Shown here: positions 1 to 64,000 of the stretch, in pieces
Layout: the number at the start of each line of letters is the position of its first letter
How positions within the stretch are numbered: the first letter of the stretch is position 1
From: Planctomycetota bacterium
GTDB taxonomy: Bacteria > Planctomycetota > Phycisphaerae > WQYP01
Length of the DNA: 64,000 nucleotides
Reading direction: 5' to 3'
NCBI GenBank assembly: GCA_021810145.1
Contig: JAJZJL010000004.1
Coordinates: forward strand, 3,849 to 67,848
Position numbers and translations under genes: made by a program
Notes under the pieces: generated by a model
The model's database searches: none
Seen by the model: the letters and a program-made list of their open reading frames with translations, nothing else
What the model was told of the DNA's origin: nothing

Positions 1-172
1 CAGGACCAGTTAAAATCCCTGCAGGAATTGCTGGTCGTTGAGCAGACCATTGCTCAATTGCAGACCGATCAGAATATACGCATCGCGGACATCGATGCCA
101 TTATCGCTGCGCCGATGTAATACGCCGCACCCGGAACGGGATACAAGCTCGCGTATTCAAACCCGGGCGAAC

Positions 173-1555
173 TTATTTCATTTTCCCCAGGCGGTCATAA
201 AGGGCGGCTGCTGTGCGGATGCCCGCATAGAAGCAATCCAGATCCAGCTTTTCATTGGGGGCATGCAGGTTATCATCCGGCAGGCCGAAGCCCAGTAACA
301 CGGAATCAATTCCCAGCATCTCCTTAAACCATGTCACAACGGGAATGGATCCGCCCTCGCGCACAAATACCGGCTTCTTGCCCATGCCTTCCTCGCACGC
401 CTCCACCGCTGCCGCGATGGCCGGTGAATTCGCCGGTGTCAATGCGGCCGGCGATGCGCTTAAGCGCTCTAATGTGATGGTGACACCCGCTGGCGCAAGG
501 TGGCGGATATGCTTTTCAAATGCTTCGGCAATGGCGATCGCATCCTGGTCGGGTACCAGCCGCATGGAGAGTTTTGCCGATGCGGTGGCCGGCAGAACGG
601 TTTTGGCCCCGGCTCCCTGATAACCGCTGGTTAAACCGTTGATGTCTAAAGTCGGCCGACACCATCGCCGCTCAAGCGTGGTAAATCCGGCTTCACCAAA
701 TAGTTCCGGCACGCCCAATTCCTTCACCAGACTGCTTTCGTCAAACGGCAATGATTTCCACATGGCTCGTAATTCCGGCTCCGGAAGTCGCACATCATCA
801 TAAAAGCCCGGGATGGTCACACGTCCGCGCGCGTCATGGAGCTGGCCTAAAATGTGACTTAAAGCATTGGCGGGATTCGCCACAGCCCCGCCATAAATGC
901 CGGAATGCAGATCGGTATTGGCACCGGTCACGGTCAACTCATAATACACCAGTCCGCGCAAGCCCGTGGTTATGGCCGGTACGCCGGGCGCAAATTGTGA
1001 TGAATCGCTGATAATCAAGGTGCGGGCCGATGCCAGCCGATCGGCATTTTCCGCAATGACCGCGCGGAGATTCGGCGAGCCAATTTCCTCCTCACCCTCA
1101 AGCAGCACGGACAGGCGAACCGGCAATTCGTAAGCAATCTGCTTCCATGCCGCCAGAGCGGCAAGGTGGCAGAATGCTTGTCCTTTGTCATCACTGGCCC
1201 CGCGCGCAAAGAGTTTTCCATTACGCACGGTGGCGGTAAATGGGGGGGAAGTCCAGAGTTGCAGCGGCTCAGCGGGTTGTACGTCATAGTGGCCATAAAA
1301 CAGAATATGTGGCGCATCCGGCGGACACAGGCCATCCGGTGTTGTTGCCAGCACGCACGGATGGCGGGCGGTTTTTACCAGTGTGGCATCCATACCGGCA
1401 CCGCGCAGATAATACGCCGCCCATTGAGCCGCTGCTTGAATGTCGGCATCGTGCTCCGGTTTGGCGGAAACGCTGGGAATCGCCAGCCACGCCTTGAGAT
1501 CCTGCAGCCAGAGCGAACGATTCTTCTCAATCCATAACAATACACTATCCAGCAT
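173..1555 (-). CDS. M20 family metallopeptidase/dipeptidase (ArgE/DapE/PepV-like)
   Basis: Translation contains GHYDVQP and EEEIGS metal-binding motifs typical of the M20 family. Start trimmed to the MLDSVLLW Met (ATG at 1555), because the upstream part of the long ORF overlaps the 3' end of hisF. Confidence 0.7.
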
Positions 1556-2339
1556 GCTGCAACTCCGGCGTAAGGCGTACATGAACGCCATGTTTGGCAA
1601 GATAATCCTTAACCTGCGGCACGGACCATGTGCGGAAATGGAAAATCGATGCCGCCAGCGCCGCATCCGCTTTTCCGTCCGTGAGCACCTTCAGCAAATG
1701 CTCGGGCTTGCCGGCACCGCCGCTTGCCACCACGGGGATATGCACCGCCTCGCTGACTGCGCGTGTCATTTCAATGTCATAGCCTTCCAATGTGCCGTCT
1801 GAATTCATGACATTCAGTACAATTTCACCGGCACCGCGGGATTCAGCCTCTTTGGCCCAGGCTACAACTTCCCGCCCCGTGCCAACCCGACCGCCATTGA
1901 CAAAAACTTCCCAGAATTCGCGGCCGTCCGGCTTTTTCACCCGATTGGCATCCAGCCCCAGAACCGTGGCGCAGCGGCCGAATTTGCGGGCAATGCGGGA
2001 AATTAAATCAGGGTCCTTCACCGCCGCGGAATTCAGACTGACCTTTTCCGCGCCGGCCTGAATCAATTTTGTGGCGTCATCAAGCGTGCGAATGCCGCCA
2101 CCAACCGTGATCGGCATGAAAACGCTGTCCGCTACGCGGCGCACCACATCGACCATAATCTGCCGGCCCTCGTGGCTGGCGGTAATATCGTAAAAAACCA
2201 GTTCGTCCGCCCCGCACTGATCATAAAAAAGAGCCTGTTCAACCGGATCGCCGGCATCCACATGGTCAAAAAACTTCACGCCTTTGACCACTCGGCCGGC
2301 ATCCACATCAAGACACGGAATAATTCGCTTCGTCAACAT
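1545..2339 (-). CDS. hisF: imidazole glycerol phosphate synthase cyclase subunit HisF
   Basis: 264 aa. N-terminus [23 protein letters not shown] and the (beta/alpha)8 HisF pattern are conserved throughout. Confidence 0.9.
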
Positions 2340-2809
2340 GCCTGGATTATAAAGATTTCCTGATTTTTAACACCATGGGCTCCAAATTTCCGGCACCTCG
2401 GGCACGTGTCGCGTTTCGCGCCGGGGGCGGCATGCTCCATAGCCAGGCATTGCAAGATACCGCGCGATCCCGGCAATTTCGCGTGGCTTAACAGCCACGC
2501 GTTTTCATTCCGACAGCGATTGGGGCGGCTGCCATGATGGCGTTTTCTCCGGAGTCCCGATGGCCATGGGAATGGAACCCCGCGAGCAATTGGCCATTGA
2601 CCCGCCACGCCACGTCCCGCTGGCGGGAGCGTTTATCTGTGGTTAAGCAGCGGCCAATTTAACTTGGGCTTGGCAGATGGCGGATGGCGGTTGTCATTCA
2701 GGGCTGACAATGGTAGAATCGCTGGATTATCAGGGTGTGCTAACCGGATGGTGTTCCACTCTGATTACTGTGTTGGAACTTTAACAACAGAGGAAATCGG
2801 GTTTAAGAC

Positions 2810-3739
2810 ATGACGACCGTAACCGCTTCTCCAATCGTAAATGCATCCACACCGCGTGACCCAAATAAGGCTAAATCCCTTTTTGAGCAGGGCATGAAAG
2901 CTGTGCAAGCCGGTAATATCATCCAGGCTGCGGAAAAGCTGGAAGAGGCTTACACCGCCGATCCGGAAAATGAGGATGTGGCCTTCAAGCTCGCCTATTA
3001 TGCCGATCTTCTCGGCGATGATGAGCTGTCGCTTTCAATTTATGAAGCCTTGGCGCAACGGCAACCCACCCGTGAGGGCGTGTTGTTGAATTTGTCCGTG
3101 CTGTATGAAGATGCCGGCTATTATGATGAAGCGGAGGAATGTCTGCATCGTCTTTTGTCGATCAAGCCCAACAATCCGCATGGGCGGATGTACTATGAGC
3201 ATGTGGACAGCTCGATGTATATGGAAGTGCAGGATGATTCCGACAAGCGCATATTGCCACGGAATATGCTTTTGGAACTGCCAACAACCGATTTTGAACT
3301 TTCCGTGCGTGCCCGCAATTGCCTCAAGAAAATGAACATTCGCACCCTTGGTGATCTGGTGCGCACCAGCGAGGCGGAACTGATCAGTTACAAAAATTTT
3401 GGTGAAACCAGCCTGGATGAAATCCGGGAAATGCTTGCCAAAAAGGGCCTGCGTCTGGGACAGGCCGTTGATGAAGCCCGGCAGCAGCAGCGGCAGGAAC
3501 TCATCAAGCAGGTGGCGGCGAAGGTGCCGGAAGCAGTCTTGAATAAGCTGGTAACGGAAATGGACCTTTCGGTTCGTGCCAGCAAGGCGCTGCAGCGTCT
3601 GGGAATTAATACATTGGGCGATCTGGCCAGCCGCACCGAGGCTGAGCTTATGGGCGTTAAGAACTTCGGCCAAACCAGTCTGGAAGAAGTCAAGCAGAAG
3701 CTCACCGAGTTTGGCCTGTCATTGCGTCGCGTTGAATAA
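2810..3739 (+). CDS. TPR-like protein with two tandem RNA polymerase alpha-subunit C-terminal-domain (alpha-CTD) repeats
   Basis: Two ~55-aa repeats (LSVRARNCLKKMNIRTLGDLVRTSEAELISYKNFGETSLDEIREML / LSVRASKALQRLGINTLGDLASRTEAELMGVKNFGQTSLEEVKQKL) match the HhH alpha-CTD fold of RpoA. Confidence 0.6.
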   Translation: MTTVTASPIVNASTPRDPNKAKSLFEQGMKAVQAGNIIQAAEKLEEAYTADPENEDVAFKLAYYADLLGDDELSLSIYEALAQRQPTREGVLLNLSVLYEDAGYYDEAEECLHRLLSIKPNNPHGRMYYEHVDSSMYMEVQDDSDKRILPRNMLLELPTTDFELSVRARNCLKKMNIRTLGDLVRTSEAELISYKNFGETSLDEIREMLAKKGLRLGQAVDEARQQQRQELIKQVAAKVPEAVLNKLVTEMDLSVRASKALQRLGINTLGDLASRTEAELMGVKNFGQTSLEEVKQKLTEFGLSLRRVE

Positions 3740-3798
3740 CAGCGGCATGAAAGGCCCTCCGGATTGCCGGCCGCAGTGCTGCTTTTGCCTGTAAAACA

Positions 3799-5097
3799 TT
3801 GATGAAAAAACATCAATGGTCCGTGAATGTTACTGCAAAGGGGTCATGGATGATCCGCAATTCTTTCGGCCATCGTTTGCCATTTTTCAAACTTTCCATC
3901 GGTGTGCTGCTGGCAGGATCGCTTTTGAGCGGCTGTCAGACGGTTCCGACAAATGTTTCGTATAACACGCTTCCACCACCGCCGGCTGTAGGCTCTTTAA
4001 CTTCCGAGCCGACCGTTGCGGTGGCTCCTCCGGTTACGCCGCCAAGCTTTCCGGCAGTACCGGCCATATTGCCCAAGCCGAAAATTCTCGGGCCGCTGTA
4101 TCCGGGGATTATTCCGATCGCATCCTCGATGCGCGAGCCCTGGATTCGCGTGCGCATTACGCAGGAATCCGCCACGCCACCGTACATTAATCCGCACTTT
4201 TATCGCGGAACCGTCTCGATTGTTCATCTCGCCGATGGAAAATACGCAGCCATCAACAGTCTGCCCATTGAAAGCTATCTTGCCGGTGTGCTCTCGCGTG
4301 AATTGTATGGCAGTTGGCTGCCGGCGACGTATCGGGCGCAGGCCATTGCCGCACGTACGTATGCACTGTATCAAATTGTGACTTTCGGACGCACACACGC
4401 ATGGGATGTTACCGGTGGGCAAAATTCTCAGGTGTATGGCGGGAAAAATGCGGAAACGCCGCGCGCGTGGAATGCGGTTCGAGCGACCACCGGCGATATA
4501 ATGGAAACGCGGAACAGCCAGGAAATGGGCCTGTTTTGCGCGTTTTACTCGGCGTGTAACGGCGGGGCTTCGCAAAGCGCGGCGGAAGCGTGGGGCGATC
4601 CATCGGTTCCCCCTCTGGTGAACCGCCTGTTCGGAACACTGGATGCAAACTGTCCGGAGTTTACCTGGCCGACCATGACGTTGAGCTTGTCCCAGATTAC
4701 CCAGGCTGTGACCTGGTGGGGGCAGAAAAATGATCTTCCATATCTTGCGGAACTCGGTCCCATCCGCTTCGTTCGCATCACGCAGCGCAACGCTGTTACG
4801 CACCGCCCGATGATTATTACACTTACGGATGTCGCTGGTCATGTGGGTAAAATGAGAGCGGAGGAGTTTCGACTGGCTTTGGCGCTGGACCCGATGCGAA
4901 ATGTGCCGGCTCCGCCAAGCAGTTTCTTTCGTATTCAACCGGATGGAAATAATATCGAACTCATTGATGGTCACGGTTTTGGCCACGGTATTGGATTATC
5001 CCAGTGGGGGGCGCAAACACTGGCCCGGCGCGGATGGCGGGCGAGATCCATTCTGCAAACCTATTATCCGCACTCATGGATTCATAAAGAATGGTAA
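3799..5097 (+). CDS. SpoIID/LytB domain protein (putative lytic transglycosylase-like cell-wall enzyme), lipoprotein
   Basis: Lipobox LLAGSLLSGC. Central SpoIID-like segment AGVLSRELYGSWLPATYRAQAIAARTYALYQ. True start may be the internal Met at ~3850. Confidence 0.65.
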   Translation: MMKKHQWSVNVTAKGSWMIRNSFGHRLPFFKLSIGVLLAGSLLSGCQTVPTNVSYNTLPPPPAVGSLTSEPTVAVAPPVTPPSFPAVPAILPKPKILGPLYPGIIPIASSMREPWIRVRITQESATPPYINPHFYRGTVSIVHLADGKYAAINSLPIESYLAGVLSRELYGSWLPATYRAQAIAARTYALYQIVTFGRTHAWDVTGGQNSQVYGGKNAETPRAWNAVRATTGDIMETRNSQEMGLFCAFYSACNGGASQSAAEAWGDPSVPPLVNRLFGTLDANCPEFTWPTMTLSLSQITQAVTWWGQKNDLPYLAELGPIRFVRITQRNAVTHRPMIITLTDVAGHVGKMRAEEFRLALALDPMRNVPAPPSSFFRIQPDGNNIELIDGHGFGHGIGLSQWGAQTLARRGWRARSILQTYYPHSWIHKEW

Positions 5098-5130
5098 ATG
5101 CCGGAAATTCAGCATGGCGTTGTCATTGAC

Positions 5131-5166
5131 AAAAAAGGCGGTGAACAAGCTGCCTTGTTCACCGCC
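5131..5166. terminator. Bidirectional rho-independent terminator between convergent SpoIID-like gene and gyrB
   Basis: Perfect 13-bp stem ggcggtgaacaag/cttgttcaccgcc with a 4-nt loop, A6 on one side. On the minus strand the stem is followed by TTTTTT, so it acts as the gyrB terminator. Confidence 0.7.
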
Positions 5167-5197
5167 TTGAAAGCTGTTCCGAGTTGTACCCTCGCAA

Positions 5198-7801
<2,604 letters not shown>

Positions 7802-8190
7802 TCAAAATAAGCCTGATTTTTCCGCTTTCCTCGCCAGGAAATAACAAAGTCAGTATACCGTAAAATCGGTAATTTTCCCAGCGCTAAATCAGGTTGAATA
7901 AAAATGCCCCGCTTTCTTCTGCCGGCAACTTTTTCAGCGACAGGGCTTGGGCGTTGTAATCAGGCGTGGATGCATCCGTACCGGGAAATATCACGGCTTT
8001 TCCGTTGCGCCGATATCCGTTCTACTTGTGGAAAATTCACTCGCTGGGGCCGAAATGTTAGTCGCCCGTTGGACCCCAATGGCCCGGATATGCCTTGCGA
8101 ATCATTCAAAAACCAGAATCATCTCAATGCGGTTGCCAAATCCGACGGCAATTCGAAATCATGGTCACTTGCCCAGCGGCTCCGCAATCG

Positions 8191-8517
8191 TATGGGTGAG
8201 CGTGGTTTGGCCGGCCTGCCGCGAACGCGGCAGGGTGACCGCAGGGAGCATGTGAGCAGTTTGGTCAACCGAGATTCGGCAATTTAGTGGAGCGTATAGT
8301 TCCGTTATTCCGCGATTCGGGAGATTTGCTCATTTAAATATGCAAGCCATCCTATTGATTGCCACTATTTGTCGCATAAGCCCTCAGATGCAGGCAAGCA
8401 TATCCTCAATGACGGCCTTTTGGCCCGCGCTTAAACTTGGTCTGCTGTGGCTTGGCGGCGGAGCGATTGGCCAGTCTGTTGGCGATTCCTTCATCAATCG
8501 CGGCGGCCAGGGCGTGC
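8191..8517. repeat. Direct repeat copy 1 (attL/attR-like), ~98% identical to 19818..20144
   Basis: Identical over ~325 bp except about five substitutions. Contains an orphan copy of the uvrB 3' end. Confidence 0.9.
8406..8517 (-). pseudogene. Orphan 3'-terminal fragment of uvrB (last 37 codons) inside repeat copy 1
   Basis: Minus-strand translation ends ...HALAAAIDEGIANRLANRSAAKPQQTKFKRGPKGRH, identical to the C-terminus of intact UvrB at 20033. Upstream of 8517 the reading frame is unrelated to UvrB. Confidence 0.8.
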
Positions 8518-9042
8518 CTCCTTCGCCGTCGGTGTGGCCTGCGGCCAGGCCCCGCAGGCGTTTTGTTGTCGGTAATGGCCTCTTGGTTTGCGACCGTTTT
8601 CCTTGGCGCAAGTGGGTGGCCAGCCGGCAGCCCGAAGGAGACCCGATGCGAAAAAATCATTTGCATCGTTGTGCATCCCGCACCGCGGCGATTTCGGGGG
8701 TTACGTCAGGTTTCCGGTGCCCCCGCTCAGTCCCCTCGGAAAAGCCAACATGTACGGGAAATAAAAAAAGTGATTTTCTGCTTGCTTTTTTGTTTTTTTT
8801 TTAGTGCTAGTATTACGTTAATGTGTTGATTTCCGCGAGATCATCAATCCCCATATCCTGCTGATCCGCGGGGATACAAAGCCGCATGTTTCGGCATGCG
8901 CGGCACCGCACTGCCGGAAGGCACATGTTAGAGGGCGAGGGTTTACATATATAGCCGCCGGAGAAATTCGGCGTGATACGCGTTGAAGCGTTTTTGTTGT
9001 TCGTTGGCCGCCGTTCGTTAACCATTGCGACTGCGTGGAGAC

Positions 9043-12000
9043 ATGAACAAACGAAGCAAAATCCTTCCCGTGATGGCAGTGGCCGTGGCGATAATTGGAT
9101 TATCGGTATGGGGATGGATTTCGTTGTTCAGCCCGGCTGGCAGAAAGTCTCCCGGTGCCGCCGGAAATCGGGGCGGCGTTGGAATGCAATCGCGGCCTTC
9201 CACGCCCGAGATGATGTCGCCCGCCGAAGTCGCCGCAATCAAGATACCCCGTGGCATTCACCTCGCCAGTTTGCCGTGGCCCTCCGGCGGTGAATTGCCG
9301 AAGGAATTTCACCTGGCGCAACTGCCCTGGCTGCATGACCGTGGCGCGGCGGATATCAGCCGGTTACACATCATTGCCTCTTCAGGCTATGGCACCGGTG
9401 CCTTGGCGAATCCGCTGCATTTAGTCCACCGGGCTTATGTGCCATGGCCGAAATTTCCCGGCTTGACGTTGCCAATAACGGGCAAATTCGTCACGGCCCT
9501 GTGCCGGGATAGTGCCGGAAATATCTGGATTGCCACGGAAGACCATGGGGTTTTTTGCTACAATCCGTCCGCGCCGAAGGGCAGACAGATTCAGCAGTTC
9601 ACCAGACAAAGCACCCATGGCCAACTGGGTAATAACAATATTTATGCATTAGCCTGTGACAACCACGGACGAATCTGGGCCGGCACGCTTAACCATGGTG
9701 TCAGCGTGTATAACGGCCGACGGTGGCAGGCTTACGACATGGTGCAAAATCCGACAAAGCATGTCCTGGCCGGGCCGTTGGGCGATCATGTATTTGCCCT
9801 GAAATTCGACACATTCACCAACCAGATGTGGATTTGCACGGAGGCGGGAATATCTATATATCAGTGTAATCAACGAGCAACGAGCAACGAGACGCTGCGC
9901 TCAACGAACAACGATACACGGCAGAAGCCAGGAGTTGGGAGTGGGCAGTTAGAAGCGCCTGGAAACGCTCCGCTTCGCAATTCCACTCCTGCAACCTATA
10001 ACCTGTCACCTGTAGTCTTCACTGCCGGCACCTGGCACTACCTGACACAGGCGGACGGTTTGCCCCAAAATCCCGATTGCATCGCGTTCAACCCAAACGG
10101 TACGGTCTACGTGGGCACGCAATGTGATGGGGTCGCCATTGCAACGGTCAACGAACAACGAGCAACGAACAATGGCCAGCATGGGAAATCGGGAGTTGGA
10201 GGTGAGAAGTTAGAAGTGTTCGCAAACGCTCCGCTTGCAAAGGCTACGCATCCCCGTCCACGAGTTCCTGGCTTTCATTCCGCCGTGTCCCATGTCACCG
10301 CTTTATCCTATAACCGGCCAGCCTCAGTCTCCGCCGCATATCAGTGGCGTGTTGTTACCGGCCCGTGGAAAATGCCGTTGACCGCCACAGGAAAGGGCCT
10401 GCCGAGCAATCTGATCAACGCCATTGTCTTTGAACCCAACGGCACGCTGATTGCCGGAACCGACGGCGGAATCGGGGTTGCAACCAATCAAAACGCAGCG
10501 TTCGATTCCTCCCCGGCGGATTGGACGTTTATGCGCGGCCGGGATCTCACCGCCAAAGTGGCGGGGTTGTGGCACCCACCCCACCATTGGAAGGCCCCAT
10601 CTCGGAAGGTGTTAAACACGCTGCCGATGGAGGATTACACAACAGCGTTGGCGATTACAGAGAACAGATTACAGGGGAAGACCAACTTATGGCTTGGCCA
10701 TCGGCGGCGCGGCGTTGATGTGTGGCAGTACAACACAGCAGGCAAAATAATCAAGCGCTGGCAAATCCACGAGCCGCAAATCGGCAATTATGTCACCTCC
10801 CTGCTGCCTCTGCCAGGCGGAGCCATGGCGGTGGGCACTTATGGCAAAGGGGCATCGATTATCATGCTGCCGGGGGCAAGTGATGCATGGAAAAATCCCG
10901 ATCGCACCGCCATCCAAACTCATGCGGCCCCCGGCTTTGCTGGGGCGAACGCTCCCACCACCGGGGGACAGGCGGTGCCGGATGGCACCCGCGCCATTCA
11001 CGAGCCCAAACCAGCGGCGGCACCCAACGTGCGGCAACTCGCCGCGTTGTACCAAAGCCTGCTGAAGAATCCTGTTTCGCAGCAAATGATCGGCCCGCCA
11101 GTTGTTCCGATTACCGATGACTGGCGAACCCAGGGAAGCTGGCTGGGGAGGTATGGAAGGTATTGGGCGTGCCTGTTTGCGTGCGGCATGCACGGAGGCT
11201 ACGATTTCGTGTGGCGGCCACGGAGCGTTAGGCTCCGCCATAGTGCAGCCATCGGCCCGCATCGCAGAACGGGCGATATTGTCCAATTCCACACCACGTG
11301 GCCTGCCAGTGCCAGGAAACGTGTGTTGGAGCTGCCCGAGGTGTATCTTGCCCAACGGATTTCCGCCCACAGGGCTAGCCGGAAGAAGGACCGAAGGGAA
11401 ACCGAGCTCGACGATCACGGCGAGACATACCCCTTGGATTGGCAGGGGCCCGGTTTATATGTCTATTTGCATATTCCGCCGGGGGCTTACACGCTGTCAC
11501 TTTATTTCTTCAATAAAGATGGCCATTCCGAGAACAACCGTGATCGCGATTATGTGGTTTCCATGATACCCGTGTCCGCCGGATACCATTTCGGCACCGC
11601 CTCCCGTCCCAACACCGCGCCGCTGGCGAAAATGCGGGGGATCAGCCAGAGCCGGGTGGTGAATTTCTGGGGCGGGGTGTGGAAACGCTTTCTGGTGCGC
11701 GGGCCGGTGAAGTTGGCGATTCGCGTCGCCAAAAATTATTCGTTCAACACCATTCTCCAGGCGGCGATGCTGGACCCGCTTTCGCAACACCCAGCCCCGT
11801 ACTACTATGGGTACGCAGCATGGCAAGCCCACGAAAGCCAGCGGGGAGCGTTCCGCGTTCGGCAGGCCTCTGCCTTGCGAAGCGGGCAATTCTCCGATGA
11901 TGCTCCCGCCAGCCAAGCCGTGTGGCATCGGCATCCTGCCGATGATCCAACAGTCAACACTGGCATAATGCGATCTCAGAACATCCTGAACCTCCTCAGT

Positions 12001-12462
12001 TTACTGGAACACCGCGATCCCGCCACTTGGGCGGCCGGCCAGCAATTAGCGTGCAGCATGATCCTGCGCTGGTGCGTCGCGCGATACGGAGCAATTCCAA
12101 AAAATCCACAGGCTGCGGGGGTCGCTGAAAAATGTTGCTACGCGCTGGATTTATTCCGCCGCTGGGAAGCACTGGAGAAATCGCGCGGTGTGCTGACTTC
12201 AAGGCAGATCGAAAAGGGGCTGCGGCTGGGTGTGTACGCCGCTTCCTTTGCCGGCCTCTCGTTCGGCTTGATTCGGTGGCGGACATCGCAGTTGCGCCAT
12301 CCGTATCGCGTGCTGAGCACGTCCCAGCGGCTGGATTCATCGTGGTGGCTGTTGGACGGGGGCGAAGGGGCTGGAGGCAACAGGGATCGCCGGCGTGGCA
12401 CTGGCGGCGGCGCGCCACGAAGCCGACCTGGCCCCCTCGGCGGGGAGATAAGACGGAAATGA
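9043..12462 (+). CDS. Large membrane-anchored/secreted protein with two-component-regulator-propeller (Reg_prop)-like beta-propeller repeats
   Basis: N-terminal hydrophobic anchor MNKRSKILPVMAVAVAIIGLSVWGWISLF. Repeated blades of the form GNIWIATEDHGVFCYNP / GRIWAGTLNHGVSVYNGRRWQAY / NQMWICTEAGISIY. Two in-frame low-complexity inserts. Gly/Arg-rich C-terminus. Start uncertain (TTG at 9025 or ATG at 9043). Confidence 0.5.
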   Translation: MNKRSKILPVMAVAVAIIGLSVWGWISLFSPAGRKSPGAAGNRGGVGMQSRPSTPEMMSPAEVAAIKIPRGIHLASLPWPSGGELPKEFHLAQLPWLHDRGAADISRLHIIASSGYGTGALANPLHLVHRAYVPWPKFPGLTLPITGKFVTALCRDSAGNIWIATEDHGVFCYNPSAPKGRQIQQFTRQSTHGQLGNNNIYALACDNHGRIWAGTLNHGVSVYNGRRWQAYDMVQNPTKHVLAGPLGDHVFALKFDTFTNQMWICTEAGISIYQCNQRATSNETLRSTNNDTRQKPGVGSGQLEAPGNAPLRNSTPATYNLSPVVFTAGTWHYLTQADGLPQNPDCIAFNPNGTVYVGTQCDGVAIATVNEQRATNNGQHGKSGVGGEKLEVFANAPLAKATHPRPRVPGFHSAVSHVTALSYNRPASVSAAYQWRVVTGPWKMPLTATGKGLPSNLINAIVFEPNGTLIAGTDGGIGVATNQNAAFDSSPADWTFMRGRDLTAKVAGLWHPPHHWKAPSRKVLNTLPMEDYTTALAITENRLQGKTNLWLGHRRRGVDVWQYNTAGKIIKRWQIHEPQIGNYVTSLLPLPGGAMAVGTYGKGASIIMLPGASDAWKNPDRTAIQTHAAPGFAGANAPTTGGQAVPDGTRAIHEPKPAAAPNVRQLAALYQSLLKNPVSQQMIGPPVVPITDDWRTQGSWLGRYGRYWACLFACGMHGGYDFVWRPRSVRLRHSAAIGPHRRTGDIVQFHTTWPASARKRVLELPEVYLAQRISAHRASRKKDRRETELDDHGETYPLDWQGPGLYVYLHIPPGAYTLSLYFFNKDGHSENNRDRDYVVSMIPVSAGYHFGTASRPNTAPLAKMRGISQSRVVNFWGGVWKRFLVRGPVKLAIRVAKNYSFNTILQAAMLDPLSQHPAPYYYGYAAWQAHESQRGAFRVRQASALRSGQFSDDAPASQAVWHRHPADDPTVNTGIMRSQNILNLLSLLEHRDPATWAAGQQLACSMILRWCVARYGAIPKNPQAAGVAEKCCYALDLFRRWEALEKSRGVLTSRQIEKGLRLGVYAASFAGLSFGLIRWRTSQLRHPYRVLSTSQRLDSSWWLLDGGEGAGGNRDRRRGTGGGAPRSRPGPLGGEIRRK

Positions 12463-12516
12463 AGGCGGTGTGTCGCCGCCTCGCGCGTGGTAAGCATTTT
12501 TCAGGAGTACTCGTTA

Positions 12517-12962
12517 TGGAAGCGACCAAGTTGGTAAAAATCACAGGAAAGTGCAGGGTGAGCAGGAGTTTGAGAGCACTCGCCATGGCGGCAGCCCTTG
12601 TGGCGGGATTTGCTGCATTAGGGGCGGGCGGAGGATTGCTGGTTGCACAATGCGAGAATGTTGGCATTCAGACAATTAAGGCCGGTACCATCGATCCACA
12701 CTATGAGACACTTATCGACTGCAGCGCCGATGGCTGGGTAACTTGGAACTGTAAGCAATCCTATTTTGTCGCGACCAAGGACTTTAACCAGTGTTGGGGA
12801 TCGGATTCGGGGTATAACTGCGTAAAGGATGGGAATCAGGGAGGGAAAGAATACTATGGCGGGACATGCAACGATTCCCCCCCCGGAGGGTGCAATGCAC
12901 CTGTAGCCAGTTATCCGACCAGCGTGCCCAACTTTGCGCTCCAGCACTGCACTGGCGGATAA
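12517..12962 (+). CDS. Small secreted cysteine-rich protein (10-11 Cys in ~105-aa mature part)
   Basis: Strong RBS aggag 8 nt before ATG 12517. Basic N-region plus hydrophobic stretch ALAMAAALVAGFAALGA. Mature part rich in Cys/Trp/Gly/Asn (CENVG...DCSADGWVTWNCKQ...NQCWGSDSGYNCVKDG...GGTCNDSPPGGCNAP...HCTGG). The longer track ORF from 12132 overlaps the preceding gene and is rejected. Confidence 0.5.
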
Positions 12963-13302
12963 AATACCCCGGGGCCGCGCACCAGTTGCCACGCAGCCCC
13001 GGCCGCACTGCGCTAAGCTTTTGCCCGGCGGGGACTGCGTCCTTGCTCGGCGGTGTGCAGCGCCTCGACGTGAGTGGCAATCGTGCGCATGGATCATGGC
13101 CTGGGTGCGGGGCCACGGATAGCTGGTCGGCGGCGGGCCGAATTTCCGCCACTCGCGGAATTGGAAGAAAATCAGGGACGCCGCAGCGAGTGAAATCGGG
13201 CCGCCGGAAACTCGCTCTGGCTCCCCTGCGTCGAGCGCTCCAGGGGCGGGCCTCTGGTGAGCGACCGTCTTTAGGTCATCGGTTTAATCGGAGGTAACTA
13301 AC

Positions 13303-14508
13303 ATGTGTGCCCTTAACTTGCTTCGCCCTGCATTGCTATCCGCGAACCGCTGTGTGCGGATCGCAGTTGCGGCTACGTTTATCTCGGCGGCGCTCTGGTG
13401 GTTCAACTACACTGCCATTGCCTCAGCATCGGGCCGAACCCTCGTCGCGGGCTCCCCCGCCGCCAGCCATACCCTCGCAGCGGCGCAATGGAAGTCCCTC
13501 CTGCGCGATGCGGCGAAGAGGATATCGACCTTGCGCCTGCAGGCGGCGTTTCGCCGCCAGCTCTACATCTCGCCCGCGGTGGCTCGGCAGCTCAAGGATG
13601 GGCTGGAGCGTGGGTTCCCAAATCAATCATTCAAAGATTTCCATCCTCGAGTTGGACGTGTTGTAAGATCGCAATTGATCCATCTTGACTGGGCAGTTGC
13701 CAGGGGGCTGGTCAATGTTCGGAGGATACAGACCGGCGGCGTGACGGCACTCGGCCCAAGTGGGAAGCTGCGGTCGGGGCTCACGCGAGCGTCGATTTGG
13801 GTCGTCGGTCGGCGGTTCTACTGGTGGGCGTATCCTGGCGGGGGTGTCTGGAACGTCTCGGTCGGACGGCGGAACGGTGCCTGGTTCACGGGGGCTTGGC
13901 CATACACATCCCGGGGCCTGGGCTTATTTGATATTTCCGTGTACTGGGTGCCGTTCGCGACGCCAATAGTGCCGGCCGTTGGGCTGACCAAACTGCCGTT
14001 GAGCTACCGCTTGGCCAGCCAAAAGATCGACTCATCCACCGGGCTTATCAGGCTAAGATACATCGAACTCTACGACGGGAAAGTTAACCGCGTGCCGGGC
14101 ATAGGGACCTGCGAGTACCTATACGTGCTCCGGCTGGCTGGTGGGTTGCAAATTTATCACAAGATATGGGAGGCCGTTGGCGGACCGAAAGGGACCATCC
14201 GGTTCTTCGAGGCTGACTTCAAGAAGTTCGTGAAAACCGGTGGAATTTGGTTCCCAACGCGCATTCGCGAACGCAACTGGCCTAACGGCGCGAAGCACGC
14301 CCAACCCGACGAAACGATAACGATAAAGCACGTCGTGGTTAACGGAAGCTTCCCGCGGAATACATTCCGCTACACACCGCCATTCGGGGCGATGGTCACC
14401 GACACGCGAACCAAGCATGCGAGCATTTATTTTGTCGGATCGAAAAACCCGAAAATTCCGCCAACCACGGTACCTGCGGTGGGAACCAAAAGGGGTGCCG
14501 GCAAATGA
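13303..14508 (+). CDS. Secreted hypothetical protein (Trp/Arg-rich), first gene of a translationally coupled four-gene operon
   Basis: ggagg RBS 8 nt upstream. N-terminal signal/anchor. No motif I can name with confidence. Stop overlaps the next start (ATGA). Confidence 0.45.
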   Translation: MCALNLLRPALLSANRCVRIAVAATFISAALWWFNYTAIASASGRTLVAGSPAASHTLAAAQWKSLLRDAAKRISTLRLQAAFRRQLYISPAVARQLKDGLERGFPNQSFKDFHPRVGRVVRSQLIHLDWAVARGLVNVRRIQTGGVTALGPSGKLRSGLTRASIWVVGRRFYWWAYPGGGVWNVSVGRRNGAWFTGAWPYTSRGLGLFDISVYWVPFATPIVPAVGLTKLPLSYRLASQKIDSSTGLIRLRYIELYDGKVNRVPGIGTCEYLYVLRLAGGLQIYHKIWEAVGGPKGTIRFFEADFKKFVKTGGIWFPTRIRERNWPNGAKHAQPDETITIKHVVVNGSFPRNTFRYTPPFGAMVTDTRTKHASIYFVGSKNPKIPPTTVPAVGTKRGAGK

Positions 14509-15620
14509 TACGACGACATTCTCTTCTGTTCTGGGTGGCGCTTGCTGTTGCCGCAACTTCTGCCGGAGCTTGGATGGTGCGGGCAATGTGGCCGGCGCCG
14601 GTGGCGGAATTCCTAATTGGCCAGCCGAGAAAGGTTGCGGCGGTGGCGATCAATTTTGGCAAGGTCTACTACGGCGAGCGGGCAACCCGCGAGCTAACGG
14701 TTGTGAATTCCTCCAGGCACCACCTCACGTTGGGTGAAAAGACGGGATGTGGATGCACGCGGATTAAGATACTCAATCCGGCCATTCCACCCGGCGGCCG
14801 GTCGGCGGTGCGGGTAAGCTATACCGGGATAGACCCAGGGCGGACCGGACCGGCAAGCCAACAATTCATCATTTTTGATAATGGCAAGAAGCTGATACCC
14901 GAACTCCGTGGGGTTGTCCATGCCGTTCTCGCTCAATCGCTTCGCTTCAACCGGACCGAAATCTCTTGGCGTAACCTTTCAGGCGAGCCTGCCCATGGCG
15001 GCCAAGCTGTGGTGGCCGAGAATGTTTCGGGTGTCCCAGCCAGCGTTGCGTGGAGCGCCGGTGGCGAAGGGCGGTTTTTCTCGATCGCACCGACATCCGC
15101 CGTGATCGCGCCCGGCGCGAGCGTGAGGTTCCTGTTTCGGCCGTCGAGGGCGATAGCTGCAGGGCACCGGTCGGAGGCGGAAGCGATCGTGCTTCGGGGA
15201 ACCCTCCAATCCAACGGGAGGCCCGTACGGCTCAATTTCACGTTCGACGCCTACGACACGCTGGAGCCAGTTTTGGAGGCAATTCCTGGGGCTCTGGTGC
15301 TATCACCAAGGCCGGGTGTCCGCTTGGTTTCGGAGGTTGTCCGGCTCGTAACGGGGCCGGGAAACGGGAAGGTACCGCACGTGCTTGCGGTGGCGACCAG
15401 TAGCTCCGCACTTCACGCCGTCCGGGAGGATGGAGGGAGGATTTTGGTTTCGCTGCACCTGCCACACGGCCAAGTGGCCTTTCTGGGTAATGTCCGCGTT
15501 ACGTATGTTTATGGCGAGGCCAGGTCAGCCTTGGACATCCCCGTTTTTGCGGCCCCGGGTCTATCCGTTCCGCGGCAAACTCGTCCCTCGCCAGTGCGGG
15601 CCGATGGAGAACAGGAATGA
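14505..15620 (+). CDS. DUF1573 domain protein (Ig-like, GCGCT motif), secreted
   Basis: Signal peptide. Segment FGKVYYGERATRELTVVNSSRHHLTLGEKTGCGCTRIKI matches the conserved SCGCT core of DUF1573. ATGA overlap with flanking genes. Confidence 0.55.
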   Translation: MIRRHSLLFWVALAVAATSAGAWMVRAMWPAPVAEFLIGQPRKVAAVAINFGKVYYGERATRELTVVNSSRHHLTLGEKTGCGCTRIKILNPAIPPGGRSAVRVSYTGIDPGRTGPASQQFIIFDNGKKLIPELRGVVHAVLAQSLRFNRTEISWRNLSGEPAHGGQAVVAENVSGVPASVAWSAGGEGRFFSIAPTSAVIAPGASVRFLFRPSRAIAAGHRSEAEAIVLRGTLQSNGRPVRLNFTFDAYDTLEPVLEAIPGALVLSPRPGVRLVSEVVRLVTGPGNGKVPHVLAVATSSSALHAVREDGGRILVSLHLPHGQVAFLGNVRVTYVYGEARSALDIPVFAAPGLSVPRQTRPSPVRADGEQE

Positions 15621-16738
15621 CTGCGACCCTCCAGCGCGTCCCCACCCCCGCCAGCGGTGAGGAACTGGCTCCGGCGAACCGTGCGGGCGAGAGCCGGGAA
15701 CGGCGTGGGTTGCCGTGCGTCGTCGGCACGACCGTGCTGGCGGCTGCCGCGTTAAAGTCATGGGGATTTGACCTCTTGCCCCTCGCCCACGGAAGCCCCG
15801 CTCTGGCGGCCATCGGGCCAGCGTCGCTGATCGCCTGGGAAACCTTCCTCGGCCTCTGGCTCCTCAGCGGTACCTTACCAACCGCGGCGCGGCGGGTGGC
15901 CATTGGCTGTTTCGGCGTGTTTGCTTGTTATACCTTTTATGAAGCGCTCGCCGGAAAGGCTGATTGCGGTTGCTTTGGGCAGGTGCATGTGAACCCGTGG
16001 TTGACATTTATCCTTGATGTTTCAATTGTGCTGGCGCTTACGTTCCTTAGGAAACCTGACGCCCGCAAGGTTCCGCCCTCCCGATGGGCGCAACGGAAAT
16101 GGCCGGTGGCCGCTGCGGCGGCAATCGGATTGCTGGTCGGGGCTACCGTGGCCATGCTGCATCCGAAAGTTGTTGCCGCCGCCAACGGCCTGGCTTCCGC
16201 AGACAATGGCAGAATTGTCATTCTGGAGCCGCACCAATGGCTGCACCACCGCCTGCCGGTGCTGAAACATATCGTAAGCCAGCGCAGCAACAGGTCACTG
16301 GGCCGACAATTGGCAACCGGCAATTGGGTCATCATGTTCTATCATGCCAGTTGCGAAGAGTGCCGGCACACCATTCCCATTTATGAGAATCTCGCCCGGC
16401 AGAATGCCGCATCCGGCACTGACACGCACGTCGCCTTTATCCGTGTGCCACCGGATTTGACCGGGCTCGGCGCGGCAACCGGCTCCGGCACGGCGGGCCC
16501 GCAAATATTCCACGCCAGTCCCGCGCTGCATGGAAATTTGGACAACAGTCATCAGTGGTTTGCCACAACGCCGGCGGTCATGCAACTGAGAGACGGAACC
16601 GTGCTCCGCGCCGCCACGGGCAGCAGGGCAATGAATTTGAAGTGGCTTGGTACAACGGTTACCGGCCAGGGGCCGGGAATCAAAGAACAATGGCCAGAAT
16701 ATAAGGACGATGGCGTAAGCGATGGTCGCAGCAGTTGA
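15617..16738 (+). CDS. MauE/DoxX-like membrane domain fused to thioredoxin-like (MauD/TlpA-like) CxxC domain; putative periplasmic thiol-disulfide oxidoreductase
   Basis: N-terminal multi-TM region with the MauE-type CGCFG motif (AGKADCGCFGQVHVNPW). C-terminal thioredoxin-like segment with CEEC active-site motif (WVIMFYHASCEECRHTIPIY). Confidence 0.55.
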   Translation: MTATLQRVPTPASGEELAPANRAGESRERRGLPCVVGTTVLAAAALKSWGFDLLPLAHGSPALAAIGPASLIAWETFLGLWLLSGTLPTAARRVAIGCFGVFACYTFYEALAGKADCGCFGQVHVNPWLTFILDVSIVLALTFLRKPDARKVPPSRWAQRKWPVAAAAAIGLLVGATVAMLHPKVVAAANGLASADNGRIVILEPHQWLHHRLPVLKHIVSQRSNRSLGRQLATGNWVIMFYHASCEECRHTIPIYENLARQNAASGTDTHVAFIRVPPDLTGLGAATGSGTAGPQIFHASPALHGNLDNSHQWFATTPAVMQLRDGTVLRAATGSRAMNLKWLGTTVTGQGPGIKEQWPEYKDDGVSDGRSS

Positions 16739-17879
16739 AAAATCTCGAACTCAAGGCATTGGCATGGAACACGCTCGCTTCATCCGGCCTCCGCGTTGCG
16801 CCAGGTCCCCGCAGTGCCCAATGGCCGCACAGGTAATCCCGCTTGTGCCCGTGAGCCAAAACCCTCGGCGCAGGGTGCCTTATTATTCCAACGCCTACGT
16901 CCCTGGTTCTGCCTTCTCGCCTGGTGCCTTCACCATCATTGAACTGCTGACGGTGTTATCCATCATCGCGCTGTTGATTTCCCTGCTGCTTCCGGCGCTG
17001 GCCAAGGCCCGACAAAGTGCCGAGGCGGTGGTGTGTGAAAGCAATATCCGGCAACTGCTGACCGGATTGCGCGAATATGTGCAGACGAACAAGGGGCTTT
17101 TTCCGCTCAACGGCATTCTGTTTCCGCATGTGGCCATGTTTCCGCCGTATTCCGATGCCGCTGGCGGTGCGGACTACACGCTCCAGCAGGTGTGGGGTAC
17201 CACCGCTGATTACAATCTTTATTATGGCGCGTTATATCCGTTCATGGCGGGGATTCCCCAGGCACCGCCCGTGCCTGATCTGCTGAATTCCAGCGGCCCC
17301 AATACAGGCAACGGCGCGGCGGCCACGTTGAATCTCAATCCGGAGCGCAACAGGTTCGCCCGGGTTTTCATGTGCCCGCTGGACAGCGGCCTGCGTTCCG
17401 GCGCGGATGCCCTCCGCCTGGCCCCCGGTGGACGGACGGTTCTGGTCGGCGCGGGTTCCGGGGGCGGATTCTGGAGCTATTCGATCAATGCGCTGTTGAA
17501 TTCCCAAGCCGGGGTGTTGGCGGATATCTATGGCACGGGTGCCGGTAACAGTGCCCGCTTTCGGATCCCGTGGTCCTATCCCCTGCGTGACGCCACGATC
17601 ACCAATCCGAAGTGTGTGGTCTTCATTGAAGAATCAGCCCGGAAATCCCCGTTCAATGACGAAGTGATAGATCCGGCCGGATACGAGGATCGGGATCATC
17701 TTTCATCGCGGCACGGCGGCGGCGGCAATCTGGGCTTCTGGGACGGGCATGTGGCGTGGATGTCGCAGGTGGAATATTCTTCGGTGCCCGATCCGACGCG
17801 CAACGCGTCCGGCCCGGCAGCTCTGGCGGTGGCCATGCAGTGCCCGGTCTTCCGAATGTTTATCCCTGACGCGCGATAG
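16722..17879 (+). CDS. Prepilin-type N-terminal cleavage/methylation domain protein, DUF1559 (H-X9-DG) family
   Basis: Type IV pilin-like leader/hydrophobic segment G|FTIIELLTVLSIIALLISLLLPAL. C-terminal exact H-X9-DG motif (RHGGGGNLGFWDGHVAWMS). Start codon uncertain: the long N-terminal extension overlaps the previous gene. Confidence 0.65.
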   Translation: MVAAVEKSRTQGIGMEHARFIRPPRCARSPQCPMAAQVIPLVPVSQNPRRRVPYYSNAYVPGSAFSPGAFTIIELLTVLSIIALLISLLLPALAKARQSAEAVVCESNIRQLLTGLREYVQTNKGLFPLNGILFPHVAMFPPYSDAAGGADYTLQQVWGTTADYNLYYGALYPFMAGIPQAPPVPDLLNSSGPNTGNGAAATLNLNPERNRFARVFMCPLDSGLRSGADALRLAPGGRTVLVGAGSGGGFWSYSINALLNSQAGVLADIYGTGAGNSARFRIPWSYPLRDATITNPKCVVFIEESARKSPFNDEVIDPAGYEDRDHLSSRHGGGGNLGFWDGHVAWMSQVEYSSVPDPTRNASGPAALAVAMQCPVFRMFIPDAR

Positions 17880-17975
17880 GGATGCGGCCGGTAGGGCGGG
17901 CAACGTCGAGCGCGTATGACAGAGCTTGGGCGAACGCCCGATGACAATGAGAAACGCAATGAAAGGAGTCAGGCT

Positions 17976-18815
17976 ATGAGAACAGGTACCGCTGCCGCGT
18001 TCATCGTCATTCTGTTGCTGTCAGCCCCCGGCATCGCGGAAGGTGCGCATTCGCCTCCCGCCAAAGTGAGCCTGCAGCAGGCCTTCCGCCGGATTGACGC
18101 GGAACTCGCCTCTCCGCCACCAGCGCGGAAGGCGGAGTTGGACATCCGGAACATGGTGAAAGGCCATAGCTTTCAGTGCCGTTTTCTGCTTGCGAGCCGC
18201 TGGCTTCCGGCGTTGATGTTAAAAAAGCAATACCCGTTTGTGGCGCAGCTTTCAAAGCGGGAAATCCTGGTCATCCCCCACCGCACCAGAATCATTCAAC
18301 AACTCCTGGCGCTGCGTGTGGAGGCGCTTCTGGGCATGGGAAAGCCAAAGAAAGCGATGGTATGCGCGAAGGAGCTGTTTAATTTCTGTACCATGCGGGA
18401 TACGGCCCGGGCGTTGGCATTGGTGGCGCGGTGTCTGGCGTCCGCAGCGCCTGATGCCGCGGGGGCGATCCGACGATTTAAACGCGAAGAGATCGCCGGG
18501 GCCGCTCTCCCCATTGCTGGATATCCCGCGCTGGGATGCCCGATTCTGGCGGCCGTCAAGGCCGGGGATGGGGCGTATGCGCGCCGGGCATGGGGAATTA
18601 CCGGCCAGAGCTATAGTGATCTGTTTGACCACGGCAATCTGTTGCTTCTCGCTGGAAGGCCACGTGAGGCGATGGCGTGTTTTAATGCGGCCTATCTGGT
18701 AGCCGGCAATTACGGGCAGGTGGTACGCGCGGCCGGCCGTATCGCGGCATGCATCAAGGCGGAAGATGGAACCATTGGCAGGGCCAATGCCTGGGCACGC
18801 GGAGCCGGCCAATGA
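17976..18815 (+). CDS. Secreted helical (TPR-like?) hypothetical protein, paralog A
   Basis: aaaggag RBS. Signal peptide MRTGTAAAFIVILLLSAPGIAEG. C-terminal block ...CIKAEDGTIGRANAWARG shared with the next gene. Confidence 0.45.
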   Translation: MRTGTAAAFIVILLLSAPGIAEGAHSPPAKVSLQQAFRRIDAELASPPPARKAELDIRNMVKGHSFQCRFLLASRWLPALMLKKQYPFVAQLSKREILVIPHRTRIIQQLLALRVEALLGMGKPKKAMVCAKELFNFCTMRDTARALALVARCLASAAPDAAGAIRRFKREEIAGAALPIAGYPALGCPILAAVKAGDGAYARRAWGITGQSYSDLFDHGNLLLLAGRPREAMACFNAAYLVAGNYGQVVRAAGRIAACIKAEDGTIGRANAWARGAGQ

Positions 18816-18927
18816 CCGGATTTCGGGGGCTCGGATCCGAATTGTGCCATGTTGCAGATGAAGGCGGCGTTCCCGGCGCGTGCACCGATTGGCCAAAGCC
18901 GCGGAGGCGCTGCCGATAAGGAGTTGA

Positions 18928-19818
18928 ATGATGCGAATCAAGGTTACAGCAGTCTTTACGGTGTGGCTGGTGGCCACCGGTCTGGCCGCCCCGGAACTGA
19001 CGGCTGTGCCACCGGCCACGGCCCGGCCCAATGCGGCGGAGTTGCGGAGGCTCGCCTGGGCCAAAGGCTTGGTTCCGCGGTTGGCCGGCGCGGGTGCCGC
19101 CGCCCGTAAAGCGGCGTTGTCACAGATTACCTGGGAGCTGCGGACCCAACCGTATCCGACGGCACCGCTGGTATACCAATACTGGCTGCCACCGCTGATG
19201 GATCATGGTCATTACCGCGCTGTGGCAAACCTGGCGATGCGAGGTATTCTCGCGGCACCCGCATATACATTCGCCATTGATCGTCTGCTGGTTTTTCGGA
19301 TTCAGGCGTTGGCGGCAATGCATAAAAACGCGGCGGCCCTTCGCGACGCCAAGAGCCTGTTCGACGTATGCCGAATGCAGGATACCGGAACCGCACTGCT
19401 GATTCTGGATCAACGCCTTGATGCGGTGTACCGCAAGCATCCCAATATCGTGCGGCGGTTTGTGCTGGAGGAACGGTCGGGAGCAAAAATGCCTTCGGCT
19501 GGTGGCGGGCCCATCGAAAGATCCCGTGTGCTGGCGTCGATTCAGGTTCACGCCGGTCCCTACCTGGCAAGGCTGAAAGCAATCCACAGCACCGGGTCGT
19601 CCGCTCTGATGGAGAAGGGGGATTTATGGCTGCTGGCGGATCAACCGGCCAAAGCGCTGCGATGTTTTCAATCCATGGAGGCTTATGCGAAAACGTCGCG
19701 GCAGTTGCTGTTGCTGGAGAGATTTATCTGTCGGGCGATCAGGGCGGAGGACGGCACGATTGGCCGGGCCAACGCGCATCTTCTACGGGCGATTCAAGGT
19801 GCAACCCACCCGCAATAA
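18928..19818 (+). CDS. Secreted helical hypothetical protein, paralog B
   Basis: aaggag RBS. Signal peptide MMRIKVTAVFTVWLVATGLAAP. Shares ...RAIRAEDGTIGRANAHLLRA with paralog A and overall collinear similarity. Its stop codon abuts repeat copy 2. Confidence 0.45.
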   Translation: MMRIKVTAVFTVWLVATGLAAPELTAVPPATARPNAAELRRLAWAKGLVPRLAGAGAAARKAALSQITWELRTQPYPTAPLVYQYWLPPLMDHGHYRAVANLAMRGILAAPAYTFAIDRLLVFRIQALAAMHKNAAALRDAKSLFDVCRMQDTGTALLILDQRLDAVYRKHPNIVRRFVLEERSGAKMPSAGGGPIERSRVLASIQVHAGPYLARLKAIHSTGSSALMEKGDLWLLADQPAKALRCFQSMEAYAKTSRQLLLLERFICRAIRAEDGTIGRANAHLLRAIQGATHPQ

Positions 19819-20144
19819 ATGGGCGAGCGTGGTTTGGCCGGCCTGCCGCGAACGCGGCAGGGCGACCGCAGGGAGCATGTGAGCAGTTTGGTCAACCGAG
19901 ATTCGGCAATTTAGTGGAGCATATAGTTCCGTTATTCCGCGATGCGGGAGATTTGCTCATTTAAATATGCAAGCCATCCTATTGATTGCCACTATTTGTC
20001 GCACAAGCCCTCAGATGCAGGCAAGTGTATCCTCAATGACGGCCTTTTGGCCCGCGCTTAAACTTGGTCTGCTGTGGCTTGGCGGCGGAGCGATTGGCCA
20101 GTCTGTTGGCGATTCCTTCATCAATCGCGGCGGCCAGGGCGTGC
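19818..20144. repeat. Direct repeat copy 2 (includes the functional 3' end of uvrB)
   Basis: ~98% identical to 8191..8517. Covers uvrB codons 20033..20144 plus 215 bp downstream of uvrB. Confidence 0.9.
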
Positions 20145-22192
20145 TGATGTTCCGCATCTTGTTGTGCGGTTTCCGGCGTGCCCCCCTCAGGTGGCGTTGC
20201 CGATGAGCTTTGCCGCGCGGCGTTGAGTTCCTTGATTCGATCCCGTAAATCCGCAGCCTTTTCAAATTCCAGATTATTGGCGGCGGCCAGCATTTCCTCT
20301 TCCAGCATCCGGATCATTTCCTGCTGGTCAAACTCGGATTCAGATTCTGAGAGCATTTCCCGCGCCGTGCGGCGGGCTTTGAGTTCCAATTCAATGCCGT
20401 GTCGAATCGCCTTTTGGATTGTCTGCGGCGTAATTCCGTTGGCGGTGTTCCACGCTTCCTGAATGCTCCGCCGTCGAAGCGTCTCATCAATGGCCCGTTG
20501 CATGGCCGGAGTTGTTTTATCGCCGTAGAGAAAAACCTTGGCATCCACATTCCGGGCGCAACGCCCGATCATTTGAATCAGCGATGTTTCACTGCGCAAA
20601 AAGCCCTGTTTGTCCGCATCCATGATGGCCACCATCGAAACTTCCGGCAAATCCAGGCCCTCACGCAGCAGATTTACGCCAATCAGGCAGTCAAACGATC
20701 CTTCCCTCAGTTCCCGCAATATATCAATGCGATCAAATGTTTGTATTTCGCTGTGTAAATATTTACAGCGCAAGCCCGCCTGCCCCAGATAATGTGACAA
20801 ATCCTCGGCCAGGCGCTTGGTCAGCGTGGTTACCAGTGTTCGCTGGCCTTTTTGAGCGCGAACTTTGGCTTCTTCAAGTAAATCAGCCACCTGTCCCTGG
20901 GCGGGGCGCACTTCAATAAGCGGGTCCATCAGGCCGGTGGGGCGGATGATCTGCTCGACCACCTCGCCGGCGGTAAGTTCCAGTTCGTATTTCGCCGGTG
21001 TGGCGGATACAAATAACACCTGATTCCACATGCCCGCAAATTCCTCAAATCGCATCGGGCGATTGTCCAATGCCGAGGGCAGACGAAAACCGTGCTCCAC
21101 CAGTACCTCTTTGCGGTGACGATCGGCGGAATACATCGCGTTGATCTGCGGAATCGTAACATGCGATTCATCAATCATCAGCAGATAATCGTTCGGAAAG
21201 TAGTCAATGAGCGTTGATGGCTTTGCTCCCGGCGGCGAGCCGGAAATATGCCGCGAATAATTTTCAATCCCCTGGCAGAATCCCGCCTCCCGCATCATTT
21301 CCATATCATATTTGGTGCGCGCAAAGAGTCGCTGGGCTTCCAGCAGCTTGCCCTGCTGCCGCAATTCGCGGCAGCGCTGCTCGAGTTCCTGCTGAATATC
21401 ATGCACCGCCCTTATCATGGTCGAGTCATCGGCAACATAATGCTTGGCGGGGTAGACAAAGGCGGTCGTTTCTTCCGTGAGCCGCTCACCACTCACGGGG
21501 TGAATGTGCCAGATCGATTCAATTTCGTCACCGAACATTTCCAGGCGCAGGGCTGTGATTTCATAGGCGGGAAATATTTCAATCACATCGCCGCGCACCC
21601 GGAACGTTCCACGCTTAAATTCAATGTCATTACGCTCATATTGCACATCAACCAGCGCCCGCAGCAGTTCTTCCCGTCCCATCACCGCCCCGCGCTGCAG
21701 GGAAATAACCTTCTTTTTATACTGTTCCGGTGAACCCAAACCGAAAATACAACTCACCGAGGCTACAACCATCACGTCGCGCCGGCTCACCAGCGCGCTG
21801 GTGGTTGCCAGACGCAGGCGATCCAGATCGTCATTGCGGGCGGCATCTTTTTCAATGTAAATATCGCGCTGCGGAATATAGGCTTCCGGCTGATAGTAAT
21901 CGTAGTAGCTGACAAAATAATTCACCGCATTGTGCGGCAGAAGTTCCCGGAACTCCTCGTAAAGCTGGGCCGCCAGTGTTTTATTATGGCTGATTACCAG
22001 AACCGGGCGGTTGAGTTGCGCCGCAACATGGGCCATGGTAAATGTTTTGCCTGATCCGGTAACGCCCATGAGCACTTGGTATTTTTCACCGCGTTGAAAC
22101 GCTCGCGTGATCTTTTCAATCGCCTGCGGTTGATCACCGGTGGGCTTGAAGGGGCTTTCGATTTTATATTCCTGTACGGGCATTGTTTCCAT
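20033..22192 (-). CDS. uvrB: excinuclease ABC subunit B
   Basis: N-terminus FKPTGDQPQAIEKI. Helicase motifs GVTGSGKT and DESH. UvrC-interaction coiled coil AADLRDRIKELNAARQ. Unusually long (~55 aa) C-terminal tail, whose last 37 aa are encoded inside the repeat. Confidence 0.95.
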   Translation of the reverse strand: METMPVQEYKIESPFKPTGDQPQAIEKITRAFQRGEKYQVLMGVTGSGKTFTMAHVAAQLNRPVLVISHNKTLAAQLYEEFRELLPHNAVNYFVSYYDYYQPEAYIPQRDIYIEKDAARNDDLDRLRLATTSALVSRRDVMVVASVSCIFGLGSPEQYKKKVISLQRGAVMGREELLRALVDVQYERNDIEFKRGTFRVRGDVIEIFPAYEITALRLEMFGDEIESIWHIHPVSGERLTEETTAFVYPAKHYVADDSTMIRAVHDIQQELEQRCRELRQQGKLLEAQRLFARTKYDMEMMREAGFCQGIENYSRHISGSPPGAKPSTLIDYFPNDYLLMIDESHVTIPQINAMYSADRHRKEVLVEHGFRLPSALDNRPMRFEEFAGMWNQVLFVSATPAKYELELTAGEVVEQIIRPTGLMDPLIEVRPAQGQVADLLEEAKVRAQKGQRTLVTTLTKRLAEDLSHYLGQAGLRCKYLHSEIQTFDRIDILRELREGSFDCLIGVNLLREGLDLPEVSMVAIMDADKQGFLRSETSLIQMIGRCARNVDAKVFLYGDKTTPAMQRAIDETLRRRSIQEAWNTANGITPQTIQKAIRHGIELELKARRTAREMLSESESEFDQQEMIRMLEEEMLAAANNLEFEKAADLRDRIKELNAARQSSSATPPEGGTPETAQQDAEHQHALAAAIDEGIANRLANRSAAKPQQTKFKRGPKGRH

Positions 22193-22378
22193 CCAAAACA
22201 CAACAACAGAGAATTATATATCACCGGCGGTATATTTTATTGGCATTGCTCCCGAACGCCACGTGCTGGTTTGCCAGACGCCGTCATAAATTATATCGCA
22301 TTGGCACAACTGGCCGCAGGCTTGTCTGCGGTTCGGTGTCGCGCCGAATGGAGTTGGTTCGGCATGCGAGCGGTGATT

Positions 22379-22948
22379 TCAGGTGCCGACAAAGCGTAAC
22401 GGCGCGTGTTTCCATTCGCCGGCATAATCGATTCCGATGCGCGGCGTGGTAATCACGTTCAAGTGATAGCCCGCATTTTTTACAATGTATAGCTCATCAC
22501 CTGTCATATCCGTGCCCCGATCGGCCAACGTGATCTGAAATGCCCCGGCTAATTTTCCCGGGCCGGTAAGAACCGCATCCCAGTGATCCATCGGCTGCGC
22601 GCCACGCAGCAGCACGGCCTGGGCGTCGCCTTCATCGGCGGTAACGATATTGAGCATGTGGTACATGCCATAGATCAGATAGACATAAGCATAGCCCGGA
22701 GGGCCAAACATTATTTCCGTTCGCCGCGTGCGGCCTTTGGATGCGTGGCAGGCCAGATCATGGGTTCCGACATACGCCTCCGTTTCGGTAATCATCGCCA
22801 TGCGCCGCACGCCATCGACCGTTCGTACCAGCACGGAACCAATCAATTCTCGCGCTACCGCCTCCGCTCCGCGCCGAAAAAACGCCCGTTCCAGCTTTTT
22901 TCCTCGATACCGGGAAAGCCCCAGACCGTTGATTGTTTTAACCTCCAT
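22379..22948 (-). CDS. mpg: DNA-3-methyladenine glycosylase (Mpg/AAG family)
   Basis: 189 aa. Motifs TETEAY...HASKGRT...GYAYVYLIYGMYHMLN are typical of the MPG fold. ggaggt RBS. Confidence 0.8.
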   Translation of the reverse strand: MEVKTINGLGLSRYRGKKLERAFFRRGAEAVARELIGSVLVRTVDGVRRMAMITETEAYVGTHDLACHASKGRTRRTEIMFGPPGYAYVYLIYGMYHMLNIVTADEGDAQAVLLRGAQPMDHWDAVLTGPGKLAGAFQITLADRGTDMTGDELYIVKNAGYHLNVITTPRIGIDYAGEWKHAPLRFVGT

Positions 22949-23178
22949 TTCAGCCGCCTCAACTCTGAACCTGTCCGTGCGGACTAAGTATAGTCAATCA
23001 ACGTGAGCCGGTCACGGTGTGCTGTGGCGGAACTGAACACCTGAGGTAATCAACACATGCCGCCCATGACGGTGCGCCACGGCGGCGAAATGTTCCCCCG
23101 TGCATCCGTTGGCGGCATGGCGTTGCTCTTATTCTGCGAGGGGCGGTGGATTACCGGGCATCCGCCGGATCGGCTGGC

Positions 23179-24798
23179 TTATGCGGGGTGTTCGGGTTCA
23201 GGAGCATCGCCGGATTCGATGCCCATTTCCTTGACTTTTTTATTGAGGGTATTGCGATTAATGCCCAGAAAGTCGGCGGCCTTAATTTTTACGTCCCCGC
23301 AGCGCTGAAGCGCTTTTTCAAGAAGCGCTTTTTCCACCTGATTAATCACCAGATCGTAAATTTGTCCTTCGCGCAGGGCGTATTCGCTTATGGCCTGATC
23401 GGCGAGACGATGCACCACGCCGTCGAGGTCTTCGCTGGCGACGCTGGTGCGACCCTGCTGGGCAAATGCGCGAATCGCTGTGGGCAGAAGGTCTTCAGTC
23501 AGGGTGTCACCGCGGCTGAGAACCACGGCGCGTTCGATGGCGTTTTCCAGTTCACGCACATTGCCGGGCCAGGGGTAGCGAACAAGTATATTAACCAGAT
23601 CGCGGCTTATTTTATTGAGGTTTTTCCCATTTTCCGCATTGAACTTATCAAAGAAAAAGTCAATGAGTCGGGAAATATCTTCCCGGCGGTTGCGCAATGC
23701 GGGTAAATTGATGGTTACAACATTGAGGCGGTAGAAAAGATCCTCACGGAATTTTCCCTTGGCCACTTCATCCTGCAGGCTTAAGTTGGTCGCAGCGATG
23801 ATCCGGACATCCACGCGGATGGTGCGGGTATCGCCGACACGTTCGAACTCCCGCTCCTGCAGCACGCGCAGGAGTTTTACCTGCAGGCTGGTATCCAGCG
23901 TGCCGATTTCATCAAGGAAAAGCGTGCCGGTGTGGGCGGCTTCAAAGCGGCCGATTTTATCGCGGATAGCGCCGGTAAAGCTCCCTTTGATGTGGCCGAA
24001 AAGTTCCGATTCCAGAAGCGTGCCGCTGAGGGCGCCGCAATTCATGCGGATGAAGGGTTTGTCGGCACGGTTGGAATTGAAATGGATGGCTTTGGCGATC
24101 AATTCCTTACCGGTTCCGGTTTCACCCAGCAGCAGGACGGTAGCGCGGCTTGCCGCCACCTGGGCGATGGTATCAAACACTTCCAGCATCGCGGGCGAAC
24201 TGCCGATGATATTGTCAAATTTGTATTTGCTTTGCAGAGTGCTGCGAAGCTGCCGGCGTTCTTCGAGCCATTCTTCACGTTCGGTGGCGACGATGGAATT
24301 GATCTTAATGGCCTGGGCGATAAATGCCGCAATAATTTCAAGCAATCGTTGATCTTTTTCCAGCGTTTCAAGATCGACAAATTGCTTATCCACGGACAAC
24401 GCACCGCATGGCTTGGATCCAATGAGAATCGGCACGCAGATAAAGCTCGTCACACGCCCTGGCACGGGGATACGGGCCCCGGTGCGGTTGAGAAATTGAA
24501 TTTCCTTGCTGATATCAGCAACGACTCGCGGTTTTCCGGTGGCCACCACCTGCCCGGTAATGCCTTCACCGACATCATATCTTCCACGTTGAATTTCATT
24601 GGCGGTCAGACCTAACGCGGCTTCAATCTGCAATTTTCCCGTGGCGGAATCCAGCAGCACCATTGAGCCGCGCTCCATGCCCAGCCGATCCGCCAGAACA
24701 CGCATTGTCTGATCAAATACGGCGTGAAGATCCAATCCTGATGACAGGACACGACCAATCTCGGTGAGAATAGAAAGTTCCAGTTCAGCGCGATCCAT
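23179..24798 (-). CDS. sigma-54-dependent transcriptional activator (GAF - AAA+ - Fis HTH; NifA/FhlA-like)
   Basis: N-terminal GAF-like domain. Walker [24 protein letters not shown] (GAFTGA) sigma-54 contact motif. C-terminal HTH. Start set at the MDRAELE Met, which has a ggagg RBS. Confidence 0.85.
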
Positions 24799-25337
24799 GA
24801 AAAACAACCTCCGCAATTGCAAACGGTCCAATTCATCTGCGTCGCCAAGCTTCCAACTCCAAAGCTTCGGCCACCGCCGCAAACCATCCACATGCTATTG
24901 TACTATGCAAATGCCGTGCTCGACGGGCCCATACTGATGAAAAAATAGCGGATGCGTCAAAATGAACACGTCAATGGTTCTTTCAATAATGATTATAAGT
25001 CTATATTTATTAATAACTTATATGAGTGGATCCAACCTATGATTGCCGGCGGTTCGGGTATGAATCAGTGCCGGAATTGCAGGCATTAATGCGACGTGAT
25101 GGCAGCCTGACTGCCTTATAACGGGACGAAAGTGCCCAATTGTACCGCATTCCGATTTTGACTTGCGCATAAATTAGGCAATCGCTGAGGCCGTGAAAAA
25201 GTGGGGTAACAGCCAATATGATCGCCAAAATGGATCGTTGACTGGCGGGTCCATGCTGGATTATTTCCTTAAGGTGTACCAGTAATTTGCGGAAGCCTCT
25301 TGCCTTGGCGGCGGCGTTTGGTAGGATGGAGAATCAT

Positions 25338-25410
25338 GGGGACGTAGCTCAATTGGGAGAGCACTGCCTTTGCAAGGCAGGGGTTGCCGGTTCGATCCCG
25401 GTCGTCTCCA
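25338..25410 (+). tRNA. tRNA-Ala (anticodon UGC)
   Basis: Cloverleaf GGGGACG...CGUCUCC acceptor stem. Anticodon loop UUUGCAA. T-arm GGTTCGATCC. No encoded CCA. Confidence 0.9.
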
Positions 25411-25655
25411 TTTTGTTTGGTCCGCATAAAATATTTCAATAATCTGAATTATTTGCTGGCAATTGTGATTCCCTTATGCGTATAATGCTGCTGTATCGAA
25501 ACGGTTCGGTTTGCGATAGTCTTTTAAAATGCTGCAACCCTCCTTGAAAGATGATGCGCAAGTTATAACCGTTCCACCAGCCAGCGGCGTATGCGGCGGA
25601 GTATTTTCTCCGCATCGCGCTTGGAACTGATGGCAGGGACTCATGGGGACGCCGG

Positions 25656-28622
25656 ATGATGGACTTGCCGAACAAGGTCCGCACAAATCTGCAGTGGATC
25701 AGCATCTGGACCAGCATAATGCTGTGCGCGATCAGTCTGCTCGTTCTGGCGGGCTGGTGCACGGGCTACCTTCCCCTGACCAGTGTGCTGCCAGGGCTGA
25801 TTCCGATGAATCCGGTGGTGGCCATCAGCTTTTTTCTCCTGGCGCTGGCAATTGGCTTTCTGGCCCTGTATTCAGAAACCAGCATCCTCCAGAACTGGGA
25901 AATAGCCGCAATTGGAGCTGTCGTGGCTGTTGTGGCCGTGATGCGACTGGCTGCTTATCTCGGTATGGGCAACCTGCACGTGGATTCAATTTTATTTGCC
26001 GATGAGCTTAACAAGGTGCCTTTCGCCCCCAACCGCATGGCACCCAATACCGCGGTGGGACTATTCTTTGGCGGCTTAGGGGTTATGTCGGTGGTGTGGC
26101 GGAAAGCATTTACCCGGCAACTTACGGGAATCGCCGCCGTGGGACTGCTGTTGACCGGCTTGTATGGCATCGCAAATTCTCTGTTTACTTTCTACAGTGT
26201 CAGAGGCAGAGGGGTATATATTCCCACGGCCATGCATACAGCCACAGCTCTGTTGCTGGTGCTGGTGGGAATCGCGGCGATGGACGAGCATTTGCCGATT
26301 ATCCGGCAGTTTATAAAAAGCAGTCCCGGCGGAATTATTATGCGCCGGCTGCTGCCACCACTGATTATTCTACCGTTATTGCTGGGGTGGCTGCGAATTT
26401 TCTTTGAATATCGTCTGCATCTATCAGGTATGCCGGCATCTGCGGCTACCTCAGTGGTCTTGCAGATTATCCTGCTGGGAGCATTGGTTTGGGCCGCGGC
26501 GATCATTATGGATCGGTTATATGATCAACGGCAACAAACCATGCAACGCCTGGAACAGACAAAAACGGAACTCATTGAGGCCAACGCGGCGGCGCAGGAG
26601 GCTGCCCGTGCGAAATCCCAATTCCTGGCCAATATGAGCCATGAAATTCGCACGCCGCTCAATGGTGTGATTTCCATGATGGAACTGCTGGCGGAAACGC
26701 CATTGGATGGGCAACAGCGGGGCTACACGCAGGTAGCCAGAACCAGTGCGGATGCCTTGCTGGCGGTGATAACGGACATTCTCGATTTCTCGAAAATTGA
26801 AGCCGGTCGCATGGAAATTGAATCGGTGGATTTCGATCTGCGAGCCTGCACAGAAGATACGGTATACCTGATGCTTCCCACGGCGATGCGCAAAAAGCTG
26901 GAACTTGGCTATGACATTGCGCCGGATCTTCCGTCGCAGGTGCGGGGGGATCCGGTGCGCCTGCGCCAGGTGCTGATGAATCTGATCAGCAACGCGATTA
27001 AATTCACGGACCGCGGTGAGGTGTGGGTGAAGCTTTCCACTGAGGATATTGCCGAGGGGCGGATTCTGGCGCGGTTTGAAGTTCACGATACGGGCGTGGG
27101 CATTGCGCCGGAGGATGCCCGTAAGCTTTTCACGGCCTTTGCGCAGGTGCATCATCGTGGGGATAAGGTATATGGTGGAACGGGATTGGGATTGGCGATA
27201 AGCCGACAGATTATTGAACTCATGGGCGGCAGAATTGAGCTTGAAAGTCAGGTTGGATCTGGCAGCAATTTCTGGTTTGCGGTTCCGCTGGAGCGTCGGA
27301 AACCGGTCTGGCTCAATGCGGACGCGATTCCCGAAGTGTTGCGACGGCAGCGCGTATTACTGCTAATGGCCAGCGCCGTCAGGCGGGATAAACTGCAGCA
27401 TCAATTGCAGTATTGGAATATTAACGTGCAGACAGTTGCATCGGTCGATGCGTGTCTCGAGTTGCTGCGGACGAACAGCGGTCATCCTTTTGATGTGCTG
27501 TTTGTGGAGCATCAGCCGCCGGAACTCAATGCCCTGGAGATTGCCAGACTGGTTCATGCGCAGGCTGTGGTACGGGCACCGTCTATCGTGGCACTGGCGC
27601 GGGCGGATATGCACATCAGCGGGGCTGTCCAGCGCGAATTCGGGCTTGGAGGAGTACTGGGCAAACCGGTTCGGCAGTCTCAGTTGTATGATTTGCTCAT
27701 GCGGCTGGTATCCGCTAGCGGCGAAATGCCCAGTGTGCCGTCGCCTAAGGCTCAGGCAAAAATTCAGTTGCCCGCGGGCTACCAGGGACTCAAGGTTCTG
27801 GTTGCGGAAGACAATGAAATTAACCAGTTTGTTATCCGTGAGGTTCTTGCAGGGTTGGAATTACAATGCGATGTTGTTGCCAACGGGCAGGAATGTATCA
27901 ATGCCCTGCGGAAAGAAACCTATGCGCTGGTGCTGATGGATTGCCTGATGCCGGTAATGGATGGCTTTGAAGCGGCAAGAAAAATTCGTGAACTGGAAGC
28001 GGTCGGTGGGACATCCGGTGGCATTAACCGGGGGCGCATTGCCATTATTGCCCTGACGGCGAATGTTACGGGATTGGATCGTCAAAACTCGATGGAAGCG
28101 GGCATGGATGCTTTTCTAACCAAACCGCTGGATCGCAGGCAATTGGTTTCGGTTATTGAGTCACTGATTGAAAACCCTGGAATCGGTCAGGCGGCCAAGG
28201 CGTCTTCGCCTGAATTCGCGCAGGACGTGCATGCCGCTCCCGGAGAGGCCACATCAGAATGTGAGCCTTTTGATCTGAAGCGGCTGGAGGATTATTTTTC
28301 CGCCGATAAAGCCATGGTGGAGCGGGTGTTGGGGCAGTTTATCGGACAGGGAAAGCAGCAGATTGCCACACTCAATGAACACATTAATGCCCTGAATTGG
28401 GATGCGGCGCGGCGTGCTGCGCACGCCATTAAAGGCACGGCGGCCTGTCTGTTTGCCGAGGCGCTGCGCCTGGCGGCCAAAGACCTTGAGTTTATCTGCC
28501 ACGATCATCGGGATACCATTCGCGCCGCCGCCGCGTGGCAAAAGGTACAAATGGAAATGAACCGATGTATAGACTATCTGGCACAGCGAAAGACATCGTC
28601 CGGTAAATCCGCATCGGAATAA
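25656..28622 (+). CDS. Hybrid sensor histidine kinase (TM sensor - HisKA - HATPase_c - REC - REC - HPt)
   Basis: Multi-TM N-terminus. H-box MSHEIRTPLNGV. G-box GTGLGLAIS. Receiver domain KVLVAEDNEINQ...LVLMDCLMPVMDGFEA. C-terminal HPt with HAIKGTAACLFA. Confidence 0.85.
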   Translation: MMDLPNKVRTNLQWISIWTSIMLCAISLLVLAGWCTGYLPLTSVLPGLIPMNPVVAISFFLLALAIGFLALYSETSILQNWEIAAIGAVVAVVAVMRLAAYLGMGNLHVDSILFADELNKVPFAPNRMAPNTAVGLFFGGLGVMSVVWRKAFTRQLTGIAAVGLLLTGLYGIANSLFTFYSVRGRGVYIPTAMHTATALLLVLVGIAAMDEHLPIIRQFIKSSPGGIIMRRLLPPLIILPLLLGWLRIFFEYRLHLSGMPASAATSVVLQIILLGALVWAAAIIMDRLYDQRQQTMQRLEQTKTELIEANAAAQEAARAKSQFLANMSHEIRTPLNGVISMMELLAETPLDGQQRGYTQVARTSADALLAVITDILDFSKIEAGRMEIESVDFDLRACTEDTVYLMLPTAMRKKLELGYDIAPDLPSQVRGDPVRLRQVLMNLISNAIKFTDRGEVWVKLSTEDIAEGRILARFEVHDTGVGIAPEDARKLFTAFAQVHHRGDKVYGGTGLGLAISRQIIELMGGRIELESQVGSGSNFWFAVPLERRKPVWLNADAIPEVLRRQRVLLLMASAVRRDKLQHQLQYWNINVQTVASVDACLELLRTNSGHPFDVLFVEHQPPELNALEIARLVHAQAVVRAPSIVALARADMHISGAVQREFGLGGVLGKPVRQSQLYDLLMRLVSASGEMPSVPSPKAQAKIQLPAGYQGLKVLVAEDNEINQFVIREVLAGLELQCDVVANGQECINALRKETYALVLMDCLMPVMDGFEAARKIRELEAVGGTSGGINRGRIAIIALTANVTGLDRQNSMEAGMDAFLTKPLDRRQLVSVIESLIENPGIGQAAKASSPEFAQDVHAAPGEATSECEPFDLKRLEDYFSADKAMVERVLGQFIGQGKQQIATLNEHINALNWDAARRAAHAIKGTAACLFAEALRLAAKDLEFICHDHRDTIRAAAAWQKVQMEMNRCIDYLAQRKTSSGKSASE

Positions 28623-28635
28623 GGAGCATAACGGT

Positions 28636-29688
28636 ATGAAAATTCTCGCGGTCGATGATGATCCCATCGCGCTGGAGATGATCCGGTCCGCACTGGTCCG
28701 TTTTGGCCATGATGTTGTCACAACCACCAGCGGAGCCACGGCGATTGATATGTTGTCGCAATCTCCGATTCGTATGGTCATTACCGACTGGATGATGGAT
28801 TCGATGGATGGCATTCAGTTATGCCGGGCAATTCGACAACGAAAGTTAAGTAGATATGTGTATGTTATAATGTTAAGTTCGCGCGACGATCCGGTCGATG
28901 TGGCGGAGGGTATTGCGGCGGGATCCGATGATTTTATGACCAAACCATTCGATACCGGGGAACTCATCGCGCGCATCAAAGCCGGTGAACGGGCGTTATC
29001 GCTGGAAACGCGTGATGTGACCATTTTTGCGCTGGCGCGACTGGCGGAATCGCGGGATCAGGAAACCGGACTGCACCTGGAGCGAACGCGCAATTATGTG
29101 AAACTTATCGCCGAGCAACTCGCCAAAAGACCGGAACTGGCGCAGGTTATCAATGCCGATTTTGTGCAGATGCTTTATGACACCAGTCCTCTGCATGATA
29201 TTGGAAAAGTGGCCATTCCAGATGCTATTCTTCTCAAACCCGGCAAGCTTACACCCGATGAATATGAAGTCATGAAGCGACATGCCGCCATTGGTGCCGC
29301 AACGCTCAATGAAGTATTGCAGAGCTACCCGGAGGCGGCCTTTCTGGAAATGGCCCGGGACATCGCCGCAACCCATCATGAGCGCTATGATGGCCATGGC
29401 TATCCGCGCGGCCTGGCCGGCGAACAGATTCCATGGGCCGGGCGCATCATGGCTTTGGCGGATGTGTATGATGCGATTACTTCACGTCGCGTGTACAAAG
29501 CGGCGCAGAGTCACGAGCACGCCTGTGGCGTGATTCGCAGCGAGTCCGGAAAACAATTCGGCCCGCGCGTGGTGCAGGCGTTTCTGGATAGGGAGGCGGA
29601 AATACTGGAAGTCCAAAAGCATTTCCGCGAAGCGGAAGATGCCCGCCGCAACACAATTAATGCGCGCCAGGGGGCGTGGAACTGGTAA
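28636..29688 (+). CDS. Response regulator with HD-GYP domain (putative c-di-GMP phosphodiesterase)
   Basis: REC domain (KILAVDDDP...VITDWMMDSMDG). HD-GYP signature HHERYDGHGYPRGL. aaggag RBS. Confidence 0.85.
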   Translation: MKILAVDDDPIALEMIRSALVRFGHDVVTTTSGATAIDMLSQSPIRMVITDWMMDSMDGIQLCRAIRQRKLSRYVYVIMLSSRDDPVDVAEGIAAGSDDFMTKPFDTGELIARIKAGERALSLETRDVTIFALARLAESRDQETGLHLERTRNYVKLIAEQLAKRPELAQVINADFVQMLYDTSPLHDIGKVAIPDAILLKPGKLTPDEYEVMKRHAAIGAATLNEVLQSYPEAAFLEMARDIAATHHERYDGHGYPRGLAGEQIPWAGRIMALADVYDAITSRRVYKAAQSHEHACGVIRSESGKQFGPRVVQAFLDREAEILEVQKHFREAEDARRNTINARQGAWNW

Positions 29689-30036
29689 CCGGCGCTCCCT
29701 TATGGCTGCGTTGCGGCTTCACACCGACCATCGGCATCGTGGCGGATTTCAACGAGCTTCCCGCGTTACCTGCCGCCTTGCCGAACCATGTGGTTTACTG
29801 TGGCGAAGGGGAATATCGTCCATCCATTCATCATAATAATTATGAATTTTATAGCTGCCGGTTCCGTCCAGACATTCGCTTATGTCCTCAATGGTGCCGT
29901 CGGCCGGGCGCGCAATCAACTGACCATGCAGTTGCCCGTTTGTTTTTGTACCCTCGCGGATCATCGTTCATGTTAACGCGGTTCGATTTCCGCCAGCAGG
30001 TAATGCCCGGGGTGGTGGTACGCCTGCGGTGTTACC

Positions 30037-30990
30037 TCAGGCATCCAACCCTTCATACATCGCGGTACTGATGTAACGCTCACCCGTTGAGCACATAATC
30101 GCTACAATAATTTTATCTTTCATCTCCGGGCGGGCAGCCACCTGAGCCGCGGCCCACATATTTGCCCCGGAACTGATACCCGCCAGGATGCCCTCTTCCC
30201 GTGCCAGGCGGCGAGCCCATTCAAAGGCGTCTTCATTGGTAACCTGAATGACTTCATCCACAAGATCAACATGCAGATTTTTCGGGATAAAGCCGGCACC
30301 CGCTCCCTGAATTTTGTGCGGGCCGGGCTTTAATGGCTGGCCCGCCTTACATTGTGTAATAACCGGCGAACCAGTAGGTTCAACAGCGATGGCTTTGAAT
30401 TTTGGATTGCGCTTTTTGATCACGCTGGCAACGCCGCTAATTGTTCCCCCGGTACCCACCGCTGATACGAGGCAATCAACCTTGCCGTCGGTATCGTTCC
30501 AGATTTCTTCGGCGGTGGTTTTCTGATGAATGTCAACATTGGCTGGATTTTCAAACTGTTTGGCGATGATGGCATTTTTGTCTTCCGCGGCGGCTTCATT
30601 GCAGCGGCGGATGGCTCCGGGCATACCTTCCGCGGCGGGGGTAAGTACCAGATTGGCACCCATGATTCGCAACAGTTTGCGGCGTTCCAGGGACATGCTT
30701 TCCGGCATGTAAAGCGTAAGCTTATAACCCTTGGCTGCACAGACAAATGCCAAAGCAATACCCGTATTGCCGCTGGTGGCTTCCATGATATGGGTGTTTT
30801 TATTGATTTGGCCCGCTTTTTCAGCGGCTTCAATCATGGCGGCACCGATACGGTCTTTGACGCTCGCCAGTGGATTAAAAAATTCACACTTGGCATAAAC
30901 GATGCCCTGTCCAGCCGGAACCAGACGGTTAATACGTACCAAGGGGGTATTGCCGATGGTCTTGGTGATGTCGGAAAAAAGCCTAGCCAT
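30037..30990 (-). CDS. cysK: cysteine synthase A (O-acetylserine sulfhydrylase)
   Basis: PLP-lysine region [15 protein letters not shown] loop. 317 aa. aaggag RBS. Confidence 0.9.
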
Positions 30991-31197
30991 ATAAATCTCC
31001 TTTAATCTGATCTAATTTGTAGGTTATGGGGATTTTGGGCCTGTGTCAAGAAGTTTGCACAGAGGTGTTTCCGGAACCGGCATTGCGCAGTGGTGTTGAT
31101 CAATCGCTGGTGCTTTTGGTGCGGCCGATTACCGTTTGCATCCTGGCTCTTGGCAGGAGCGTTCAGGGGCAGCCCAATGAGCTGGATGGTCAATATA

Positions 31198-32640
31198 TTA
31201 CCGGCTAAGAATTTGATTCAGGACATCTGCGGATGAATAGGATCTTTGCCCCGGCTGCAGATATTGCTTGATATTCACGACATCATCACCGGCGGTAACA
31301 ATAGCGGTTTCGGGTGTACCCTGGGCATCAATCTGGCCGAGTCCGATGGTTGCAAACAGCGCATTGCAGAGACATTTTCGACCAATTGTGTCTTCTTCAC
31401 GACCACCTTTCGCCACATAATCGGCAACGGGTTCAGCGGCGCAGCGATATCCGGGGGTTCCATCGGGGCGTTTATAAATTTTCCGCAGATAGCCAAGATC
31501 GCATTTGCGTTCCCGCTGCAGATATTTTCCCGGATCGGACATGGTTTCCGGCAGCGCCACGACTTTAAACGGAAAGCCGGTGGGCGAGGCCTGTGGATCG
31601 GTAAATACCGTCGCTTGTCCAGACGCAACGGTCGCAAGCACCTGTTGTTTCAAGTCGTCACGGATTCCGGATTCCCGGCAAAAAGCAAAGGCGGTGCCGA
31701 CTTGGATTCCAGCTGCGCCCTGCCCAAGTGCCCAATCCAGTTGTGCCGACGTGGCAAAGCCACCCGCGAGGTAGAACGGCAGGCCAATCTCCGCAATTTT
31801 TACCAGATCAGCGGCATCACGCGGCCCGTAGACCGGTTCGCCGTTGGCACTGAGTTGCATCGGACCGCGCGGCGGTGCATTGTGTCCGCCGGCGGCAGAG
31901 GTTTCAACAATAAAACCGTCAATGCGGCCATTGGACTTCCGAGCCAGAGTCAACGCGAGAGTTGCGGAGGAGACAATCGCAAAAAAACTGGGACGCTTTA
32001 ACAGCGGCGCTGCGGCTTGAACCGGATCGCCGTTGCGTGCGATAAAATCGGCGGGATTAAACTGGCATACAAAGCTTTCGCCGGATTCGGAACCTTCAAC
32101 ATCGACTTTCAGGCTCGCGGACTCCCCGCGTGCCAGGGCATCAAGCACTCCAGGAATAAACCGTGGAATGCCGGCCCCCATGAGCACATAGTCCACACCC
32201 GCGAGCATTGCACCAAAAAGCGTGGGAATCGTCGGCGGCTGTACCTTTTCAAGCAGATTTATTCCGATCGGACCCGAATGGCCGTCTTTGGCGAGAAAAA
32301 CCTCGGCAAAGGCCGCCAGAACCGTTAATTCTTCCAATGCGCGGCTGAAACGGATCATCGGCATGGGGGTTAACTTAAAGGGCGTTTTGGTTTTGACACC
32401 GCCGGGAACAAAATAGCGATTCCATACGCGCTGTGCGATATTTTGATATGGGAACGCATCGAAGGCTCGCCGGAAGTGACCGTCCACGTCACCGGACTGT
32501 AATCGCCGCGCCAGTACGGCAGCGATTCCAGTTCCGGAAATGACCCCAAGCTGACCTTGTCGGGCTACAGATTGTGCAAGAACCCAGTTTGATACTCCAA
32601 CGCCCATTCCGCCTTGAATAATTTTGAACGGTGATTCCAT
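31198..32640 (-). CDS. Nitronate monooxygenase / NAD(P)H-dependent flavin oxidoreductase (NMO, 2-nitropropane dioxygenase family)
   Basis: N-terminus MESPFKIIQGGMGVGVSNWVLAQSVARQGQLGVISG is the hallmark FMN-binding start of the NMO family. Start codon shares a nucleotide with the stop of the upstream radical SAM gene. Confidence 0.65.
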   Translation of the reverse strand: MESPFKIIQGGMGVGVSNWVLAQSVARQGQLGVISGTGIAAVLARRLQSGDVDGHFRRAFDAFPYQNIAQRVWNRYFVPGGVKTKTPFKLTPMPMIRFSRALEELTVLAAFAEVFLAKDGHSGPIGINLLEKVQPPTIPTLFGAMLAGVDYVLMGAGIPRFIPGVLDALARGESASLKVDVEGSESGESFVCQFNPADFIARNGDPVQAAAPLLKRPSFFAIVSSATLALTLARKSNGRIDGFIVETSAAGGHNAPPRGPMQLSANGEPVYGPRDAADLVKIAEIGLPFYLAGGFATSAQLDWALGQGAAGIQVGTAFAFCRESGIRDDLKQQVLATVASGQATVFTDPQASPTGFPFKVVALPETMSDPGKYLQRERKCDLGYLRKIYKRPDGTPGYRCAAEPVADYVAKGGREEDTIGRKCLCNALFATIGLGQIDAQGTPETAIVTAGDDVVNIKQYLQPGQRSYSSADVLNQILSR

Positions 32641-33824
32641 TAAGTGGCAGCTCCACTGGTGATTCCGATTTCCGCGTCGTCGAGATAACAAGCCGGATCA
32701 AAGCCCAGCCAGTCTCCGGTGGCCGCTTCCGCGCGGGTGCGGAGATTTCCGTTGCAGACAGAAAGGAATCGGCATGACTGGCAGCGGGACGGAAGATGTT
32801 CCTTGCGATTGCGCAGAATGGCCAGTCGCGGATCGGTTGCATCGGTCCAGATTTTACTGAAGGGCTGTTCGCGGACATTGCCGCAGTTGTAATGCCATGT
32901 AAACTGGTCGTAATGAACGTTCCCCATGGGATCAACCGATGCAATATTGCACCCGGAGCGGTTGCCCCCGGTGCCTTCCAGCCGCTTGCGGACTTTCTCA
33001 TACAACTGCGGATCCGTTTTTTCCAACTGCAGCAGCAGATACGCGGCGTCCGCGTGGTTATCCACCGTCAATACTTCCAATTCGGTGCCCTGCCGGTGCA
33101 GTTCCTGGCTTTTCTCAAAAATGCGATCCACGACTTTGCGGATTTGCCCGGGAGATAGATCAACTTTTTGCATATTGTCAGCGCGCCCGGCATACGCCAG
33201 ATGGTATACGCAAAGCCGTTGAACATTACTGGCTACACAGATATCAAATATGGCATCAAGGTCGTCAACATTCAGACCATGAACCGTGAAACGCACACCG
33301 ACTTTAATGCCACGTTTGCGGCAACGCTCAATGGCCGCCAGCGTGCTTCGGAACGCTCCCGTTTTGCCGCGGAGTTTATCATGCCTGCTTTCAATGCCGT
33401 CGATGCTGATGCCGGCGTATTTTAATCCGGACTCGGCGAGGTTGTCCGCCATTTTGTCGTCAATCAGCAGGCCATTGGTTGATAGCGTGCAGGCCAGGCC
33501 CAGTGACCGGGCATGGCGAATCAATGGAAGAATGTCCGGGCGGCTCAACGGCTCACCGCCGCTGAAAAGTACCGCTGGAACTTTAAATGCGGCCAGATCG
33601 TCAAGCAAAGCAATGCCTTCGTCATGAGTAAGCTCATTGGGGGCCGGAGCATTGGTGGCGGAGGCGTAGCAGTGCACACAATGGAGATTGCACGATTTCG
33701 TCACCGCCCAGACCACCACCGGACGGGGAGTGGATTCCGCTTCGCCGTGCGCATTGCGGTGACCATAACGGAGACGTTCATTTCCAGCCTGATGATCACA
33801 CAGTAAATTCGTTACGCTGAACAT
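32640..33824 (-). CDS. Radical SAM/SPASM domain protein (NirJ/AhbC/AhbD/PqqE-like)
   Basis: CNLHCVHC (CxxxCxxC). C-terminal Cys-rich SPASM-like region GCNIASVDPMGNVHYDQFTWHYNCGN...RCQSCRFLSVCNGNL. Confidence 0.7.
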   Translation of the reverse strand: MFSVTNLLCDHQAGNERLRYGHRNAHGEAESTPRPVVVWAVTKSCNLHCVHCYASATNAPAPNELTHDEGIALLDDLAAFKVPAVLFSGGEPLSRPDILPLIRHARSLGLACTLSTNGLLIDDKMADNLAESGLKYAGISIDGIESRHDKLRGKTGAFRSTLAAIERCRKRGIKVGVRFTVHGLNVDDLDAIFDICVASNVQRLCVYHLAYAGRADNMQKVDLSPGQIRKVVDRIFEKSQELHRQGTELEVLTVDNHADAAYLLLQLEKTDPQLYEKVRKRLEGTGGNRSGCNIASVDPMGNVHYDQFTWHYNCGNVREQPFSKIWTDATDPRLAILRNRKEHLPSRCQSCRFLSVCNGNLRTRAEAATGDWLGFDPACYLDDAEIGITSGAAT

Positions 33825-34966
33825 AATGGTAGACTCCTGTTTGAGATTTCCTGCTGATAGTAACTTGCCCCATACGCACAATCAGGCTCCGCGGCCAGCG
33901 GATCGCCGGTAAGACCGTACGAGCGTGCCCGACTTCCACCGCAGATGTCCCGATACCGGCAGGCTCCACACTTGCCCTTAAGTTTGTCGGGATCCCGCAA
34001 AGCGACAAACAGCGGTGCGAATTGATAGGTATGAACAACCGAATCCCTTGGAAATCTTCCGCATTCCACCGGCAGAAAGCCGCTGGGAAATATTTCACCG
34101 ACGTGGCTGATGAACATCACGCCGCGGCCGTCATTGGTGCCCACGATATTGGGAATCACCGGCCGGGGCGAAGCGCTGCCGGCGTCTTGTTTCATTTTTT
34201 CAATAACAAATCGGCGATAGTGGGGGGCTTCGGTGGTTTTGATGGCATATTTCTGGCGGCGGCTCTGCTGAAAAAGCTTTTCAAAGGCGGTTTCAAATTC
34301 ATCCGCCGTAATGCGTTGATCCGCCAATGCCCGGCCGGTGGGGACCAGAAAAAAGACCGACCAGAGCACAATGGGAAATGCCGCCAGCACTTCCGCGATG
34401 GCGTCGATCTGATGAAAGTTGTGTCTGGCGATCGTGGTGTTGACCTGCAACGGCAGATCGCACGCTGCGGCATCGGCAATGATTTCAAGCGTCCGCTGAA
34501 AACTACCGGGAACCCGCCGGAACCCATCATGGGTGGGGGCATCAGCCGCATCGAGGCTTACGGCCAGGCGGTGCAGGCCGGCTTTTTTCAGTCGATGGAT
34601 GGCATTGGTGGTCACGAGCTTTGTGGCCGACGGGGTCATGGCGGTTTTCAGACCCGAGGTCACGGCATGATGCACAATCTGAAATATATCGTGCCGCTTG
34701 ATCGGATCGCCGCCGGTGAGCACCAGCAGCGGTGGCTTGGGAAATTCGGCCAGATTGTTAATCAGCGCCAAAGACGCCGCGGAGTCCAGTTCATGGGGGT
34801 CTCTGTGCGGCTGGGCTTCGGCGCGGCAGTGGCGGCACAGCAGATTGCAGGCGCGGGTAACTTCATAGAATGTCACCAGCGGTGAATGCGGGAAGTCCTG
34901 GGCGGTATAATCCGGACGGGCGGTTGAGGCTCCGGCCCGCATCTGGATTGTGTCTTTACTGACCAT
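33812..34966 (-). CDS. Radical SAM/SPASM domain protein (second, paralogous class)
   Basis: CNLLCRHC radical SAM triad. C-terminal GKCGACRYRDICGGSRARSY...EPDCAY auxiliary-cluster cysteines. aaggag RBS. Confidence 0.7.
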   Translation of the reverse strand: MVSKDTIQMRAGASTARPDYTAQDFPHSPLVTFYEVTRACNLLCRHCRAEAQPHRDPHELDSAASLALINNLAEFPKPPLLVLTGGDPIKRHDIFQIVHHAVTSGLKTAMTPSATKLVTTNAIHRLKKAGLHRLAVSLDAADAPTHDGFRRVPGSFQRTLEIIADAAACDLPLQVNTTIARHNFHQIDAIAEVLAAFPIVLWSVFFLVPTGRALADQRITADEFETAFEKLFQQSRRQKYAIKTTEAPHYRRFVIEKMKQDAGSASPRPVIPNIVGTNDGRGVMFISHVGEIFPSGFLPVECGRFPRDSVVHTYQFAPLFVALRDPDKLKGKCGACRYRDICGGSRARSYGLTGDPLAAEPDCAYGASYYQQEISNRSLPLCSA

Positions 34967-34984
34967 AATGCAAGCTCCTTAATC

Positions 34985-35023
34985 TTGACGAATATCAATG
35001 TTTTATTACAATATTGATATTCG
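34985..35023. promoter_or_regulatory. Putative operator overlapping a sigma70-like promoter (TTGACG-N16-TACAAT) between the divergent rSAM operon and the PNPOx-like gene
   Basis: Perfect 11-bp inverted repeat cgaatatcaat-N13-attgatattcg at 34989..35023. -35/-10 hexamers at 34985 and 35007. Confidence 0.45.
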
Positions 35024-35056
35024 CATCCAGTTATTGTATTTTAACCGGAGTTACAC

Positions 35057-35548
35057 ATGATTACCATGACCGAAACGGAAATCTTCAATCTCCTGGACCG
35101 CAGCCTCATTGGCCGCCTGGCCATGGCTGATCTGCAGGGGCGTCCCTACGCCATTCCGCTTCCCTTCTGTCGCATCGACAATATCATTTATCTCCGTGTG
35201 CCGATGACCGGACGCAAGGCCGACATTCTCGCTGTTAACAATCAGGTCTGTTTCGAGATTGATGTATTCACTGACCAGCTCGACGATTACGCGTCCATCC
35301 TGGTGGAGGGGCGGCTGGTCGGTGTTGATGATCTTATGGAAAAAGCGCGTGTCCGGATGATCAACGACGCCAAGTATAACGCCCTGCGCCATGCCTTCAG
35401 ACCCGGTCATGGTCGCCGCACGGCTCTGGAAGATCTGCCGACGCGCAAAATTATTCCCAGCAGTATCAGCGGTAGAAAAATGACTCCGCGTGAATTGTCG
35501 GTTCCTGCGGCGATCGGCACGCAGAGTGCGGAATCTGTGAAAGAATGA
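35057..35548 (+). CDS. Pyridoxamine 5'-phosphate oxidase-like FMN-binding split-barrel protein
   Basis: 163 aa. RSLIGRLAMADLQGRPYAIPLPF...QVCFEIDVF pattern typical of the PNPOx/NimA family. Confidence 0.55.
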   Translation: MITMTETEIFNLLDRSLIGRLAMADLQGRPYAIPLPFCRIDNIIYLRVPMTGRKADILAVNNQVCFEIDVFTDQLDDYASILVEGRLVGVDDLMEKARVRMINDAKYNALRHAFRPGHGRRTALEDLPTRKIIPSSISGRKMTPRELSVPAAIGTQSAESVKE

Positions 35549-35710
35549 ACGCAGCGTGGCAGCCATTTTAGCAGTCCTTTCTAATGCCCTCGCGTAACGG
35601 ACCATCTTGAAATACGTCCGTTACCGGTAAATGCCCTCCCAACGGCTGGCCGCCGAAGACGGGTCTTCGGCAGCCAGGCCGCATCGTTGGGAAGAGAGAG
35701 AGCAAGTCCA

Positions 35711-36055
35711 TCAGTGGGCGCTGGCACTTTGTAAAAACGCCAACACCTTTTTGGCCTGTGTGCCGGTAAGGCCGGCGCGTAGCCGCATGTATTGCACAAT
35801 AATGCCCCATTGTGCGGGCGTATATTGCGACGGAGAACGCAATTGATGACATCGCATGCAGTTTTCCGCCCATATCTGAGCGCCGGACTCGTTGGCCGCG
35901 GGGTCTTTAATCGTCAGTGGCCACACGGCCGGTTTTGCGGCGGCGGACGACGATTTGGTTGATTTGTTGCTGGCGCAGCCCGCCATTACAACCAATCCCA
36001 TTGCCGCGGCGGTTATGGTTATGGACCTGGTGATTTTATATTTCATCAAATTCAT
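35711..36055 (-). CDS. Small lipoprotein c-type cytochrome
   Basis: Lipobox MAGC. Single CMRCH heme-binding motif. gaggag RBS. Confidence 0.55.
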   Translation of the reverse strand: MNLMKYKITRSITITAAAMGLVVMAGCASNKSTKSSSAAAKPAVWPLTIKDPAANESGAQIWAENCMRCHQLRSPSQYTPAQWGIIVQYMRLRAGLTGTQAKKVLAFLQSASAH

Positions 36056-36090
36056 TGAATAACTCCTCAAGTAAGATGCCAAAAGGTAAT

Positions 36091-37443
36091 TTAGATACCA
36101 ACAGCAAATTGAACATACATCGCATCGTTGCCGTGCAATCCATTCGAGAGATTGTCAAATTCATACTCGAATTTCAGTACGGCATTGGAGTGCAGCCAGT
36201 AATCCAGACCGATGCTGTAGCGCTGCTCATGTGACGCACCATTGGAGAAATTCGCCGCTGCGGGGCCGTCAATGCGATCATATCGGAAAGCGGCCATCAT
36301 CTTATCGAGGTATTTTATACCGCAGAGACTGGGCTGATATGCGACTTCCAACTGGCCGCCGTTGGACATGCCGCCGAGTGAAAATGCGCCGGTGGAATCA
36401 ATGCCCTGGCCGACCTGATCCCATGTCCATCCGCCGCGGAAGCGGAACAATCCGTCAATTTTCTTATTAACGTAATACGTATTAATATCGACGGCATTGA
36501 TCAGAGAATTGGTGGTGGTGATTGAACCATCGGCACTGGGCCTGGACCATTCAAATGAATAACCAAGTTCAATATTCGGAATGGGAAGATAGCTGAATCG
36601 GCCGCCAACGGTTTTGCCGTTCTGGGCCGCGGGGTTCCAATTGCCGAATCCCAGATTGTTGTAACTGGCACCATTGATATCATGAGTCGTGGCCAGGACC
36701 GGGCCATTACTGACAAACAGGAAATAGGTCAGGTAGCCCATATTGTCCGGTGCGGGCAGCCCGCCGCGGGTCCATACGCCCAGTTCGTTGGGCGGCAATA
36801 GAGCGCCTTCCAGCGATCCATCGACCAGCCAGCGATTCCACGGGGCTGGATTGTATTGTCCGACAATTCCACCAATGGGGCTGGTAACCAGACCGCCACC
36901 AAGGGTGACGTAATTATTGAGTTCATAGTTGATATTTGCCGCTCCGATGTCCGCGGCACTGCCACCGGCCGCGCCGGCGCTGGTGTAGAAATCGAATGCG
37001 GTGTTAATGAAAATATTCTTATCCACACGCACTTGAATCATGGGGCTGGAATCGGCATAAAAGGTGGACGCCGAACCATCGACATGCTGGAACTGGAAAT
37101 TCACATCCCCCGCGATGAGCACCTGAATATTGCCGGGTTCGAGATTCGAGATTTTTTGGCTGTCTTTCATGACCCGCCGGTACAGCCGTTTGACTTCCCG
37201 ATCAATGGCGGCGGTATCAGTGGTGGCGGCCTTGGCCTGACTGGCCTTAAGAGCCGCCTGCTGCTTCTGCATCGCCGACATCTGTTTGGCCATAGTGGCC
37301 ATCTGCTCCTGAAGTTGCTGGTATTTGTGTTCCAGCTTCTGGTAGTCGGCTCCGCCGCCCGCCGGATCAGCCCAAGCTGCCGCCGCCGGCATGATCGCCA
37401 GCGCTGCCGCCATACTGATAAGAACCCTGCGCTTTTGTGTCAT
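36091..37443 (-). CDS. Putative outer-membrane beta-barrel porin with N-terminal coiled coil
   Basis: Signal peptide. Gln/Ala/Lys-rich coiled-coil segment, then alternating amphipathic strands rich in Gly/Tyr/Asn. No specific family recognised. Confidence 0.4.
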   Translation of the reverse strand: MTQKRRVLISMAAALAIMPAAAAWADPAGGGADYQKLEHKYQQLQEQMATMAKQMSAMQKQQAALKASQAKAATTDTAAIDREVKRLYRRVMKDSQKISNLEPGNIQVLIAGDVNFQFQHVDGSASTFYADSSPMIQVRVDKNIFINTAFDFYTSAGAAGGSAADIGAANINYELNNYVTLGGGLVTSPIGGIVGQYNPAPWNRWLVDGSLEGALLPPNELGVWTRGGLPAPDNMGYLTYFLFVSNGPVLATTHDINGASYNNLGFGNWNPAAQNGKTVGGRFSYLPIPNIELGYSFEWSRPSADGSITTTNSLINAVDINTYYVNKKIDGLFRFRGGWTWDQVGQGIDSTGAFSLGGMSNGGQLEVAYQPSLCGIKYLDKMMAAFRYDRIDGPAAANFSNGASHEQRYSIGLDYWLHSNAVLKFEYEFDNLSNGLHGNDAMYVQFAVGI

Positions 37444-37609
37444 GGCACAATCCTTTCCTTAAACGCACACCCAAACTCGGCTCGGCACACGCGTGCCGAA
37501 ACACCGTAAAGAAATTGATTCCAGGCCCTTCGGCCGTCCCTTGTATCATCTGCCCGCTGTATTTTTTTAATACTTGCCGTGCTTCTTGTCAATTAAATTT
37601 CACTTGGCC

Positions 37610-38050
37610 TTAGTTTTTATCAAATTGCTTTTTCAGATAATCAATTACTTCCCAGCGTTGTTTGCGGCTTAAGGCGTCGCGAAAGCTGGGCATTGGACTG
37701 TGCCCATGCGTGATTTTCCAGAAGATCGCCCCTTCTCCCTGCGACCAGAAGGATGCGGTGGTCAGATTCGCCGGGTGCGGGCTTAAAAACGCTCCTGTCG
37801 GTCCATCGCCCGTTCCGTTGGATCCATGGCAGGCTTCGCAGTTGGCCGCAAACAGACTGCTGCCAGCATGGATGGAAGCGGCGGTAATGGGGACCGGGTT
37901 GGCTTTGGAGGCAGCCGAGGCCGGTGCGCGCCACGAATCCACACGGTCAAGTTGCTTCCGGATTGAATTCACATTCAAGCCCGCCGCCAGTGACACACCG
38001 ACTATGCTGGTTAAACCGCCAACTGCTAACATCATACGTATCCGATTCAT
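37610..38050 (-). CDS. Class I c-type cytochrome (paralog 1)
   Basis: Signal peptide. CEACHG heme motif. Shares GDGPTGAFL.PHPAN...FWKITHGHSPMPSFRD.LSRKQRW with the ORF at 38493. Confidence 0.65.
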   Translation of the reverse strand: MNRIRMMLAVGGLTSIVGVSLAAGLNVNSIRKQLDRVDSWRAPASAASKANPVPITAASIHAGSSLFAANCEACHGSNGTGDGPTGAFLSPHPANLTTASFWSQGEGAIFWKITHGHSPMPSFRDALSRKQRWEVIDYLKKQFDKN

Positions 38051-38492
38051 CGCAACTGTGTCCTTTCTTACTAATCGTTTTCCGCGGCATTTGTATCGAG
38101 CATTCGGGAGATGATCGTGAAACATTTCACAAGTCGCAACATCTTGCCACGAACGCTTCCGCGTTATTTATGTGCGTATCATCGTAAAACTCGGAAATAA
38201 AAAAAATCGGGACTTATCCGCGACGGCATGTAAGGAATTATTCTCAACCGCTTGTAGGGATTTATCCAAGGGGGTATAAGATTTTCACCTATGAACGTGC
38301 ATAATCATATTGATTTTACTGATGAAAAATTGGTTGATCGTTGCGGTCGCAACGGCCGGGCATGAGAAAAAGTGAATTGTCGATACCTTGAACGATGTTG
38401 TGCCAGTCGCGATAGTATGACCATTGTAAACGATCCAACGCATGAAGCGTTGGCAGATGGTATGATGGTAAGAGAAACTGGAGACTCAATCG

Positions 38493-38927
38493 ATGCTGTT
38501 AAATGTATCAAAAGCTGTGGTGGTTGTTATCGGTGCCGCTCTTTTGGCCGGTAGCGGGAAGACGGTGATTCCCACGGCTGGTACACCGGTGGAGTTATCG
38601 AGTTGGAACGCTCCGCATTCGGCATGGAAGAAGAAAAATCCCATTCCCATGTCGGCCGCTTCGATTCAAGCCGGGCAGGCAATCTTTTCACAGAATTGTG
38701 AAGCGTGCCATGGGGCCGACGGCAAAGGGGATGGGCCTACCGGAGCGTTTCTCAACCCGCATCCGGCGAATTTCACCAAGGCATCATTCTGGGCGCAGAC
38801 GGATGGAGCAATATTCTGGAAAATTACCCATGGGCACAGTCCAATGCCGAGTTTTCGTGATTCATTGAGCCGTAAACAGCGTTGGAACGTCATCAACTAC
38901 ATGCGGCATGCATTTGATAAAAAATAA
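38493..38927 (+). CDS. Class I c-type cytochrome (paralog 2)
   Basis: Signal peptide. CEACHG motif. About 80% nucleotide identity to paralog 1 over the C-terminal half. Oriented divergently from it. Confidence 0.65.
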   Translation: MLLNVSKAVVVVIGAALLAGSGKTVIPTAGTPVELSSWNAPHSAWKKKNPIPMSAASIQAGQAIFSQNCEACHGADGKGDGPTGAFLNPHPANFTKASFWAQTDGAIFWKITHGHSPMPSFRDSLSRKQRWNVINYMRHAFDKK

Positions 38928-39061
38928 ACAATGCGGGACAGCAAAAGCAAAAGGCCGGCGGATAGATCTATCCGCCGGCCTTTTTTGTTTGGCAGCCAAA
39001 ATGATACCTTCGTCCCTGATTGTTATAAGCTCCGCAGCTTTCTCCACGGATAGAGCCGCGA

Positions 39062-39523
39062 TTATTTTTTCCGCTTTTTGCAGAAGATCAATGCGTCGAT
39101 CGAAAGCATTCCCGGCCCGCTGATGAGAATCAGTCCGGAAATGGCAATCAACGCCAGTTGGAAATCAATCGATCCGAATCCACCGGCGTGGGAAACACAG
39201 ATAATTCCGATCAAGTTAAGGATCAGAAATATACTTACCACGCGGGACAGGAGTCCGACGATAATCAATATCCCGCCGAAAAATTGAGTAATTCCGGCGG
39301 CGTACGCCCAGACATCCGTGGGGAGAACCGGCAGGTGGTCCGAGGAGAGCATCTGTATAAACGCGTGCATGCCCTGTCCGCCGAATATCCCAAATAAAAA
39401 TTGACCGCTGTAATAAATGAAGATAATGCCCATCATTATCCGTACCAGCAGGGTACCAAGTCCCGTCGCCAGTGTGGAACTTGCGCATGTGCCGCCCGTT
39501 GTATTTTCAGTATTCGCTGTCAT
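39062..39523 (-). CDS. DoxX family membrane protein
   Basis: Four hydrophobic helices with a DoxX-like pattern (GLGTLLVRIMMGIIFIYYSG..., ...ILIIVGLLSRV...). aggag RBS. Confidence 0.65.
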   Translation of the reverse strand: MTANTENTTGGTCASSTLATGLGTLLVRIMMGIIFIYYSGQFLFGIFGGQGMHAFIQMLSSDHLPVLPTDVWAYAAGITQFFGGILIIVGLLSRVVSIFLILNLIGIICVSHAGGFGSIDFQLALIAISGLILISGPGMLSIDALIFCKKRKK

Positions 39524-39875
39524 TGAAGAGAACTCCTGTAAAAAAAATACGATAATACGATTTCGTCGGCCCAAAGAGAATCAAATCGATTCCATCACTA
39601 TGTTCGACTCGTTGCCCCGGCCACGATTGATCCACACAGTCCTTACGAAATTATCTTCGGCAGCTGATTTATAGATTACCTGCCGGTGTCAAAGCGGTCA
39701 AGGATCGCTTATTTTCTGCTGTTGTACCGGAATATAAATCTCATTTTGAACCGAAGCGGATGCGGCCGATGAGTACTGGTGGAAGCGTGTGCGTCCAGAA
39801 CCGCCCGGAACGCCGGCCAACAGTGCCGAACCCGACGGCCAGATGTCACGATTTTGCACGCGCGCCCCATGTTAG

Positions 39876-39895
39876 CCGGTGGATTTATCCACCGG
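39876..39895. promoter_or_regulatory. Perfect 9-bp inverted repeat ccggtggat-tt-atccaccgg in the DoxX/Gfo intergenic region (candidate operator)
   Basis: Seen directly in the sequence. A 2-nt spacer makes an RNA hairpin unlikely, so a dimeric transcription-factor site is the more plausible reading. Confidence 0.35.
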
Positions 39896-40074
39896 TAATT
39901 CGGGCAATGCGGGGCGGGGGAATATATGGCGGCCGACACAGGTCGCAAGGCGATGCCGGCGGATAAGCTGGCATTTTCCACTTCGATACAACACATTATC
40001 CCTTAAAGACAGTCGCGTGATTTATAATTTGCGTTATAATTTTTCATTCGTTTATTTAAAGGAAGCATGGAACT

Positions 40075-41226
40075 ATGAAAATTCATCGGGTTGGAATTAT
40101 CATGAATGGCGTCACGGGACGCATGGGTACCAATCAACACCTGTATCGTTCAATAGCAGCTATTATCAAACAAGGGGGCGTGAAACTTAATGATGATGAA
40201 ATGATCATGCCGGATCCGGTTCTGGTCGGGCGAAATAAATCCAAGCTCGAGCAACTCTCCGCGGCTACCGGAATAAAAGCCATTTCCACCGAATTGGATA
40301 AAGTGATGGCGGACAAAAACTATGGCGTTTATTTTGATGCCCAAACAACCGATCGCCGGGCTATGGCGGTTAAGCAGGCCATTGCGGCCGGCAAAAGCGT
40401 TTATTGTGAAAAGCCCGTCGCGGTAACATCAGCCGATGCTCTGGAATTGTATCGTCTGGCGAAACGTGCCGGCGTGAAGAACGGTGTGGTGCAGGACAAG
40501 TTGTTTCTTCCCGGCATGCTGAAATTGCAGCAGCTTATCAAAACCGGATTTTTTGGTGAAATTCTTTCGGTTCGTGGTGAATTTGGATATTGGGTGTTTG
40601 ATGGCGGCACCATCGCTGCGCAGCGGCCAAGCTGGAATTACCGGAAAGAAGATGGGGGCGGGATTATTCTTGATATGCTGTGCCATTGGCGCTATTTGCT
40701 GGATAATCTATTCGGCGGCGTTCAGGCGGTTTCCTGCCTGGGGGCGACGCATCTGAAAACCCGTTACGATGAAAACGGTAAACCGTATACCTGTACTGCC
40801 GACGACGCGGCATACGCAACGTTTGAGTTGCCCAACGGCGTGATTTGCCAGATGAACAGTTCCTGGACGGTGCGCGTTCGGCGGGATGATCTGCTGACCT
40901 TGCAGGTTGACGGCACGCAAGGGTCGGCGGTGGCGACATTGCGAAATTGTGTTCTGCAACAGCTCAATGGGACGCCACGGGCGGTATGGAACCCGGACAT
41001 CGACAGCCCGCTGAATCATTTTGACGCCTGGAGTGAAGTGCCCGCACAGCAGTCCTTTGATAATGCATTTAAAATTCAATGGGAGATGTTCCTCAAGCAC
41101 ATCGTGCGCGGAGATGAATTCCCATGGACACTTTTGGAAGGTGCCAAAGGCGTACAACTGGCTGAAAAGGGTATGGAAAGCTGGCGGAAGCGGGCCTGGG
41201 TGAATGTGGAACCGTTGACGGCATAA
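40075..41226 (+). CDS. Gfo/Idh/MocA family NAD(P)-dependent oxidoreductase
   Basis: N-terminal Rossmann fold VGIIMNGVTGRMG. Conserved EKP motif (CEKPVA). Confidence 0.8.
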   Translation: MKIHRVGIIMNGVTGRMGTNQHLYRSIAAIIKQGGVKLNDDEMIMPDPVLVGRNKSKLEQLSAATGIKAISTELDKVMADKNYGVYFDAQTTDRRAMAVKQAIAAGKSVYCEKPVAVTSADALELYRLAKRAGVKNGVVQDKLFLPGMLKLQQLIKTGFFGEILSVRGEFGYWVFDGGTIAAQRPSWNYRKEDGGGIILDMLCHWRYLLDNLFGGVQAVSCLGATHLKTRYDENGKPYTCTADDAAYATFELPNGVICQMNSSWTVRVRRDDLLTLQVDGTQGSAVATLRNCVLQQLNGTPRAVWNPDIDSPLNHFDAWSEVPAQQSFDNAFKIQWEMFLKHIVRGDEFPWTLLEGAKGVQLAEKGMESWRKRAWVNVEPLTA

Positions 41227-41240
41227 TCGCGGGTAAACTC

Positions 41241-42047
41241 ATGCGGCTTATTCGATTTCTTGATGCACAGGGGCAGACGCATTTGGGGATTCCCGATGGC
41301 GATCGACAGGCCCATCTCGTTAGCGGTGATGGATCGGGGCCTTACACGGTCAGCGGGCGTCGAGTGGCAATTGCGAAATTGCTTGCACCGGTGGAGCCTG
41401 CGGCCATTCTGTGCATCGGTTTGAATTATCGCAAGCATGCCGCGGAAACCAATGCTAAAATTCCCGATTTTCCGGTGCTTTTTCTGAAAAATCCGGCCGC
41501 CGTTCAGAACCCCGGTGATCCGGTGGAATTACCTGGCCATTTGGCCAGTCAACAGGTGGATTACGAATGTGAATTGGCGATTGTCATTGGCCGCAGGGCC
41601 AAAAATGTGCCTGCCGCCGAGGCGCTGAATTATGTAATGGGCTTTACGGCCGCCAATGATGTCTCCGCGCGTGATTGGCAGCGTCAGTGGGGCGGATCGC
41701 AATGGTGCCGTGGAAAGAGCTTTGACACGTTTTGTCCGCTCGGGCCGGTGCTGGTAACACCGGATGAAATTGGGGATCCCAATAAGCTCAACATTCAATT
41801 GCGCGTCAATGGTCAGACGCTGCAAAGATCCAATACTTCCGATATGATTTTTTCCGTTGAGAAAATTATCGAATTCCTTTCCGGATCCACGACGTTGCTT
41901 CCGGGAACCGTCATTCTCACCGGCACGCCCGAGGGTGTGGGTATGGCACGGCAACCGCCGATCTGGCTTAAGCCCGGCGATCACATGGAAGTTGAAATAG
42001 AAAAAATCGGAATTCTGGCCAATCCGGTCATCGCTGAGCGCTGCTGA
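41241..42047 (+). CDS. Fumarylacetoacetate hydrolase (FAH) family protein
   Basis: Conserved FAH C-terminal domain (ICIGLNYRKHAAE...ELAIVIGR...GTPEGVG). Confidence 0.85.
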   Translation: MRLIRFLDAQGQTHLGIPDGDRQAHLVSGDGSGPYTVSGRRVAIAKLLAPVEPAAILCIGLNYRKHAAETNAKIPDFPVLFLKNPAAVQNPGDPVELPGHLASQQVDYECELAIVIGRRAKNVPAAEALNYVMGFTAANDVSARDWQRQWGGSQWCRGKSFDTFCPLGPVLVTPDEIGDPNKLNIQLRVNGQTLQRSNTSDMIFSVEKIIEFLSGSTTLLPGTVILTGTPEGVGMARQPPIWLKPGDHMEVEIEKIGILANPVIAERC

Positions 42048-42182
42048 TGAACCACGCGCCGTTAAATAACATGATGTCAACTTGCATATCACCTTTGAAC
42101 GTCCTAGTATGCTTCATGTGGGTGGGCGGGACACACGGCAAGACCGATGGTTTCGGTTCGGCGCACAAGAAAGCTGGTGAAT

Positions 42183-43019
42183 ATGCAGACGGGCAACGGT
42201 GGAAAATCGAACGCAATTGAATTGCTGATTGCCGATGTTGATGGCACATTGGTAACCCGCGATAAAGTATTGACGCCTCGGTCCATTGAGGCGGTAGCGC
42301 GTTTAAAGAAGGCGGGAATTAAATTTGCCATTACCAGCGGCCGGCCGCCGCTGGGAATGCAGATGCTCATCGAACCGCTGAATATCACCACGCCGATATC
42401 CGCTTTCAATGGCGGGCTGGTTGTCATGCCGGATTTAACCATTATTGATCAGAGGGTCCTGCCGGCGGATGTCGCGGTTCAAGTGGTAAAAGGCCTCACT
42501 GATCATAAGCTGGAAGTCTGGGTGTACCGTGGCAATGACTGGTTCGCTCTCAGTGAACATGGCTCGCATGTTGACCGGGAAGCCTGGACGGTAAAATTCA
42601 AACCTCAAGTGGTTAAAAATTTTGACGGCCTGCTGGATAACGTGGTGAAAATTGTCGGCGTCAGCGATGATTTTGCCGCAGTGGCCCGCGCCGAGTCCGA
42701 CACGCAGGAGCAGTTCGGTGATCATGTCTCCGCCACGCGTTCGCAGCCTTATTATCTTGATGTCACGCATCCGGATGCCAACAAAGGTGGTGTGGCACTG
42801 CGTCTGGCTCGGGAATTGCAGGTTCCGACGTCCCGCATCGCCACAATCGGCGATATGCCCAACGATGTGCTGATGTTCGCCCATAGCGGTTTATCCATTG
42901 CGATGGGCAACGCCGGCACAGAAGTTCAACGGGCGGCGCGGAGAGTGACCAGATCAAATGAGGAAGAAGGATTTGCCATTGCGGTAGAAAAATATATTCT
43001 CAAAACATTGGCGGGATAG
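42183..43019 (+). CDS. Cof-type HAD-IIB phosphatase
   Basis: DxDGTL motif (IADVDGTLV). SGRP motif. C-terminal GDxxND (IGDMPNDVLM). Confidence 0.85.
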   Translation: MQTGNGGKSNAIELLIADVDGTLVTRDKVLTPRSIEAVARLKKAGIKFAITSGRPPLGMQMLIEPLNITTPISAFNGGLVVMPDLTIIDQRVLPADVAVQVVKGLTDHKLEVWVYRGNDWFALSEHGSHVDREAWTVKFKPQVVKNFDGLLDNVVKIVGVSDDFAAVARAESDTQEQFGDHVSATRSQPYYLDVTHPDANKGGVALRLARELQVPTSRIATIGDMPNDVLMFAHSGLSIAMGNAGTEVQRAARRVTRSNEEEGFAIAVEKYILKTLAG

Positions 43020-43098
43020 CAACAGAATTTTTAAGATCGGTCAAACGGCTGCTGAATGTGCCGTGGGCGCGCCATATTTGTTAAAAAGGAGATCCAAC

Positions 43099-44124
43099 AT
43101 GGAAATGGGTATGATCGGGTTAGGGCGCATGGGGGCCAATATGGTACAGCGGCTCATGGCGGGGGGGCACCGGTGTGTGGTGTATGATGTAAATGCCAAA
43201 AATGTCGATGACCTGCAAGCCAAAGGGGCGATCGGCGCAAAAACGATGGAAGACTGCGTCAGGAAAATGAGCCAGCCGCGTGTCATCTGGATGATGGTGC
43301 CCGCGGGTGTGGTGGATGGCACCCTGGACAAGTTGTCGCCTTTGCTCGATTCAGGCGACATTGTTATCGATGGCGGCAATTCCTATTACCATGACGATAT
43401 CCGCCGGGCTAAGCAATTAAAAGATCGACATATTCATTATGTTGATATCGGAACCTCCGGTGGCGTGTGGGGACTGGAACGCGGTTACTGCATGATGGTG
43501 GGCGGCGAGCCGGACATTGTCAAACATATCGATCCGCTGCTGGCCACTCTGGCACCCGGTGTAAAATCAGCTCCACGCACGCCGGGACGGGAAAACAAGC
43601 CGGTAAGTCCGGCGGAAAACGGCTACTTGCATTGTGGTCCGCATGGGGCGGGACATTTTGTAAAAATGGTGCATAACGGGATCGAATACGGCATCATGGC
43701 GGCGTACGCGGAGGGACTTAACATTCTTAAACATGCCAACGCCGGAAAAGATAAACAAAACGTGGATGCGGAAACCACACCGTTAAGCAATCCGGAATAT
43801 TATCAATATGATCTGAATTTGCCGGACGTGGCCGAAGTGTGGCGGCGCGGTTCGGTAATCGGATCCTGGCTCCTGGATTTAACGGCCATCGCGCTGGCCA
43901 AAGACCCAACCATGGATAAGTTCGCCGGCCACGTTTCCGACTCCGGTGAGGGACGCTGGACCATCAGTGCGGCGATAGACGAATCCGTACCCGCTCCGGT
44001 GCTTAGCGCCGCGCTGTATGAGCGATTCAGCTCGCGTGGAGAGGCGGAATTCGCCGATCGACTGTTATCCGCCATGCGGTATGAATTCGGAGGACATCTG
44101 GAGAAAGGTGGAAGTGGAAGTTAG
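43099..44124 (+). CDS. gnd: 6-phosphogluconate dehydrogenase, decarboxylating (short NAD-binding form)
   Basis: N-terminus MIGLGRMGANMVQRL. Short-form 6PGDH/GntZ-like length. aaaggaga RBS. Sits in a zwf/tal/pgi context. Confidence 0.75.
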   Translation: MEMGMIGLGRMGANMVQRLMAGGHRCVVYDVNAKNVDDLQAKGAIGAKTMEDCVRKMSQPRVIWMMVPAGVVDGTLDKLSPLLDSGDIVIDGGNSYYHDDIRRAKQLKDRHIHYVDIGTSGGVWGLERGYCMMVGGEPDIVKHIDPLLATLAPGVKSAPRTPGRENKPVSPAENGYLHCGPHGAGHFVKMVHNGIEYGIMAAYAEGLNILKHANAGKDKQNVDAETTPLSNPEYYQYDLNLPDVAEVWRRGSVIGSWLLDLTAIALAKDPTMDKFAGHVSDSGEGRWTISAAIDESVPAPVLSAALYERFSSRGEAEFADRLLSAMRYEFGGHLEKGGSGS

Positions 44125-44169
44125 CGATCACGCGCGGATTGGGGGGGGGCGGACTTTGAAATAAGGAGA

Positions 44170-45567
44170 ATGGCATTGGTTGATCAAGCGGACGCGCTGG
44201 TGTTTTTCGGGGCAACCGGGGATCTGGCGTACAAGAAAATTTTCCCGTCCTTGCAATCCATGATCCGGCACGGACGATTGAATATGCCTGTCATCGGCGT
44301 CGCCAGGCAGGGATGGAATCTGGATCAGTTTAAGGCCCGTGCCAAAGCAAGTCTGGATGAGCACGGCGGGGGCGCTGATCCGGCATTGTTAAACAAGCTC
44401 TTTTCTCTGCTTAAATATGTGGATGGCGATTACCGGAATGCCGAAACCTTTCAGTCGTTGCGCCAGGCGCTCAACGGCGCGAAGCATCCCATGCACTATC
44501 TGGCGATTCCGCCGAGTATGTTTGCAACGGTGGGGGAAGGCCTGGCGAAATCCCAGTGCAATATCGGTGCCCGGATAATTGTGGAAAAGCCCTTCGGGCG
44601 AAGTTTGGATTCCGCGCGTACGCTTAACAGCACGCTGAGCAAATATTTTCCGGAAGAGGCAATTTTTCGCATCGATCATTATCTCGGCAAAGAGCCGGTG
44701 CAAAGCCTTTTGTATTCCCGTTTTGCCAATGCGGTACTTGAGCCGCTGTGGAATCGCAATTATGTGGCCTCCGTGCAGATCACGATGGCGGAGAACATCG
44801 GCGTGCAGGGCCGCGGAAGTTTTTATGAAGAAGCGGGTGCCATTCGTGATGTGCTGCAGAATCATATCATGCAGCTTGTTGCATGCCTGGCGATGGAACC
44901 GCCCGCCGGTGAAGGTGAGCCGATACGCGATGAACGAGCCAAGGCGTTGACACTGGTGCGCACGCTGTCGCCGGAAGATGTTGTGCGCGGACAGTTTGCG
45001 GGCTATCGTGATGAAAAAGGTGTGGCTGGGGATTCAACCGTTGAAACATTCGCCGCCGCTCGCTTGTGGATTGATTCCTGGCGCTGGGCGGGTGTGCCAT
45101 TTTATATTCGTGTCGGCAAGTGTCTGCCGGTTTCCTGCACGGAAATTGTTGTGGACTTCAAAAAGCCGCCCCAGCACGTTTTTCGCGAGGCCAGTATCGG
45201 TCGCAGCAATCATCTGCGCTTCCGGGTAAGCCCTGAAGTCATTCTGGCCATGGGTGTGCGGGTAAAAAAAATCGGCGAGGCGCTTGAGGGAACCAGTGTG
45301 GAACTTATTGCCCAACGGCATCCGCATGATGAAATGGAACCGTATGAGCGGCTTCTGCTGGACGCCGCCGGTGGAAAAGCGGACTTTTTCGCCCGGGAAG
45401 ATCAGGTTGAGGAAGCCTGGCGGATCGTAGACCCGATACTGGGCAACGCCACGCCGGTTCATTCCTACACGCCGGGCACCTGGGGGCCGGCAGAGGCCCA
45501 GTCTCTGCTTGCCGATGGCGTAATCTGGCGTGATCCGCGCGATGAAGGAGTCAATCCCGATGCGTGA
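44170..45567 (+). CDS. zwf: glucose-6-phosphate 1-dehydrogenase
   Basis: FGATGDLAYKKIFP NADP-binding motif. RIDHYLGKE active-site motif. Confidence 0.9.
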   Translation: MALVDQADALVFFGATGDLAYKKIFPSLQSMIRHGRLNMPVIGVARQGWNLDQFKARAKASLDEHGGGADPALLNKLFSLLKYVDGDYRNAETFQSLRQALNGAKHPMHYLAIPPSMFATVGEGLAKSQCNIGARIIVEKPFGRSLDSARTLNSTLSKYFPEEAIFRIDHYLGKEPVQSLLYSRFANAVLEPLWNRNYVASVQITMAENIGVQGRGSFYEEAGAIRDVLQNHIMQLVACLAMEPPAGEGEPIRDERAKALTLVRTLSPEDVVRGQFAGYRDEKGVAGDSTVETFAAARLWIDSWRWAGVPFYIRVGKCLPVSCTEIVVDFKKPPQHVFREASIGRSNHLRFRVSPEVILAMGVRVKKIGEALEGTSVELIAQRHPHDEMEPYERLLLDAAGGKADFFAREDQVEEAWRIVDPILGNATPVHSYTPGTWGPAEAQSLLADGVIWRDPRDEGVNPDA

Positions 45568-45752
45568 GTTGTCACATTGTCTGACAATCCAGGCACCGCT
45601 TTCCCGCCGGACCGGACGGCTGGAAGTGGAACGTTTCCCTGGAATTCGCGCAGTGTTAGAATATAAAAATCGGGGGCATCATTGAGTCGCCGATGTGCAT
45701 TCAAACCGCCGGTGCGGCTGGAATAACACTCGGCTTTTTAAAAAGGTGAAAC

Positions 45753-46862
45753 ATGAACACTGACAACAAAACATTACCCACAGGCGAGCTGCATAACCTG
45801 GGACAGAGTTTATGGCTTGATAATATCACGCGAAAGCTGCTTACCAGCGGAACGCTGAAGCGATACATCGGCGAGTTGTCCGTTACGGGCCTTACCAGTA
45901 ACCCGACTATTTTTGATCATGCCATCAGTAAATCCGATTATTATGACACCGCGATTCGTTCTCTCCATGACGCGGGTACCACGTCCCCGGAGGCAATTTT
46001 CTTCAATCTGGCCATTGACGATCTGCAACATGCCGCGGATTTATTTCGTCCCGTTCATGAGCAGACGCGGGGTGTCGATGGTTTTGTATCGTTGGAGGTT
46101 TCTCCGCTTCTGGCGTATGACACCGCCAATACGCTTGCCGCGGCGAAAGAGCTGTTCCACCGGGCCGGACGTCCCAATTTGTTTATTAAAATTCCCGGCA
46201 CAAATGAAGGGCTTCCGGCCATTGAAGAAGCCATCTTCAGCGGCATACCGGTGAATGTCACGCTGCTGTTCTCCCCCGAGCAATATCTGGCGGCCGCCGA
46301 TGCCTATACGCGCGGCATTCTGCGGCGTATCGCGGCCAAGCTTGATCCCCGTGTGGCATCCGTGGCATCGGTATTTATCAGCCGGTGGGACAAGGCGATC
46401 ATGGGCAAGGTTCCTGATTCGCTGCGTAACAAACTGGGTGTTGCGGTCGCATATAAAACGTATAAGGCGTATCGCGATCTGGTATCCAGCGAACGCTGGA
46501 ATAAACTCATCGCCGCCGGAGCCATGCCGCAGCGATTGCTTTGGGCCAGTACAGGAACCAAAGATCCTGCGGCGCCCGATACGTTTTATATCACAGCTCT
46601 GGCGGCACCCGATACGGTTAATACCATGCCGGAGGAAACGCTTCTGGCGTTTGCCGATCACGGCAAAGTCGGGCCGGTTATGAACACGGATGTAACCGCC
46701 GCCGAGGCGATCCTTCAGCAGACAGCCCAAGCCGGCTTTACCGTTGACAAACTTGGAGCGCAACTTCAAAAGGAAGGAGCGGAATCGTTCGTGAAATCAT
46801 GGAATGATCTGCTGGCGGTTGTTGGCCGAAAGAGTTCCGAGCTTGCGGCAACGGCATCGTGA
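45753..46862 (+). CDS. tal: transaldolase (long actinobacterial/plant-like form)
   Basis: SLWLDNITR and TSNPTIF motifs. 369 aa. Confidence 0.85.
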   Translation: MNTDNKTLPTGELHNLGQSLWLDNITRKLLTSGTLKRYIGELSVTGLTSNPTIFDHAISKSDYYDTAIRSLHDAGTTSPEAIFFNLAIDDLQHAADLFRPVHEQTRGVDGFVSLEVSPLLAYDTANTLAAAKELFHRAGRPNLFIKIPGTNEGLPAIEEAIFSGIPVNVTLLFSPEQYLAAADAYTRGILRRIAAKLDPRVASVASVFISRWDKAIMGKVPDSLRNKLGVAVAYKTYKAYRDLVSSERWNKLIAAGAMPQRLLWASTGTKDPAAPDTFYITALAAPDTVNTMPEETLLAFADHGKVGPVMNTDVTAAEAILQQTAQAGFTVDKLGAQLQKEGAESFVKSWNDLLAVVGRKSSELAATAS

Positions 46863-46879
46863 ATTTGACAACGTAACTT

Positions 46880-48556
46880 TTGATGGAGACAAAGATGTCC
46901 GCACCAGTCCCACCGACCGTTGAAACAAAAATGGCAACCCGTTTGACCAGCCGTCCCGCATTTCAATCGCTGACGAAGCATTTTGAAAGCGCCAGCGGTC
47001 TGCATCTTCGGGATTTATTCGCAACTGACCCGAAACGATCGGAACGCTTCAGTGTGGATGCGGCGGGTCTGTTTCTGGATTATTCCAAAAACCGGATCAC
47101 CGATGAGACCATGGCGCTGCTTTTTGAACTGGCCCGGCAATCCGGCGTGCAGGAGCATATTGCCGCAATGTTCTCGGGCGAAAAAATTAATATCACCGAA
47201 AATCGTTCGGTGCTGCATGTGGCTCTGCGGTCGGCGCGGACGGACACCTGCAATGTCGATGGACATAATGTTGTGCCCGATGTCCATGAGGTGCTGGATC
47301 GCATGGCTGCGTTTGCCAGCCGGGTGCGCTCGGGTGAGTGGAAGGGCTTCACGGGCAAACCCATTCGCAACGTTGTCAATATTGGCATTGGCGGATCGGA
47401 TCTGGGACCGGTGATGGCTTATGAGGCCTTGCGGCATTATTCCCGGCGTGAAATGATTTTTCGCTTTGTCTCCAATATTGACGGTACGGATTTTGCCGAG
47501 GCTACGCATGATCTCTCGCCGGATGAAACCCTGTTTATTATCTCGTCGAAAACATTCACCACATTGGAAACCATGACCAACGCCCACACCGCCCGGGATT
47601 GGTTATTGGCGGCGGCCAAGCAGCCTGCGCATACAGCCAAACATTTTGTGGCCGTGTCTACCAATGCCAAGGAGGTCTCCGCGTTCGGGATCGATACCGC
47701 CAATATGTTTGGCTTCTGGGATTGGGTTGGCGGAAGATATTCGATGGATTCCGCCATTGGCTTATCCACCATGCTGGCCGTGGGACCTGAGAATTTTTCA
47801 AGAATGCTCTCGGGATTTCATGCGATGGATACGCATTTCCGAACCGCGCCGCTGGAGCGCAATATGCCCGTTATCATGGGCCTTCTTTCAATCTGGTACA
47901 ACAACTTCTTCGGCGCACAGACGGTGGCCGTATTGCCCTATGATCAGTATCTCAAACGTTTTCCGGCTTATCTGCAGCAACTTACCATGGAATCCAATGG
48001 CAAGAGCGTCACGGTTTCTGGCCATCGGGTGGATTATGAAACCGGACCGATTTTCTGGGGCGAGCCGGGCACCAATGGGCAACATTCGTTCTATCAATTG
48101 ATCCATCAGGGTACCAAGTTGATTCCCTGTGATTTCATCGGATTTGCCAAATCTTTGAATCCACTGGGAAATCATCATAATCTTCTGATGGCCAATGTCT
48201 TTGCACAGGCGGAGGCGCTGGCTTTTGGAAAAACCGAAGAGCAGGTTCGTCAGGAAGGCACTCCGGAATGGCTCGTGCCGCACCGAACCTTTGACGGAAA
48301 TCGTCCAAGCAATGTCATTTTGGCTCATCAGTTAACACCGGAAATTCTGGGTGCTTTGGTGGCGCTTTATGAACACTCGGTCTTCACGCAGGGCGTTATA
48401 TTTTCCATTGATTCTTTTGACCAATGGGGCGTGGAACTTGGTAAAGTTCTGGCAAAAAAAATTGCCTCCGAACTGGCCGCTTCCGATGATTCCGGCCTGA
48501 ACCATGACAGTTCCACCAACGCATTGATGCGCCGCTATCGCCGCGAAAGGGCCTGA
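46880..48556 (+). CDS. pgi: glucose-6-phosphate isomerase
   Basis: Conserved PGI signatures ([28 protein letters not shown]). Confidence 0.9.
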
Positions 48557-48598
48557 CGCGGCATGAATATCTGAAGTCATACGCAAAGGAGATATGCC

Positions 48599-49510
48599 AT
48601 GATTGGTGGTTACGACAAGCGCCTGTATATTTTACCCTTCGATCATCGGCACTCGTATGGCTCGGAGGTGTTTGGCTACAAAGAGCCGATGACCGCAGCG
48701 CAGATTGATGATATTGCCCAAAGCAAAGCGGTTATTTACGGCGGTTTCAAAGCCGCCATTGAAGCCGGTGTGCCCAGAGAAAATGCCGGCCTTCTTGTGG
48801 ATGAAGAATATGGTTCCGCAATTCTTCAGGAAGCGCGTGACCACGGGTATATCGTATGTTTATCCACCGAAAAAAGTGGTCGCCATGACTTTGATTTTGA
48901 ATATGGCGACGCATTTGCCGAGCATATTGAAAAATTTAATCCGACATTCGCCAAAGTGCTGGTTCGATACAATCCTCAGGGTGATCCAGCCATGAATGCA
49001 TTGCAAACCAGTCGTTTGAAAAGGCTTTCCGATTATCTTGCGTCATCCAAAAGGCTTTTCATGTTTGAACTTCTTGTTCCCGCGGAAAAATCGCAACTTC
49101 AGCAGGTGGGCGGAGATGTTCATGCATATGACCTTAAACTCCGCCCCGCTTTGATGAAGCAGGCGATTGAAGAACTCCAGAATGCGGGTGTGGAGCCGGA
49201 CGTTTGGAAAATTGAAGGATTGGATCGCGCCGAGGACTGCCGGCTGGTCGCGGCGGCTGCCCGCCGCGGCGGGCGCGAGAAGGTCGGATGTATTATTCTC
49301 GGGCGCGGAGAAAATGAGGCTCAGGTCATCAAATGGTTAACAACCGCGGCAGCCGTCCCCGGATTTATCGGCTTTGCGGTGGGGCGTTCCAGCTTTTTGC
49401 AGTCAATCGTTGATCTTCGCGCGGGCAAAATCGATCGTGGTCAGGCGGTGCGGCAGATCAGTGACAAATTCATGGAATGGGTGGGCGTATTTGATAAGGC
49501 GGCAGGCTGA
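48599..49510 (+). CDS. Hypothetical protein, possible TIM-barrel sugar-phosphate aldolase-like (DUF2090-like)
   Basis: aaaggagat RBS. 303 aa. LYILPFDHR N-terminus. No confident family assignment; placed in sugar-phosphate context by position only. Confidence 0.35.
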   Translation: MIGGYDKRLYILPFDHRHSYGSEVFGYKEPMTAAQIDDIAQSKAVIYGGFKAAIEAGVPRENAGLLVDEEYGSAILQEARDHGYIVCLSTEKSGRHDFDFEYGDAFAEHIEKFNPTFAKVLVRYNPQGDPAMNALQTSRLKRLSDYLASSKRLFMFELLVPAEKSQLQQVGGDVHAYDLKLRPALMKQAIEELQNAGVEPDVWKIEGLDRAEDCRLVAAAARRGGREKVGCIILGRGENEAQVIKWLTTAAAVPGFIGFAVGRSSFLQSIVDLRAGKIDRGQAVRQISDKFMEWVGVFDKAAG

Positions 49511-49512
49511 AA

Positions 49513-50466
49513 ATGTTTGGATCGCACTTATCGGTCGCCGGCGGATTGTACAAGGCGGTTGTGGAGGCACAAAACGAAGGTCTGCAGACAGTGCAGATAT
49601 TCACGCGCAATCAGCAGCAATGGGCGTCGCCGCCGTTGTTGCCGGAGGTGATCCGGCAATTTCGTGATCAGGTAATCCAGGCCGGATTCCCATGCGTTGT
49701 AGCGCACGATTCGTATTTGACCAACCTGGCTGCCGGCAATGAAGAGTTGCGGCAGAAAAGCATCCGGAGTTTTGCATTGGAATTAAAGCGGTGCCACGCC
49801 TTGGGTATTCAATATCTTGTCACGCACACCGGTGCGCACGGGGGAGCCGGAGAACCGGAGGGAATTTCGCGGATTGTGGCTTCGTTGCGACAGGTGCTGG
49901 AGCTTGATCGGCACGGTACGACAACGATCTGTCTGGAGACCACCGCCGGGCAGGGCACATCACTGGGGTGGCGGTTTGAGCAGTTGCGCGACATCTTGGC
50001 CGGCATCCGCAACACGAACCGCCTGGGCGTTTGTCTGGACACCTGCCATATTTTTGCCGCGGGGTACGACGTATCCACGCCGGATGGAGCCGCGCAAAGT
50101 TTTGAGGAATTTGACCGTATCATCGGTTTGGAACGCTTGCGGGTCATGCACCTTAACGACAGCCGCAAGCCGCTGGGATCAAGAGTGGATCGTCATGCTC
50201 ACATCGGACGCGGCATGATTGGCCTGGCGGTGTTTAAATATGTGTGTCAAAATCGAGCCTTCAGGGAAATTCCCAAGATTATGGAAACTCCCAAGGAAAT
50301 GGCACCCGACGGGCGGCCGTGGGATTTAATTAATCTGGAAATCCTGCAAGCGCTGGAACGTGGAGAAGATCCCGTCCTTGCTCCCGTTGAGGCAACCGCT
50401 CCGAAAGCGGCGCAAAAGCGCATGGGCGTCAAGAGGTCAACTGCAAAAAAGAAGGCAAAGAAATGA
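49513..50466 (+). CDS. nfo: endonuclease IV (AP endonuclease family 2)
   Basis: MFGSHLSVAGGL N-terminus. HxSYLxNLA, THTG and CLETTAGQG metal-ligand motifs. Lys-rich C-terminal tail. Confidence 0.85.
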   Translation: MFGSHLSVAGGLYKAVVEAQNEGLQTVQIFTRNQQQWASPPLLPEVIRQFRDQVIQAGFPCVVAHDSYLTNLAAGNEELRQKSIRSFALELKRCHALGIQYLVTHTGAHGGAGEPEGISRIVASLRQVLELDRHGTTTICLETTAGQGTSLGWRFEQLRDILAGIRNTNRLGVCLDTCHIFAAGYDVSTPDGAAQSFEEFDRIIGLERLRVMHLNDSRKPLGSRVDRHAHIGRGMIGLAVFKYVCQNRAFREIPKIMETPKEMAPDGRPWDLINLEILQALERGEDPVLAPVEATAPKAAQKRMGVKRSTAKKKAKK

Positions 50467-52061
50467 CCAGTATTGTTGCGCCGGTGTTTGTCCGTTCGGT
50501 TGAAACCGCCTTGCCGGTGCTTCAGGCCGCTATTACCCAAGGCGCGGATATGCTTGAACTGCGCTGCGATGAGGCAAGGCGCGAAGTTGTCGAGCAGATT
50601 CTTACCCGGCCCGAGGTGCGATGCAAACCGGTTATTCTGACCATTCGCGCCAAGGCTGAGGGGGGATCGTTTGCGGGGACCGAATCCGAGCGGTTGCAAC
50701 TCATCAGGCACGCCTGCGGCTTGTGCCCCGATTATGTCGATATTGAATATGACACATGGCGGAAGAATCCGGAATTTGCCGGGGAAATTTTGCCGCTGCT
50801 GGCGGCGACGGATGATCCGGCTGAAAAAAAAACAAAATTGATTCTCTCAAATCATGATTTTCTTTCGCGGCCGACCGATTTACATCAACGACTGCTGGAC
50901 ATGGCCGCAACAGCACCGGTACGAATTGTTAAAGCGGCCTACAAAGCCCGGAATCTTACCGATGCATTGGAAGCGCTGCGTTTGTACCGCGAGTTACCAA
51001 AAGCAATCCGGCAATCCCTGGTGATTATTGCCATGGGTGAAGCCGGGATGATAACGAGAATTCTGGCCGCAAAATATAATGCGGCATTCACCTTTGCGGT
51101 TCCAGCAGGCGGTGCAACCACAGCTCCGGGGCAGCCGACAATTCTTGAATTAATTCACACCTGTCGATTCAAGCATCAGCAGCGCGATTGGCCGGTTTAT
51201 GGCGTGGTCGGTTGGCCCGTAGCGCACTCCATCAGTCCGGTGATCCATAATGCCGGCTTTGGTTCCATTGATTTTCCCGGCGTGTATGTGCCTTTGCCAA
51301 TTGAACCGGACTATGAGGCCTTTCGCACTATCGTAACCGCCATGCGCGAACTGCGGGATTTTAATCTTCGTGGACTAAGTGTCACAATTCCGCATAAGGC
51401 CAATGCGGTGCGATATCTGCAAAGCCAAAGCGGTCTGCTGGATGACACCTCAGCTCGCATTGGTGTAATTAATACGCTTTATTTTCCGCAACAGGGGCCA
51501 ATCCGGGGAACCAATTCCGATTGGAGTGGAGCAATTGAAGCCTTGCGTGCCGGCACGAACTGGAGTTTGACCGATCTGGCTCATAAGCGCGTAGCCGTGC
51601 TCGGGGCCGGTGGTGCGGCCAGAGCCATTGTCGCGGGCCTGGCGACATTAGGTTCGACCGTAATTATTTACAACCGGACTCTGAAAAGGGCGCAGGAACT
51701 GGCCCACGAATTTAACGGCAAAACCGGAAGTGTTTCCGCAGCACAGCTCGATGAATTTGGGAACACGCATTGCCATGTGGTTATCAATTGTACCCCAGCC
51801 GGCATGAGCCCTGACGTAAAAGCGATTCCTGTTGATAATATCAGCGCAATTGATTCCTCCATGGTGGTTTTTGATACGGTTTATAATCCGAGGCGAACCC
51901 GCTTTTTGCAGGCTGCGGCGGAAAGGGGGGCCAAAACCATTGAAGGATTGGAAATGCTTTTACGCCAGGCGGTGGTGCAGTTCGAAGGGTTCACCGGCCA
52001 ATCGGCCCCATTGGCCATTATGCGTGTTGCCGCCGAAGCCGCACTGGATCGAAAGTCATAG
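50463..52061 (+). CDS. aroDE: Bifunctional type I 3-dehydroquinate dehydratase / shikimate 5-dehydrogenase (AroD-AroE fusion)
   Basis: N-terminal half is a type I DHQase TIM barrel. C-terminal half has the AroE signature VYGVVGWPVAHSISPVIHNAGF and a Rossmann motif GAGGAARA. ATGA overlap with nfo. Confidence 0.8.
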   Translation: MTSIVAPVFVRSVETALPVLQAAITQGADMLELRCDEARREVVEQILTRPEVRCKPVILTIRAKAEGGSFAGTESERLQLIRHACGLCPDYVDIEYDTWRKNPEFAGEILPLLAATDDPAEKKTKLILSNHDFLSRPTDLHQRLLDMAATAPVRIVKAAYKARNLTDALEALRLYRELPKAIRQSLVIIAMGEAGMITRILAAKYNAAFTFAVPAGGATTAPGQPTILELIHTCRFKHQQRDWPVYGVVGWPVAHSISPVIHNAGFGSIDFPGVYVPLPIEPDYEAFRTIVTAMRELRDFNLRGLSVTIPHKANAVRYLQSQSGLLDDTSARIGVINTLYFPQQGPIRGTNSDWSGAIEALRAGTNWSLTDLAHKRVAVLGAGGAARAIVAGLATLGSTVIIYNRTLKRAQELAHEFNGKTGSVSAAQLDEFGNTHCHVVINCTPAGMSPDVKAIPVDNISAIDSSMVVFDTVYNPRRTRFLQAAAERGAKTIEGLEMLLRQAVVQFEGFTGQSAPLAIMRVAAEAALDRKS

Positions 52062-52215
52062 GTCGGTGTTGGCTATGTGGCTTCCGCGCCATGCGGGCAG
52101 CGAGTCGGATTGATCGCTATTAAAAAAACGTCTTGCCTAAAAAAGCGGCGGCGATAAGCGGGCAAATTTTTATTTGCATTAAAATTAAGCAACGAAATAA
52201 AAATAAAACACCAAT

Positions 52216-52246
52216 TTGACCATCGGCATGCCGCTTGCATTATAAT
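52216..52246 (+). promoter_or_regulatory. Overlapping sigma-54 (-24/-12) and sigma70-like promoter elements upstream of glnN
   Basis: cGGCATgccgcTTGCA at 52224..52239 matches TGGCAC-N5-TTGCW with correct GG-N10-GC spacing. TTGACC (52216) and TATAAT (52241) hexamers are spaced by 19 nt. Confidence 0.4.
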
Positions 52247-52550
52247 CGTGCGGACGGAAATTCTGATGCTTTTATCAGCATTAGGACTTGTAAAATATCG
52301 CTTGTTGCGAAATTTTGCATTCAGGGTATCGGGGAAAGTGCGATTGGAGGGTGTTGAATCCCTGCAATTAAGCCGACGGATCGGAAATGTCTTAAAACGG
52401 GTGCATTTCACGGTTTGTTTCTGAAATCCTGATTGATTGTATTTGCCAGATATGCGGTGTCGGGTAAAATCTCCGCCTTTCCCGGAAGGAGCCGCTTTGT
52501 ATTTACCGGCGGATAATCGTGAGTCACTTTTTTACAGGAGTCTAACAGTT

Positions 52551-54746
52551 ATGGGTGCATCCAATGCTCGTCGTGCGGCGGTTGTCGCATTAACCAATTT
52601 CAGGACCGTTCCTCCACGCGTCAATTTTAAGGACAAGAACGTCAAGGAAATTTTCGCCAGCAATGTATTTAATGAAGAGGTTCAGAGGACTCGACTACCC
52701 AAGCCGGTATTTAAAAAGCTGCAGCAGACGATTAAAAAAGGCCTGGCTCTTGATCCATCGATTGCGGACGTTGTCGCGGCTGCCATGCGCGATTGGGCCG
52801 TTGAGAAAGGCGCTACGCACTATACCCATATTTTTCATCCGCTTACCGGCGTTACCGCTGAGAAGCATGACAGCTTTGTTGCGCCAACCGAAGACGGCGG
52901 GGCGCTGCTTGAATTCTCCGGCAAAGAACTGGTGCAAGGTGAACCGGACGCTTCATCCTTCCCGTCCGGCGGTATCCGCGCCACGTTTGAAGCCCGCGGT
53001 TACACCGCATGGGATCCGACCAGCCCGGCATACATTCTCGAAAATCCCAACGGTACAGCTTTGGTCATTCCAACCGCGTTTGTATCCTGGACCGGTGAAG
53101 CGCTGGATGAAAAAACGCCGCTGCTGCGATCCATGGAAGCTCTTTCAAATCAGGCAATGCGCGTTTTGAAACTTTTCGGCAATCATACCGCCACCAAGGT
53201 GTTCACCACTGTCGGTCCGGAACAGGAATATTTCCTGATTGATCGCAATTTCTATTTCGCCCGTCCCGATCTTATTAATGCCGGTCGTACGCTCTTCGGT
53301 GCCAAGCCACCCAAGGGCCAGGAAATGGAAGACCATTATTTTGGCAGCATTCCAGAACGTGTTCTGGCCTGCATGCTGGAAGTCGAGCAGGAACTTTACA
53401 AACTCGGCGTGCCGGTCAAAACCCGCCATAATGAAGTGGCTCCGGCGCAATATGAAATTGCTCCGATTTATGAAAACAGCAACCTTGCGCATGATCATCA
53501 GATGCTCACGATGGAAACGCTCCGTCGCGTGGCTGAAAAATATGGCCTGGCGTGTCTGCTTCATGAAAAACCGTTTGCGGGGGTCAACGGTTCCGGTAAA
53601 CACAACAACTGGTCCATGGCCACCGATACCGGTGAAAACCTTCTGAACCCTGGCGAAACACCGCATGAAAATGCCCAGTTCCTGGTATTTTGTGCCGCGG
53701 TCATCCGGGCGGTAAATAAACATGCCGCATTGCTGCGGGTAGCAATTGCCTCGGCCGGCAATGACCATCGTTTGGGTGCCAATGAAGCTCCGCCGGCGAT
53801 TATCTCCATATATCTTGGTGACCAATTGCAGGATATCATCACGCAGATCGAAGCCGGTGGCGCCAAGAGCACCAAAAAAGGCGGCCACATGGAAGTTGGC
53901 GTGACGGTACTTCCCAAGCTCCCGCGCGATGCCGGAGATCGGAACCGCACCTCGCCATTCGCGTTTACCGGTAATAAATTTGAGTTCCGGGCGGTATCTT
54001 CCGGTCAGTCCATTGCCACGCCCAACACGGTTCTCAATACCATCGTCGCGGAATCACTGGATTATCTTGCCGGAAAACTTGAAGCCGACCACAAGGCCGG
54101 CAAGGATTTCAACAAGTCCGTTCAGGAACTTCTCGCCGCGGTTATCAAAGAGAACAAGGGCGTGATTTTTAACGGTAATGGCTATTCGGAAGAATGGCAT
54201 AAAGAAGCCGAAAAGCGTGGTCTGCCGAATTTGAAAACCACGGTTGACGCGGTTCCTCATCTGATTTCCAAAGAAGCCATCGAGCTTTTCGGTAAGTACA
54301 AGGTGCTTACGGAGCGCGAAGTACACAGCCGCTATGAAATCTATCTTGAAAAATACATCAAGACGATCAACATCGAAGTGCAGATGACCACGGTGATCGC
54401 CAAGACCATGATTATTCCCGCGGCGATGGAATATCAGAAAAATGTTGCAAAATCCATCGGTGCCGCCAAGTCGGCCGGTGTTCCGGCGGCATCTTTGGCT
54501 GAACAGGAAAAAATGCTCGCCGATCTCTCTGCTTCCATCAGTGATATGCAGAAGAAAACCGAGGCGCTTACACGTCAGTCCGAGCACCATGCTGCCGGCG
54601 ATACGCTTTCCCACGCCAAGCATTCTCTGGATAAATTGATTCCGGCAATGAATGCTGTGCGCCAAGCGGGTGATCACTTGGAAACAATTGTTTCCGATGA
54701 TCTCTGGCCGCTGCCGACCTATCGGGAAATGCTGTTTATCAAGTAA
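52551..54746 (+). CDS. glnN: glutamine synthetase type III
   Basis: ~731 aa. N-terminal region ...[15 protein letters not shown]. Central GS catalytic domain. Length and architecture fit GSIII. aggag RBS before MGASNA. Confidence 0.85.
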
Positions 54747-54776
54747 AACATCGGTAATGGTGTTATAAAAATCAGA

Positions 54777-54812
54777 GGGGGCGATCCGTTCGGGTCGCCC
54801 CCTTTTTTTTTA
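54777..54812. terminator. Bidirectional rho-independent terminator between convergent glnN and PAP2 gene
   Basis: Stem gggggcgatcc/ggatcgccccc-like hairpin (gggggcgatccgttcgggtcgccccc) followed by T10. Confidence 0.8.
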
Positions 54813-54843
54813 TTTCCATCGCAGAGACATTTAAAATCGGGAA

Positions 54844-55560
54844 TTATCGATCCATTTGATTATCCGTAAAAATCCACTGCTGCCAGGGTTTGGGCAATAC
54901 CGCAATAAAGCGCCCCGGCCAACTCCATGTCAGTACACTTCGCACAATGGTCACCGCCAGTAAACCGCCGGCGATGACATCCGACGGGTAATGATCATGC
55001 CGGATGACCCGTTGGAATGCGACATCCAGAGCCAATCCATAAAACAATGCCCGTCCGCGCGGATAAAACCAGGAAAGCCCCGCCGCCAGAGCGAATGCAC
55101 CGCTGGTATGCGCGCTGGGGAAGGATTGGTAGGTCGCTGAAGAAAAGCCATACGCGGGGCCGAAAAAGCCGTACTTGCCCTGCGTAAGTACCCAAGGCCT
55201 GGCTCTACCGCAGAGTCCCTTAATCAGATAGCACATTGCCACAGCGCAAAGGCAACCCACCGCTAAAGCAATGGCCTTTTTCCGCCCTTGTTTGTCTAAA
55301 AGTGCCACCGCGATAATCACCAGCACGGAGCATGTCCATTGCCCCCACTGCATGAGCATTAACATTTCGAGGTTGATATCCGATTTAAATTTGATCGGAT
55401 TTCCAATCGCCCATTGCCCCACGGGCTTGTCAATGACGAATGCAATGGCGATTGCAATCAATACCACCAGAAATTTGGCCCAACGCGGCCACTTTGAATC
55501 GAAATATATGGGGGCGGGATGCCGCCAGAGTGTTGGAACGTCACCATTGGATAAATCCAT
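54844..55560 (-). CDS. PAP2 family phosphatase (membrane)
   Basis: KxxxxxxRP, PSGH (FPSAHTSG) and SRxxxxxHxxxD (VIRHDHYPSD) motifs. Multiple TM helices. Confidence 0.8.
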   Translation of the reverse strand: MDLSNGDVPTLWRHPAPIYFDSKWPRWAKFLVVLIAIAIAFVIDKPVGQWAIGNPIKFKSDINLEMLMLMQWGQWTCSVLVIIAVALLDKQGRKKAIALAVGCLCAVAMCYLIKGLCGRARPWVLTQGKYGFFGPAYGFSSATYQSFPSAHTSGAFALAAGLSWFYPRGRALFYGLALDVAFQRVIRHDHYPSDVIAGGLLAVTIVRSVLTWSWPGRFIAVLPKPWQQWIFTDNQMDR

Positions 55561-56042
55561 TTAAAAGCGTCTCCTGTACGGGGCAGCGGTACGCACCGCA
55601 GTATCAAAGGCGTGATAACGTTTTAATCCGCGGTTGTCAATATTTGTGTAATTTTCGCTATGGGTTATAATATGCAGTTCCAGATTCGGGACGAGTGGCG
55701 TTTCCGTGCTGGAGGCCGGTAGTTTATTCAGGTGCGTAGCGTTATGCATGCTATTGAGCTGAATTATGTTGCAGCGTGAGGATTACAACCTCCCGCTGCT
55801 GCGGTGTACCCGGCTGCAGTTCACCATGATGGTGGGTCTGCAAGGTTGACATTTCAAATGTGTCTTGAACCTTGATTTAGATCACACCGGAGATGGTGTG
55901 ACGGCGCTGTTTACAGCTGAGGTACAGCCGGAGATCGCTTTAAACCGGCGATGTTTTGCCGCGCTGAGTGTTGGTACGTTGAGTTCCGTACGAGCAACGC
56001 CAGAACGGCCCGAATTTCGCATAAATTGAGGTCACAGTCAGT

Positions 56043-57389
56043 ATGAATCAGGAACTGCTTAGAATTGTAGATTCCATCGCTCGCGATAAAAATATTGAGA
56101 AGGAATCGATTTTCAATGATATTGAGATGTCCCTGCATTCCGCAGCGCGCAAGTTTTACGGCGAGGCGGAGGATGTGGCCTGTACGATTGACCGCATGAC
56201 CGGTGACATCCAAGTCAATAAAAATGGCACGCTCATTGACTACCGCGAATTTGGCCGTATCGCCGCACAAACCGCAAAGCAGGTTCTGATACAGAAAATT
56301 CGTGAAGATGAGCGCGGCAGCATTCTTGAAGAATTTGCCGATCGGCAGGGGCAGATTATCACCGGTACCGTGGCCCGGGCCGAAGGAACTGCATTATCCG
56401 TAAATTTGGGACGCTGCGAAGGGTTCCTGCCCAAAAGTGAACAAATTCCGGGTGAAACCCATCATGTGGGCGAACGTATACGTTGCCTGGTTCTGGAAGT
56501 ACGCGATGTTGGCAACCACGTCAAAATTGTATTATCCAGATCGCACCCGGATTTCATTCGCCGGCTCTTCGAATTGGAAGTTCCCGAGGTTCAGGAAAAA
56601 ATTATTGAAGTGAAAGCCCTGGCGCGCGAGGCCGGCTACCGAACCAAGATTGCCGTATCATCCATTGATACCAAAGTTGACTGTGTTGGTGCGTGTGTGG
56701 GTGTTCGCGGCAGCCGCATTAAAAATATTGTTGATGAACTTGGTGGCGAAAAAATTGACATCGTTCGCTGGAATGAGTCGTCGCAGGTATTGATCACCAA
56801 TTCATTAAAGCCGGCGGAAATCGTCGAAATTTCCCTGAATTTTGAACTTGGCCGCGCTACGGTTGTGGTCAATGAAACGCAGCTTTCTCTGGCCATCGGT
56901 AAACGCGGACAAAACGTCCGTCTGGCCGCCCGCCTGACCGGCTGGGATATCGATATTCTCACGCCAACCGAATACAGCAAAGGGTTGGATGATCTTGAAA
57001 AAGCCATGCGAACCATTGAAGGCGTGGATGATAAATTTATTGATCGTCTTGTGGCGCTGGGTATTATTGACCTGCGCGATCTTCAGGAAGTCGGTTTTGA
57101 GCCGCTGGTGAAAGAACTGGAGCTTTCCGAAGAACTTGCCCGAAAAGTTATTGAAGTTGGCCGCGAAGCCGGCAAGCGTATTGAGGAAGAAGAAAAGGCT
57201 CGGAAGATTGCGGACGCCAATGCGGCCAATCAAGAGGCGTTACCCGCCGAGGGTGATGCAACTTCTGGTCAATCGGAGTCAGAGACTGCGGCAGAACCTA
57301 TTGAACCGACGGCTCATGCCGAAACCGCGCCAACCGATGCGCCGGCAGTGGATGCGTCGGAACCGACGGAACCGGCGTCGTCGAATTAA
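56043..57389 (+). CDS. nusA: transcription termination/antitermination factor NusA
   Basis: N-terminal domain, S1 and two KH domains. Acidic C-terminal repeats. Confidence 0.9.
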   Translation: MNQELLRIVDSIARDKNIEKESIFNDIEMSLHSAARKFYGEAEDVACTIDRMTGDIQVNKNGTLIDYREFGRIAAQTAKQVLIQKIREDERGSILEEFADRQGQIITGTVARAEGTALSVNLGRCEGFLPKSEQIPGETHHVGERIRCLVLEVRDVGNHVKIVLSRSHPDFIRRLFELEVPEVQEKIIEVKALAREAGYRTKIAVSSIDTKVDCVGACVGVRGSRIKNIVDELGGEKIDIVRWNESSQVLITNSLKPAEIVEISLNFELGRATVVVNETQLSLAIGKRGQNVRLAARLTGWDIDILTPTEYSKGLDDLEKAMRTIEGVDDKFIDRLVALGIIDLRDLQEVGFEPLVKELELSEELARKVIEVGREAGKRIEEEEKARKIADANAANQEALPAEGDATSGQSESETAAEPIEPTAHAETAPTDAPAVDASEPTEPASSN

Positions 57390-57411
57390 CTAGACGCCAG
57401 CGCGGCCCAGG

Positions 57412-60400
57412 ATGGCTGTAAAGGTCGTCCGGCGTTCGGCTTTACGGGAGTTTTCATTGCGACCACAGAAAGTATTCCAGATTGCACGCGAACTTGGCGT
57501 TGACAGCAAAGCTATCATTGCCAAATGTGAAGCGGAAGGTGTTCCCAAGATTGACAGCCACCTCAGTGTGGTCAGCGTCGGTCTTGCCGCCACTATTCGG
57601 GAATGGTTCAGCGCCACTTCCCCAACCACCGCAGTTGAACGTACCGCCCATGTCGATGTCGAAAAAGTGAAAAAGACGCGCGTGGGTCGGCCCAAGTCAA
57701 CCGATGGCACCGCTCGCAAGCCGGGGCGTCGCGGGCGCAAAGCGGCCGCATCAGCCGAAACTGCTGTTGTCGAGCAAACGGCGGCAGACGGCGGTGTTGC
57801 GGTCAAAACGGCGGAGCAGTCCGACCAGCCTTTGGCCGAAGAAGCCACCGAAGTTTCCACAGCGGGCGGTAGCCCAACTGGAACGGATATTTTAGAGCCG
57901 GAATCTCAGCGGCCCGCCCGCGAATCCGATCAGGCTAAAACCGTTGCCCCCGATACCCATAAGACCCGGGAACCGGAGAAATCCGAAACCGAAACCACAG
58001 CAAAACAACCGTCGCCGGAAGTATCGGGTGGCGCGGCTGTAGCCGTGCCGGTGCCGCCCGCCGCTCCGGTGGTGCCTGCGGCTGGAATTCCAGCGGCTCC
58101 TGTGGCCCCGGTAGTCCCGGTTAAGCCAGTCAAGCCGGTGGTGAAAGTCGTGCCGCGCGGGATTCCCAATGTGGTAGCCAAACCTGTCGTTACACCGGTA
58201 GGGCCGCGCAATGTACCGACCCCGGCGCAGTTGCAGGGGCCTAAAGTCGTACGTGTTGAAGCGCCGGAGCCGGTTTCCGCTCCGCGTCCGCGTCCACGCC
58301 CGGCACCGGGTCCATCATCCGGCCCCATGATGGATCGTCAGCCATCAAGCGGCGGATTCTCCGGACGCAACAAGGGGCGGCATCAAACCGAACGCAATCC
58401 CGATGAAGAAGAAGGGCATTCACCGCGACGCAAGGGTGGGCGAAATGCCCGTAATGCGTTTGGCCGTAGTGCCGATGCCGGGTCGGAACTTGCCGCCGGA
58501 TATTGGACCGATGCGGATCTCGTTGACCGTGCCGAGCGTCTGGCCTCCGCAACCGGCGGAAAACTTCGCGCCCATCGGCGAGCCTTGAATAAATCACAGC
58601 AGCGTGAGCAGAGCGCTCATGTTGAATATCAGCGACCCAGTTCCATTTCCGTGACGCCACCGGTAACGGCGCGGGAACTTTCGGAATTGCTGGGTGTCAA
58701 AGCCGGTGACCTGCTTAAAAAGCTCATGGAGCAGGGCACGATGGTGACCGTTAATCAGCCCATTGATGTGGCCGCCGCACAATTGCTGGCGCTGGATTAT
58801 GGTGTTGAACTGCTGATCAAAGAAAAAGAATCGCTGTTTGCCGCCCTTGAACGGCAGTATGCGGAAAAGGAACTGGCTGCTGAAAAATCGCCCCGGCCGC
58901 CAATCGTTACGGTACTGGGCCATGTCGATCATGGAAAGACCAGTCTGCTGGATAAGATTCGTTCCAGTAACGTCGCCGCGGGTGAGGCTGGCGGTATCAC
59001 ACAGCATATCGGTGCCTATACCGTTACTATTACCGGTTCGGACGGCAAGGCCAAACGCGTTACGTTCCTTGATACGCCGGGACACCAGGCCTTTACGGCC
59101 ATGCGGGCCCGCGGTGCCAATGTCACCGACGTTGTGGTCTTGGTTGTGGCGGCGGATGATGGCGTGATGCCGCAGACGGTTGAGTCCATCAGCCATGCCA
59201 AAGCAGCCAATGTGCCGATCGTTGTGGCATTGAATAAAATTGATAAGCCTGAAGCCAATGCCAACCGGGTATTGGGGCAACTCGCTGAGCAGGGACTCAA
59301 TCCGGCGGAATGGGGCGGCGATGTTGAAGTGGTCCGTACCAGCGCGGTTACGGGTTCAGGCGTCAAGGAATTGATCGAATATCTCGATTACGTCGCTACA
59401 TTGCGTGAATTAAAAGCCGCAACCGATATGCCGGCACGCGGTTCGGTGGTTGAAGCCTTTATGGATCCGCTGCGCGGTGTCGTGGCACGGGTTATCGTGC
59501 GCAACGGCACATTGCGGGTCGGCGATTCCATCGTTTGCGGTCCGTCCTCCGGCCGGGTGCGTCAATTGCTTGATGATAAGGGGCACAGCATAACCGAGGC
59601 CGGCCCGGCAATGCCGGTGGAAGTCATCGGGCTGGACAATGTTCCCGTCGGCGGTGATTCGATGTACGTTGTCGATGATCCGGCGCAGGCCAAAGCCATT
59701 GCGCAGCAGCGTGCGCAGATGGATCGTGAAAATGAGATCGCGCGTCGGCATAAAGTCACGTTGGATAATCTCTTTGATACCATCAAGCGCGATAAAGTCA
59801 GAGAACTCAATATGATTCTCAAGGCCGACGTGCAGGGATCCGTGGATGTCTTGAAAAAGACCATGACCGAAGAACTTTCCGATGAGGTGCAGGTTAAACT
59901 GCTTCATGCCGCCGTGGGCGGTATAACCGAAAGTGATGTGCTTCTGGCGGATGCTTCCGGTGCCATTATAGTGGGTTTCTCAGTGGTGCCCGATGAATCG
60001 GCTCGCAAACTTGCCGAACAATTGCGGGTTGAAATACGGCTGTATCGGGTGATTTATGAAATTACCGATGACATTCGCAAGGCGCTGGGTGGCATGTTAT
60101 CTCCTGAGCAGCAGGAGCAATCGATGGGGCATGCGGAAATTCGGCAGGTGATTCGAGTTGGCCGTCTGGGCAATATTGCCGGCTGCATGGTTACCGATGG
60201 CATCCTGCATCGCAGCAATAAATATCGCCTGATTCGTGATGGCGTGGTGGTGGTGGAAAATCTCGCTTTGGAATCGCTCAAGCGTTTCAAGGATGATGTG
60301 CGCGAAGTTCGCGGCGGGTTGGAATGCGGTCTTAAGCTGGTCGGATACGACGATATTAAAATCGGAGATCGGCTTGAAGCGTATAAGACCGTGGATGTTG

Positions 60401-60414
60401 CCCGAACGTTGTAA
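57412..60414 (+). CDS. infB: translation initiation factor IF-2
   Basis: IF2_N helix-turn ([24 protein letters not shown]). Long Pro/Ala-rich linker. G domain [23 protein letters not shown]. Confidence 0.95.
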
Positions 60415-60507
60415 TACCCTCCGGGGTTTGGCGTTCAATTCAGTGTGGGTTCGTGTGGCCCGCTTGGAGACGCAATATTCGTACATGGCGAAGCGGAAAT
60501 TGATCCG

Positions 60508-60912
60508 ATGAGTATCAGACAGCAGAAAATTGAATCCCAGGTTCGCCGTCTGGTCAGTGAAGCGATATTGCGGGAGCTATCCGATCCGCGTATCAGCGGA
60601 TTGCTTAGCGTTACGCGCGTTAAAGTATCGCCGGATCTGCGCGAAGCCCGCGTTTATGTCAGTATTTTATCAGATCGATCGGAATCGACGGTCATGAGCG
60701 GACTGATTTCCGCGCGCGGCGTGATTCAAAAGCACGTTGCCAACGGTATGAATATCCGATATGCCCCGCGACTGTCGTTCGAGCTTGATGAATCATTAAA
60801 ACGCCAGGCCGAAGTGCTCAAGGCTCTGGATTCGGCGGTACATAATGAGCATGGTAACACCATCGGCGGGCCGGAAATCCCCTCCGATGAAACTCCCGAT
60901 CGTAACACTTGA
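60508..60912 (+). CDS. rbfA: ribosome-binding factor A
   Basis: KH-like RbfA pattern RVKVSPDLREARVYVS. Confidence 0.85.
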   Translation: MSIRQQKIESQVRRLVSEAILRELSDPRISGLLSVTRVKVSPDLREARVYVSILSDRSESTVMSGLISARGVIQKHVANGMNIRYAPRLSFELDESLKRQAEVLKALDSAVHNEHGNTIGGPEIPSDETPDRNT

Positions 60913-60925
60913 TGATGAGGTTCCC

Positions 60926-61738
60926 ATGAATAAATCGGGTCCCAACCAGGACACGCTGAACAAGATTATCAAGCGGCTGATCAAGGCCGCGCCGTCCGGA
61001 CATCACGAAAAGCTTGAGCCTCTGGCTCGCCTTGTCCGGGCATTTCTGGAATTCGATTGTGATTCCAACCGATTGCTCGCCGCCGAGGCGCGCATCATGA
61101 GTTCCGTTGTTGATTTCAACGAACTGCGTGTCACACCCGCAATTGAGCTGGCCGCCGCGTTGGGCGTGCGCTACCCATTTGCCGAAGCTCGTTGTGCCAT
61201 GCTCCATCGCACACTTCAATCCATTTTCGACCGGGAACATCAGATGAGTCTTGATGGCCTGCATGGCATGAAAAAAGCCGATATTCGCAAATATCTGCAG
61301 ACGCTTGCCGGTATGAATCCATACGTTGAAGCGGTTGTGGCTCTGGAATGTTTTGATGTTGCCGCCGCGCCCGTTGATACAAAGCTGCAACTTTGGCTGA
61401 TCAGCAAAGATTGCTTCCCCGCCGAAATCAGCCTGCCGGAAATGCAGCATATTCTTGAAAAGCACATCCGTGCCGCGGATATGTTGAAATTTCATCATGG
61501 CGTCCGCAAGGAAATTGATGATTGGGCACCCCGGGTCTGGCCCAAGGCCGCGAAAATTCCTTCTCCCATGCTGGCACCGCCCGCGGTCAATGCCTCGACT
61601 ACGACTCCTCCGGCCAAGCCGCCAGTTGAGGCACCGGCCGCCAATCATGCGCCAGCCAAGGCGGCATCAGCTAAATCCGCAGGCCATACAGTCAAACATT
61701 CGGGCAAAGGCAAGCACCATGCCAACAAAGGTAAGTAG
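60926..61738 (+). CDS. Hypothetical protein with C-terminal Ala/Pro/Lys-rich tail (occupies the position usually held by truB)
   Basis: ORF in a different frame from rbfA. Start placed at the MNKSGP Met after the rbfA stop. No recognisable motif. Confidence 0.4.
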   Translation: MNKSGPNQDTLNKIIKRLIKAAPSGHHEKLEPLARLVRAFLEFDCDSNRLLAAEARIMSSVVDFNELRVTPAIELAAALGVRYPFAEARCAMLHRTLQSIFDREHQMSLDGLHGMKKADIRKYLQTLAGMNPYVEAVVALECFDVAAAPVDTKLQLWLISKDCFPAEISLPEMQHILEKHIRAADMLKFHHGVRKEIDDWAPRVWPKAAKIPSPMLAPPAVNASTTTPPAKPPVEAPAANHAPAKAASAKSAGHTVKHSGKGKHHANKGK

Positions 61739-61806
61739 ATCATTACCTGATACTGACAGGGACATCTACATCATACAACCTCTTCCTGATTGATCTGGAG
61801 TTATAC

Positions 61807-62691
61807 ATGTTAAAACCATCACCCAATGTTCTCCGTTTGGGTATTCCCAAGGGTTCACTGGAAAATGCCACCGTTGATCTTTTTGCCAAAGCCGGCTGGC
61901 GGATTTCAATTAATGATCGCAGCTATTTTCCTTCAATTGATGACCCGGCCATCGAAGTCGTTCTCTTTCGTGCGCAGGAAATGTCCCGCTACGTTGAAGA
62001 AAACGTCATTGATGTCGGCCTCACCGGTTCCGACTGGATTAAGGAAAACAAGTCCGACGTACACGAAGTTGCAGAACTGGTCTACAGCAAAGCCACGAGC
62101 CGGCCGGCCCGTTGGGTGCTCGCCGTTCCGCAGGAATCCAGCGTGAAGGGGCCGGAAGACCTTCGCGACGGCGTTATTGCAACGGAACTGGTCAACGTTA
62201 CCAGACAATATTTTCACGATCGCAACATTCCCGTGCGTGTTGAATTCAGTTGGGGGGCAACGGAAGTAAAAGCACGGCTGCTCGATGCGATTGTCGATAT
62301 CACCGAAACCGGTTCGTCGATTCGTGCCAATAACCTCCGCATTATTGATACGCTTCTCACCAGCACCACCCGGTTGATTGCCAATCACACTGCCTGGCAG
62401 GAGCCTGTCAAGCGAGAAAAAATTGAAAATATTGCGCTGTTGCTGCAGGGGGCGATTAACGCGAGGGAAAAAATTGGGCTGAAACTCAATGCGCCCAAGG
62501 AAAAGCTGGAAGCCGTTCTGAAAATACTTCCAGCTGAAAAATCGCCTACAATCTCGGCTCTGGCGGATGGTTCCTGGATCGCCGTAGAAGTGATAATCGA
62601 AGAAAAAATGGAACGCGAGATTATACCGCTGCTTAAGCGGGCCGGAGCGACGGGCCTTATCAGTTATCCTCTTAACAAGGTCATCGCATGA
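61807..62691 (+). CDS. hisG: ATP phosphoribosyltransferase (long form with C-terminal regulatory domain)
   Basis: LRLGIPKGSL...TGSDWIKEN pattern. 294 aa. ggag RBS. Confidence 0.9.
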   Translation: MLKPSPNVLRLGIPKGSLENATVDLFAKAGWRISINDRSYFPSIDDPAIEVVLFRAQEMSRYVEENVIDVGLTGSDWIKENKSDVHEVAELVYSKATSRPARWVLAVPQESSVKGPEDLRDGVIATELVNVTRQYFHDRNIPVRVEFSWGATEVKARLLDAIVDITETGSSIRANNLRIIDTLLTSTTRLIANHTAWQEPVKREKIENIALLLQGAINAREKIGLKLNAPKEKLEAVLKILPAEKSPTISALADGSWIAVEVIIEEKMEREIIPLLKRAGATGLISYPLNKVIA

Positions 62692-62996
62692 TCAGGTTTC
62701 CACCTGTCCGGTTTTTTCGATTTGGCGGTATTGCCTGCGGACCGGCAATCATGCTGACGATGTTTATTCTTGCGGCGGCGTTTACAGCATGGGCCAGCCC
62801 GGTGTCCGCGGCAATCGCGCCAATGCATAGCGCTGATGCCGGCTTGGTTGCCGTGCCTAAAGATCCGGAGTGGGCCAAGTATGTTCTGCTCGCGGTCATC
62901 TGGACGCTGGTCATTGCCGCGGTCATCGGACCGATGTACCGATTTTTACACCGTAAATCCGTTTCGTCGGATATGATTAAATACCGCGGATGGTAG
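62688..62996 (+). CDS. Small two-TM membrane protein, hypothetical
   Basis: ATGA overlap with the hisG stop. Two hydrophobic helices. Confidence 0.35.
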   Translation: MIRFPPVRFFRFGGIACGPAIMLTMFILAAAFTAWASPVSAAIAPMHSADAGLVAVPKDPEWAKYVLLAVIWTLVIAAVIGPMYRFLHRKSVSSDMIKYRGW

Positions 62997-63059
62997 TATT
63001 AAATTCCAGTTGGATTTCCGGGTAACGCATTCCGGAAGTCAATAGTTAAGGAGTCCATT

Positions 63060-63560
63060 ATGGCAGCCGATTCATCATTTGATATCGTCAATGAAGTCAA
63101 CCTTCAGGAACTTGACAATGCGGTTGTACAGGCGCAAAAGGAAATTGCCACGCGTTTCGATTTCCGTGGCACCGCAGCCGCCGTTTCAGAACTGGATAAA
63201 AAAGAAAAGCTCATCACCGTAACCGCGGATGATGAAACCCAGCTTGATGCCGTGATTCAGGTCCTGATCTCCAAAATGGTCAAGCGCGGAGTTGATGCCC
63301 GAAGTCTGGACAGACAAAAACTGGAAGCGGCAACGCACAAAACCGTTCGGCAGAAAATTAAACTTAAAAGCGGAATTGATCGTGAAACGGCCAAGGCGCT
63401 GCAAAAGCGGATCAAGGATCTGGGGTTAAAGGTTAACGCCAGTATCCAAGGTGAATCTTTGCGCGTCAGCGGCGCAAAAAAAGATGATCTGCAGGCGGTG
63501 ATGGCGGACCTGCGGGCCAAACCTCCGGAAATTCCGATTCAGTTTAACAATTATCGATGA
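63060..63560 (+). CDS. yajQ: YajQ family (UPF0234) nucleotide/c-di-GMP-binding protein
   Basis: SFDIVNEV...RFDFRG pattern. 166 aa. aaggag RBS. Confidence 0.8.
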   Translation: MAADSSFDIVNEVNLQELDNAVVQAQKEIATRFDFRGTAAAVSELDKKEKLITVTADDETQLDAVIQVLISKMVKRGVDARSLDRQKLEAATHKTVRQKIKLKSGIDRETAKALQKRIKDLGLKVNASIQGESLRVSGAKKDDLQAVMADLRAKPPEIPIQFNNYR

Positions 63561-63667
63561 ATTTTTCTTGGCGTTCCCATCGATGCGGGGTTATGCTAAC
63601 AATTATTGGCTCACGCGCATTACGCCGGGTTGATGAGCCTGCAATGGTGCTGAAAATGTTGAAATCA

Positions 63668-64000
63668 ATGAAACGAAAAAAAGTTGCCGCGACAGCAGTT
63701 CTCAGTGGGCTTATGATCCTCGCCCTTGCGGCGTGTTCGGATCAGCCGCAGCGGCCGGCGCGACCACCGATTTCTCTGCAGGACATGCACCTCAAGCCTT
63801 CGATTTATCCCGCCCTGCGCGGAACCATTCGGTCTGTTGCCGCATTGGCCTATTCAAGTCCGATCATTGTGCGGGGCTGGGGAGTTGTTGCCGGCCTGCC
63901 GAATACCGGCAGCGGTGAAATGCCTCCGGGCATTCGCAATATTCTCGCCAATCGCCTGCTGAAAAACGGCGCGGGATATCTAAGCCGTGGAACTCAGCAG
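63668..64000 (+). CDS. Lipoprotein with FlgI (flagellar P-ring)-like N-terminal motif; 5' partial, truncated by window end
   Basis: Lipobox LALAAC. Segment IRSVAALAYSSPIIVRGWGVVAGLPNTGSG aligns by eye with the FlgI N-terminus IRD..SVQGVR.N.L.GYGLVVGL.GTGD. No stop before the window end. Confidence 0.35.
   Translation, partial: MKRKKVAATAVLSGLMILALAACSDQPQRPARPPISLQDMHLKPSIYPALRGTIRSVAALAYSSPIIVRGWGVVAGLPNTGSGEMPPGIRNILANRLLKNGAGYLSRGTQQ

Follow-up and report, generated by a model that had tools for sequence, protein, structure and literature searches.

Between uvrB and gyrB of an uncultured planctomycete, 11.3 kb of DNA lie enclosed by two copies of the uvrB 3' end. The locus raises the question how the block came to be there, and how it behaves today. 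Here we show that the island is a genuine insertion/deletion (gain/loss) polymorphism, of a broadly familiar kind. We then argue that it probably stems from a mobile-element fragment that was captured once. Below, the window is the whole stretch of DNA analysed, 64 kb in length.

A duplicated uvrB end around eight foreign genes

An ungapped comparison at an offset of 11627 identifies positions 8192-8517 and 19819-20144 as a direct repeat of 326 nt with seven mismatches (8197, 8236, 8294, 8317, 8377, 8399 and 8400), all located in the non-coding part. An earlier note on this DNA had described a repeat of ~325 bp with about five mismatches; the repeat stands, the mismatch count does not. The stretch 8401-8517 (117 nt, including 112 coding nt) is free of mismatches. 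A repeat search of the 64 kb yields exactly two copies, and not the dispersed multi-copy repeat unrelated to uvrB that the note had named as an argument against its own reading. The first six bases of the right copy (19819-19824, ATGGGC) belong to the cassette, as the same six bases are found in related cassettes elsewhere; position 19824 is C in all R2 copies examined and T in all R1 and empty-site copies. Consequently, the duplicated host segment measures 320 nt with six mismatches (8198-8517 and 19825-20144). It comprises the last 36 codons of uvrB and ~210 nt of 3' flank. The features of the site are as follows.

5198..7759, minus strand: gyrB, 853 aa from ATG 7759, core gene at one side of the site (Pfam DNA_gyraseB, Toprim, HATPase_c, GyrB_C)
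8182..8197: native chromosomal sequence CCGCAATCGTATGGGT, just outside the duplicated segment, resembling the cassette end
8198..8517: R1, gyrB-proximal copy of the 320-nt host segment, which is single-copy at empty sites
8406..8517, minus strand: orphan uvrB tail within R1, last 36 codons and stop; the translation ends in ...HALAAAIDEGIANRLANRSAAKPQQTKFKRGPKGRH, the UvrB C-terminus
8517..8518: J1, left novel joint GGGCGTGC / CTCCTTCG, uvrB codon -37 joined to cargo
19824..19825: J2, right novel joint ...CAATAAATGGGC / GAGCGTGG..., cassette cut 6 nt past the c8 stop
19825..20144: R2, uvrB-proximal copy of the 320-nt host segment, giving uvrB its functional end and 3' flank; GC hairpin at 19843-19863
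20033..22192, minus strand: uvrB, 719 aa, intact (Pfam); 716 aa from ATG 22183 in other pipelines

The layout described in the earlier note is largely recovered. Copy 2 supplies the last 36 codons and the stop codon of the intact uvrB (20033-20144). Copy 1, placed by the note ~400 bp upstream of gyrB, is found 432 nt upstream of the gyrB ATG; its orphan tail is identical to the UvrB C-terminus and the reading diverges beyond 8517, as had been claimed. The frame upstream of this tail is not conserved (L103 and L104 carry a 1-nt indel there), and a tblastn search with UvrB against 8518-8720 gives no match. The right repeat also starts directly behind the stop codon of the last cargo gene (19816-19818). 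The exact 853 aa GyrB protein is present on at least 24 public contigs, and in the nearest outgroups, whose UvrB is at most 77% identical, uvrB and gyrB are not kept in synteny.

The haplotypes of the two copies reveal their source. R2 of the window equals the empty-site haplotype of L004 and L006, and R1 that of L002. The R1/R2 differences are thus alleles that also segregate at empty sites, and both copies are host-population sequence rather than a diverged replacement brought in by an element. L005 and L010 are occupied and near-clonal, yet their R1 copies differ at five repeat sites, L005 having the R2 alleles there. This looks like exchange between the repeat copies, although the assemblies behind the mosaic haplotypes are metagenomic and built from short reads, so that some of these haplotypes could be chimeras of R1 and R2 made in assembly.

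Between the repeats lie eight genes for envelope or secreted proteins, preceded by non-coding DNA.

8518..8720, plus strand: cargo of ~200 nt without counterpart in related cassette L105; terminator-like hairpin and T-run at 8537-8569
8721..9042, plus strand: conserved leader of the cassette, non-coding; 85% identity to L105
9043..12462, plus strand: c1, large protein with a beta-propeller (Reg_prop) and an N-terminal anchor; start at ATG 9184 in pipeline annotations
12516..12962, plus strand: c2, 148 aa, N-terminal hydrophobic segment, no family match
13303..14508, plus strand: c3, 401 aa, no family match; a gene of the larger L097 cassette is 95% identical
14574..15620, plus strand: c4, DUF1573 / Ig-like protein (family match)
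15617..16738, plus strand: c5, MauE/DoxX-like membrane protein (BT_3928-like; family match, membrane segments)
16875..17879, plus strand: c6, pseudopilin-like DUF1559 protein with prepilin N-terminus and C-terminal H-X9-DG; longest ORF starts at 16722
17976..18815, plus strand: c7, secreted, 279 aa, helical-repeat paralogue of c8
18928..19818, plus strand: c8, secreted, 296 aa, all-alpha helical-repeat protein of a very small family; stop codon 19816-19818

Signal or anchor peptides are predicted for c1 (from ATG 9043), c2, c7 and c8; with the prepilin-type c6 and the membrane segments of c5, this agrees with the secreted and envelope cargo reported earlier. Hypervariable stretches occur in c1 at ~9867-10686. 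The cargo is compositionally foreign. Its GC content is 59.6% against 53.5% for the rest of the window, confirming what had been a visual impression, and no other block of the window is as GC-rich. Mean GC3 is 0.66 against 0.58, with seven of the eight cargo genes higher than every host gene. The tetranucleotide deviation of 0.24 in 11.3 kb windows overlapping the cargo is the highest found (median 0.12).

Another observation concerns mobility genes. No cargo ORF matches an integrase, recombinase, transposase, phage or defence family (Pfam, NCBIfam, PADLOC, PHROGs), and genes of these kinds are likewise absent from the rest of the window. The integrase, the excisionase and the recombinase fragment known from related loci, used as tblastn queries, had no match in the window. 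The earlier statement that no integrase or recombinase lies between the repeats is confirmed, and the same absence holds for the full 64 kb. Terminal inverted repeats of the cassette were not found either. Two related cassettes do have such neighbours: L094 carries a tyrosine integrase and an HTH_17 gene (int+xis) abutting tRNA-Met, and L105 adjoins a Recombinase-domain fragment and ParA.

Empty sites, shared joints and cargo variants

Empty sites, consisting of uvrB, one repeat copy and gyrB without any scar, are found in eight public assemblies (L002, L003, L004, L006, L008, L009, L011 and L110) with flanks 99.2-99.8% identical to the window. The block is therefore not common to all relatives, and the search for an empty site proposed in the earlier note succeeds. 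Occupied sites occur in at least two backbone lineages, namely A (the window, L005, L007, L010/L001 and L109) and B (L111). The distance between A and B is 55-64 SNPs per 9.2 kb; the empty genomes L003, L008 and L009 are closer to A (26-34 SNPs), and empty L002 even falls inside it (4-10 SNPs). Since A and B are not each other's closest relatives, at least two events of gain, loss or transfer are needed, all with the same end-points. Two uvrB SNPs near the repeat (20255 and 20267) separate L002 from the occupied lineage-A genomes, showing that it is not a simple deletion derivative of those sampled.

The joints point to a single founding insertion, as the same two are found in diverged, mosaic cargo variants: J1 is identical in L103 and L104, and J2 in L103 and L111. 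Cargo sharing these joints is modular and up to 12% diverged. For example, L103 has a c2-c4 module of the L105 type, and L104 matches the window at 99.4% identity over 4 kb, but at no more than 93.5% where c1 begins, in its 5' part. At J2, related cassettes L105 and L097 remain 89% alike for ~225 nt beyond the cut point. Moreover, the adjacent CCGCAATCGTATGGGT (8182-8197) resembles the cassette end CCGCAAT-AAATGGGC with 7+5 matching nt, an anchored alignment score reached by 96 of 20000 random pairs (p ~0.005). Both observations argue that J2 is an illegitimate joint rather than a canonical att end. The earlier proposal of an attL/attR pair with an element-borne replacement 3' end is not supported, because both copies carry host alleles and J2 truncates the cassette.

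Origin and present behaviour

The explanation we favour, and consider reasonably probable, starts from a single capture of a mobile-element fragment, in which 320 nt of the target were duplicated. General homologous recombination would today account for its loss, its movement and its remodelling. The fragment, once part of a larger mobile element, would have entered downstream of uvrB via the illegitimate joints J1 and J2, in an event that also duplicated host DNA (uvrB tail and 3' flank). Conjecturally, the geometry would fit Campbell-type entry of a circle that had acquired the host segment, and also a microhomology-primed template switch. Natural transformation is, to our knowledge, not known for this organism. 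The earlier suggestion of a decayed island that lost its int gene suits such an origin, given that cassette relatives adjoin int+xis at tRNA-Met and a recombinase fragment.

Lacking any mobility machinery, the cassette would be left to the general homologous recombination of the host. RecA-dependent recombination requires far less substrate than 320 nt at 98% identity. Precise deletion of the cassette, with one repeat copy left behind, would follow from a crossover between the repeats. Transfer between backbones might proceed by recombination in the flanking core genes, or by an excised circle re-entering through the repeat, and recombination between related cassettes would swap internal modules. 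The result would be one natural population in which the envelope-protein cassette is polymorphic, both in presence/absence and in its alleles. For these dynamics, which we infer from population patterns, RecA-mediated precise deletion via the repeats appears the best of the three explanations in the earlier note. RecA may be the wrong enzyme here, however, as the microcin H47 island moves RecA-independently without its own recombinase (PMC3191183, PMC5426353).

That 13 kb island, which excises and integrates, is also the precedent (PMC3191183) for a different and in our view unlikely explanation: a non-autonomous, CIME-like or H47-island-like site-specific element, with the repeats as attL/attR and a tyrosine or serine recombinase or another host function encoded elsewhere in the genome, which excises as a circle and re-enters the uvrB 3' end. 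Mobilisation in trans, also listed in the earlier note, belongs here. Direct repeats at the 3' end of a conserved gene, restored gene function, a precise single-copy empty site and occupancy of two backbones would all fit. The same holds for the 117-nt uvrB-coding block, which is 99-100% conserved even in L103, where the adjacent flank is ~6% diverged. On the other hand, the repeat copies are ordinary host alleles without an element-specific arm, J2 shows no conserved element end (relatives extend 225 nt more), and the duplicated tail is present in none of five outgroup uvrB loci. The length of 320 nt also speaks against att sites, since all att identity blocks known to us are far shorter. Regarding the enzyme, the int+xis and recombinase fragment beside cassette relatives support this explanation, but the L094 integrase targets tRNA-Met instead of uvrB, and no recombinase is encoded in the window or adjoins the uvrB site in ~20 related loci. 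The L103 contig, a circular permutation of repeat and cargo with a 16-nt terminal overlap, might represent a circle; an assembler re-entering a collapsed repeat explains its ends equally well, and other contigs end ~140 nt into the repeat.

A static insertion appears more doubtful still. Here one ancient event would have left the repeats as an inert by-product, empty lineages would never have had the island, and the non-monophyly would result from flank recombination. The shared joints do indicate one founding event, the flanks are visibly mosaic (L115 is intermediate, and a recombination tract lies at 905-929), and lineage-A genomes show zero SNPs across 7.7 kb of cargo. However, joint-sharing cargo is up to 12% diverged whereas empty genomes are within 0.3-0.7% of occupied ones, from which it follows that the insertion predates the occupied/empty split and some empty sites are secondary; empty L002 inside lineage A also speaks against a static insertion. 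Finally, either configuration could be a repeat-caused mis-join in short-read metagenome assemblies. Several contigs do break inside the repeat, showing that assemblers struggle there. We nonetheless regard an artefact as highly improbable: both configurations recur in independent assemblies (NCBI MAGs, ENA MEGAHIT k141, JGI), contigs cross both joints, and empty-site contigs have flank haplotypes of their own. In addition, the longest identical stretch in lineage A (117 nt) is below k = 141, so that k141 contigs cannot jump between the copies. We therefore retain single capture followed by homologous recombination as the preferred reading.

Comparison with known systems

The closest known system is the microcin H47 island of E. 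coli, which was shown by experiment to excise and integrate independently of RecA (Azpiroz et al. 2011, PMC3191183; Azpiroz & Lavina 2017, PMC5426353). Both islands are small (13 kb against 11.3 kb here), bounded by extensive imperfect direct repeats and devoid of their own integrase or excisionase. Both have single-copy empty sites in related strains, some of them hybrid between the repeats, and depend on host functions for mobility or loss. In contrast to H47, the uvrB cassette is known from sequence alone, and cargo and phylum differ. Furthermore, the H47 repeats are dispersed att-like sequences of many pathogenicity islands, whereas here a piece of a housekeeping gene plus flank is duplicated that occurs once per empty genome.

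CIMEs and decayed integrative elements (ICEberg 2.0 concept, PMC6323972) share the direct repeats at a conserved gene's 3' end, the lack of recombination and transfer modules, and cargo relatives that adjoin integrase and excisionase genes. CIMEs, however, keep true att sites of a cognate ICE or IME that integrates at the same site and mobilises them, and none of the related loci has such an element or an integrase at uvrB. The joint on the cargo side is here a truncation, and instead of a short att core the repeat consists of host sequence, 320 nt long. In phage 21/e14 in icd and SGI1 in trmE (general knowledge and PMC8409611), the target likewise stays intact through a junction copy of its 3' end, with an orphan end at the other junction. 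There the replacement end is part of the element and distinct from the host copy, and the integrase that uses it is encoded by the element. At the uvrB site, by contrast, the two copies both have alleles of the host population, and an integrase is absent. Homology-facilitated illegitimate recombination (HFIR, PMC3240628) likewise joins foreign DNA at microhomology, and Campbell-type single-crossover insertion duplicates a homologous host segment on both sides of the insert. Both can serve as models for the founding event only. Of the two joints that HFIR as described creates, one is homologous and the other illegitimate, and a 320-nt duplication does not usually arise.

Flexible (additive or replacement) genomic islands, which are exchanged through homologous recombination, resemble the locus in several respects: they keep to a fixed place between core genes, vary in presence/absence and in their gene modules among >99% identical strains, carry envelope or surface-protein cargo and deviate in composition. 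An insertion can also be eliminated when the locus recombines with DNA from an empty site (PMC4795794). Long direct repeats do not usually flank such islands, whereas here the 320-nt duplication adds an intramolecular route of precise deletion.

The duplicated uvrB end and the empty sites

In the window, gyrB and uvrB are separated by an 11.3 kb insert (the cargo or cassette), which lies between two direct copies of one host segment: R1 on the gyrB side and R2 on the uvrB side. The flanking genes, assigned with Pfam, are:

5198-7759, minus strand, gyrB
20033-22192, minus strand, uvrB

The direct repeat described in the earlier note (8191..8517 and 19818..20144, with about five mismatches) is real: 8192-8517 corresponds to 19819-20144 at a constant offset of 11627 nt, over 326 nt and with seven mismatches, all in the non-coding part. 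After refinement the duplicated host segment comprises 320 nt with 6 mismatches (8198-8517 and 19825-20144). R2 holds the last 36 codons of uvrB, the stop codon and ~210 nt of 3' flank; the proposed tail and flank are thus present, at lengths differing from the 37 codons and 215 bp first given. R1 had been read as an orphan uvrB tail whose frame diverges beyond 8517, and its translation agrees, reproducing the UvrB C-terminus exactly and diverging right past 8517. A repeat search of the whole 64 kb returned these two copies and no third, and each empty-site locus (uvrB, one repeat copy, gyrB) has one, which speaks against a dispersed multi-copy repeat unrelated to uvrB.

A strong hairpin, CCTGCCGCG..CGCGGCAGG, stands at the outer end of each copy (8216-8236 and 19843-19863); it lacks a T-run and has z = -3.3 on the uvrB strand. 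This hairpin may serve as the terminator of uvrB, and with the insertion in place it is also found just downstream of c8, the last cargo gene. A search by eye for a dif/Xer-like site in the repeat gave a sole AT-rich near-palindrome, and it falls where L103, an occupied variant from another JGI sample, is least conserved. Apart from R1/R2 the window has one long repeat, a 234-nt inverted repeat (75% complementary) formed by two convergent small cytochrome c paralogues (37610-38125, minus strand; 38493-38927, plus strand), which carry a CEACHG haem motif and lie in a low-GC stretch. In the Phycisphaerae outgroup contig L016, the uvrB 3' flank recurs in inverted orientation (119 nt, 82%) at 13535-13650, 1.4 kb downstream of uvrB.

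Exact GyrB and UvrB protein look-ups led to around twenty public contigs from this population, drawn from NCBI MAGs, ENA MEGAHIT assemblies and JGI metagenomes. The success of these look-ups was decided by the choice of start: uvrB has three in-frame candidates (GTG 22201, ATG 22192 and ATG 22183), and public pipelines disagree on the protein length (719 versus 716 aa). The empty-site comparison that had been proposed yielded eight near-identical loci (L002, L003, L004, L006, L008, L009, L011 and L110) in which gyrB comes directly after uvrB, each with exactly one repeat copy and with flanks 99.2-99.8% identical to the window. The cargo is carried by L005, L007, L010/L001, L109 and L111. Among the MAGs, GCA_027428715.1 and GCA_027436315.1 are occupied, and GCA_027428695.1, GCA_027428655.1, GCA_027429835.1 and GCA_027436335.1 have the empty site; the source metagenomes are those of ERZ27237xxx, JGI 3300033990 and JGI 3300010386. 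Given eight precise empty alleles and several occupied loci, the 11.3 kb is a genuine presence/absence polymorphism with the repeat as its end-points.

It is extremely improbable that an assembly artefact underlies the occupied or the empty state, as both recur across independent assemblies and the longest stretch identical between R1 and R2 in the window's lineage is 117 nt, shorter than the k = 141 of the ENA contigs. Several MEGAHIT contigs break off after 140-141 nt of the repeat. Among the k141 contigs, four independent ones (L112-L115, of lineage B or intermediate backbone) do so after exactly 141 nt, at window position 20004; these ends imply that both a uvrB-to-repeat and a cargo-to-repeat path exist in those samples, and that R1 equals R2 there over at least 140 nt. 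The assemblies of the gyrB-side flank of lineage B and of the host flanks of L103 and L104 are also interrupted at the repeat.

A UvrB search of genome contigs found no conspecific, and the nearest outgroups (at most 77% identity) have neither gyrB nor cargo near uvrB. Because uvrB-gyrB synteny is absent from them, the outgroups cannot tell which state is ancestral. None of 5 outgroups has a duplicated uvrB tail, and metagenome-contig scans gave no match for the c3 protein or for the exact 21-nt pattern across J1, the left joint of the insert.

The cassette, its joints and its relatives

The cargo consists of eight genes (c1-c8), all on the plus strand. The products with a family are a Reg_prop beta-propeller, a DUF1573 Ig-like protein, a MauE/DoxX-like membrane protein and a DUF1559 pseudopilin-like protein with an H-X9-DG motif; the other four have no family, and most of them have signal or anchor sequences. 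The secreted and envelope character that the earlier note ascribed to the cargo is borne out by these families and sequences. The same holds for its statement that the insert has no integrase: no cargo ORF matched recombinase, transposase, phage or defence families in Pfam, NCBIfam, PADLOC or PHROGs, and tblastn with related int, xis and recombinase gave no match. The remainder of the 64 kb consists of housekeeping genes, the window as a whole holds no recombinase, and Rfam reported only a tRNA-Ala in it. The cassette is foreign. Its GC content is 59.6% against 53.5% for the rest, in line with an initial visual impression; GC3 (0.66 versus 0.58) agrees, as does the tetranucleotide check, in which the cargo is the most deviant stretch of the window.

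Part of c1 (~9867-10686) is hypervariable and indel-rich. Variants with 94-99% identity elsewhere show 30-90 differences per 100 nt here, a pattern suggestive of exposed loops that are diversifying. The genes c7 (17976-18815) and c8 (18928-19818) are paralogues with 32-37% identity. The c8 family counts 26 clusters at E <= 1e-3 among 5.8 billion proteins, and c8 was not found in plasmid or phage collections. An AlphaFold model (pLDDT 86.6) confidently predicts a secreted all-alpha helical-repeat (solenoid) protein; compared with the PDB it has no informative neighbour (best E = 0.046, TM 0.33 or less). An envelope or surface structure remains the putative role of the cassette.

The right joint, J2, can be placed by comparison of three sequences. 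After the c8 stop, all related cassettes (loci reached via c8 homologues) read CCGCAATAAATGGGC followed by CTTTGG, the window reads CCGCAATAAATGGGC followed by GAGCGTGG, and the native chromosome, in R1 and in every empty site, reads CCGCAATCGTATGGGT followed by GAGCGTGG. J2 therefore lies between 19824 and 19825, and the C at 19824, found in every R2 examined, is of cassette origin. The joint adjoins a 7+5 nt patch of similarity between cassette end and chromosome, whose anchored score is equalled or exceeded by 0.5% of random pairs. Two related cassettes, L105 and L097, are 89% identical over ~225 nt past the J2 point; as their likeness runs on beyond it, the window cassette is truncated there. 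J2 is thus a one-off illegitimate joint and not a conserved element end. J1, between 8517 and 8518, is likewise illegitimate, and the next ~200 nt (8518-8720) have no counterpart in L105. These were considered as a diverged uvrB remnant of a previous host, which an empty tblastn with UvrB ruled out. A terminator-like GC hairpin followed by a T-run (8537-8569, plus strand) lies 20 nt inside J1; in the donor context, a transcription unit may have ended with what is now the left end of the cargo. The cargo ends gave no sign of terminal inverted repeats (score 8.0; random mean 7.8).

Three further genomic contexts harbour related cassettes:

L094, 6727-8365, cassette upstream of an HTH_17 excisionase-like gene and a tyrosine integrase, the 3' end of which overlaps tRNA-Met
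L105, cassette between a serine-recombinase 'Recombinase' domain fragment and a ParA-like gene
L097, 1-10894 (also L098-L100), larger version of the cassette adjoining an NHL-repeat protein and aconitase

An integrase whose 3' end overlaps a tRNA is the classic island arrangement. In L094, 2 kb without a called gene and a small RHH-like ORF (6304-6576, minus strand) lie in between, and the other end of the island is beyond the contig. The L097 version has duplicated c3/c4-like genes (a 300-nt direct repeat, 72%), and one of its c3 copies is 95% identical to that of the window. Because mobility genes stand beside related cassettes, the cassette family travels on mobile DNA; the uvrB copy appears to be a fragment without the mobility module.

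One founding insertion and recurrent exchange

Compared with the window, L103 is 88% identical in c1 and 94% in c5-c8, with a c2-c4 module of a different type, and L104 reaches 99.4% over 4 kb but no more than 93.5% at the 5' side of c1. J1 is identical in L103 and L104, and J2 in L103 and L111. Since diverged variants share the joints, the insertion happened once; a recent one-off capture within the population is ruled out by the joints common to L103 and L104. Modules have been swapped inside the cargo: the middle of L103 (3822-6802) has genes of 107, 309 and 365 aa of the L105 type, against 148, 401 and 348 aa in the window (12230-15825). This is module replacement at a fixed insertion site, where the cargo was later remodelled by exchange with related cassettes.

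Where R1 and R2 differ, the population is polymorphic. The window R1 haplotype is that of empty-site L002, the window R2 haplotype that of empty-site L004/L006, and the R2 of L111 resembles the repeat at the empty sites L011 and L110. Between L005 and L010, 7.3 kb of flank contains 1 SNP, and R1 differs at five repeat sites; that of L005 carries R2-type alleles. Gene conversion or crossing-over among copies and strains would produce such a pattern, and some of the mosaics may be short-read assembly chimeras. The alleles do not resemble those expected of an element-borne, independently evolving replacement 3' end. The earlier note had proposed an attL/attR pair with exactly such a replacement, a reading that host alleles in both copies and a cassette truncated at J2 do not support.

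Backbones were compared over 9.2 kb of uvrB-side flank. Occupied genomes of lineage A (window, L109) and of lineage B (L111) differ by 55-64 SNPs, with L112-L114 clustering beside L111. Three empty loci (L003, L008 and L009) are only 26-34 SNPs away from A, and empty L002 only 6-10. Occupancy does not follow the backbone. As the single founding insertion is older than the cargo divergence of up to 12%, some empty sites are secondary losses, or the insert was transferred between backbones by recombination; under either option several events used the same end-points. Gain, loss or transfer has thus been repeated, and a static insertion whose apparent dynamics come from flank recombination only is distinctly unlikely. 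L002 differs from the occupied A genomes at two uvrB SNPs (20255 and 20267), which were discarded as a co-transfer marker because empty L003 has the uvrB allele of the window.

The locus probably arose by illegitimate capture with duplication of host DNA, followed by deletion, transfer and module swapping through host homologous recombination. At the founding event a piece of a larger element would have been captured while the uvrB tail and its flank were duplicated. A circle already bearing this tail and flank might have entered in Campbell fashion, or the duplication might have come about by a template switch primed at the microhomology CCGCAAT..ATGGG, which would be the exact place for a nascent cassette-ended strand to re-anneal and copy the segment again. 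Nowadays host homologous recombination would delete the island precisely between the repeats, transfer it among strains and swap its modules.

Mobilisation in trans by a recombinase or host function encoded elsewhere, of the kind described for cis-mobilizable elements (CIMEs; PMC6323972) or for the microcin H47 island of E. coli, whose excision and integration were demonstrated to be RecA-independent (PMC3191183, PMC5426353), would also account for an insert lacking its own recombinase. It is unlikely here, as neither a cognate element nor an integrase is present at uvrB in the ~20 related loci and 5 outgroups, and the related integrase sits at tRNA-Met. Another option, which we rate as quite unlikely, is that one repeat copy plus cargo (~11.0 kb) is a mobile circle without recombinase, with the 320-nt uvrB 3' copy serving as a homology 'attP'. 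Such a circle would exit and re-enter by host general recombination (a RecA-driven Campbell cycle) and pass between lineages as a circle. L103 starts and ends within the repeat with a 16-nt overlap, as a circular permutation of repeat plus cargo, and this overlap matches no usual k-mer size; a collapsed-repeat assembly gives the same shape. L103 may be a real circle but was rejected as proof of one, an assembler re-entering the collapsed repeat explaining it equally well. If the circle reading is true, a diversifying envelope-protein cassette could be turned on and off reversibly at the level of the population, and mobility in this minimal form would depend on nothing but a stretch borrowed from a housekeeping gene.

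Place among known systems

Self-mobile integrative elements (genomic islands, IMEs, ICEs and prophages) have their own integrase or recombinase, which the uvrB insert lacks. It does show direct repeats at both junctions, a restored target gene and a one-copy empty site. Conserved ends (attP arms) are absent, as seen from the ~225 nt run-on past J2, the lack of 8518-8720 in L105 and the host alleles of the repeats. The absence of recombination and transfer genes agrees with a CIME, the repeats being candidate att sites; as the loci examined (~20 related loci and 5 outgroups) have neither a cognate element nor an integrase at the uvrB site, the insert cannot be assigned to that class. Transposons and IS elements do not fit either, given no transposase, no terminal inverted repeats and a duplication of 320 nt. 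Flexible islands do fit: the site in the core genome is fixed, the insert is present or absent, near-identical strains have alternative modules, and the composition deviates.

The finding is solid and its general interest moderate. It offers a natural example from uncultured planctomycetes, with occupied and empty alleles both resolved to the base, of a stranded mobile-element fragment that stays dynamic without a recombinase of its own, because its insertion left long direct repeats of host DNA. It also provides a caution: the 3' end of a gene at both junctions need not be an integrase-made att pair. In this case illegitimate capture, together with homologous recombination, is indicated by the alleles in the population and by the cut-off end of the cassette. 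The cargo, a rare modular set of secreted and anchored proteins, has its modules exchanged at one fixed position, as expected where phages or predators impose diversifying selection on surface structures; loci for such structures are poorly described in this phylum.

Summarizing, the locus belongs to a known class, that of recombinase-less, repeat-bounded accessory islands. Particular to it are repeats that duplicate 320 nt of a housekeeping-gene 3' end, and the repeated use of the same end-points seen in the population data. With the H47 island (PMC3191183) it has in common a small size, extensive imperfect direct repeats, the lack of a recombinase and single-copy sites in other strains, and it resembles flexible genomic islands of the kind exchanged through homologous recombination.

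Follow-up and report, generated by a model that had tools for sequence, protein, structure and literature searches.

A genomic island of a Phycisphaerae (Planctomycetota) bacterium carries the gene for a small, cysteine-rich secreted protein together with genes for a MauE-thioredoxin fusion and helper proteins, which raises the question of whether the fusion enzyme folds its small neighbor or serves another purpose. The initial annotation of the window, the whole stretch of 64,000 nucleotides that was analyzed, had read the locus as a self-contained disulfide-forming module dedicated to the adjacent Cys-rich protein. Comparative and structural evidence supports this dedication, and no refutation test (domain assignments, conservation of the Cys-rich ORF, association with Cys-rich neighbors) spoke against it. 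On balance, we favor the view that the locus represents one instance of a modular cassette spread across the Planctomycetota, in which a secreted, disulfide-knit mini-protein comes with its own oxidative-folding machinery. The term "self-contained" went too far, as export is not covered: a domain search of the island genes found no C39 peptidase, ABC exporter, or type II secretion system (T2SS) core genes.

The locus is a higher-GC island flanked by a 300-nt direct repeat. The left copy (8192–8491) marks the island boundary, is 98% identical to the right copy (19819–20118), and includes a duplicate of the 3' end of uvrB; the right copy comprises intergenic DNA and the true uvrB 3' end. The C-terminal 35 codons of uvrB are present a second time at 8409–8513. 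Genes A to H all lie on the forward strand. Gene A (9025–12462) encodes a membrane-anchored protein of 1145 aa with Reg_prop beta-propeller repeats; in the close clade, its place is directly 5' of the module, and homologs were found ahead of the module in L007, L010, L013, L014, and L017–L021. The gene order and domain set described for the core proved real and correctly located, with small corrections only: the 148-aa ORF (B) is followed by ORFs of 401 (C), 371 (D), 373 (E), and 385 aa (F). Two of the overlapping ATGA junctions, C/D (14505) and D/E (15617), were found as 4-nt overlaps with ATG starts. The third, E/F, is instead a 17-nt overlap (ATG at 16722, stop at 16736–16738), and public gene calls start F at ATG 16764, leaving a 25-nt gap after E. 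Translational coupling does not extend to gene B, since a gap of 340 nt separates B and C. Downstream, gene G (17916–18815, 299 aa) has a weak TPR-like match and relatives that recur beside modules in distant loci; its paralog H (18928–19818, 296 aa) shares 35–39% identity with it.

Gene B (12516–12962) encodes a secreted protein with a cystine framework, in the form of a 148-aa precursor. Its ATG lies at 12516 and not, as first annotated, at 12517. The strong ribosome-binding site and signal-like leader were both found as described, with AGGAG 8 nt before the ATG and a leader that is basic, then hydrophobic, and ends in LLVAQ followed by Cys. The mature part had been credited with 10–11 Cys; the count is nine in total, one in the leader and eight in the mature part of ~104 aa. 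Gene B matched no family in Pfam or NCBIfam, and it lacks a double-glycine leader. That the ORF is no chance reading frame is supported by its homologs and by the identical ORF call on 11 contigs. A GC-rich hairpin (12969–13002, forward strand) directly follows the stop codon and is not kept after B-like genes elsewhere. Among four small B homologs, seven mature-part Cys are invariant and the loops vary; the eighth, C79, aligned only in P0081. The B alignments in general keep the Cys framework, with hypervariable inter-Cys loops. Conservation of this ORF in homologous loci had been proposed as a test: its place, its length, a signal sequence, and a high Cys content are kept, but its sequence is not. 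In its evolutionary mode, the family resembles conotoxin- and defensin-type families, with their conserved leader, Cys framework, and hypervariable loops, although those families are eukaryotic and share no sequence relationship with it; only the mode is alike, and homology is not implied.

Gene E (15617–16738) encodes a 373-aa MauE-thioredoxin fusion with five predicted TM helices. The CGCFG and CEEC motifs claimed for it are both literally present: the CGC (C117/C119) sits in the TM3–TM4 loop, on the predicted periplasmic side, and C246-E-E-C249 and T318-P319 (cis-Pro) belong to the periplasmic Trx domain. The MauE and thioredoxin assignments, also named as a test, held. E itself is borderline for the MauE HMM (26.4 bits vs. 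a cut-off of 27, 0.6 bit short), but nearly all of 71 E homolog clusters (>60 homologs) have a precomputed PF07291 match, and several of these clusters are named MauE/DoxX by NCBI. The thioredoxin HMM reached only E 0.08, but the fold is confident in the model (pLDDT 86–95 for the Trx part). Its best matches are ResA/DsbE/TlpA, and Foldseek gives a probability of 1.0 for the Trx proteins ResA/DsbE/DsbF of the periplasm. The profile of E matches PDI active sites, and CGC, CxxC, and T-P are invariant across 17 diverse E homologs.

Such a fused Mau-like pair had been taken to be uncharacterized, which is out of date. A 2026 preprint (Gonzalez et al., bioRxiv 10.64898/2026.03.05.709764) covers MauE-Trx fusions, which make up 8.2% of InterPro MauE entries, and reports that MauE replaces DsbB in E. 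coli via the CGC between TM3 and TM4; the enzyme as such is thus already known. E has the MauE core, the CGC between TM3 and TM4, and the thioredoxin-superfamily fusion in common with that work, whereas the MauE proteins tested there were unfused and came from Calditrichota and Thermodesulfobacteriota. Planctomycetota, gene neighborhoods, DUF1573, and dedicated clients are not mentioned in the preprint.

The redox direction of E is two-sided, because the matching ResA and CcmG/DsbE proteins are mostly reductants and CEEC is nearer to the CEPC of ResA than to the CPHC of DsbA. E could accordingly be a ResA/CcmG-like reductase or isomerase, keeping the Cys of B reduced or shuffling them; B, with Cys that bind a metal or cofactor or must stay reduced, would then be a metal- or redox-active periplasmic protein rather than a disulfide-knit one. 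The reductants ResA and DsbE as top structural matches, the acidic CxxC dipeptide (C-E-E-C in E, mostly C-x-E-C in the family), and earlier work cited in the preprint, which proposed MauE as a reductase, fit this possibility. Nevertheless, we consider it very unlikely: complementation of a dsbB deletion by MauE indicates an oxidant role, and the number of mature Cys is even in 12–13 of 13 close-clade B-like proteins (parity is mixed in distant loci). Moreover, the B alignments contain no conserved His, Met, or CxxC metal motif, and their hypervariable loops are unlike cofactor sites.

Gene D (14505–15620, 371 aa) combines an N-terminal anchor with a DUF1573 (PapD/Ig-like) domain (32.2 bits vs. 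a cut-off of 26.1) and has the GCGCT motif ascribed to it. Its sole two Cys form the conserved CGC, and the CxC is kept in 21 of 23 D-family proteins; DUF1573 has also been found as a selenoprotein with UGC (PMC9312934). The DUF1573 and DUF1559 proteins had both been suggested as partners in display or secretion. For DUF1559, the link is toward type II secretion. Since D has only two Cys and these form the conserved CxC, the DUF1573 protein looks more like a redox or processing partner than a display protein. Gene C (13303–14508, 401 aa) has a signal peptide (ASA, then SG) and belongs to a new, divergent family of ~380 aa, possibly with a LolA-like fold, whose members nearly always adjoin B-like genes.

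The association of MauE-Trx genes with Cys-rich neighbors, likewise set as a test, was assessed in 35 related Planctomycetota loci. A same-strand, signal-bearing small ORF with 6–20 Cys within 5 kb of the MauE-Trx gene qualified as a neighbor. Such an ORF was present in 22 of the 35 loci, and the association was significant (23 observed vs. 4.9 expected, P ~3e-9). The pair is usually accompanied by a DUF1573 protein with conserved CxC and by the ~380-aa family. In the close clade, a RegProp gene comes first, followed by the small Cys-rich ORF, the ~380-aa gene, DUF1573, MauE-Trx, and the pseudopilin; loci of Tepidisphaerales, Gemmatales, Pirellulales, and Sedimentisphaerales have these components in a permuted arrangement. 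Gene fusions reinforce the association: C39-DUF1573 in L036, Trx-C39-DUF1573 in L040, and C39-Redoxin in L024, the Cys-rich ORFs of these three loci having double-glycine-type leaders of the form EL..I.GG.

These data bear on whether E is a general housekeeping disulfide enzyme, a MauE-type DsbB fused to a DsbA, which is near B by chance and has B as at most one of many clients. The preprint regards MauE as a generalist, found in many phyla without MauA and commonly fused to Trx (bioRxiv 10.64898/2026.03.05.709764), and 13 of the 35 loci have no qualifying Cys-rich ORF, many of those contigs being truncated. We consider a housekeeping role unlikely in view of five observations. Six genomes carry two to three paralogous module copies each, every copy beside its own, different Cys-rich ORF; the adjacency outlasts permutation of gene order across orders; E is fused with C39 and DUF1573 in L040; the N-terminus of E is swapped along with B-C-D; and the locus lies on a higher-GC, repeat-bounded island. 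Unlike the generalist MauE of the preprint, E is multi-copy, island-borne, and apparently tied to a specific hypervariable client.

The swap is evident from the nearest relative, L007. A hypervariable 3.6-kb cassette (12226–15835) runs from the end of A through B, C, and D into E, of which it takes in the first ~73 codons. At the nucleotide level, it shows no similarity to L007, whose flanks are 92–95% identical. At the protein level, identity is 35% for C, 42% for D, and undetectable for B, vs. 98% for F, 95% for G, and 100% for H. The B-C-D segment is swapped outright between near-identical strains.

Gene F (16722–17879, 385 aa; alternative start 16764) encodes a DUF1559/H-X9-DG pseudopilin-like protein. 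Both the H-X9-DG motif (HGGGGNLGFWDG) and the prepilin leader previously noted were found, the latter as the prepilin-like GAFTIIEL at 16926. The HMM score is 25.6 bits for DUF1559/SBP_bac_10 (cut-off 23.3) and 16.7 for TIGR04294 (cut-off 19). E might serve the secretion or pilus machinery rather than B, by oxidizing or isomerizing disulfides of pseudopilin F or of T2SS components, comparable to TcpG in the TCP pilus operon and TrbB/TraF in F-type transfer operons. A prepilin-motif ORF directly follows E in 12 loci, complete T2SS operons of some relatives have E placed with GspF on one side and GspG on the other, the Trx region has weak NCBIfam matches to TrbB and TraF-like proteins, and the DUF1559 proteins adjoining E have 2–5 Cys, with four in the mature part of F. 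The GspG-like and minor pseudopilins of the T2SS loci, however, cannot be disulfide clients because they have 0–1 Cys. A pseudopilin beside E is missing from many loci that do have B, C, and D (L010, L015, L020, L024, and L029–L033), and neither the enrichment of Cys-rich ORFs nor the C39 fusions would be explained. Such a role of E is, in our judgment, quite unlikely.

In mau clusters, the membrane protein MauE and the thioredoxin-like MauD are dedicated to the oxidative maturation of the small, Cys-packed MauA, which has a precursor of ~188 aa with 12 Cys; MauB has ~400 aa. The present locus may be seen as analogous, as a MauE-family protein and a CxxC thioredoxin-like partner again accompany a small Cys-packed periplasmic protein. 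It could even be a degenerate methylamine- or amine-dehydrogenase-like system with B as a MauA-like, Cys-rich small subunit, C as a MauB-like large subunit, and E as the MauE plus MauD pair, a reading in line with the sizes of B and C and with the gene set of MauE and Trx. We find this extremely improbable. No B-like protein matched the MADH light chain in Pfam (E up to 1), no MauG or MauB domains were found with Pfam, a TTQ cofactor is excluded because no Trp is conserved in the B alignments, and B and C are hypervariable and multi-copy, unlike an enzyme. The locus also differs from mau clusters in that the two oxidative functions are fused and the putative client is hypervariable.

The dedicated folding module that we favor appears to have further parallels. 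The logic proposed for E is that of VKOR-thioredoxin fusions and DsbB/DsbA, where a quinone-linked four-helix membrane oxidase with a periplasmic Cys pair re-oxidizes a CxxC thioredoxin-fold carrier; in E, as in the VKOR fusions, both sit in one chain. The membrane families are unrelated, and MauE has a single CxC where DsbB has two Cys pairs. Operon-borne private oxidoreductases include PedC (pediocin), BdbA/BdbB (sublancin), TcpG (TCP pilus), and TrbB/TraF (F pilus). In these systems too, a secretion, pilus, or bacteriocin operon supplies its own thiol-disulfide enzyme for its own Cys product, but the enzyme families are others, and none is known to include DUF1573, a member of the C family, or a cassette that is replaced from strain to strain. 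PMC5465099 is a literature entry for part of this comparison. Bacteroidetocin clusters (Coyne et al., 2019, PMC6671954) seem analogous in placing a small secreted Cys toxin next to a 5-TM membrane protein and a thiol oxidoreductase, all needed for activity; their double-glycine leader and C39 peptidase recur in the distant relatives L024, L036, and L040. Bacteroidetocins have 42 aa and 4 Cys and use C39-ABC export, whereas the proteins here have ~100 aa, 6–14 Cys, and a Sec-type signal. No ABC exporter accompanies them, and C39, where present, is fused to a periplasmic DUF1573 or Trx.

Based on these data, the following sequence of events can be envisaged. B would be exported by Sec through its N-terminal signal. 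The periplasmic Trx domain of E (CEEC), in the role of DsbA, would oxidize the eight Cys of B to four disulfides and be re-oxidized by the MauE CGC loop of the same chain in the role of DsbB, with electrons passing to a putative quinone acceptor. D may be an Ig/PapD-like periplasmic partner, acting as thiol-disulfide carrier or isomerase or as substrate-holding subunit, a proposal based on its sole CxC; in some lineages, the DUF1573 protein also bears a C39 peptidase that would remove the double-glycine-type leader. C, which co-varies with B, may be a B-specific binding partner, such as an escort, immunity protein, or receptor. Pseudopilin F would couple the folded product to the pseudopilus of a type II secretion system, so that it can be released through the outer membrane.

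With the enzyme known, the novelty lies in the module, its hypervariable clients, and the role of DUF1573. Given the wholesale exchange of B-C-D and the several copies per genome, the product of B is most likely a polymorphic, bacteriocin-like antagonistic or recognition protein. The small protein is hardly recognizable from one strain to the next, which suggests a secreted toxin or recognition molecule under rapid evolution rather than a housekeeping function.

Eight consecutive open reading frames, here called A to H, lie on the forward strand between positions 9025 and 19818 of the window. The Reg_prop beta-propeller protein A (9025–12462, 1145 aa) is followed by the small cysteine-rich secreted protein B (12516–12962, 148 aa), protein C of a ~380-aa family (13303–14508, 401 aa), the DUF1573 protein D (14505–15620, 371 aa), the MauE-thioredoxin (Trx) fusion E (15617–16738, 373 aa), the DUF1559 pseudopilin-like protein F (16722–17879, 385 aa) and the paralogs G (17916–18815, 299 aa) and H (18928–19818, 296 aa). 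The initial annotation of these genes was essentially correct overall, with three small errors. B starts at the ATG at 12516 and not at 12517, with AGGAG 8 nt before the start codon. It contains nine cysteines instead of 10–11; the leader has one, and the other eight are in the ~104-aa stretch that follows LLVAQ. Of the proposed ATGA overlaps, those at C/D and D/E were found, while E and F overlap by 17 nt instead; if F starts at ATG 16764, as in public gene calls, their spacing is 25 nt. For the 340-nt gap between B and C, predicted folding is not stronger than that of shuffled sequences (z = 0.03). An identical locus is present in the MAG GCA_027428675.1 and in several metagenome assemblies, and homologs carry the names Phycisphaerae or Planctomycetota. 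No curated family of Pfam or NCBIfam matched B, C, G, or H.

The membrane part of E reached 26.4 bits with the MauE family HMM PF07291 (cut-off 27). Nearly all 71 homolog clusters of E have this family among their precomputed annotations, and four of them bear the NCBI name "MauE/DoxX family"; E matches NCBIfam BT_3928 (3e-11). The CGCFG motif read from the sequence proved to be invariant (C117-G-C119-F-G) in a 17-homolog alignment. An AlphaFold2 model of E comprises five TM helices and locates CGC between helices 88–111 and 127–143, that is, as a CXC in the predicted periplasmic TM3–TM4 loop. Basic loops (1–30, ~85–95, and 144–165, read from the sequence and interpreted by the positive-inside rule) put the N-terminus and the TM4–TM5 loop in the cytoplasm, and therefore the CGC loop and the Trx domain would be periplasmic. 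As HMM support for the latter was weak (Pfam Thioredoxin, E 0.08), the structure was checked. Residues 200–340 were modeled with a pLDDT of 86–95 and show the order strand 236–242, C246xxC249, and helix 247–266. Foldseek assigned the domain to ResA, DsbE, DsbF, and FetE with a probability of 1.00, the E-family profile matched PDI active sites (E 7e-4), and C246, C249, and T318-P319 of the cis-Pro loop were invariant in the 17 homologs. The CxxC thioredoxin-like domain claimed for E is thus supported by model, structural search, profile, and invariant residues.

In published work of 2026, MauE proteins of two phyla took over the role of DsbB in E. coli; their active site is the CGC between TM3 and TM4, and they are probably quinone-using (bioRxiv 10.64898/2026.03.05.709764). 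A rival reading casts E as a reductase that keeps metal-binding cysteines reduced. In the preprint, thioredoxin fusions account for 8.2% of InterPro MauE entries, and the authors view MauE as a generalist (bioRxiv 10.64898/2026.03.05.709764). Hence, E has lost its novelty as an enzyme, and its fused architecture is already catalogued. The statement that a fused MauE-Trx among DUF1559 and DUF1573 proteins was uncharacterized holds for the module of B-, C-, D-, and E-like genes, not for the fusion as such. The preprint (bioRxiv 10.64898/2026.03.05.709764) mentions neither Planctomycetota nor gene neighborhoods nor DUF1573, and a literature search found no paper combining MauE and DUF1573.

A housekeeping MauE-Trx, as the generalist view would allow, is a further rival, on which the neighborhood of E bears. 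With a profile of E, 39 related loci were fetched. All close-clade loci contain an ORF of 119–218 aa with 5–10% Cys between conserved A and E. These ORFs share the leader MF.KI..RF..R...A.CVAGL..G.GG...AQ, their mature parts have an even number of cysteines in 12–13 of 13 proteins, and each is followed by a ~370–400-aa ORF and a DUF1573 protein. In distant loci (Tepidisphaerales, Gemmatales, Pirellulales, and Sedimentisphaerales; E 28–37% identical), the B-, C-, D-, and E-type components are found on one strand in permuted order. For a conservative count, only signal-bearing ORFs of 100–260 aa with ≥5.5% Cys within 5 kb of E were considered. The proposed association of MauE-Trx fusions with Cys-rich neighbors was borne out, with 23 ORFs observed where the remainder of these loci would predict 4.9 (P ~3e-9). 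A qualifying ORF was present in 22 of 35 loci, and the four "background" Cys-rich ORFs themselves adjoin DUF1573 genes.

Two further ORFs were noted in these loci. Inside a tandem module, L015:2286–2852 encodes 188 aa, of which 17 are Cys; its leader (SRRAFLSRLA) is twin-arginine-like. The ORF is MauA-like in size and leader and gave no methylamine dehydrogenase (MADH) light-chain match. At L037:4724–6709, a module contains a membrane glycosyltransferase of the PMT family (dolichyl-phosphate-mannose protein mannosyltransferase-like) that adjoins a 204-aa ORF with 20 Cys, which hints at a glycosylated module product in this lineage.

Judged by sequence, B is nearly an orphan. A word-indexed search of 5.8 billion proteins returned only B itself, and tblastn against the 39 related loci revealed no homolog outside identical strains. 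An exhaustive HMMER search of 1.84 billion representatives yielded four small relatives with 35–44% identity, along with repeat-rich giant proteins whose matches look compositional. Seven mature-part cysteines of B are invariant across the four small relatives and the loops vary; C79 aligns only in one of them (P0081). B-like proteins matched nothing in Pfam and NCBIfam; sub-threshold "Sublancin" matches fell on the Gly-rich leader and were disregarded. The leader of B is of the Sec type, hydrophobic, and ends in LLVAQ↓C, and the signal of the window clade is AXA↓Q-type. A canonical lipobox, LLLA[S/A/G]↓C, ends the leader in four of five B relatives (P0081, P0084, P0085, and P0087); the window protein has LLVAQ↓C, and the nearest relative of the locus, L007, has an insertion before this Cys. 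By this motif, some members of the family may be lipoproteins. A GC-rich hairpin follows B in the window. As a terminator or attenuator that would mark a structural gene it was dropped, since an unusually stable hairpin lies downstream of only 5 of 24 B-like genes.

The assignment of D to DUF1573 (PF07610) was confirmed with 32.2 bits (cut-off 26.1), as was its GCGCT motif, which spans residues 81–85 and holds the only two cysteines of the protein. A CxC occurs in 21 of 23 module-associated DUF1573 proteins. When a family occurs as a selenoprotein with UGC, the cysteine concerned is usually redox-active. DUF1573 has been catalogued as such a selenoprotein family (PMC9312934).

The ~380-aa C-like proteins are mutually undetectable in pairwise comparison and merge into one family on iteration. 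They have the motif G.WFP...vN.p...F..FP.G..V.D in common near the C-terminus, where many also carry a membrane anchor. The AlphaFold2 model of C, built from eight sequences, had a pLDDT of 38.5, too low for use, and the family profile matched none of the PDB sequences. A LolA-like character is only hinted at by PF17131 (LolA_like), which matched 2 of 14 family members with a best E of 0.026.

F exceeds the threshold of DUF1559 PF07596 (25.6 vs 23.3) and stays below those of TIGR04294 (16.7, cut-off 19) and TIGR02532 (13, cut-off 16.3). The two motifs reported for it, G↓AFTIIEL and H-GGGGNLGFW-DG (H-X9-DG), were found literally. In the region 16722–16925, 55–69 residues stand before GAFTIIEL, far more than in usual pseudopilin leaders; the start codon may be at 16722, 16764, or 16821. 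G (17916–18815) and H (18928–19818) are tandem paralogs with 35–39% identity and a faint TPR match only. Their relatives are longer proteins located directly upstream of Cys-rich ORFs (L033 and L042) or near E (L032), and G and H may be module members. Within A, a 52-nt imperfect direct repeat (9924–9975 and 10185–10236, 77% identical) is present; at the protein level, this is a repeated Gly/Pro-rich segment situated between propeller regions.

Several relatives connect the module to leader processing. Peptidase_C39 is the double-glycine leader peptidase and normally the N-terminal domain of an ABC exporter. Here it is fused to Redoxin (L024:6727–8190), to DUF1573 (L036:12628–14166), or to Trx and DUF1573 on the E polypeptide (L040:65–2122), and not to an ABC transporter. 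These periplasmic-type partners imply that the leader is cleaved outside the cytoplasm. The C39 copy of L040 seems to be without the catalytic His motif. The motif EL..I.GG occurs in B-like ORFs of eight loci (L023, L024, L033, L035, L036, L040, L042, and L044); the Cys-rich ORFs of L024, L036, L040, and several others carry ADELSQVIGG, LTDAELGMIFGK or LELESIFGD behind an N-terminal hydrophobic signal. The fusions tie E, D, and leader processing into one pathway and mark the small Cys-rich proteins as leader-bearing secreted products. In the window, B lacks EL..I.GG, the leader hallmark (LSxxELxxIxGG type) of double-glycine-leader bacteriocin and class II microcin systems, and HMM searches found neither C39 nor an ABC transporter in the island; an iterative search from three clear C39 domains gave no further members, leaving the window clade without C39.

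Relatives also give a clue to function through type II secretion, and an oxidoreductase serving a pilus or a type II secretion system (T2SS) is a third rival. In three loci (L026, L027, and L028, ~6800–19350), the gene of the E homolog is inserted between those of GspF and GspG, within a complete T2SS operon that also encodes GspE, GspK, and the secretin. The loci originate from the complete genome CP087563.1 (two loci) and a Phycisphaeraceae MAG. In addition, a prepilin-motif ORF directly follows E in 12 loci, including the window. The island itself contains no GspD secretin, GspE ATPase, or GspF platform by HMM search. L028 additionally has, upstream, a DUF1573 protein and a Cys-rich ORF of 139 aa. 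Three large proteins (402–662 aa, 4.5–4.9% Cys) are encoded just upstream of GspE in L027.

Comparison with L007 at the DNA level revealed flanks of 92–95% identity around a segment without nucleotide similarity (12226–15835), which covers the end of A, B, C, D, and the first ~73 codons of E. Protein identity drops from 88–100% to 35–42% in this segment, with none detectable for B. Six genomes contain two or three modules each. Tandem module copies, partly decayed, are found in L015 and L016. A chimeric ORF at L015:169–396 (the same at L016:1148–1375) joins a DUF1573 head up to GCGCT to a B-like tail, ...VPTNIPNFTAAICTGG, which resembles the C-terminus of B in the window, ...VPNFALQHCTGG. The ORF looks like a scar left by recombination between genes of the module.

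The island (GC 0.59–0.64 vs ~0.53 around) is situated among housekeeping genes between gyrB and uvrB. It is bracketed by a 300-nt direct repeat (8192–8491 and 19819–20118, 98% identical, 11,627 nt apart). Bounded by repeats and with no integrase inside, it fits a single-crossover insertion and looks like one of the Campbell type. The repeat consists of intergenic DNA and the last 86 nt of uvrB, of which a 3' fragment is duplicated at 8409–8513. The L007 contig starts and stops within the repeat.

Known systems were compared. A MADH-like reading is effectively excluded: MauA (the MADH light chain), MauB, and MauG are absent from the eight island proteins (Pfam, NCBIfam), ten B-like proteins gave no MADH light-chain match at E up to 1, and no Trp is conserved in B alignments. 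PADLOC returned zero matches for the eight proteins, and anti-phage defense was rejected. Bacteroidetocin clusters, whose GG-leader 4-Cys peptide is encoded beside a 5-TM protein and a thiol oxidoreductase that are each required, are a precedent for dedicated thiol oxidoreductases in secreted-peptide loci (PMC6671954); their supplements do not mention MauE or DoxX. Candidate RiPP clusters of Streptomyces have been reported to contain homologs of mauE and mauD (PMC7794033).

The interpretation of the locus as a dedicated disulfide module withstood the refutation tests proposed with it and is strengthened by the comparative evidence. The evidence best fits a modular cassette that serves a secreted, disulfide-knit, fast-diversifying protein with private oxidative folding. 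B would be exported by Sec and oxidized by the Trx domain of E, which in turn would be re-oxidized by the MauE CGC, with electrons passing on to quinone. D would be an Ig-like partner with a CxC and, in some lineages, would also carry the leader peptidase, and C would be a specific partner co-varying with B; release may proceed through the pseudopilin/T2SS link. An antagonistic or recognition role is suggested by cassette exchange and module multiplicity; we infer this role, the client relationship, and the redox direction.

More tentatively, and rather doubtful at present, the loci could represent an undescribed class of polymorphic, conotoxin-like secreted proteins of Planctomycetota. Its members would combine a conserved leader and cysteine framework with hypervariable loops. 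They would have a private relay of three stations (MauE CGC, Trx CxxC, and DUF1573 CxC) and a co-evolving ~380-aa partner serving as escort or immunity protein. Release would occur by T2SS, and strains would exchange client and partner together as one cassette. If this is true, acting as a redox or substrate-holding domain would be the first role assigned to the large DUF1573 family, and the newly recognized MauE pathway would gain natural dedicated clients.

The enzyme class is known. New are the module and its hypervariable clients, as well as the roles proposed for DUF1573 and the C family. Recognition of MauE as the third way in which bacteria form disulfide bonds is very recent, and we know of no natural client outside methylamine dehydrogenase. 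The module would supply clients that are defined and linked to it genetically, along with a carrier domain fused to the enzyme. It also leads to testable predictions for two function-less families, C (~380 aa) and DUF1573, in which the CxC is conserved. B shows only four detectable relatives among 1.84 billion representatives, and the logic of the module could serve to mine disulfide-rich bacterial proteins beyond the reach of sequence similarity. Interbacterial antagonism and secretion are poorly understood in Planctomycetota, and the locus suggests that these bacteria diversify a secreted cystine-knit protein by cassette exchange.

Follow-up and report, generated by a model that had tools for sequence, protein, structure and literature searches.

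Two adjacent radical SAM genes, rSAM1 and rSAM2, form a conserved unit in the 64-kb stretch of planctomycete (Phycisphaerae) DNA analysed here (the window), and we estimate at roughly one half the probability that they constitute a translationally coupled two-gene module for the oxygen-independent completion of an iron tetrapyrrole (haem).

A conserved pair of radical SAM genes

rSAM1 (33812–34966) encodes a radical SAM enzyme of 384 aa and rSAM2 (32640–33824) a radical SAM/SPASM enzyme of 394 aa, both on the minus strand. Both products match PF04055 and carry the CxxxCxxC motif of the radical SAM (RS) cluster (C40/C44/C47 and C45/C49/C52, respectively), in agreement with what had been read from the sequence alone. 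The stop of rSAM1 and the start of rSAM2 overlap by 13 nt (ATGTTCAGCGTAA, 33812–33824), as the sequence-only reading also had it, and AGGAG is located 8 nt 5′ of the rSAM2 ATG; this arrangement suggests that translation of the two genes is coupled. rSAM1 lies directly 5′ of rSAM2 in 32 of 33 orthologous loci (Planctomycetota and Armatimonadota), with an identical 13-nt overlap in 24 of these 32, representing two phyla, and an overlap of 7–8 nt in six more. The rSAM1 and rSAM2 subtrees are mostly congruent. The conserved unit is the two-gene pair, and not a triad including the downstream gene for a protein of the nitronate monooxygenase (NMO) family.

Family assignment of the two enzymes

In NCBIfam searches rSAM1 scored above the cut-off of the AhbD-like family TIGR04053 (415.6 bits versus 395), followed by AhbD itself (TIGR04545, 303 versus 500). 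Its C-terminal AuxII-type motif, C333-X2-C336-X5-C342-X20-C363, corresponds to the CX2CX5CX20C motif common to all AhbDs (PMC10452713). rSAM2 has the related motif CX2CX5CX21C (C348/C351/C357/C379). The proposal that both proteins have SPASM-type regions therefore holds for these motifs, whereas a match to Pfam SPASM (24.9 bits) and further cysteines of the SPASM region are found in rSAM2 only. By cysteine count, arguably just one of the two domains is a genuine SPASM, because the sole extra cysteine of rSAM1 is C302, conserved in the paired clade. Such an outcome had been expected to speak against the pairing of two SPASM enzymes, but it is no argument against a role in haem synthesis, since bona fide AhbDs of the AuxII-only type, to which rSAM1 belongs, have been published (PMC10452713). 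In Thermus, Bacillus and Deinococcus, TIGR04053 genes stand alone, in surroundings related to anaerobic life, NO or tetrapyrroles, and the Thermus copy ('NirJ') is under DnrS/DnrT/NsrR control (PMC5748679). According to reviews, AhbD of coproporphyrin-pathway organisms without other Ahb enzymes is an oxygen-independent coproheme decarboxylase (PMC13564367). The literature searched contained no biochemical test of a TIGR04053 protein or of a protein from the rSAM2 clade.

rSAM2 scored below the cut-off of every family, the best being NirJ1 (458.5 bits), AhbC (421.8), pseudo-SAM (417.5) and NirJ (381.8), all four sirohaem-pathway enzymes. Failure to reach the AhbC cut-off is uninformative, because a Phycisphaeraceae AhbC-like gene adjoining a fused AhbA-AhbB (the fusion is above its own cut-offs) also fails it (457 versus 650). 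rSAM2 forms a separate branch within the AhbC/NirJ/NirJ1 superfamily. Its orthologues share 62–73% identity across phyla, while identity to two AhbC-like proteins adjoining AhbAB, including one from a bacterium of the same class, is 45–49%. In a small neighbour-joining tree with only two AhbC-like sequences, rSAM2 groups with proteobacterial NirJ (100% bootstrap), apart from the AhbC-like proteins. Comparison of 120 orthologues with 81 superfamily representatives revealed four cysteines, C9, C196, C292 and C314, that are conserved in the rSAM2 clade and rare across the wider superfamily; C168 and C205 are conserved in the clade as well. More distant homologues are fused to tetrapyrrole methylase (TP_methylase), cytochrome d1 or siroheme decarboxylase (NirDL) domains, and some orthologues are named 'AdoMet-dependent heme synthase' or 'Fe-coproporphyrin III synthase' by JGI. 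The top-scoring families of both proteins and the domain fusions of distant rSAM2 homologues are thus in line with the tetrapyrrole (AhbC/AhbD/NirJ) option raised earlier; clear top matches to AhbC and AhbD in a canonical context, which would have meant ordinary haem biosynthesis, did not emerge.

Genomic context and the divergent control region

Neither the window nor the flanking DNA of the 33 orthologous loci (412 kb in total) encodes a homologue of AhbAB/NirDLGH, so that the absence of ahbA/B noted for the window extends to all of these loci. In contrast, siroheme decarboxylase is encoded at 121 of 138 loci of the more distant rSAM2 homologues (Fisher p ~1e−11 when the comparison is confined to loci flanked by 3 kb or more on each side). 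Likewise, homologues of NirS/NirN/NirF, NorB, NirE/CobA or the decarboxylase are found at more than 100 NirJ-type loci, but at none of the 33 and not in the window. The gene order, D-like before C-like, is opposite to that of Paenibacillus ahbC-ahbD-ahbAB, the one canonical cluster inspected.

Divergently from the pair, on the plus strand, lies a gene for a 163-aa PNPOx-like split-barrel flavoprotein (35057–35548). As suggested before, the product is of this type: it matches PF12900 (Pyridox_ox_2, 52.3 bits, cut-off 27), and a profile search of the PDB retrieved FMN/FAD-binding split-barrel proteins of unknown function. Counterparts as little as 60% identical lie upstream of the pair at 19 of the 33 orthologous loci, all from Planctomycetota; in other lineages its place is taken by RIC/ScdA, hemerythrin, YwiC or an Rrf2 regulator, genes for which adjoin the pair in loci L103, L020, L008 and L027.

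The 90-bp control region between the divergent genes (34967–35056) contains Shine-Dalgarno sequences for both of them and, as described earlier, a palindrome overlapping a promoter-like element. The inverted repeat is cgaatatcaat-N13-attgatattcg; a repeat finder extended it to a near-perfect palindrome with 17-nt arms at 34989–35005 and 35007–35023 (88% complementary, 1 nt between them). Of the 14 inverted repeats listed for the 64 kb, only three, this one among them, have arms that are separate and do not overlap. The promoter-like element, TTGACG-16-TACAAT at 34985–35012 on the plus strand, has 10 of 12 matches, the number of such elements in the region (4) being not above that in shuffled sequences (3.4). 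Conservation of the palindrome is limited to close relatives: its 8-bp cores, CGAATATC-N19-GATATTCG, are retained in L005, L006, L010 and L017, the right core is TATATTCG in L011–L014, both are degenerate in L015 and L016, and more distant loci lack them. The 9-mer ACGAATATC of the putative operator half-site recurs in the NsrR operator of S. coelicolor hmpA1, which is a lead only.

Possible function of the pair

In the favoured scenario, rSAM1 would most likely convert coproheme to haem b, decarboxylating two propionates to vinyl groups by means of its radical SAM cluster and one C-terminal auxiliary [4Fe-4S] cluster. rSAM2 would most likely act one step earlier, removing side chains from an iron isobacteriochlorin derived from sirohaem. 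This would be the AhbC-type step from didecarboxysirohaem to coproheme, and the route would depend on a sirohaem decarboxylase whose gene lies elsewhere in the genome. The PNPOx-like flavoprotein in Planctomycetota, and RIC/ScdA and hemerythrin in other lineages, would be accessory and may act as redox partners or in Fe-S repair. The palindrome is presumably a repressor-type operator, a candidate regulator being an Rrf2/NsrR-like protein responsive to NO or anoxia. Family placement, conservation of the pair, contexts of stand-alone TIGR04053 genes, NO/anoxia-type neighbours and the 9-mer of the operator half-site are consistent with this haem-finishing role. Against it are the lack of linked AhbAB/NirDLGH, the reversed gene order, divergence of rSAM2 from AhbC-like proteins, its rare cysteines and its grouping with NirJ, as well as the HemQ/ChdC (coproporphyrin) route, which has no need for AhbC and has been reported for Planctomycetes (PMC5095920).

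The same HemQ report would fit a different, rather improbable explanation, in which the two enzymes by themselves provide an oxygen-independent bypass to coproporphyrin-route organisms without sirohaem decarboxylase. Here rSAM1 would replace the peroxide-dependent ChdC, and rSAM2, with an extra cluster site, would perform a reaction new to the superfamily; speculatively, it might oxidise coproporphyrinogen III without oxygen, in place of CgoX, or process sirohaem directly. Such a bypass could account for the absence of a linked decarboxylase from all 33 loci, for the distinct rSAM2 clade with its own conserved cysteines, for the occurrence of TIGR04053 otherwise alone in coproporphyrin-pathway phyla (PMC13564367), and for the Rrf2, RIC/ScdA, hemerythrin and YwiC neighbours. 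However, the absence of AhbAB pertains to the window and locus flanks, and in archaea it is normal for ahb genes to be unlinked, those of Haloferax being dispersed over four loci (PMC8305020). Moreover, AhbD is known in one-cluster and two-cluster forms of identical function (PMC10452713), which means that additional cysteines do not have to imply new chemistry. The pair might also make or mature a modified tetrapyrrole different from haem b, by chemistry similar to that of haem d1, with rSAM2 removing propionates as NirJ does and rSAM1 serving as a maturation factor. The tree points in this direction, as does the Thermus rSAM1 homologue, which bears the name 'NirJ', has its gene flanked by nirS and nirM and has been described as a likely participant in NirS maturation (PMC5748679). 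Yet the genes that accompany NirJ are missing from the window and the 33 orthologous loci, the tree included just two AhbC-like sequences, and the NirJ model scores rSAM2 below both NirJ1 and AhbC, making this reading improbable.

The 480-aa product of the NMO gene (31198–32640, minus strand) belongs, as had been suggested, to the NMO family (PF03060, 58.5 bits, cut-off 28); among 120 homologues, 126 residues are at least 98% conserved and four cysteines (C380, C400, C423 and C425) are invariant. Its start codon shares one base with the rSAM2 stop (TAATG), and this 1-nt overlap recurs in 14 of 14 loci of the closest clade, as would be expected if the flavoenzyme acted on the product of the radical SAM enzymes in a single rSAM-rSAM-NMO pathway. 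The co-occurrence analysis did not bear out such a triad, which we consider very improbable: the coupling is found in no other clade, 19 of 33 orthologous loci have the pair without the NMO gene, and homologues with 59–76% identity occur on their own in Verrucomicrobiota and in further Phycisphaerae (L001–L004, L007), one MAG having the pair and the NMO gene on separate contigs (L017 and L002). In addition, the fold and cysteine subdomain resemble those of the fatty-acid enzymes FabX and FabK, the best and next PDB matches of the AF2 model (pLDDT 89.7). The NMO gene is a lineage-specific passenger outside the conserved module, and in one lineage an unrelated gene for a FabX/FabK-like flavoenzyme presumably became part of the operon. 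Peptide maturation (RiPP) or a PQQ/mycofactocin-like pathway with an unrecognised precursor was considered as well, because RiPP maturases share the SPASM-type fold family with both proteins, albeit with low scores, and a gene annotated by NCBI as 'Htur_1727 family rSAM-partnered candidate RiPP' adjoins the related haloarchaeal pseudo-SAM TIGR04347. We rejected this option, which is extremely unlikely: scores are far below cut-offs for PqqE (124 versus 381) and MftC (121 versus 265), and lower still for other maturases. As anticipated, no obvious precursor was found; intergenic small ORFs are non-conserved or mere shadows of real genes, and neither a conserved small gene beside the pair in the orthologous loci examined nor a homologue of Htur_1727 was detected.

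Comparison with known systems

The NMO product, like FabK and FabX (the FMN/[4Fe-4S] acyl-ACP dehydrogenase/isomerase of Helicobacter pylori), is an FMN TIM barrel (PMC8626469) and shares with FabX a C-terminal cysteine-bearing subdomain. However, identity is 17–18%, the NMO product is ~110 residues longer, its cysteine spacing is CX19CX22CXC instead of CX3CX3CX11C in FabX, and it scores 30.6 against the FabK cut-off of 453 (TIGR03151). Haloarchaeal TIGR04347 pseudo-SAM/SPASM proteins are 42–45% identical to rSAM2; their Htur_1727 partner is absent here, and, unlike in the rSAM1-rSAM2 pair, haloarchaeal TIGR04053 genes are on the same replicons but not adjacent. NirJ of haem d1 biosynthesis (TIGR04051), the sister group in the small tree, shares 41–47% identity and the auxiliary-cluster motif with rSAM2 (PMC12505453), but rSAM2 falls short of its cut-off of 515 and lacks the nirS/N/F/E/DLGH neighbours present at most NirJ-type loci. 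AhbC (12,18-didecarboxysirohaem deacetylase, TIGR04546) and Firmicute NirJ1 (TIGR04054) align with rSAM2 over the full length and have the same RS and CX2CX5CX21C motifs; rSAM2 differs in its sub-threshold scores, rare conserved cysteines, lack of an adjacent sirohaem decarboxylase in 33 loci and reversed order relative to the AhbD-like gene. The TIGR04053 relatives of rSAM1, from the nic cluster of Thermus thermophilus ('NirJ'), plasmids of the Bacillus cereus group and Deinococcus ficus, are 41–45% identical to it, but stand alone without an rSAM2-type partner and without C302. Finally, AhbD (haem b synthase of Methanosarcina barkeri and Desulfovibrio vulgaris) matches rSAM1 over its full length (PMC10452713), whereas rSAM1 is a member of the sister family TIGR04053, without the AuxI cysteines seen in AhbDs of the methanogen and sulfate-reducer type and without linkage to ahbAB, and is encoded upstream of an AhbC/NirJ-like gene.

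A conserved pair of radical SAM genes

The sequence-only reading described the four genes and their control region correctly. Two radical SAM genes, rSAM1 (33812..34966, minus strand, 384 aa) and rSAM2 (32640..33824, minus strand, 394 aa), each with a PF04055 match and the CX3CX2C motif, overlap by 13 nt, and an AGGAG precedes the ATG of rSAM2. The stop codon of rSAM2 has one base in common with the ATG of a gene for a 480-aa NMO-family protein (31198-32640, minus strand; PF03060 match), and a 163-aa PNPOx-like protein (Pyridox_ox_2; PF12900 match) is encoded divergently to the pair (35057-35548, plus strand). Outside this region the window is ordinary chromosome, with gyrB, uvrB, nusA, infB, hisF/G and pentose-phosphate genes. 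Pfam runs on the neighbours revealed no haem or sirohaem genes elsewhere in the 64-kb window, and Rfam searches of the whole window at gathering thresholds returned one tRNA only, with no riboswitch or other known RNA. A contig of MAG GCA_027436295.1 is syntenic with the window and 99% identical to it.

Orthologous loci, defined by an rSAM2 at least 60% identical to that of the window, were drawn from genome and metagenome scans and contig look-ups, yielding 33 loci from Planctomycetota and Armatimonadota. An rSAM1 orthologue lies directly upstream of rSAM2 in 32 of the 33, the remaining locus ending at a contig edge. Of these 32 loci, 24 have the same 13-nt overlap and six more have one of 7-8 nt; the rSAM1 and rSAM2 subtrees are congruent for the most part. 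Neighbours outside the pair vary, and ORF clustering of 14 loci revealed no conserved neighbour besides the pair and the PNPOx-like gene. The latter is the divergent upstream neighbour in 19/33 loci, all from Planctomycetota, with identity down to 60%. Its product matches PF12900 (52.3 bits against a threshold of 27) and falls below that of PF01243 (19.9 against 28.1); its relatives in the PDB are flavin-binding split barrels of unknown function.

On metagenome contig Ga0078972_1004089 (L103, 5526-12044), an Rrf2 gene is divergent to a run of RIC/ScdA, YwiC-like, hemerythrin, rSAM1 and rSAM2 genes, with TauE on the opposite strand, so that the pair sits inside an apparent NO/Fe-S-stress cluster. 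RIC/ScdA is found immediately upstream of rSAM1 in L020, an Rrf2 gene 1.7 kb downstream in L027, and a hemerythrin gene overlapping rSAM1 in L008. In the neighbour Pfam runs, RIC/ScdA, YwiC, hemerythrin, Rrf2 and TauE were seen in one run only, the one that included L103.

Other features of the window were recorded alongside. The PNPOx-like gene is adjoined by a conserved cluster (35711-39574) encoding a 123-aa lipoprotein with CxxCH, a secreted protein of 450 aa that has an N-terminal coiled coil but matches no Pfam family, two small cbb3-type cytochromes c, and lastly a DoxX membrane protein; the cluster is syntenic in relatives with rSAM2 at least 85% identical (L005, L011, L015-L017, L095). 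A few kb from the pair, at 23179-29688, there are genes for a GAF/sigma-54 activator, a hybrid histidine kinase of 988 aa that includes Hpt, and a response regulator whose HD domain is of the HD-GYP type, their synteny being kept in the 99%-identical MAG contig (L095). The region 12000-20000 has a G+C content of 0.60-0.61, against about 0.53 elsewhere, and encodes planctomycete-type proteins (DUF1573, DUF1559, MauE-like and several without Pfam match).

rSAM1 is AhbD-like and rSAM2 belongs to the AhbC/NirJ superfamily

Membership in the Radical SAM superfamily was judged by the CX3CX2C motif together with PF04055 above its gathering score of 29.5. rSAM1 scores 55.2 bits, and its C40/44/47 are 100% conserved among 120 orthologues. 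It belongs to TIGR04053 (415.6 bits, cut-off 395, model positions 2-364 of 366), against which the orthologues from L008 and L009 score 440. A literature search yielded no paper mentioning TIGR04053. The second-best family is AhbD (TIGR04545), at 303.2 bits against a cut-off of 500. The C-terminal motif of all AhbDs, CX2CX5CX20-38C (PMC10452713), is present as C333-X2-C336-X5-C342-X20-C363 and is 100% conserved. There is no PF13186 (SPASM) match at E<=0.001, and the only other such cysteine besides those of AuxII is C302; in other respects rSAM1 resembles the AuxII-only AhbDs of non-methanogenic archaea. Position 302 is Cys in 98% of the paired-clade sequences, whereas stand-alone TIGR04053 members (Thermus, Bacillus, Deinococcus) have A, T or G. 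We also considered a lipid enzyme of the Gms type. Gms, the AhbD-like GMGT synthase, has an N-terminal COG4001 extension of ~100 aa and is longer than 400 aa (PMC11214058); rSAM1 has 384 aa and no such extension, its radical-SAM motif starting at residue 40, and this candidate was rejected.

For rSAM2, the PF04055 score is 105 bits and C45/49/52 are 100% conserved among 120 orthologues. The protein aligns end to end with four models without reaching any of their cut-offs: NirJ1 (TIGR04054; 458.5 bits, cut-off 650), AhbC (TIGR04546; 421.8, cut-off 650), the haloarchaeal pseudo-SAM family (417.5) and NirJ (TIGR04051; 381.8, cut-off 515), the nir (cd1) gene context of the last being absent from the orthologous loci as well. 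The shortfall against AhbC is uninformative, because an AhbC-like protein adjoining an AhbA-AhbB fusion that passes both its cut-offs (L059) reaches just 457.5 bits against the same model. This locus (L059:9836-12245, Phycisphaeraceae MAG SRP239054_co1_163) has a canonical-looking AhbC-like gene, its product ~45% identical to rSAM2, followed by the fused AhbA-AhbB gene; therefore, some Phycisphaerae at least encode part of the sirohaem-dependent route. Some distant rSAM2 homologues in the representative library have as their fusion partner a tetrapyrrole methylase, a cytochrome d1 domain or a NirDL-type sirohaem decarboxylase, which makes the superfamily firmly tetrapyrrole-related. In a neighbour-joining tree rSAM2 is sister to NirJ rather than to AhbC, a tentative placement since only two AhbAB-linked AhbC-like sequences were obtained. 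Solved structures were found for no close relative of either enzyme.

The motif CX2CX5CX20-21C, which in NirJ holds the one auxiliary [4Fe-4S] cluster and which is common to AhbC and all AhbDs (PMC12505453, PMC10452713), is present in rSAM1 and rSAM2 alike. A SPASM domain of the seven- or eight-cysteine type, with two auxiliary clusters, would be expected to match PF13186 and to have the cysteines of AuxI as well as those of AuxII. rSAM2 matches PF13186 (24.9 bits against 21.5) and has conserved C196, C205, C292 and C314 besides AuxII. Conservation of C9, C168, C196, C205, C292 and C314 among its 120 orthologues is 93-100%; across the wider superfamily (81 full-length representatives), Cys occurs at C292 in 2%, at C314 in 4%, at C196 in 7% and at C9 in 17%. 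For rSAM2, a second auxiliary-cluster site is plausible, though unproven. The sole aligned pair without both C292 and C314 comes from Planctomycetota MAG P01_E01_bin.51 (L028), where they are A and V, and C302 of its rSAM1 is A. The correlated loss hints that C292/C314 of rSAM2 and C302 of rSAM1 work together.

Two relatives of rSAM2 depart from the usual architecture or context. P0361, an rSAM2-clade representative in the 50%-identity library, has 632 aa, is 62% identical to rSAM2 over residues 1-384 and ends in a class I SAM-methyltransferase domain (PrmA/MTS-like); the fusion may be genuine or an artefact of gene calling. The haloarchaeal TIGR04347 'pseudo-SAM/SPASM' protein always has a 114-aa 'Htur_1727 family rSAM-partnered candidate RiPP' upstream, and a member still has the three radical-SAM cysteines in the alignment. 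On Halogeometricum borinquense pHBOR02 (L090:5660-7212) its gene has cupin, DUF2249, Rieske, cytochrome b and molybdopterin-oxidoreductase genes as neighbours; this replicon also has a TIGR04053 gene, but elsewhere.

A putative operator between the divergent genes

The 90-bp control region (34967-35056) contains the palindrome cgaatatcaat-N13-attgatattcg, which overlaps TTGACG-16-TACAAT on the plus strand. A repeat finder delimited its arms as 17 nt, 88% complementary and 1 nt apart; of the 14 inverted repeats listed for the window, only this one and two others have separate arms. The other two, at 38942-38991 (25-nt arms, 88% complementarity) and 5135-5168 (15-nt perfect arms), are probably terminators, because both are situated at the ends of genes. 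The spacer has a mean identity of 82% across 11 close relatives, most of which retain the 8-bp cores CGAATATC-N19-GATATTCG, L011-L014 with one mismatch; in two relatives the cores are degenerate, and more distant loci lack them. Inner positions display slight dyad-preserving covariation, largely within one clade. Since the consensus hairpin is weak (-4.2 kcal/mol) and covariation is confined to the inner pairs, we rejected an RNA hairpin and prefer to regard the palindrome as a putative protein-binding operator.

An FNR/CRP box (TTGAC-N4-ATCAA, by eye) was likewise discarded: four relatives have lost the G of TGA, and the site is nearer to the start codon of rSAM1 than an activator position allows. 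Operators of the Rrf2/NsrR type are 23-bp imperfect palindromes bound by an Rrf2 dimer, with a cognate regulator. The half-site 9-mer ACGAATATC is common to the palindrome and to the 23-bp hmpA1 operator of Streptomyces NsrR (ScNsrR), although the half-sites are 20 bp further apart here. No Rrf2 gene is present in the window; such genes occur near the pair in L103 and L027. The shared 9-mer is no more than a lead towards an Rrf2/NsrR-like regulator.

No sirohaem decarboxylase is linked to the pair

AhbC converts didecarboxysirohaem, a product of the sirohaem decarboxylases (AhbAB, NirDLGH), to coproheme, and AhbD converts coproheme to haem b. We searched for these decarboxylases by tblastn with NirDL, NirG, NirH and two AhbA-AhbB fusions as queries, including positive controls. 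Neither the window nor the flanks of the 33 orthologous loci (412 kb) yielded a homologue, so that the absence of AhbA/AhbB claimed for the window stands and extends to these flanks. By comparison, a decarboxylase is present in 121/138 loci with distant rSAM2 homologues (<60% identity, mostly NirJ-type), and none of these loci has a TIGR04053-type partner. When the count is restricted to loci flanked by 3 kb or more on each side, the decarboxylase is found in 0/18 orthologous versus 56/66 distant loci (Fisher p ~1e-11). In Haloferax, however, a scattered arrangement of ahb genes is normal (PMC8305020), and the lack of AhbAB near the pair is for this reason no proof of its genome-wide absence.

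Possible functions of the pair

The reading we favour, with a probability of about 0.5, is that the pair forms an oxygen-independent haem-finishing module. rSAM2 would be an AhbC-type enzyme supplying the substrate of rSAM1, rSAM1 would act as an AhbD-type coproheme decarboxylase, and the sirohaem decarboxylase would be encoded elsewhere in the genome. The flavoprotein or di-iron proteins could serve as accessories, and the pair may be under a repressor, perhaps Rrf2-like. A distinctly less probable, though not negligible, alternative is that the pair-bearing genomes lack AhbAB and that rSAM2, in an anaerobic bypass around the coproporphyrin route, catalyses a reaction new to its superfamily. 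The Planctomycetota and Armatimonadota with the pair would then have no sirohaem decarboxylase, and the pair would be a complete, NO/anoxia-regulated and oxygen-independent replacement for two coproporphyrin-pathway steps, a proposal that we consider doubtful. The replaced steps would be those dependent on oxygen or peroxide, with rSAM1 as the anaerobic coproheme decarboxylase; rSAM2, as an AhbC/NirJ homologue with a second auxiliary-cluster site, might perform, for example, anaerobic coproporphyrinogen III oxidation.

Three further readings are less likely than both of these. Chemistry akin to haem d1 synthesis would suit the kinship of rSAM2 with NirJ, but rSAM2 stays below the NirJ cut-off and tblastn searches with positive controls detected no cd1-type proteins (NirS/N/F), NorB, CobA/NirE or CbiX in the window or orthologous loci, where NirDLGH homologues are missing too; we regard it as unlikely. 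Still less credence is due to a functional rSAM-rSAM-NMO triad, whose co-occurrence in other genomes the sequence-only reading had proposed to test. The NMO gene does follow the pair with a 1-nt overlap every time in the 14 loci of the closest clade, but in this clade only: orthologues with 59-76% identity stand alone in Nibricoccus, other Phycisphaerae and others, and one MAG has the pair (L017) and the NMO gene (L002) on separate contigs. The triad is thus a lineage-specific juxtaposition. Least probable of all is a RiPP system. The sequence-only reading had pointed to PQQ, mycofactocin and other peptide-maturation systems, but scores fall far below the maturase cut-offs (PqqE 124 against 381, MftC 121 against 265, others likewise). 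Small ORFs listed in 30991-31197, 34967-35056 and 35549-35710 and compared with relatives included no conserved one, save shadows of real genes, and no Htur_1727 homologue was found. A precursor-peptide system was accordingly dropped.

The NMO-family protein itself scores 58.5 against PF03060 (threshold 28) and 30.6 against FabK (TIGR03151, cut-off 453). The closest fold to its confidently predicted model (pLDDT 89.7) is FabX, followed by FabK. FabX, an acyl-ACP dehydrogenase/isomerase of H. pylori with FMN and [4Fe-4S], has a cysteine motif that is spaced differently (PMC8626469) from the invariant C380, C400, C423 and C425 found here. The family is highly conserved in Planctomycetota and Verrucomicrobiota, with 126/480 residues at least 98% conserved in 120 homologues (59-99% identity). 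The protein may be a redox enzyme of fatty-acid or other acyl chains; no tetrapyrrole link was found for it. Recognizing its coupling to the pair as incidental avoids a wrong pathway model.

Implications and comparison with known systems

Anaerobic haem synthesis in bacteria using the coproporphyrin route is only partly settled, AhbD-like genes being invoked for the last step. To our knowledge, CgoN is known from Bacillaceae only. A conserved, co-evolving pair of TIGR04053 and AhbC/NirJ-like enzymes, found in two phyla with no linked sirohaem decarboxylase, could have two meanings: it may represent the last two Ahb steps in a compact and differently organised form, or may point to an anaerobic step not yet described. 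In both cases it provides two enzymes that can be tested together and a distinct sub-family with cysteines of its own, unnamed in current family models.

Among known systems, the stand-alone genes of the rSAM1 family, TIGR04053, are found in coproporphyrin-pathway phyla. AhbD is considered to decarboxylate coproheme independently of oxygen in coproporphyrin-pathway organisms without other Ahb enzymes (reviews; PMC13564367). The TIGR04053 gene of Thermus thermophilus lies between nirS and a cytochrome c gene, near norB, an Rrf2 regulator, DUF542 and YwiC; it has been named 'NirJ', and its promoter needs DnrS/DnrT and NsrR (PMC5748679). On plasmids of the Bacillus cereus group the neighbours are nrdDG, adhE, YwiC and FprA, and in Deinococcus ficus they are P450, CbiX, cobA and sulfite reductase. 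YwiC and Rrf2 in Thermus, and YwiC in Bacillus, are the same neighbours as those of the pair in L103, and several orthologous pair loci (L103, L020, L027, L008) share the context type of the stand-alone genes. In the one canonical cluster that we inspected, ahbC-ahbD-ahbAB of a Paenibacillus plasmid, the genes run C-like, D-like, AhbAB, whereas in the pair the AhbD-like gene comes before the AhbC-like one.
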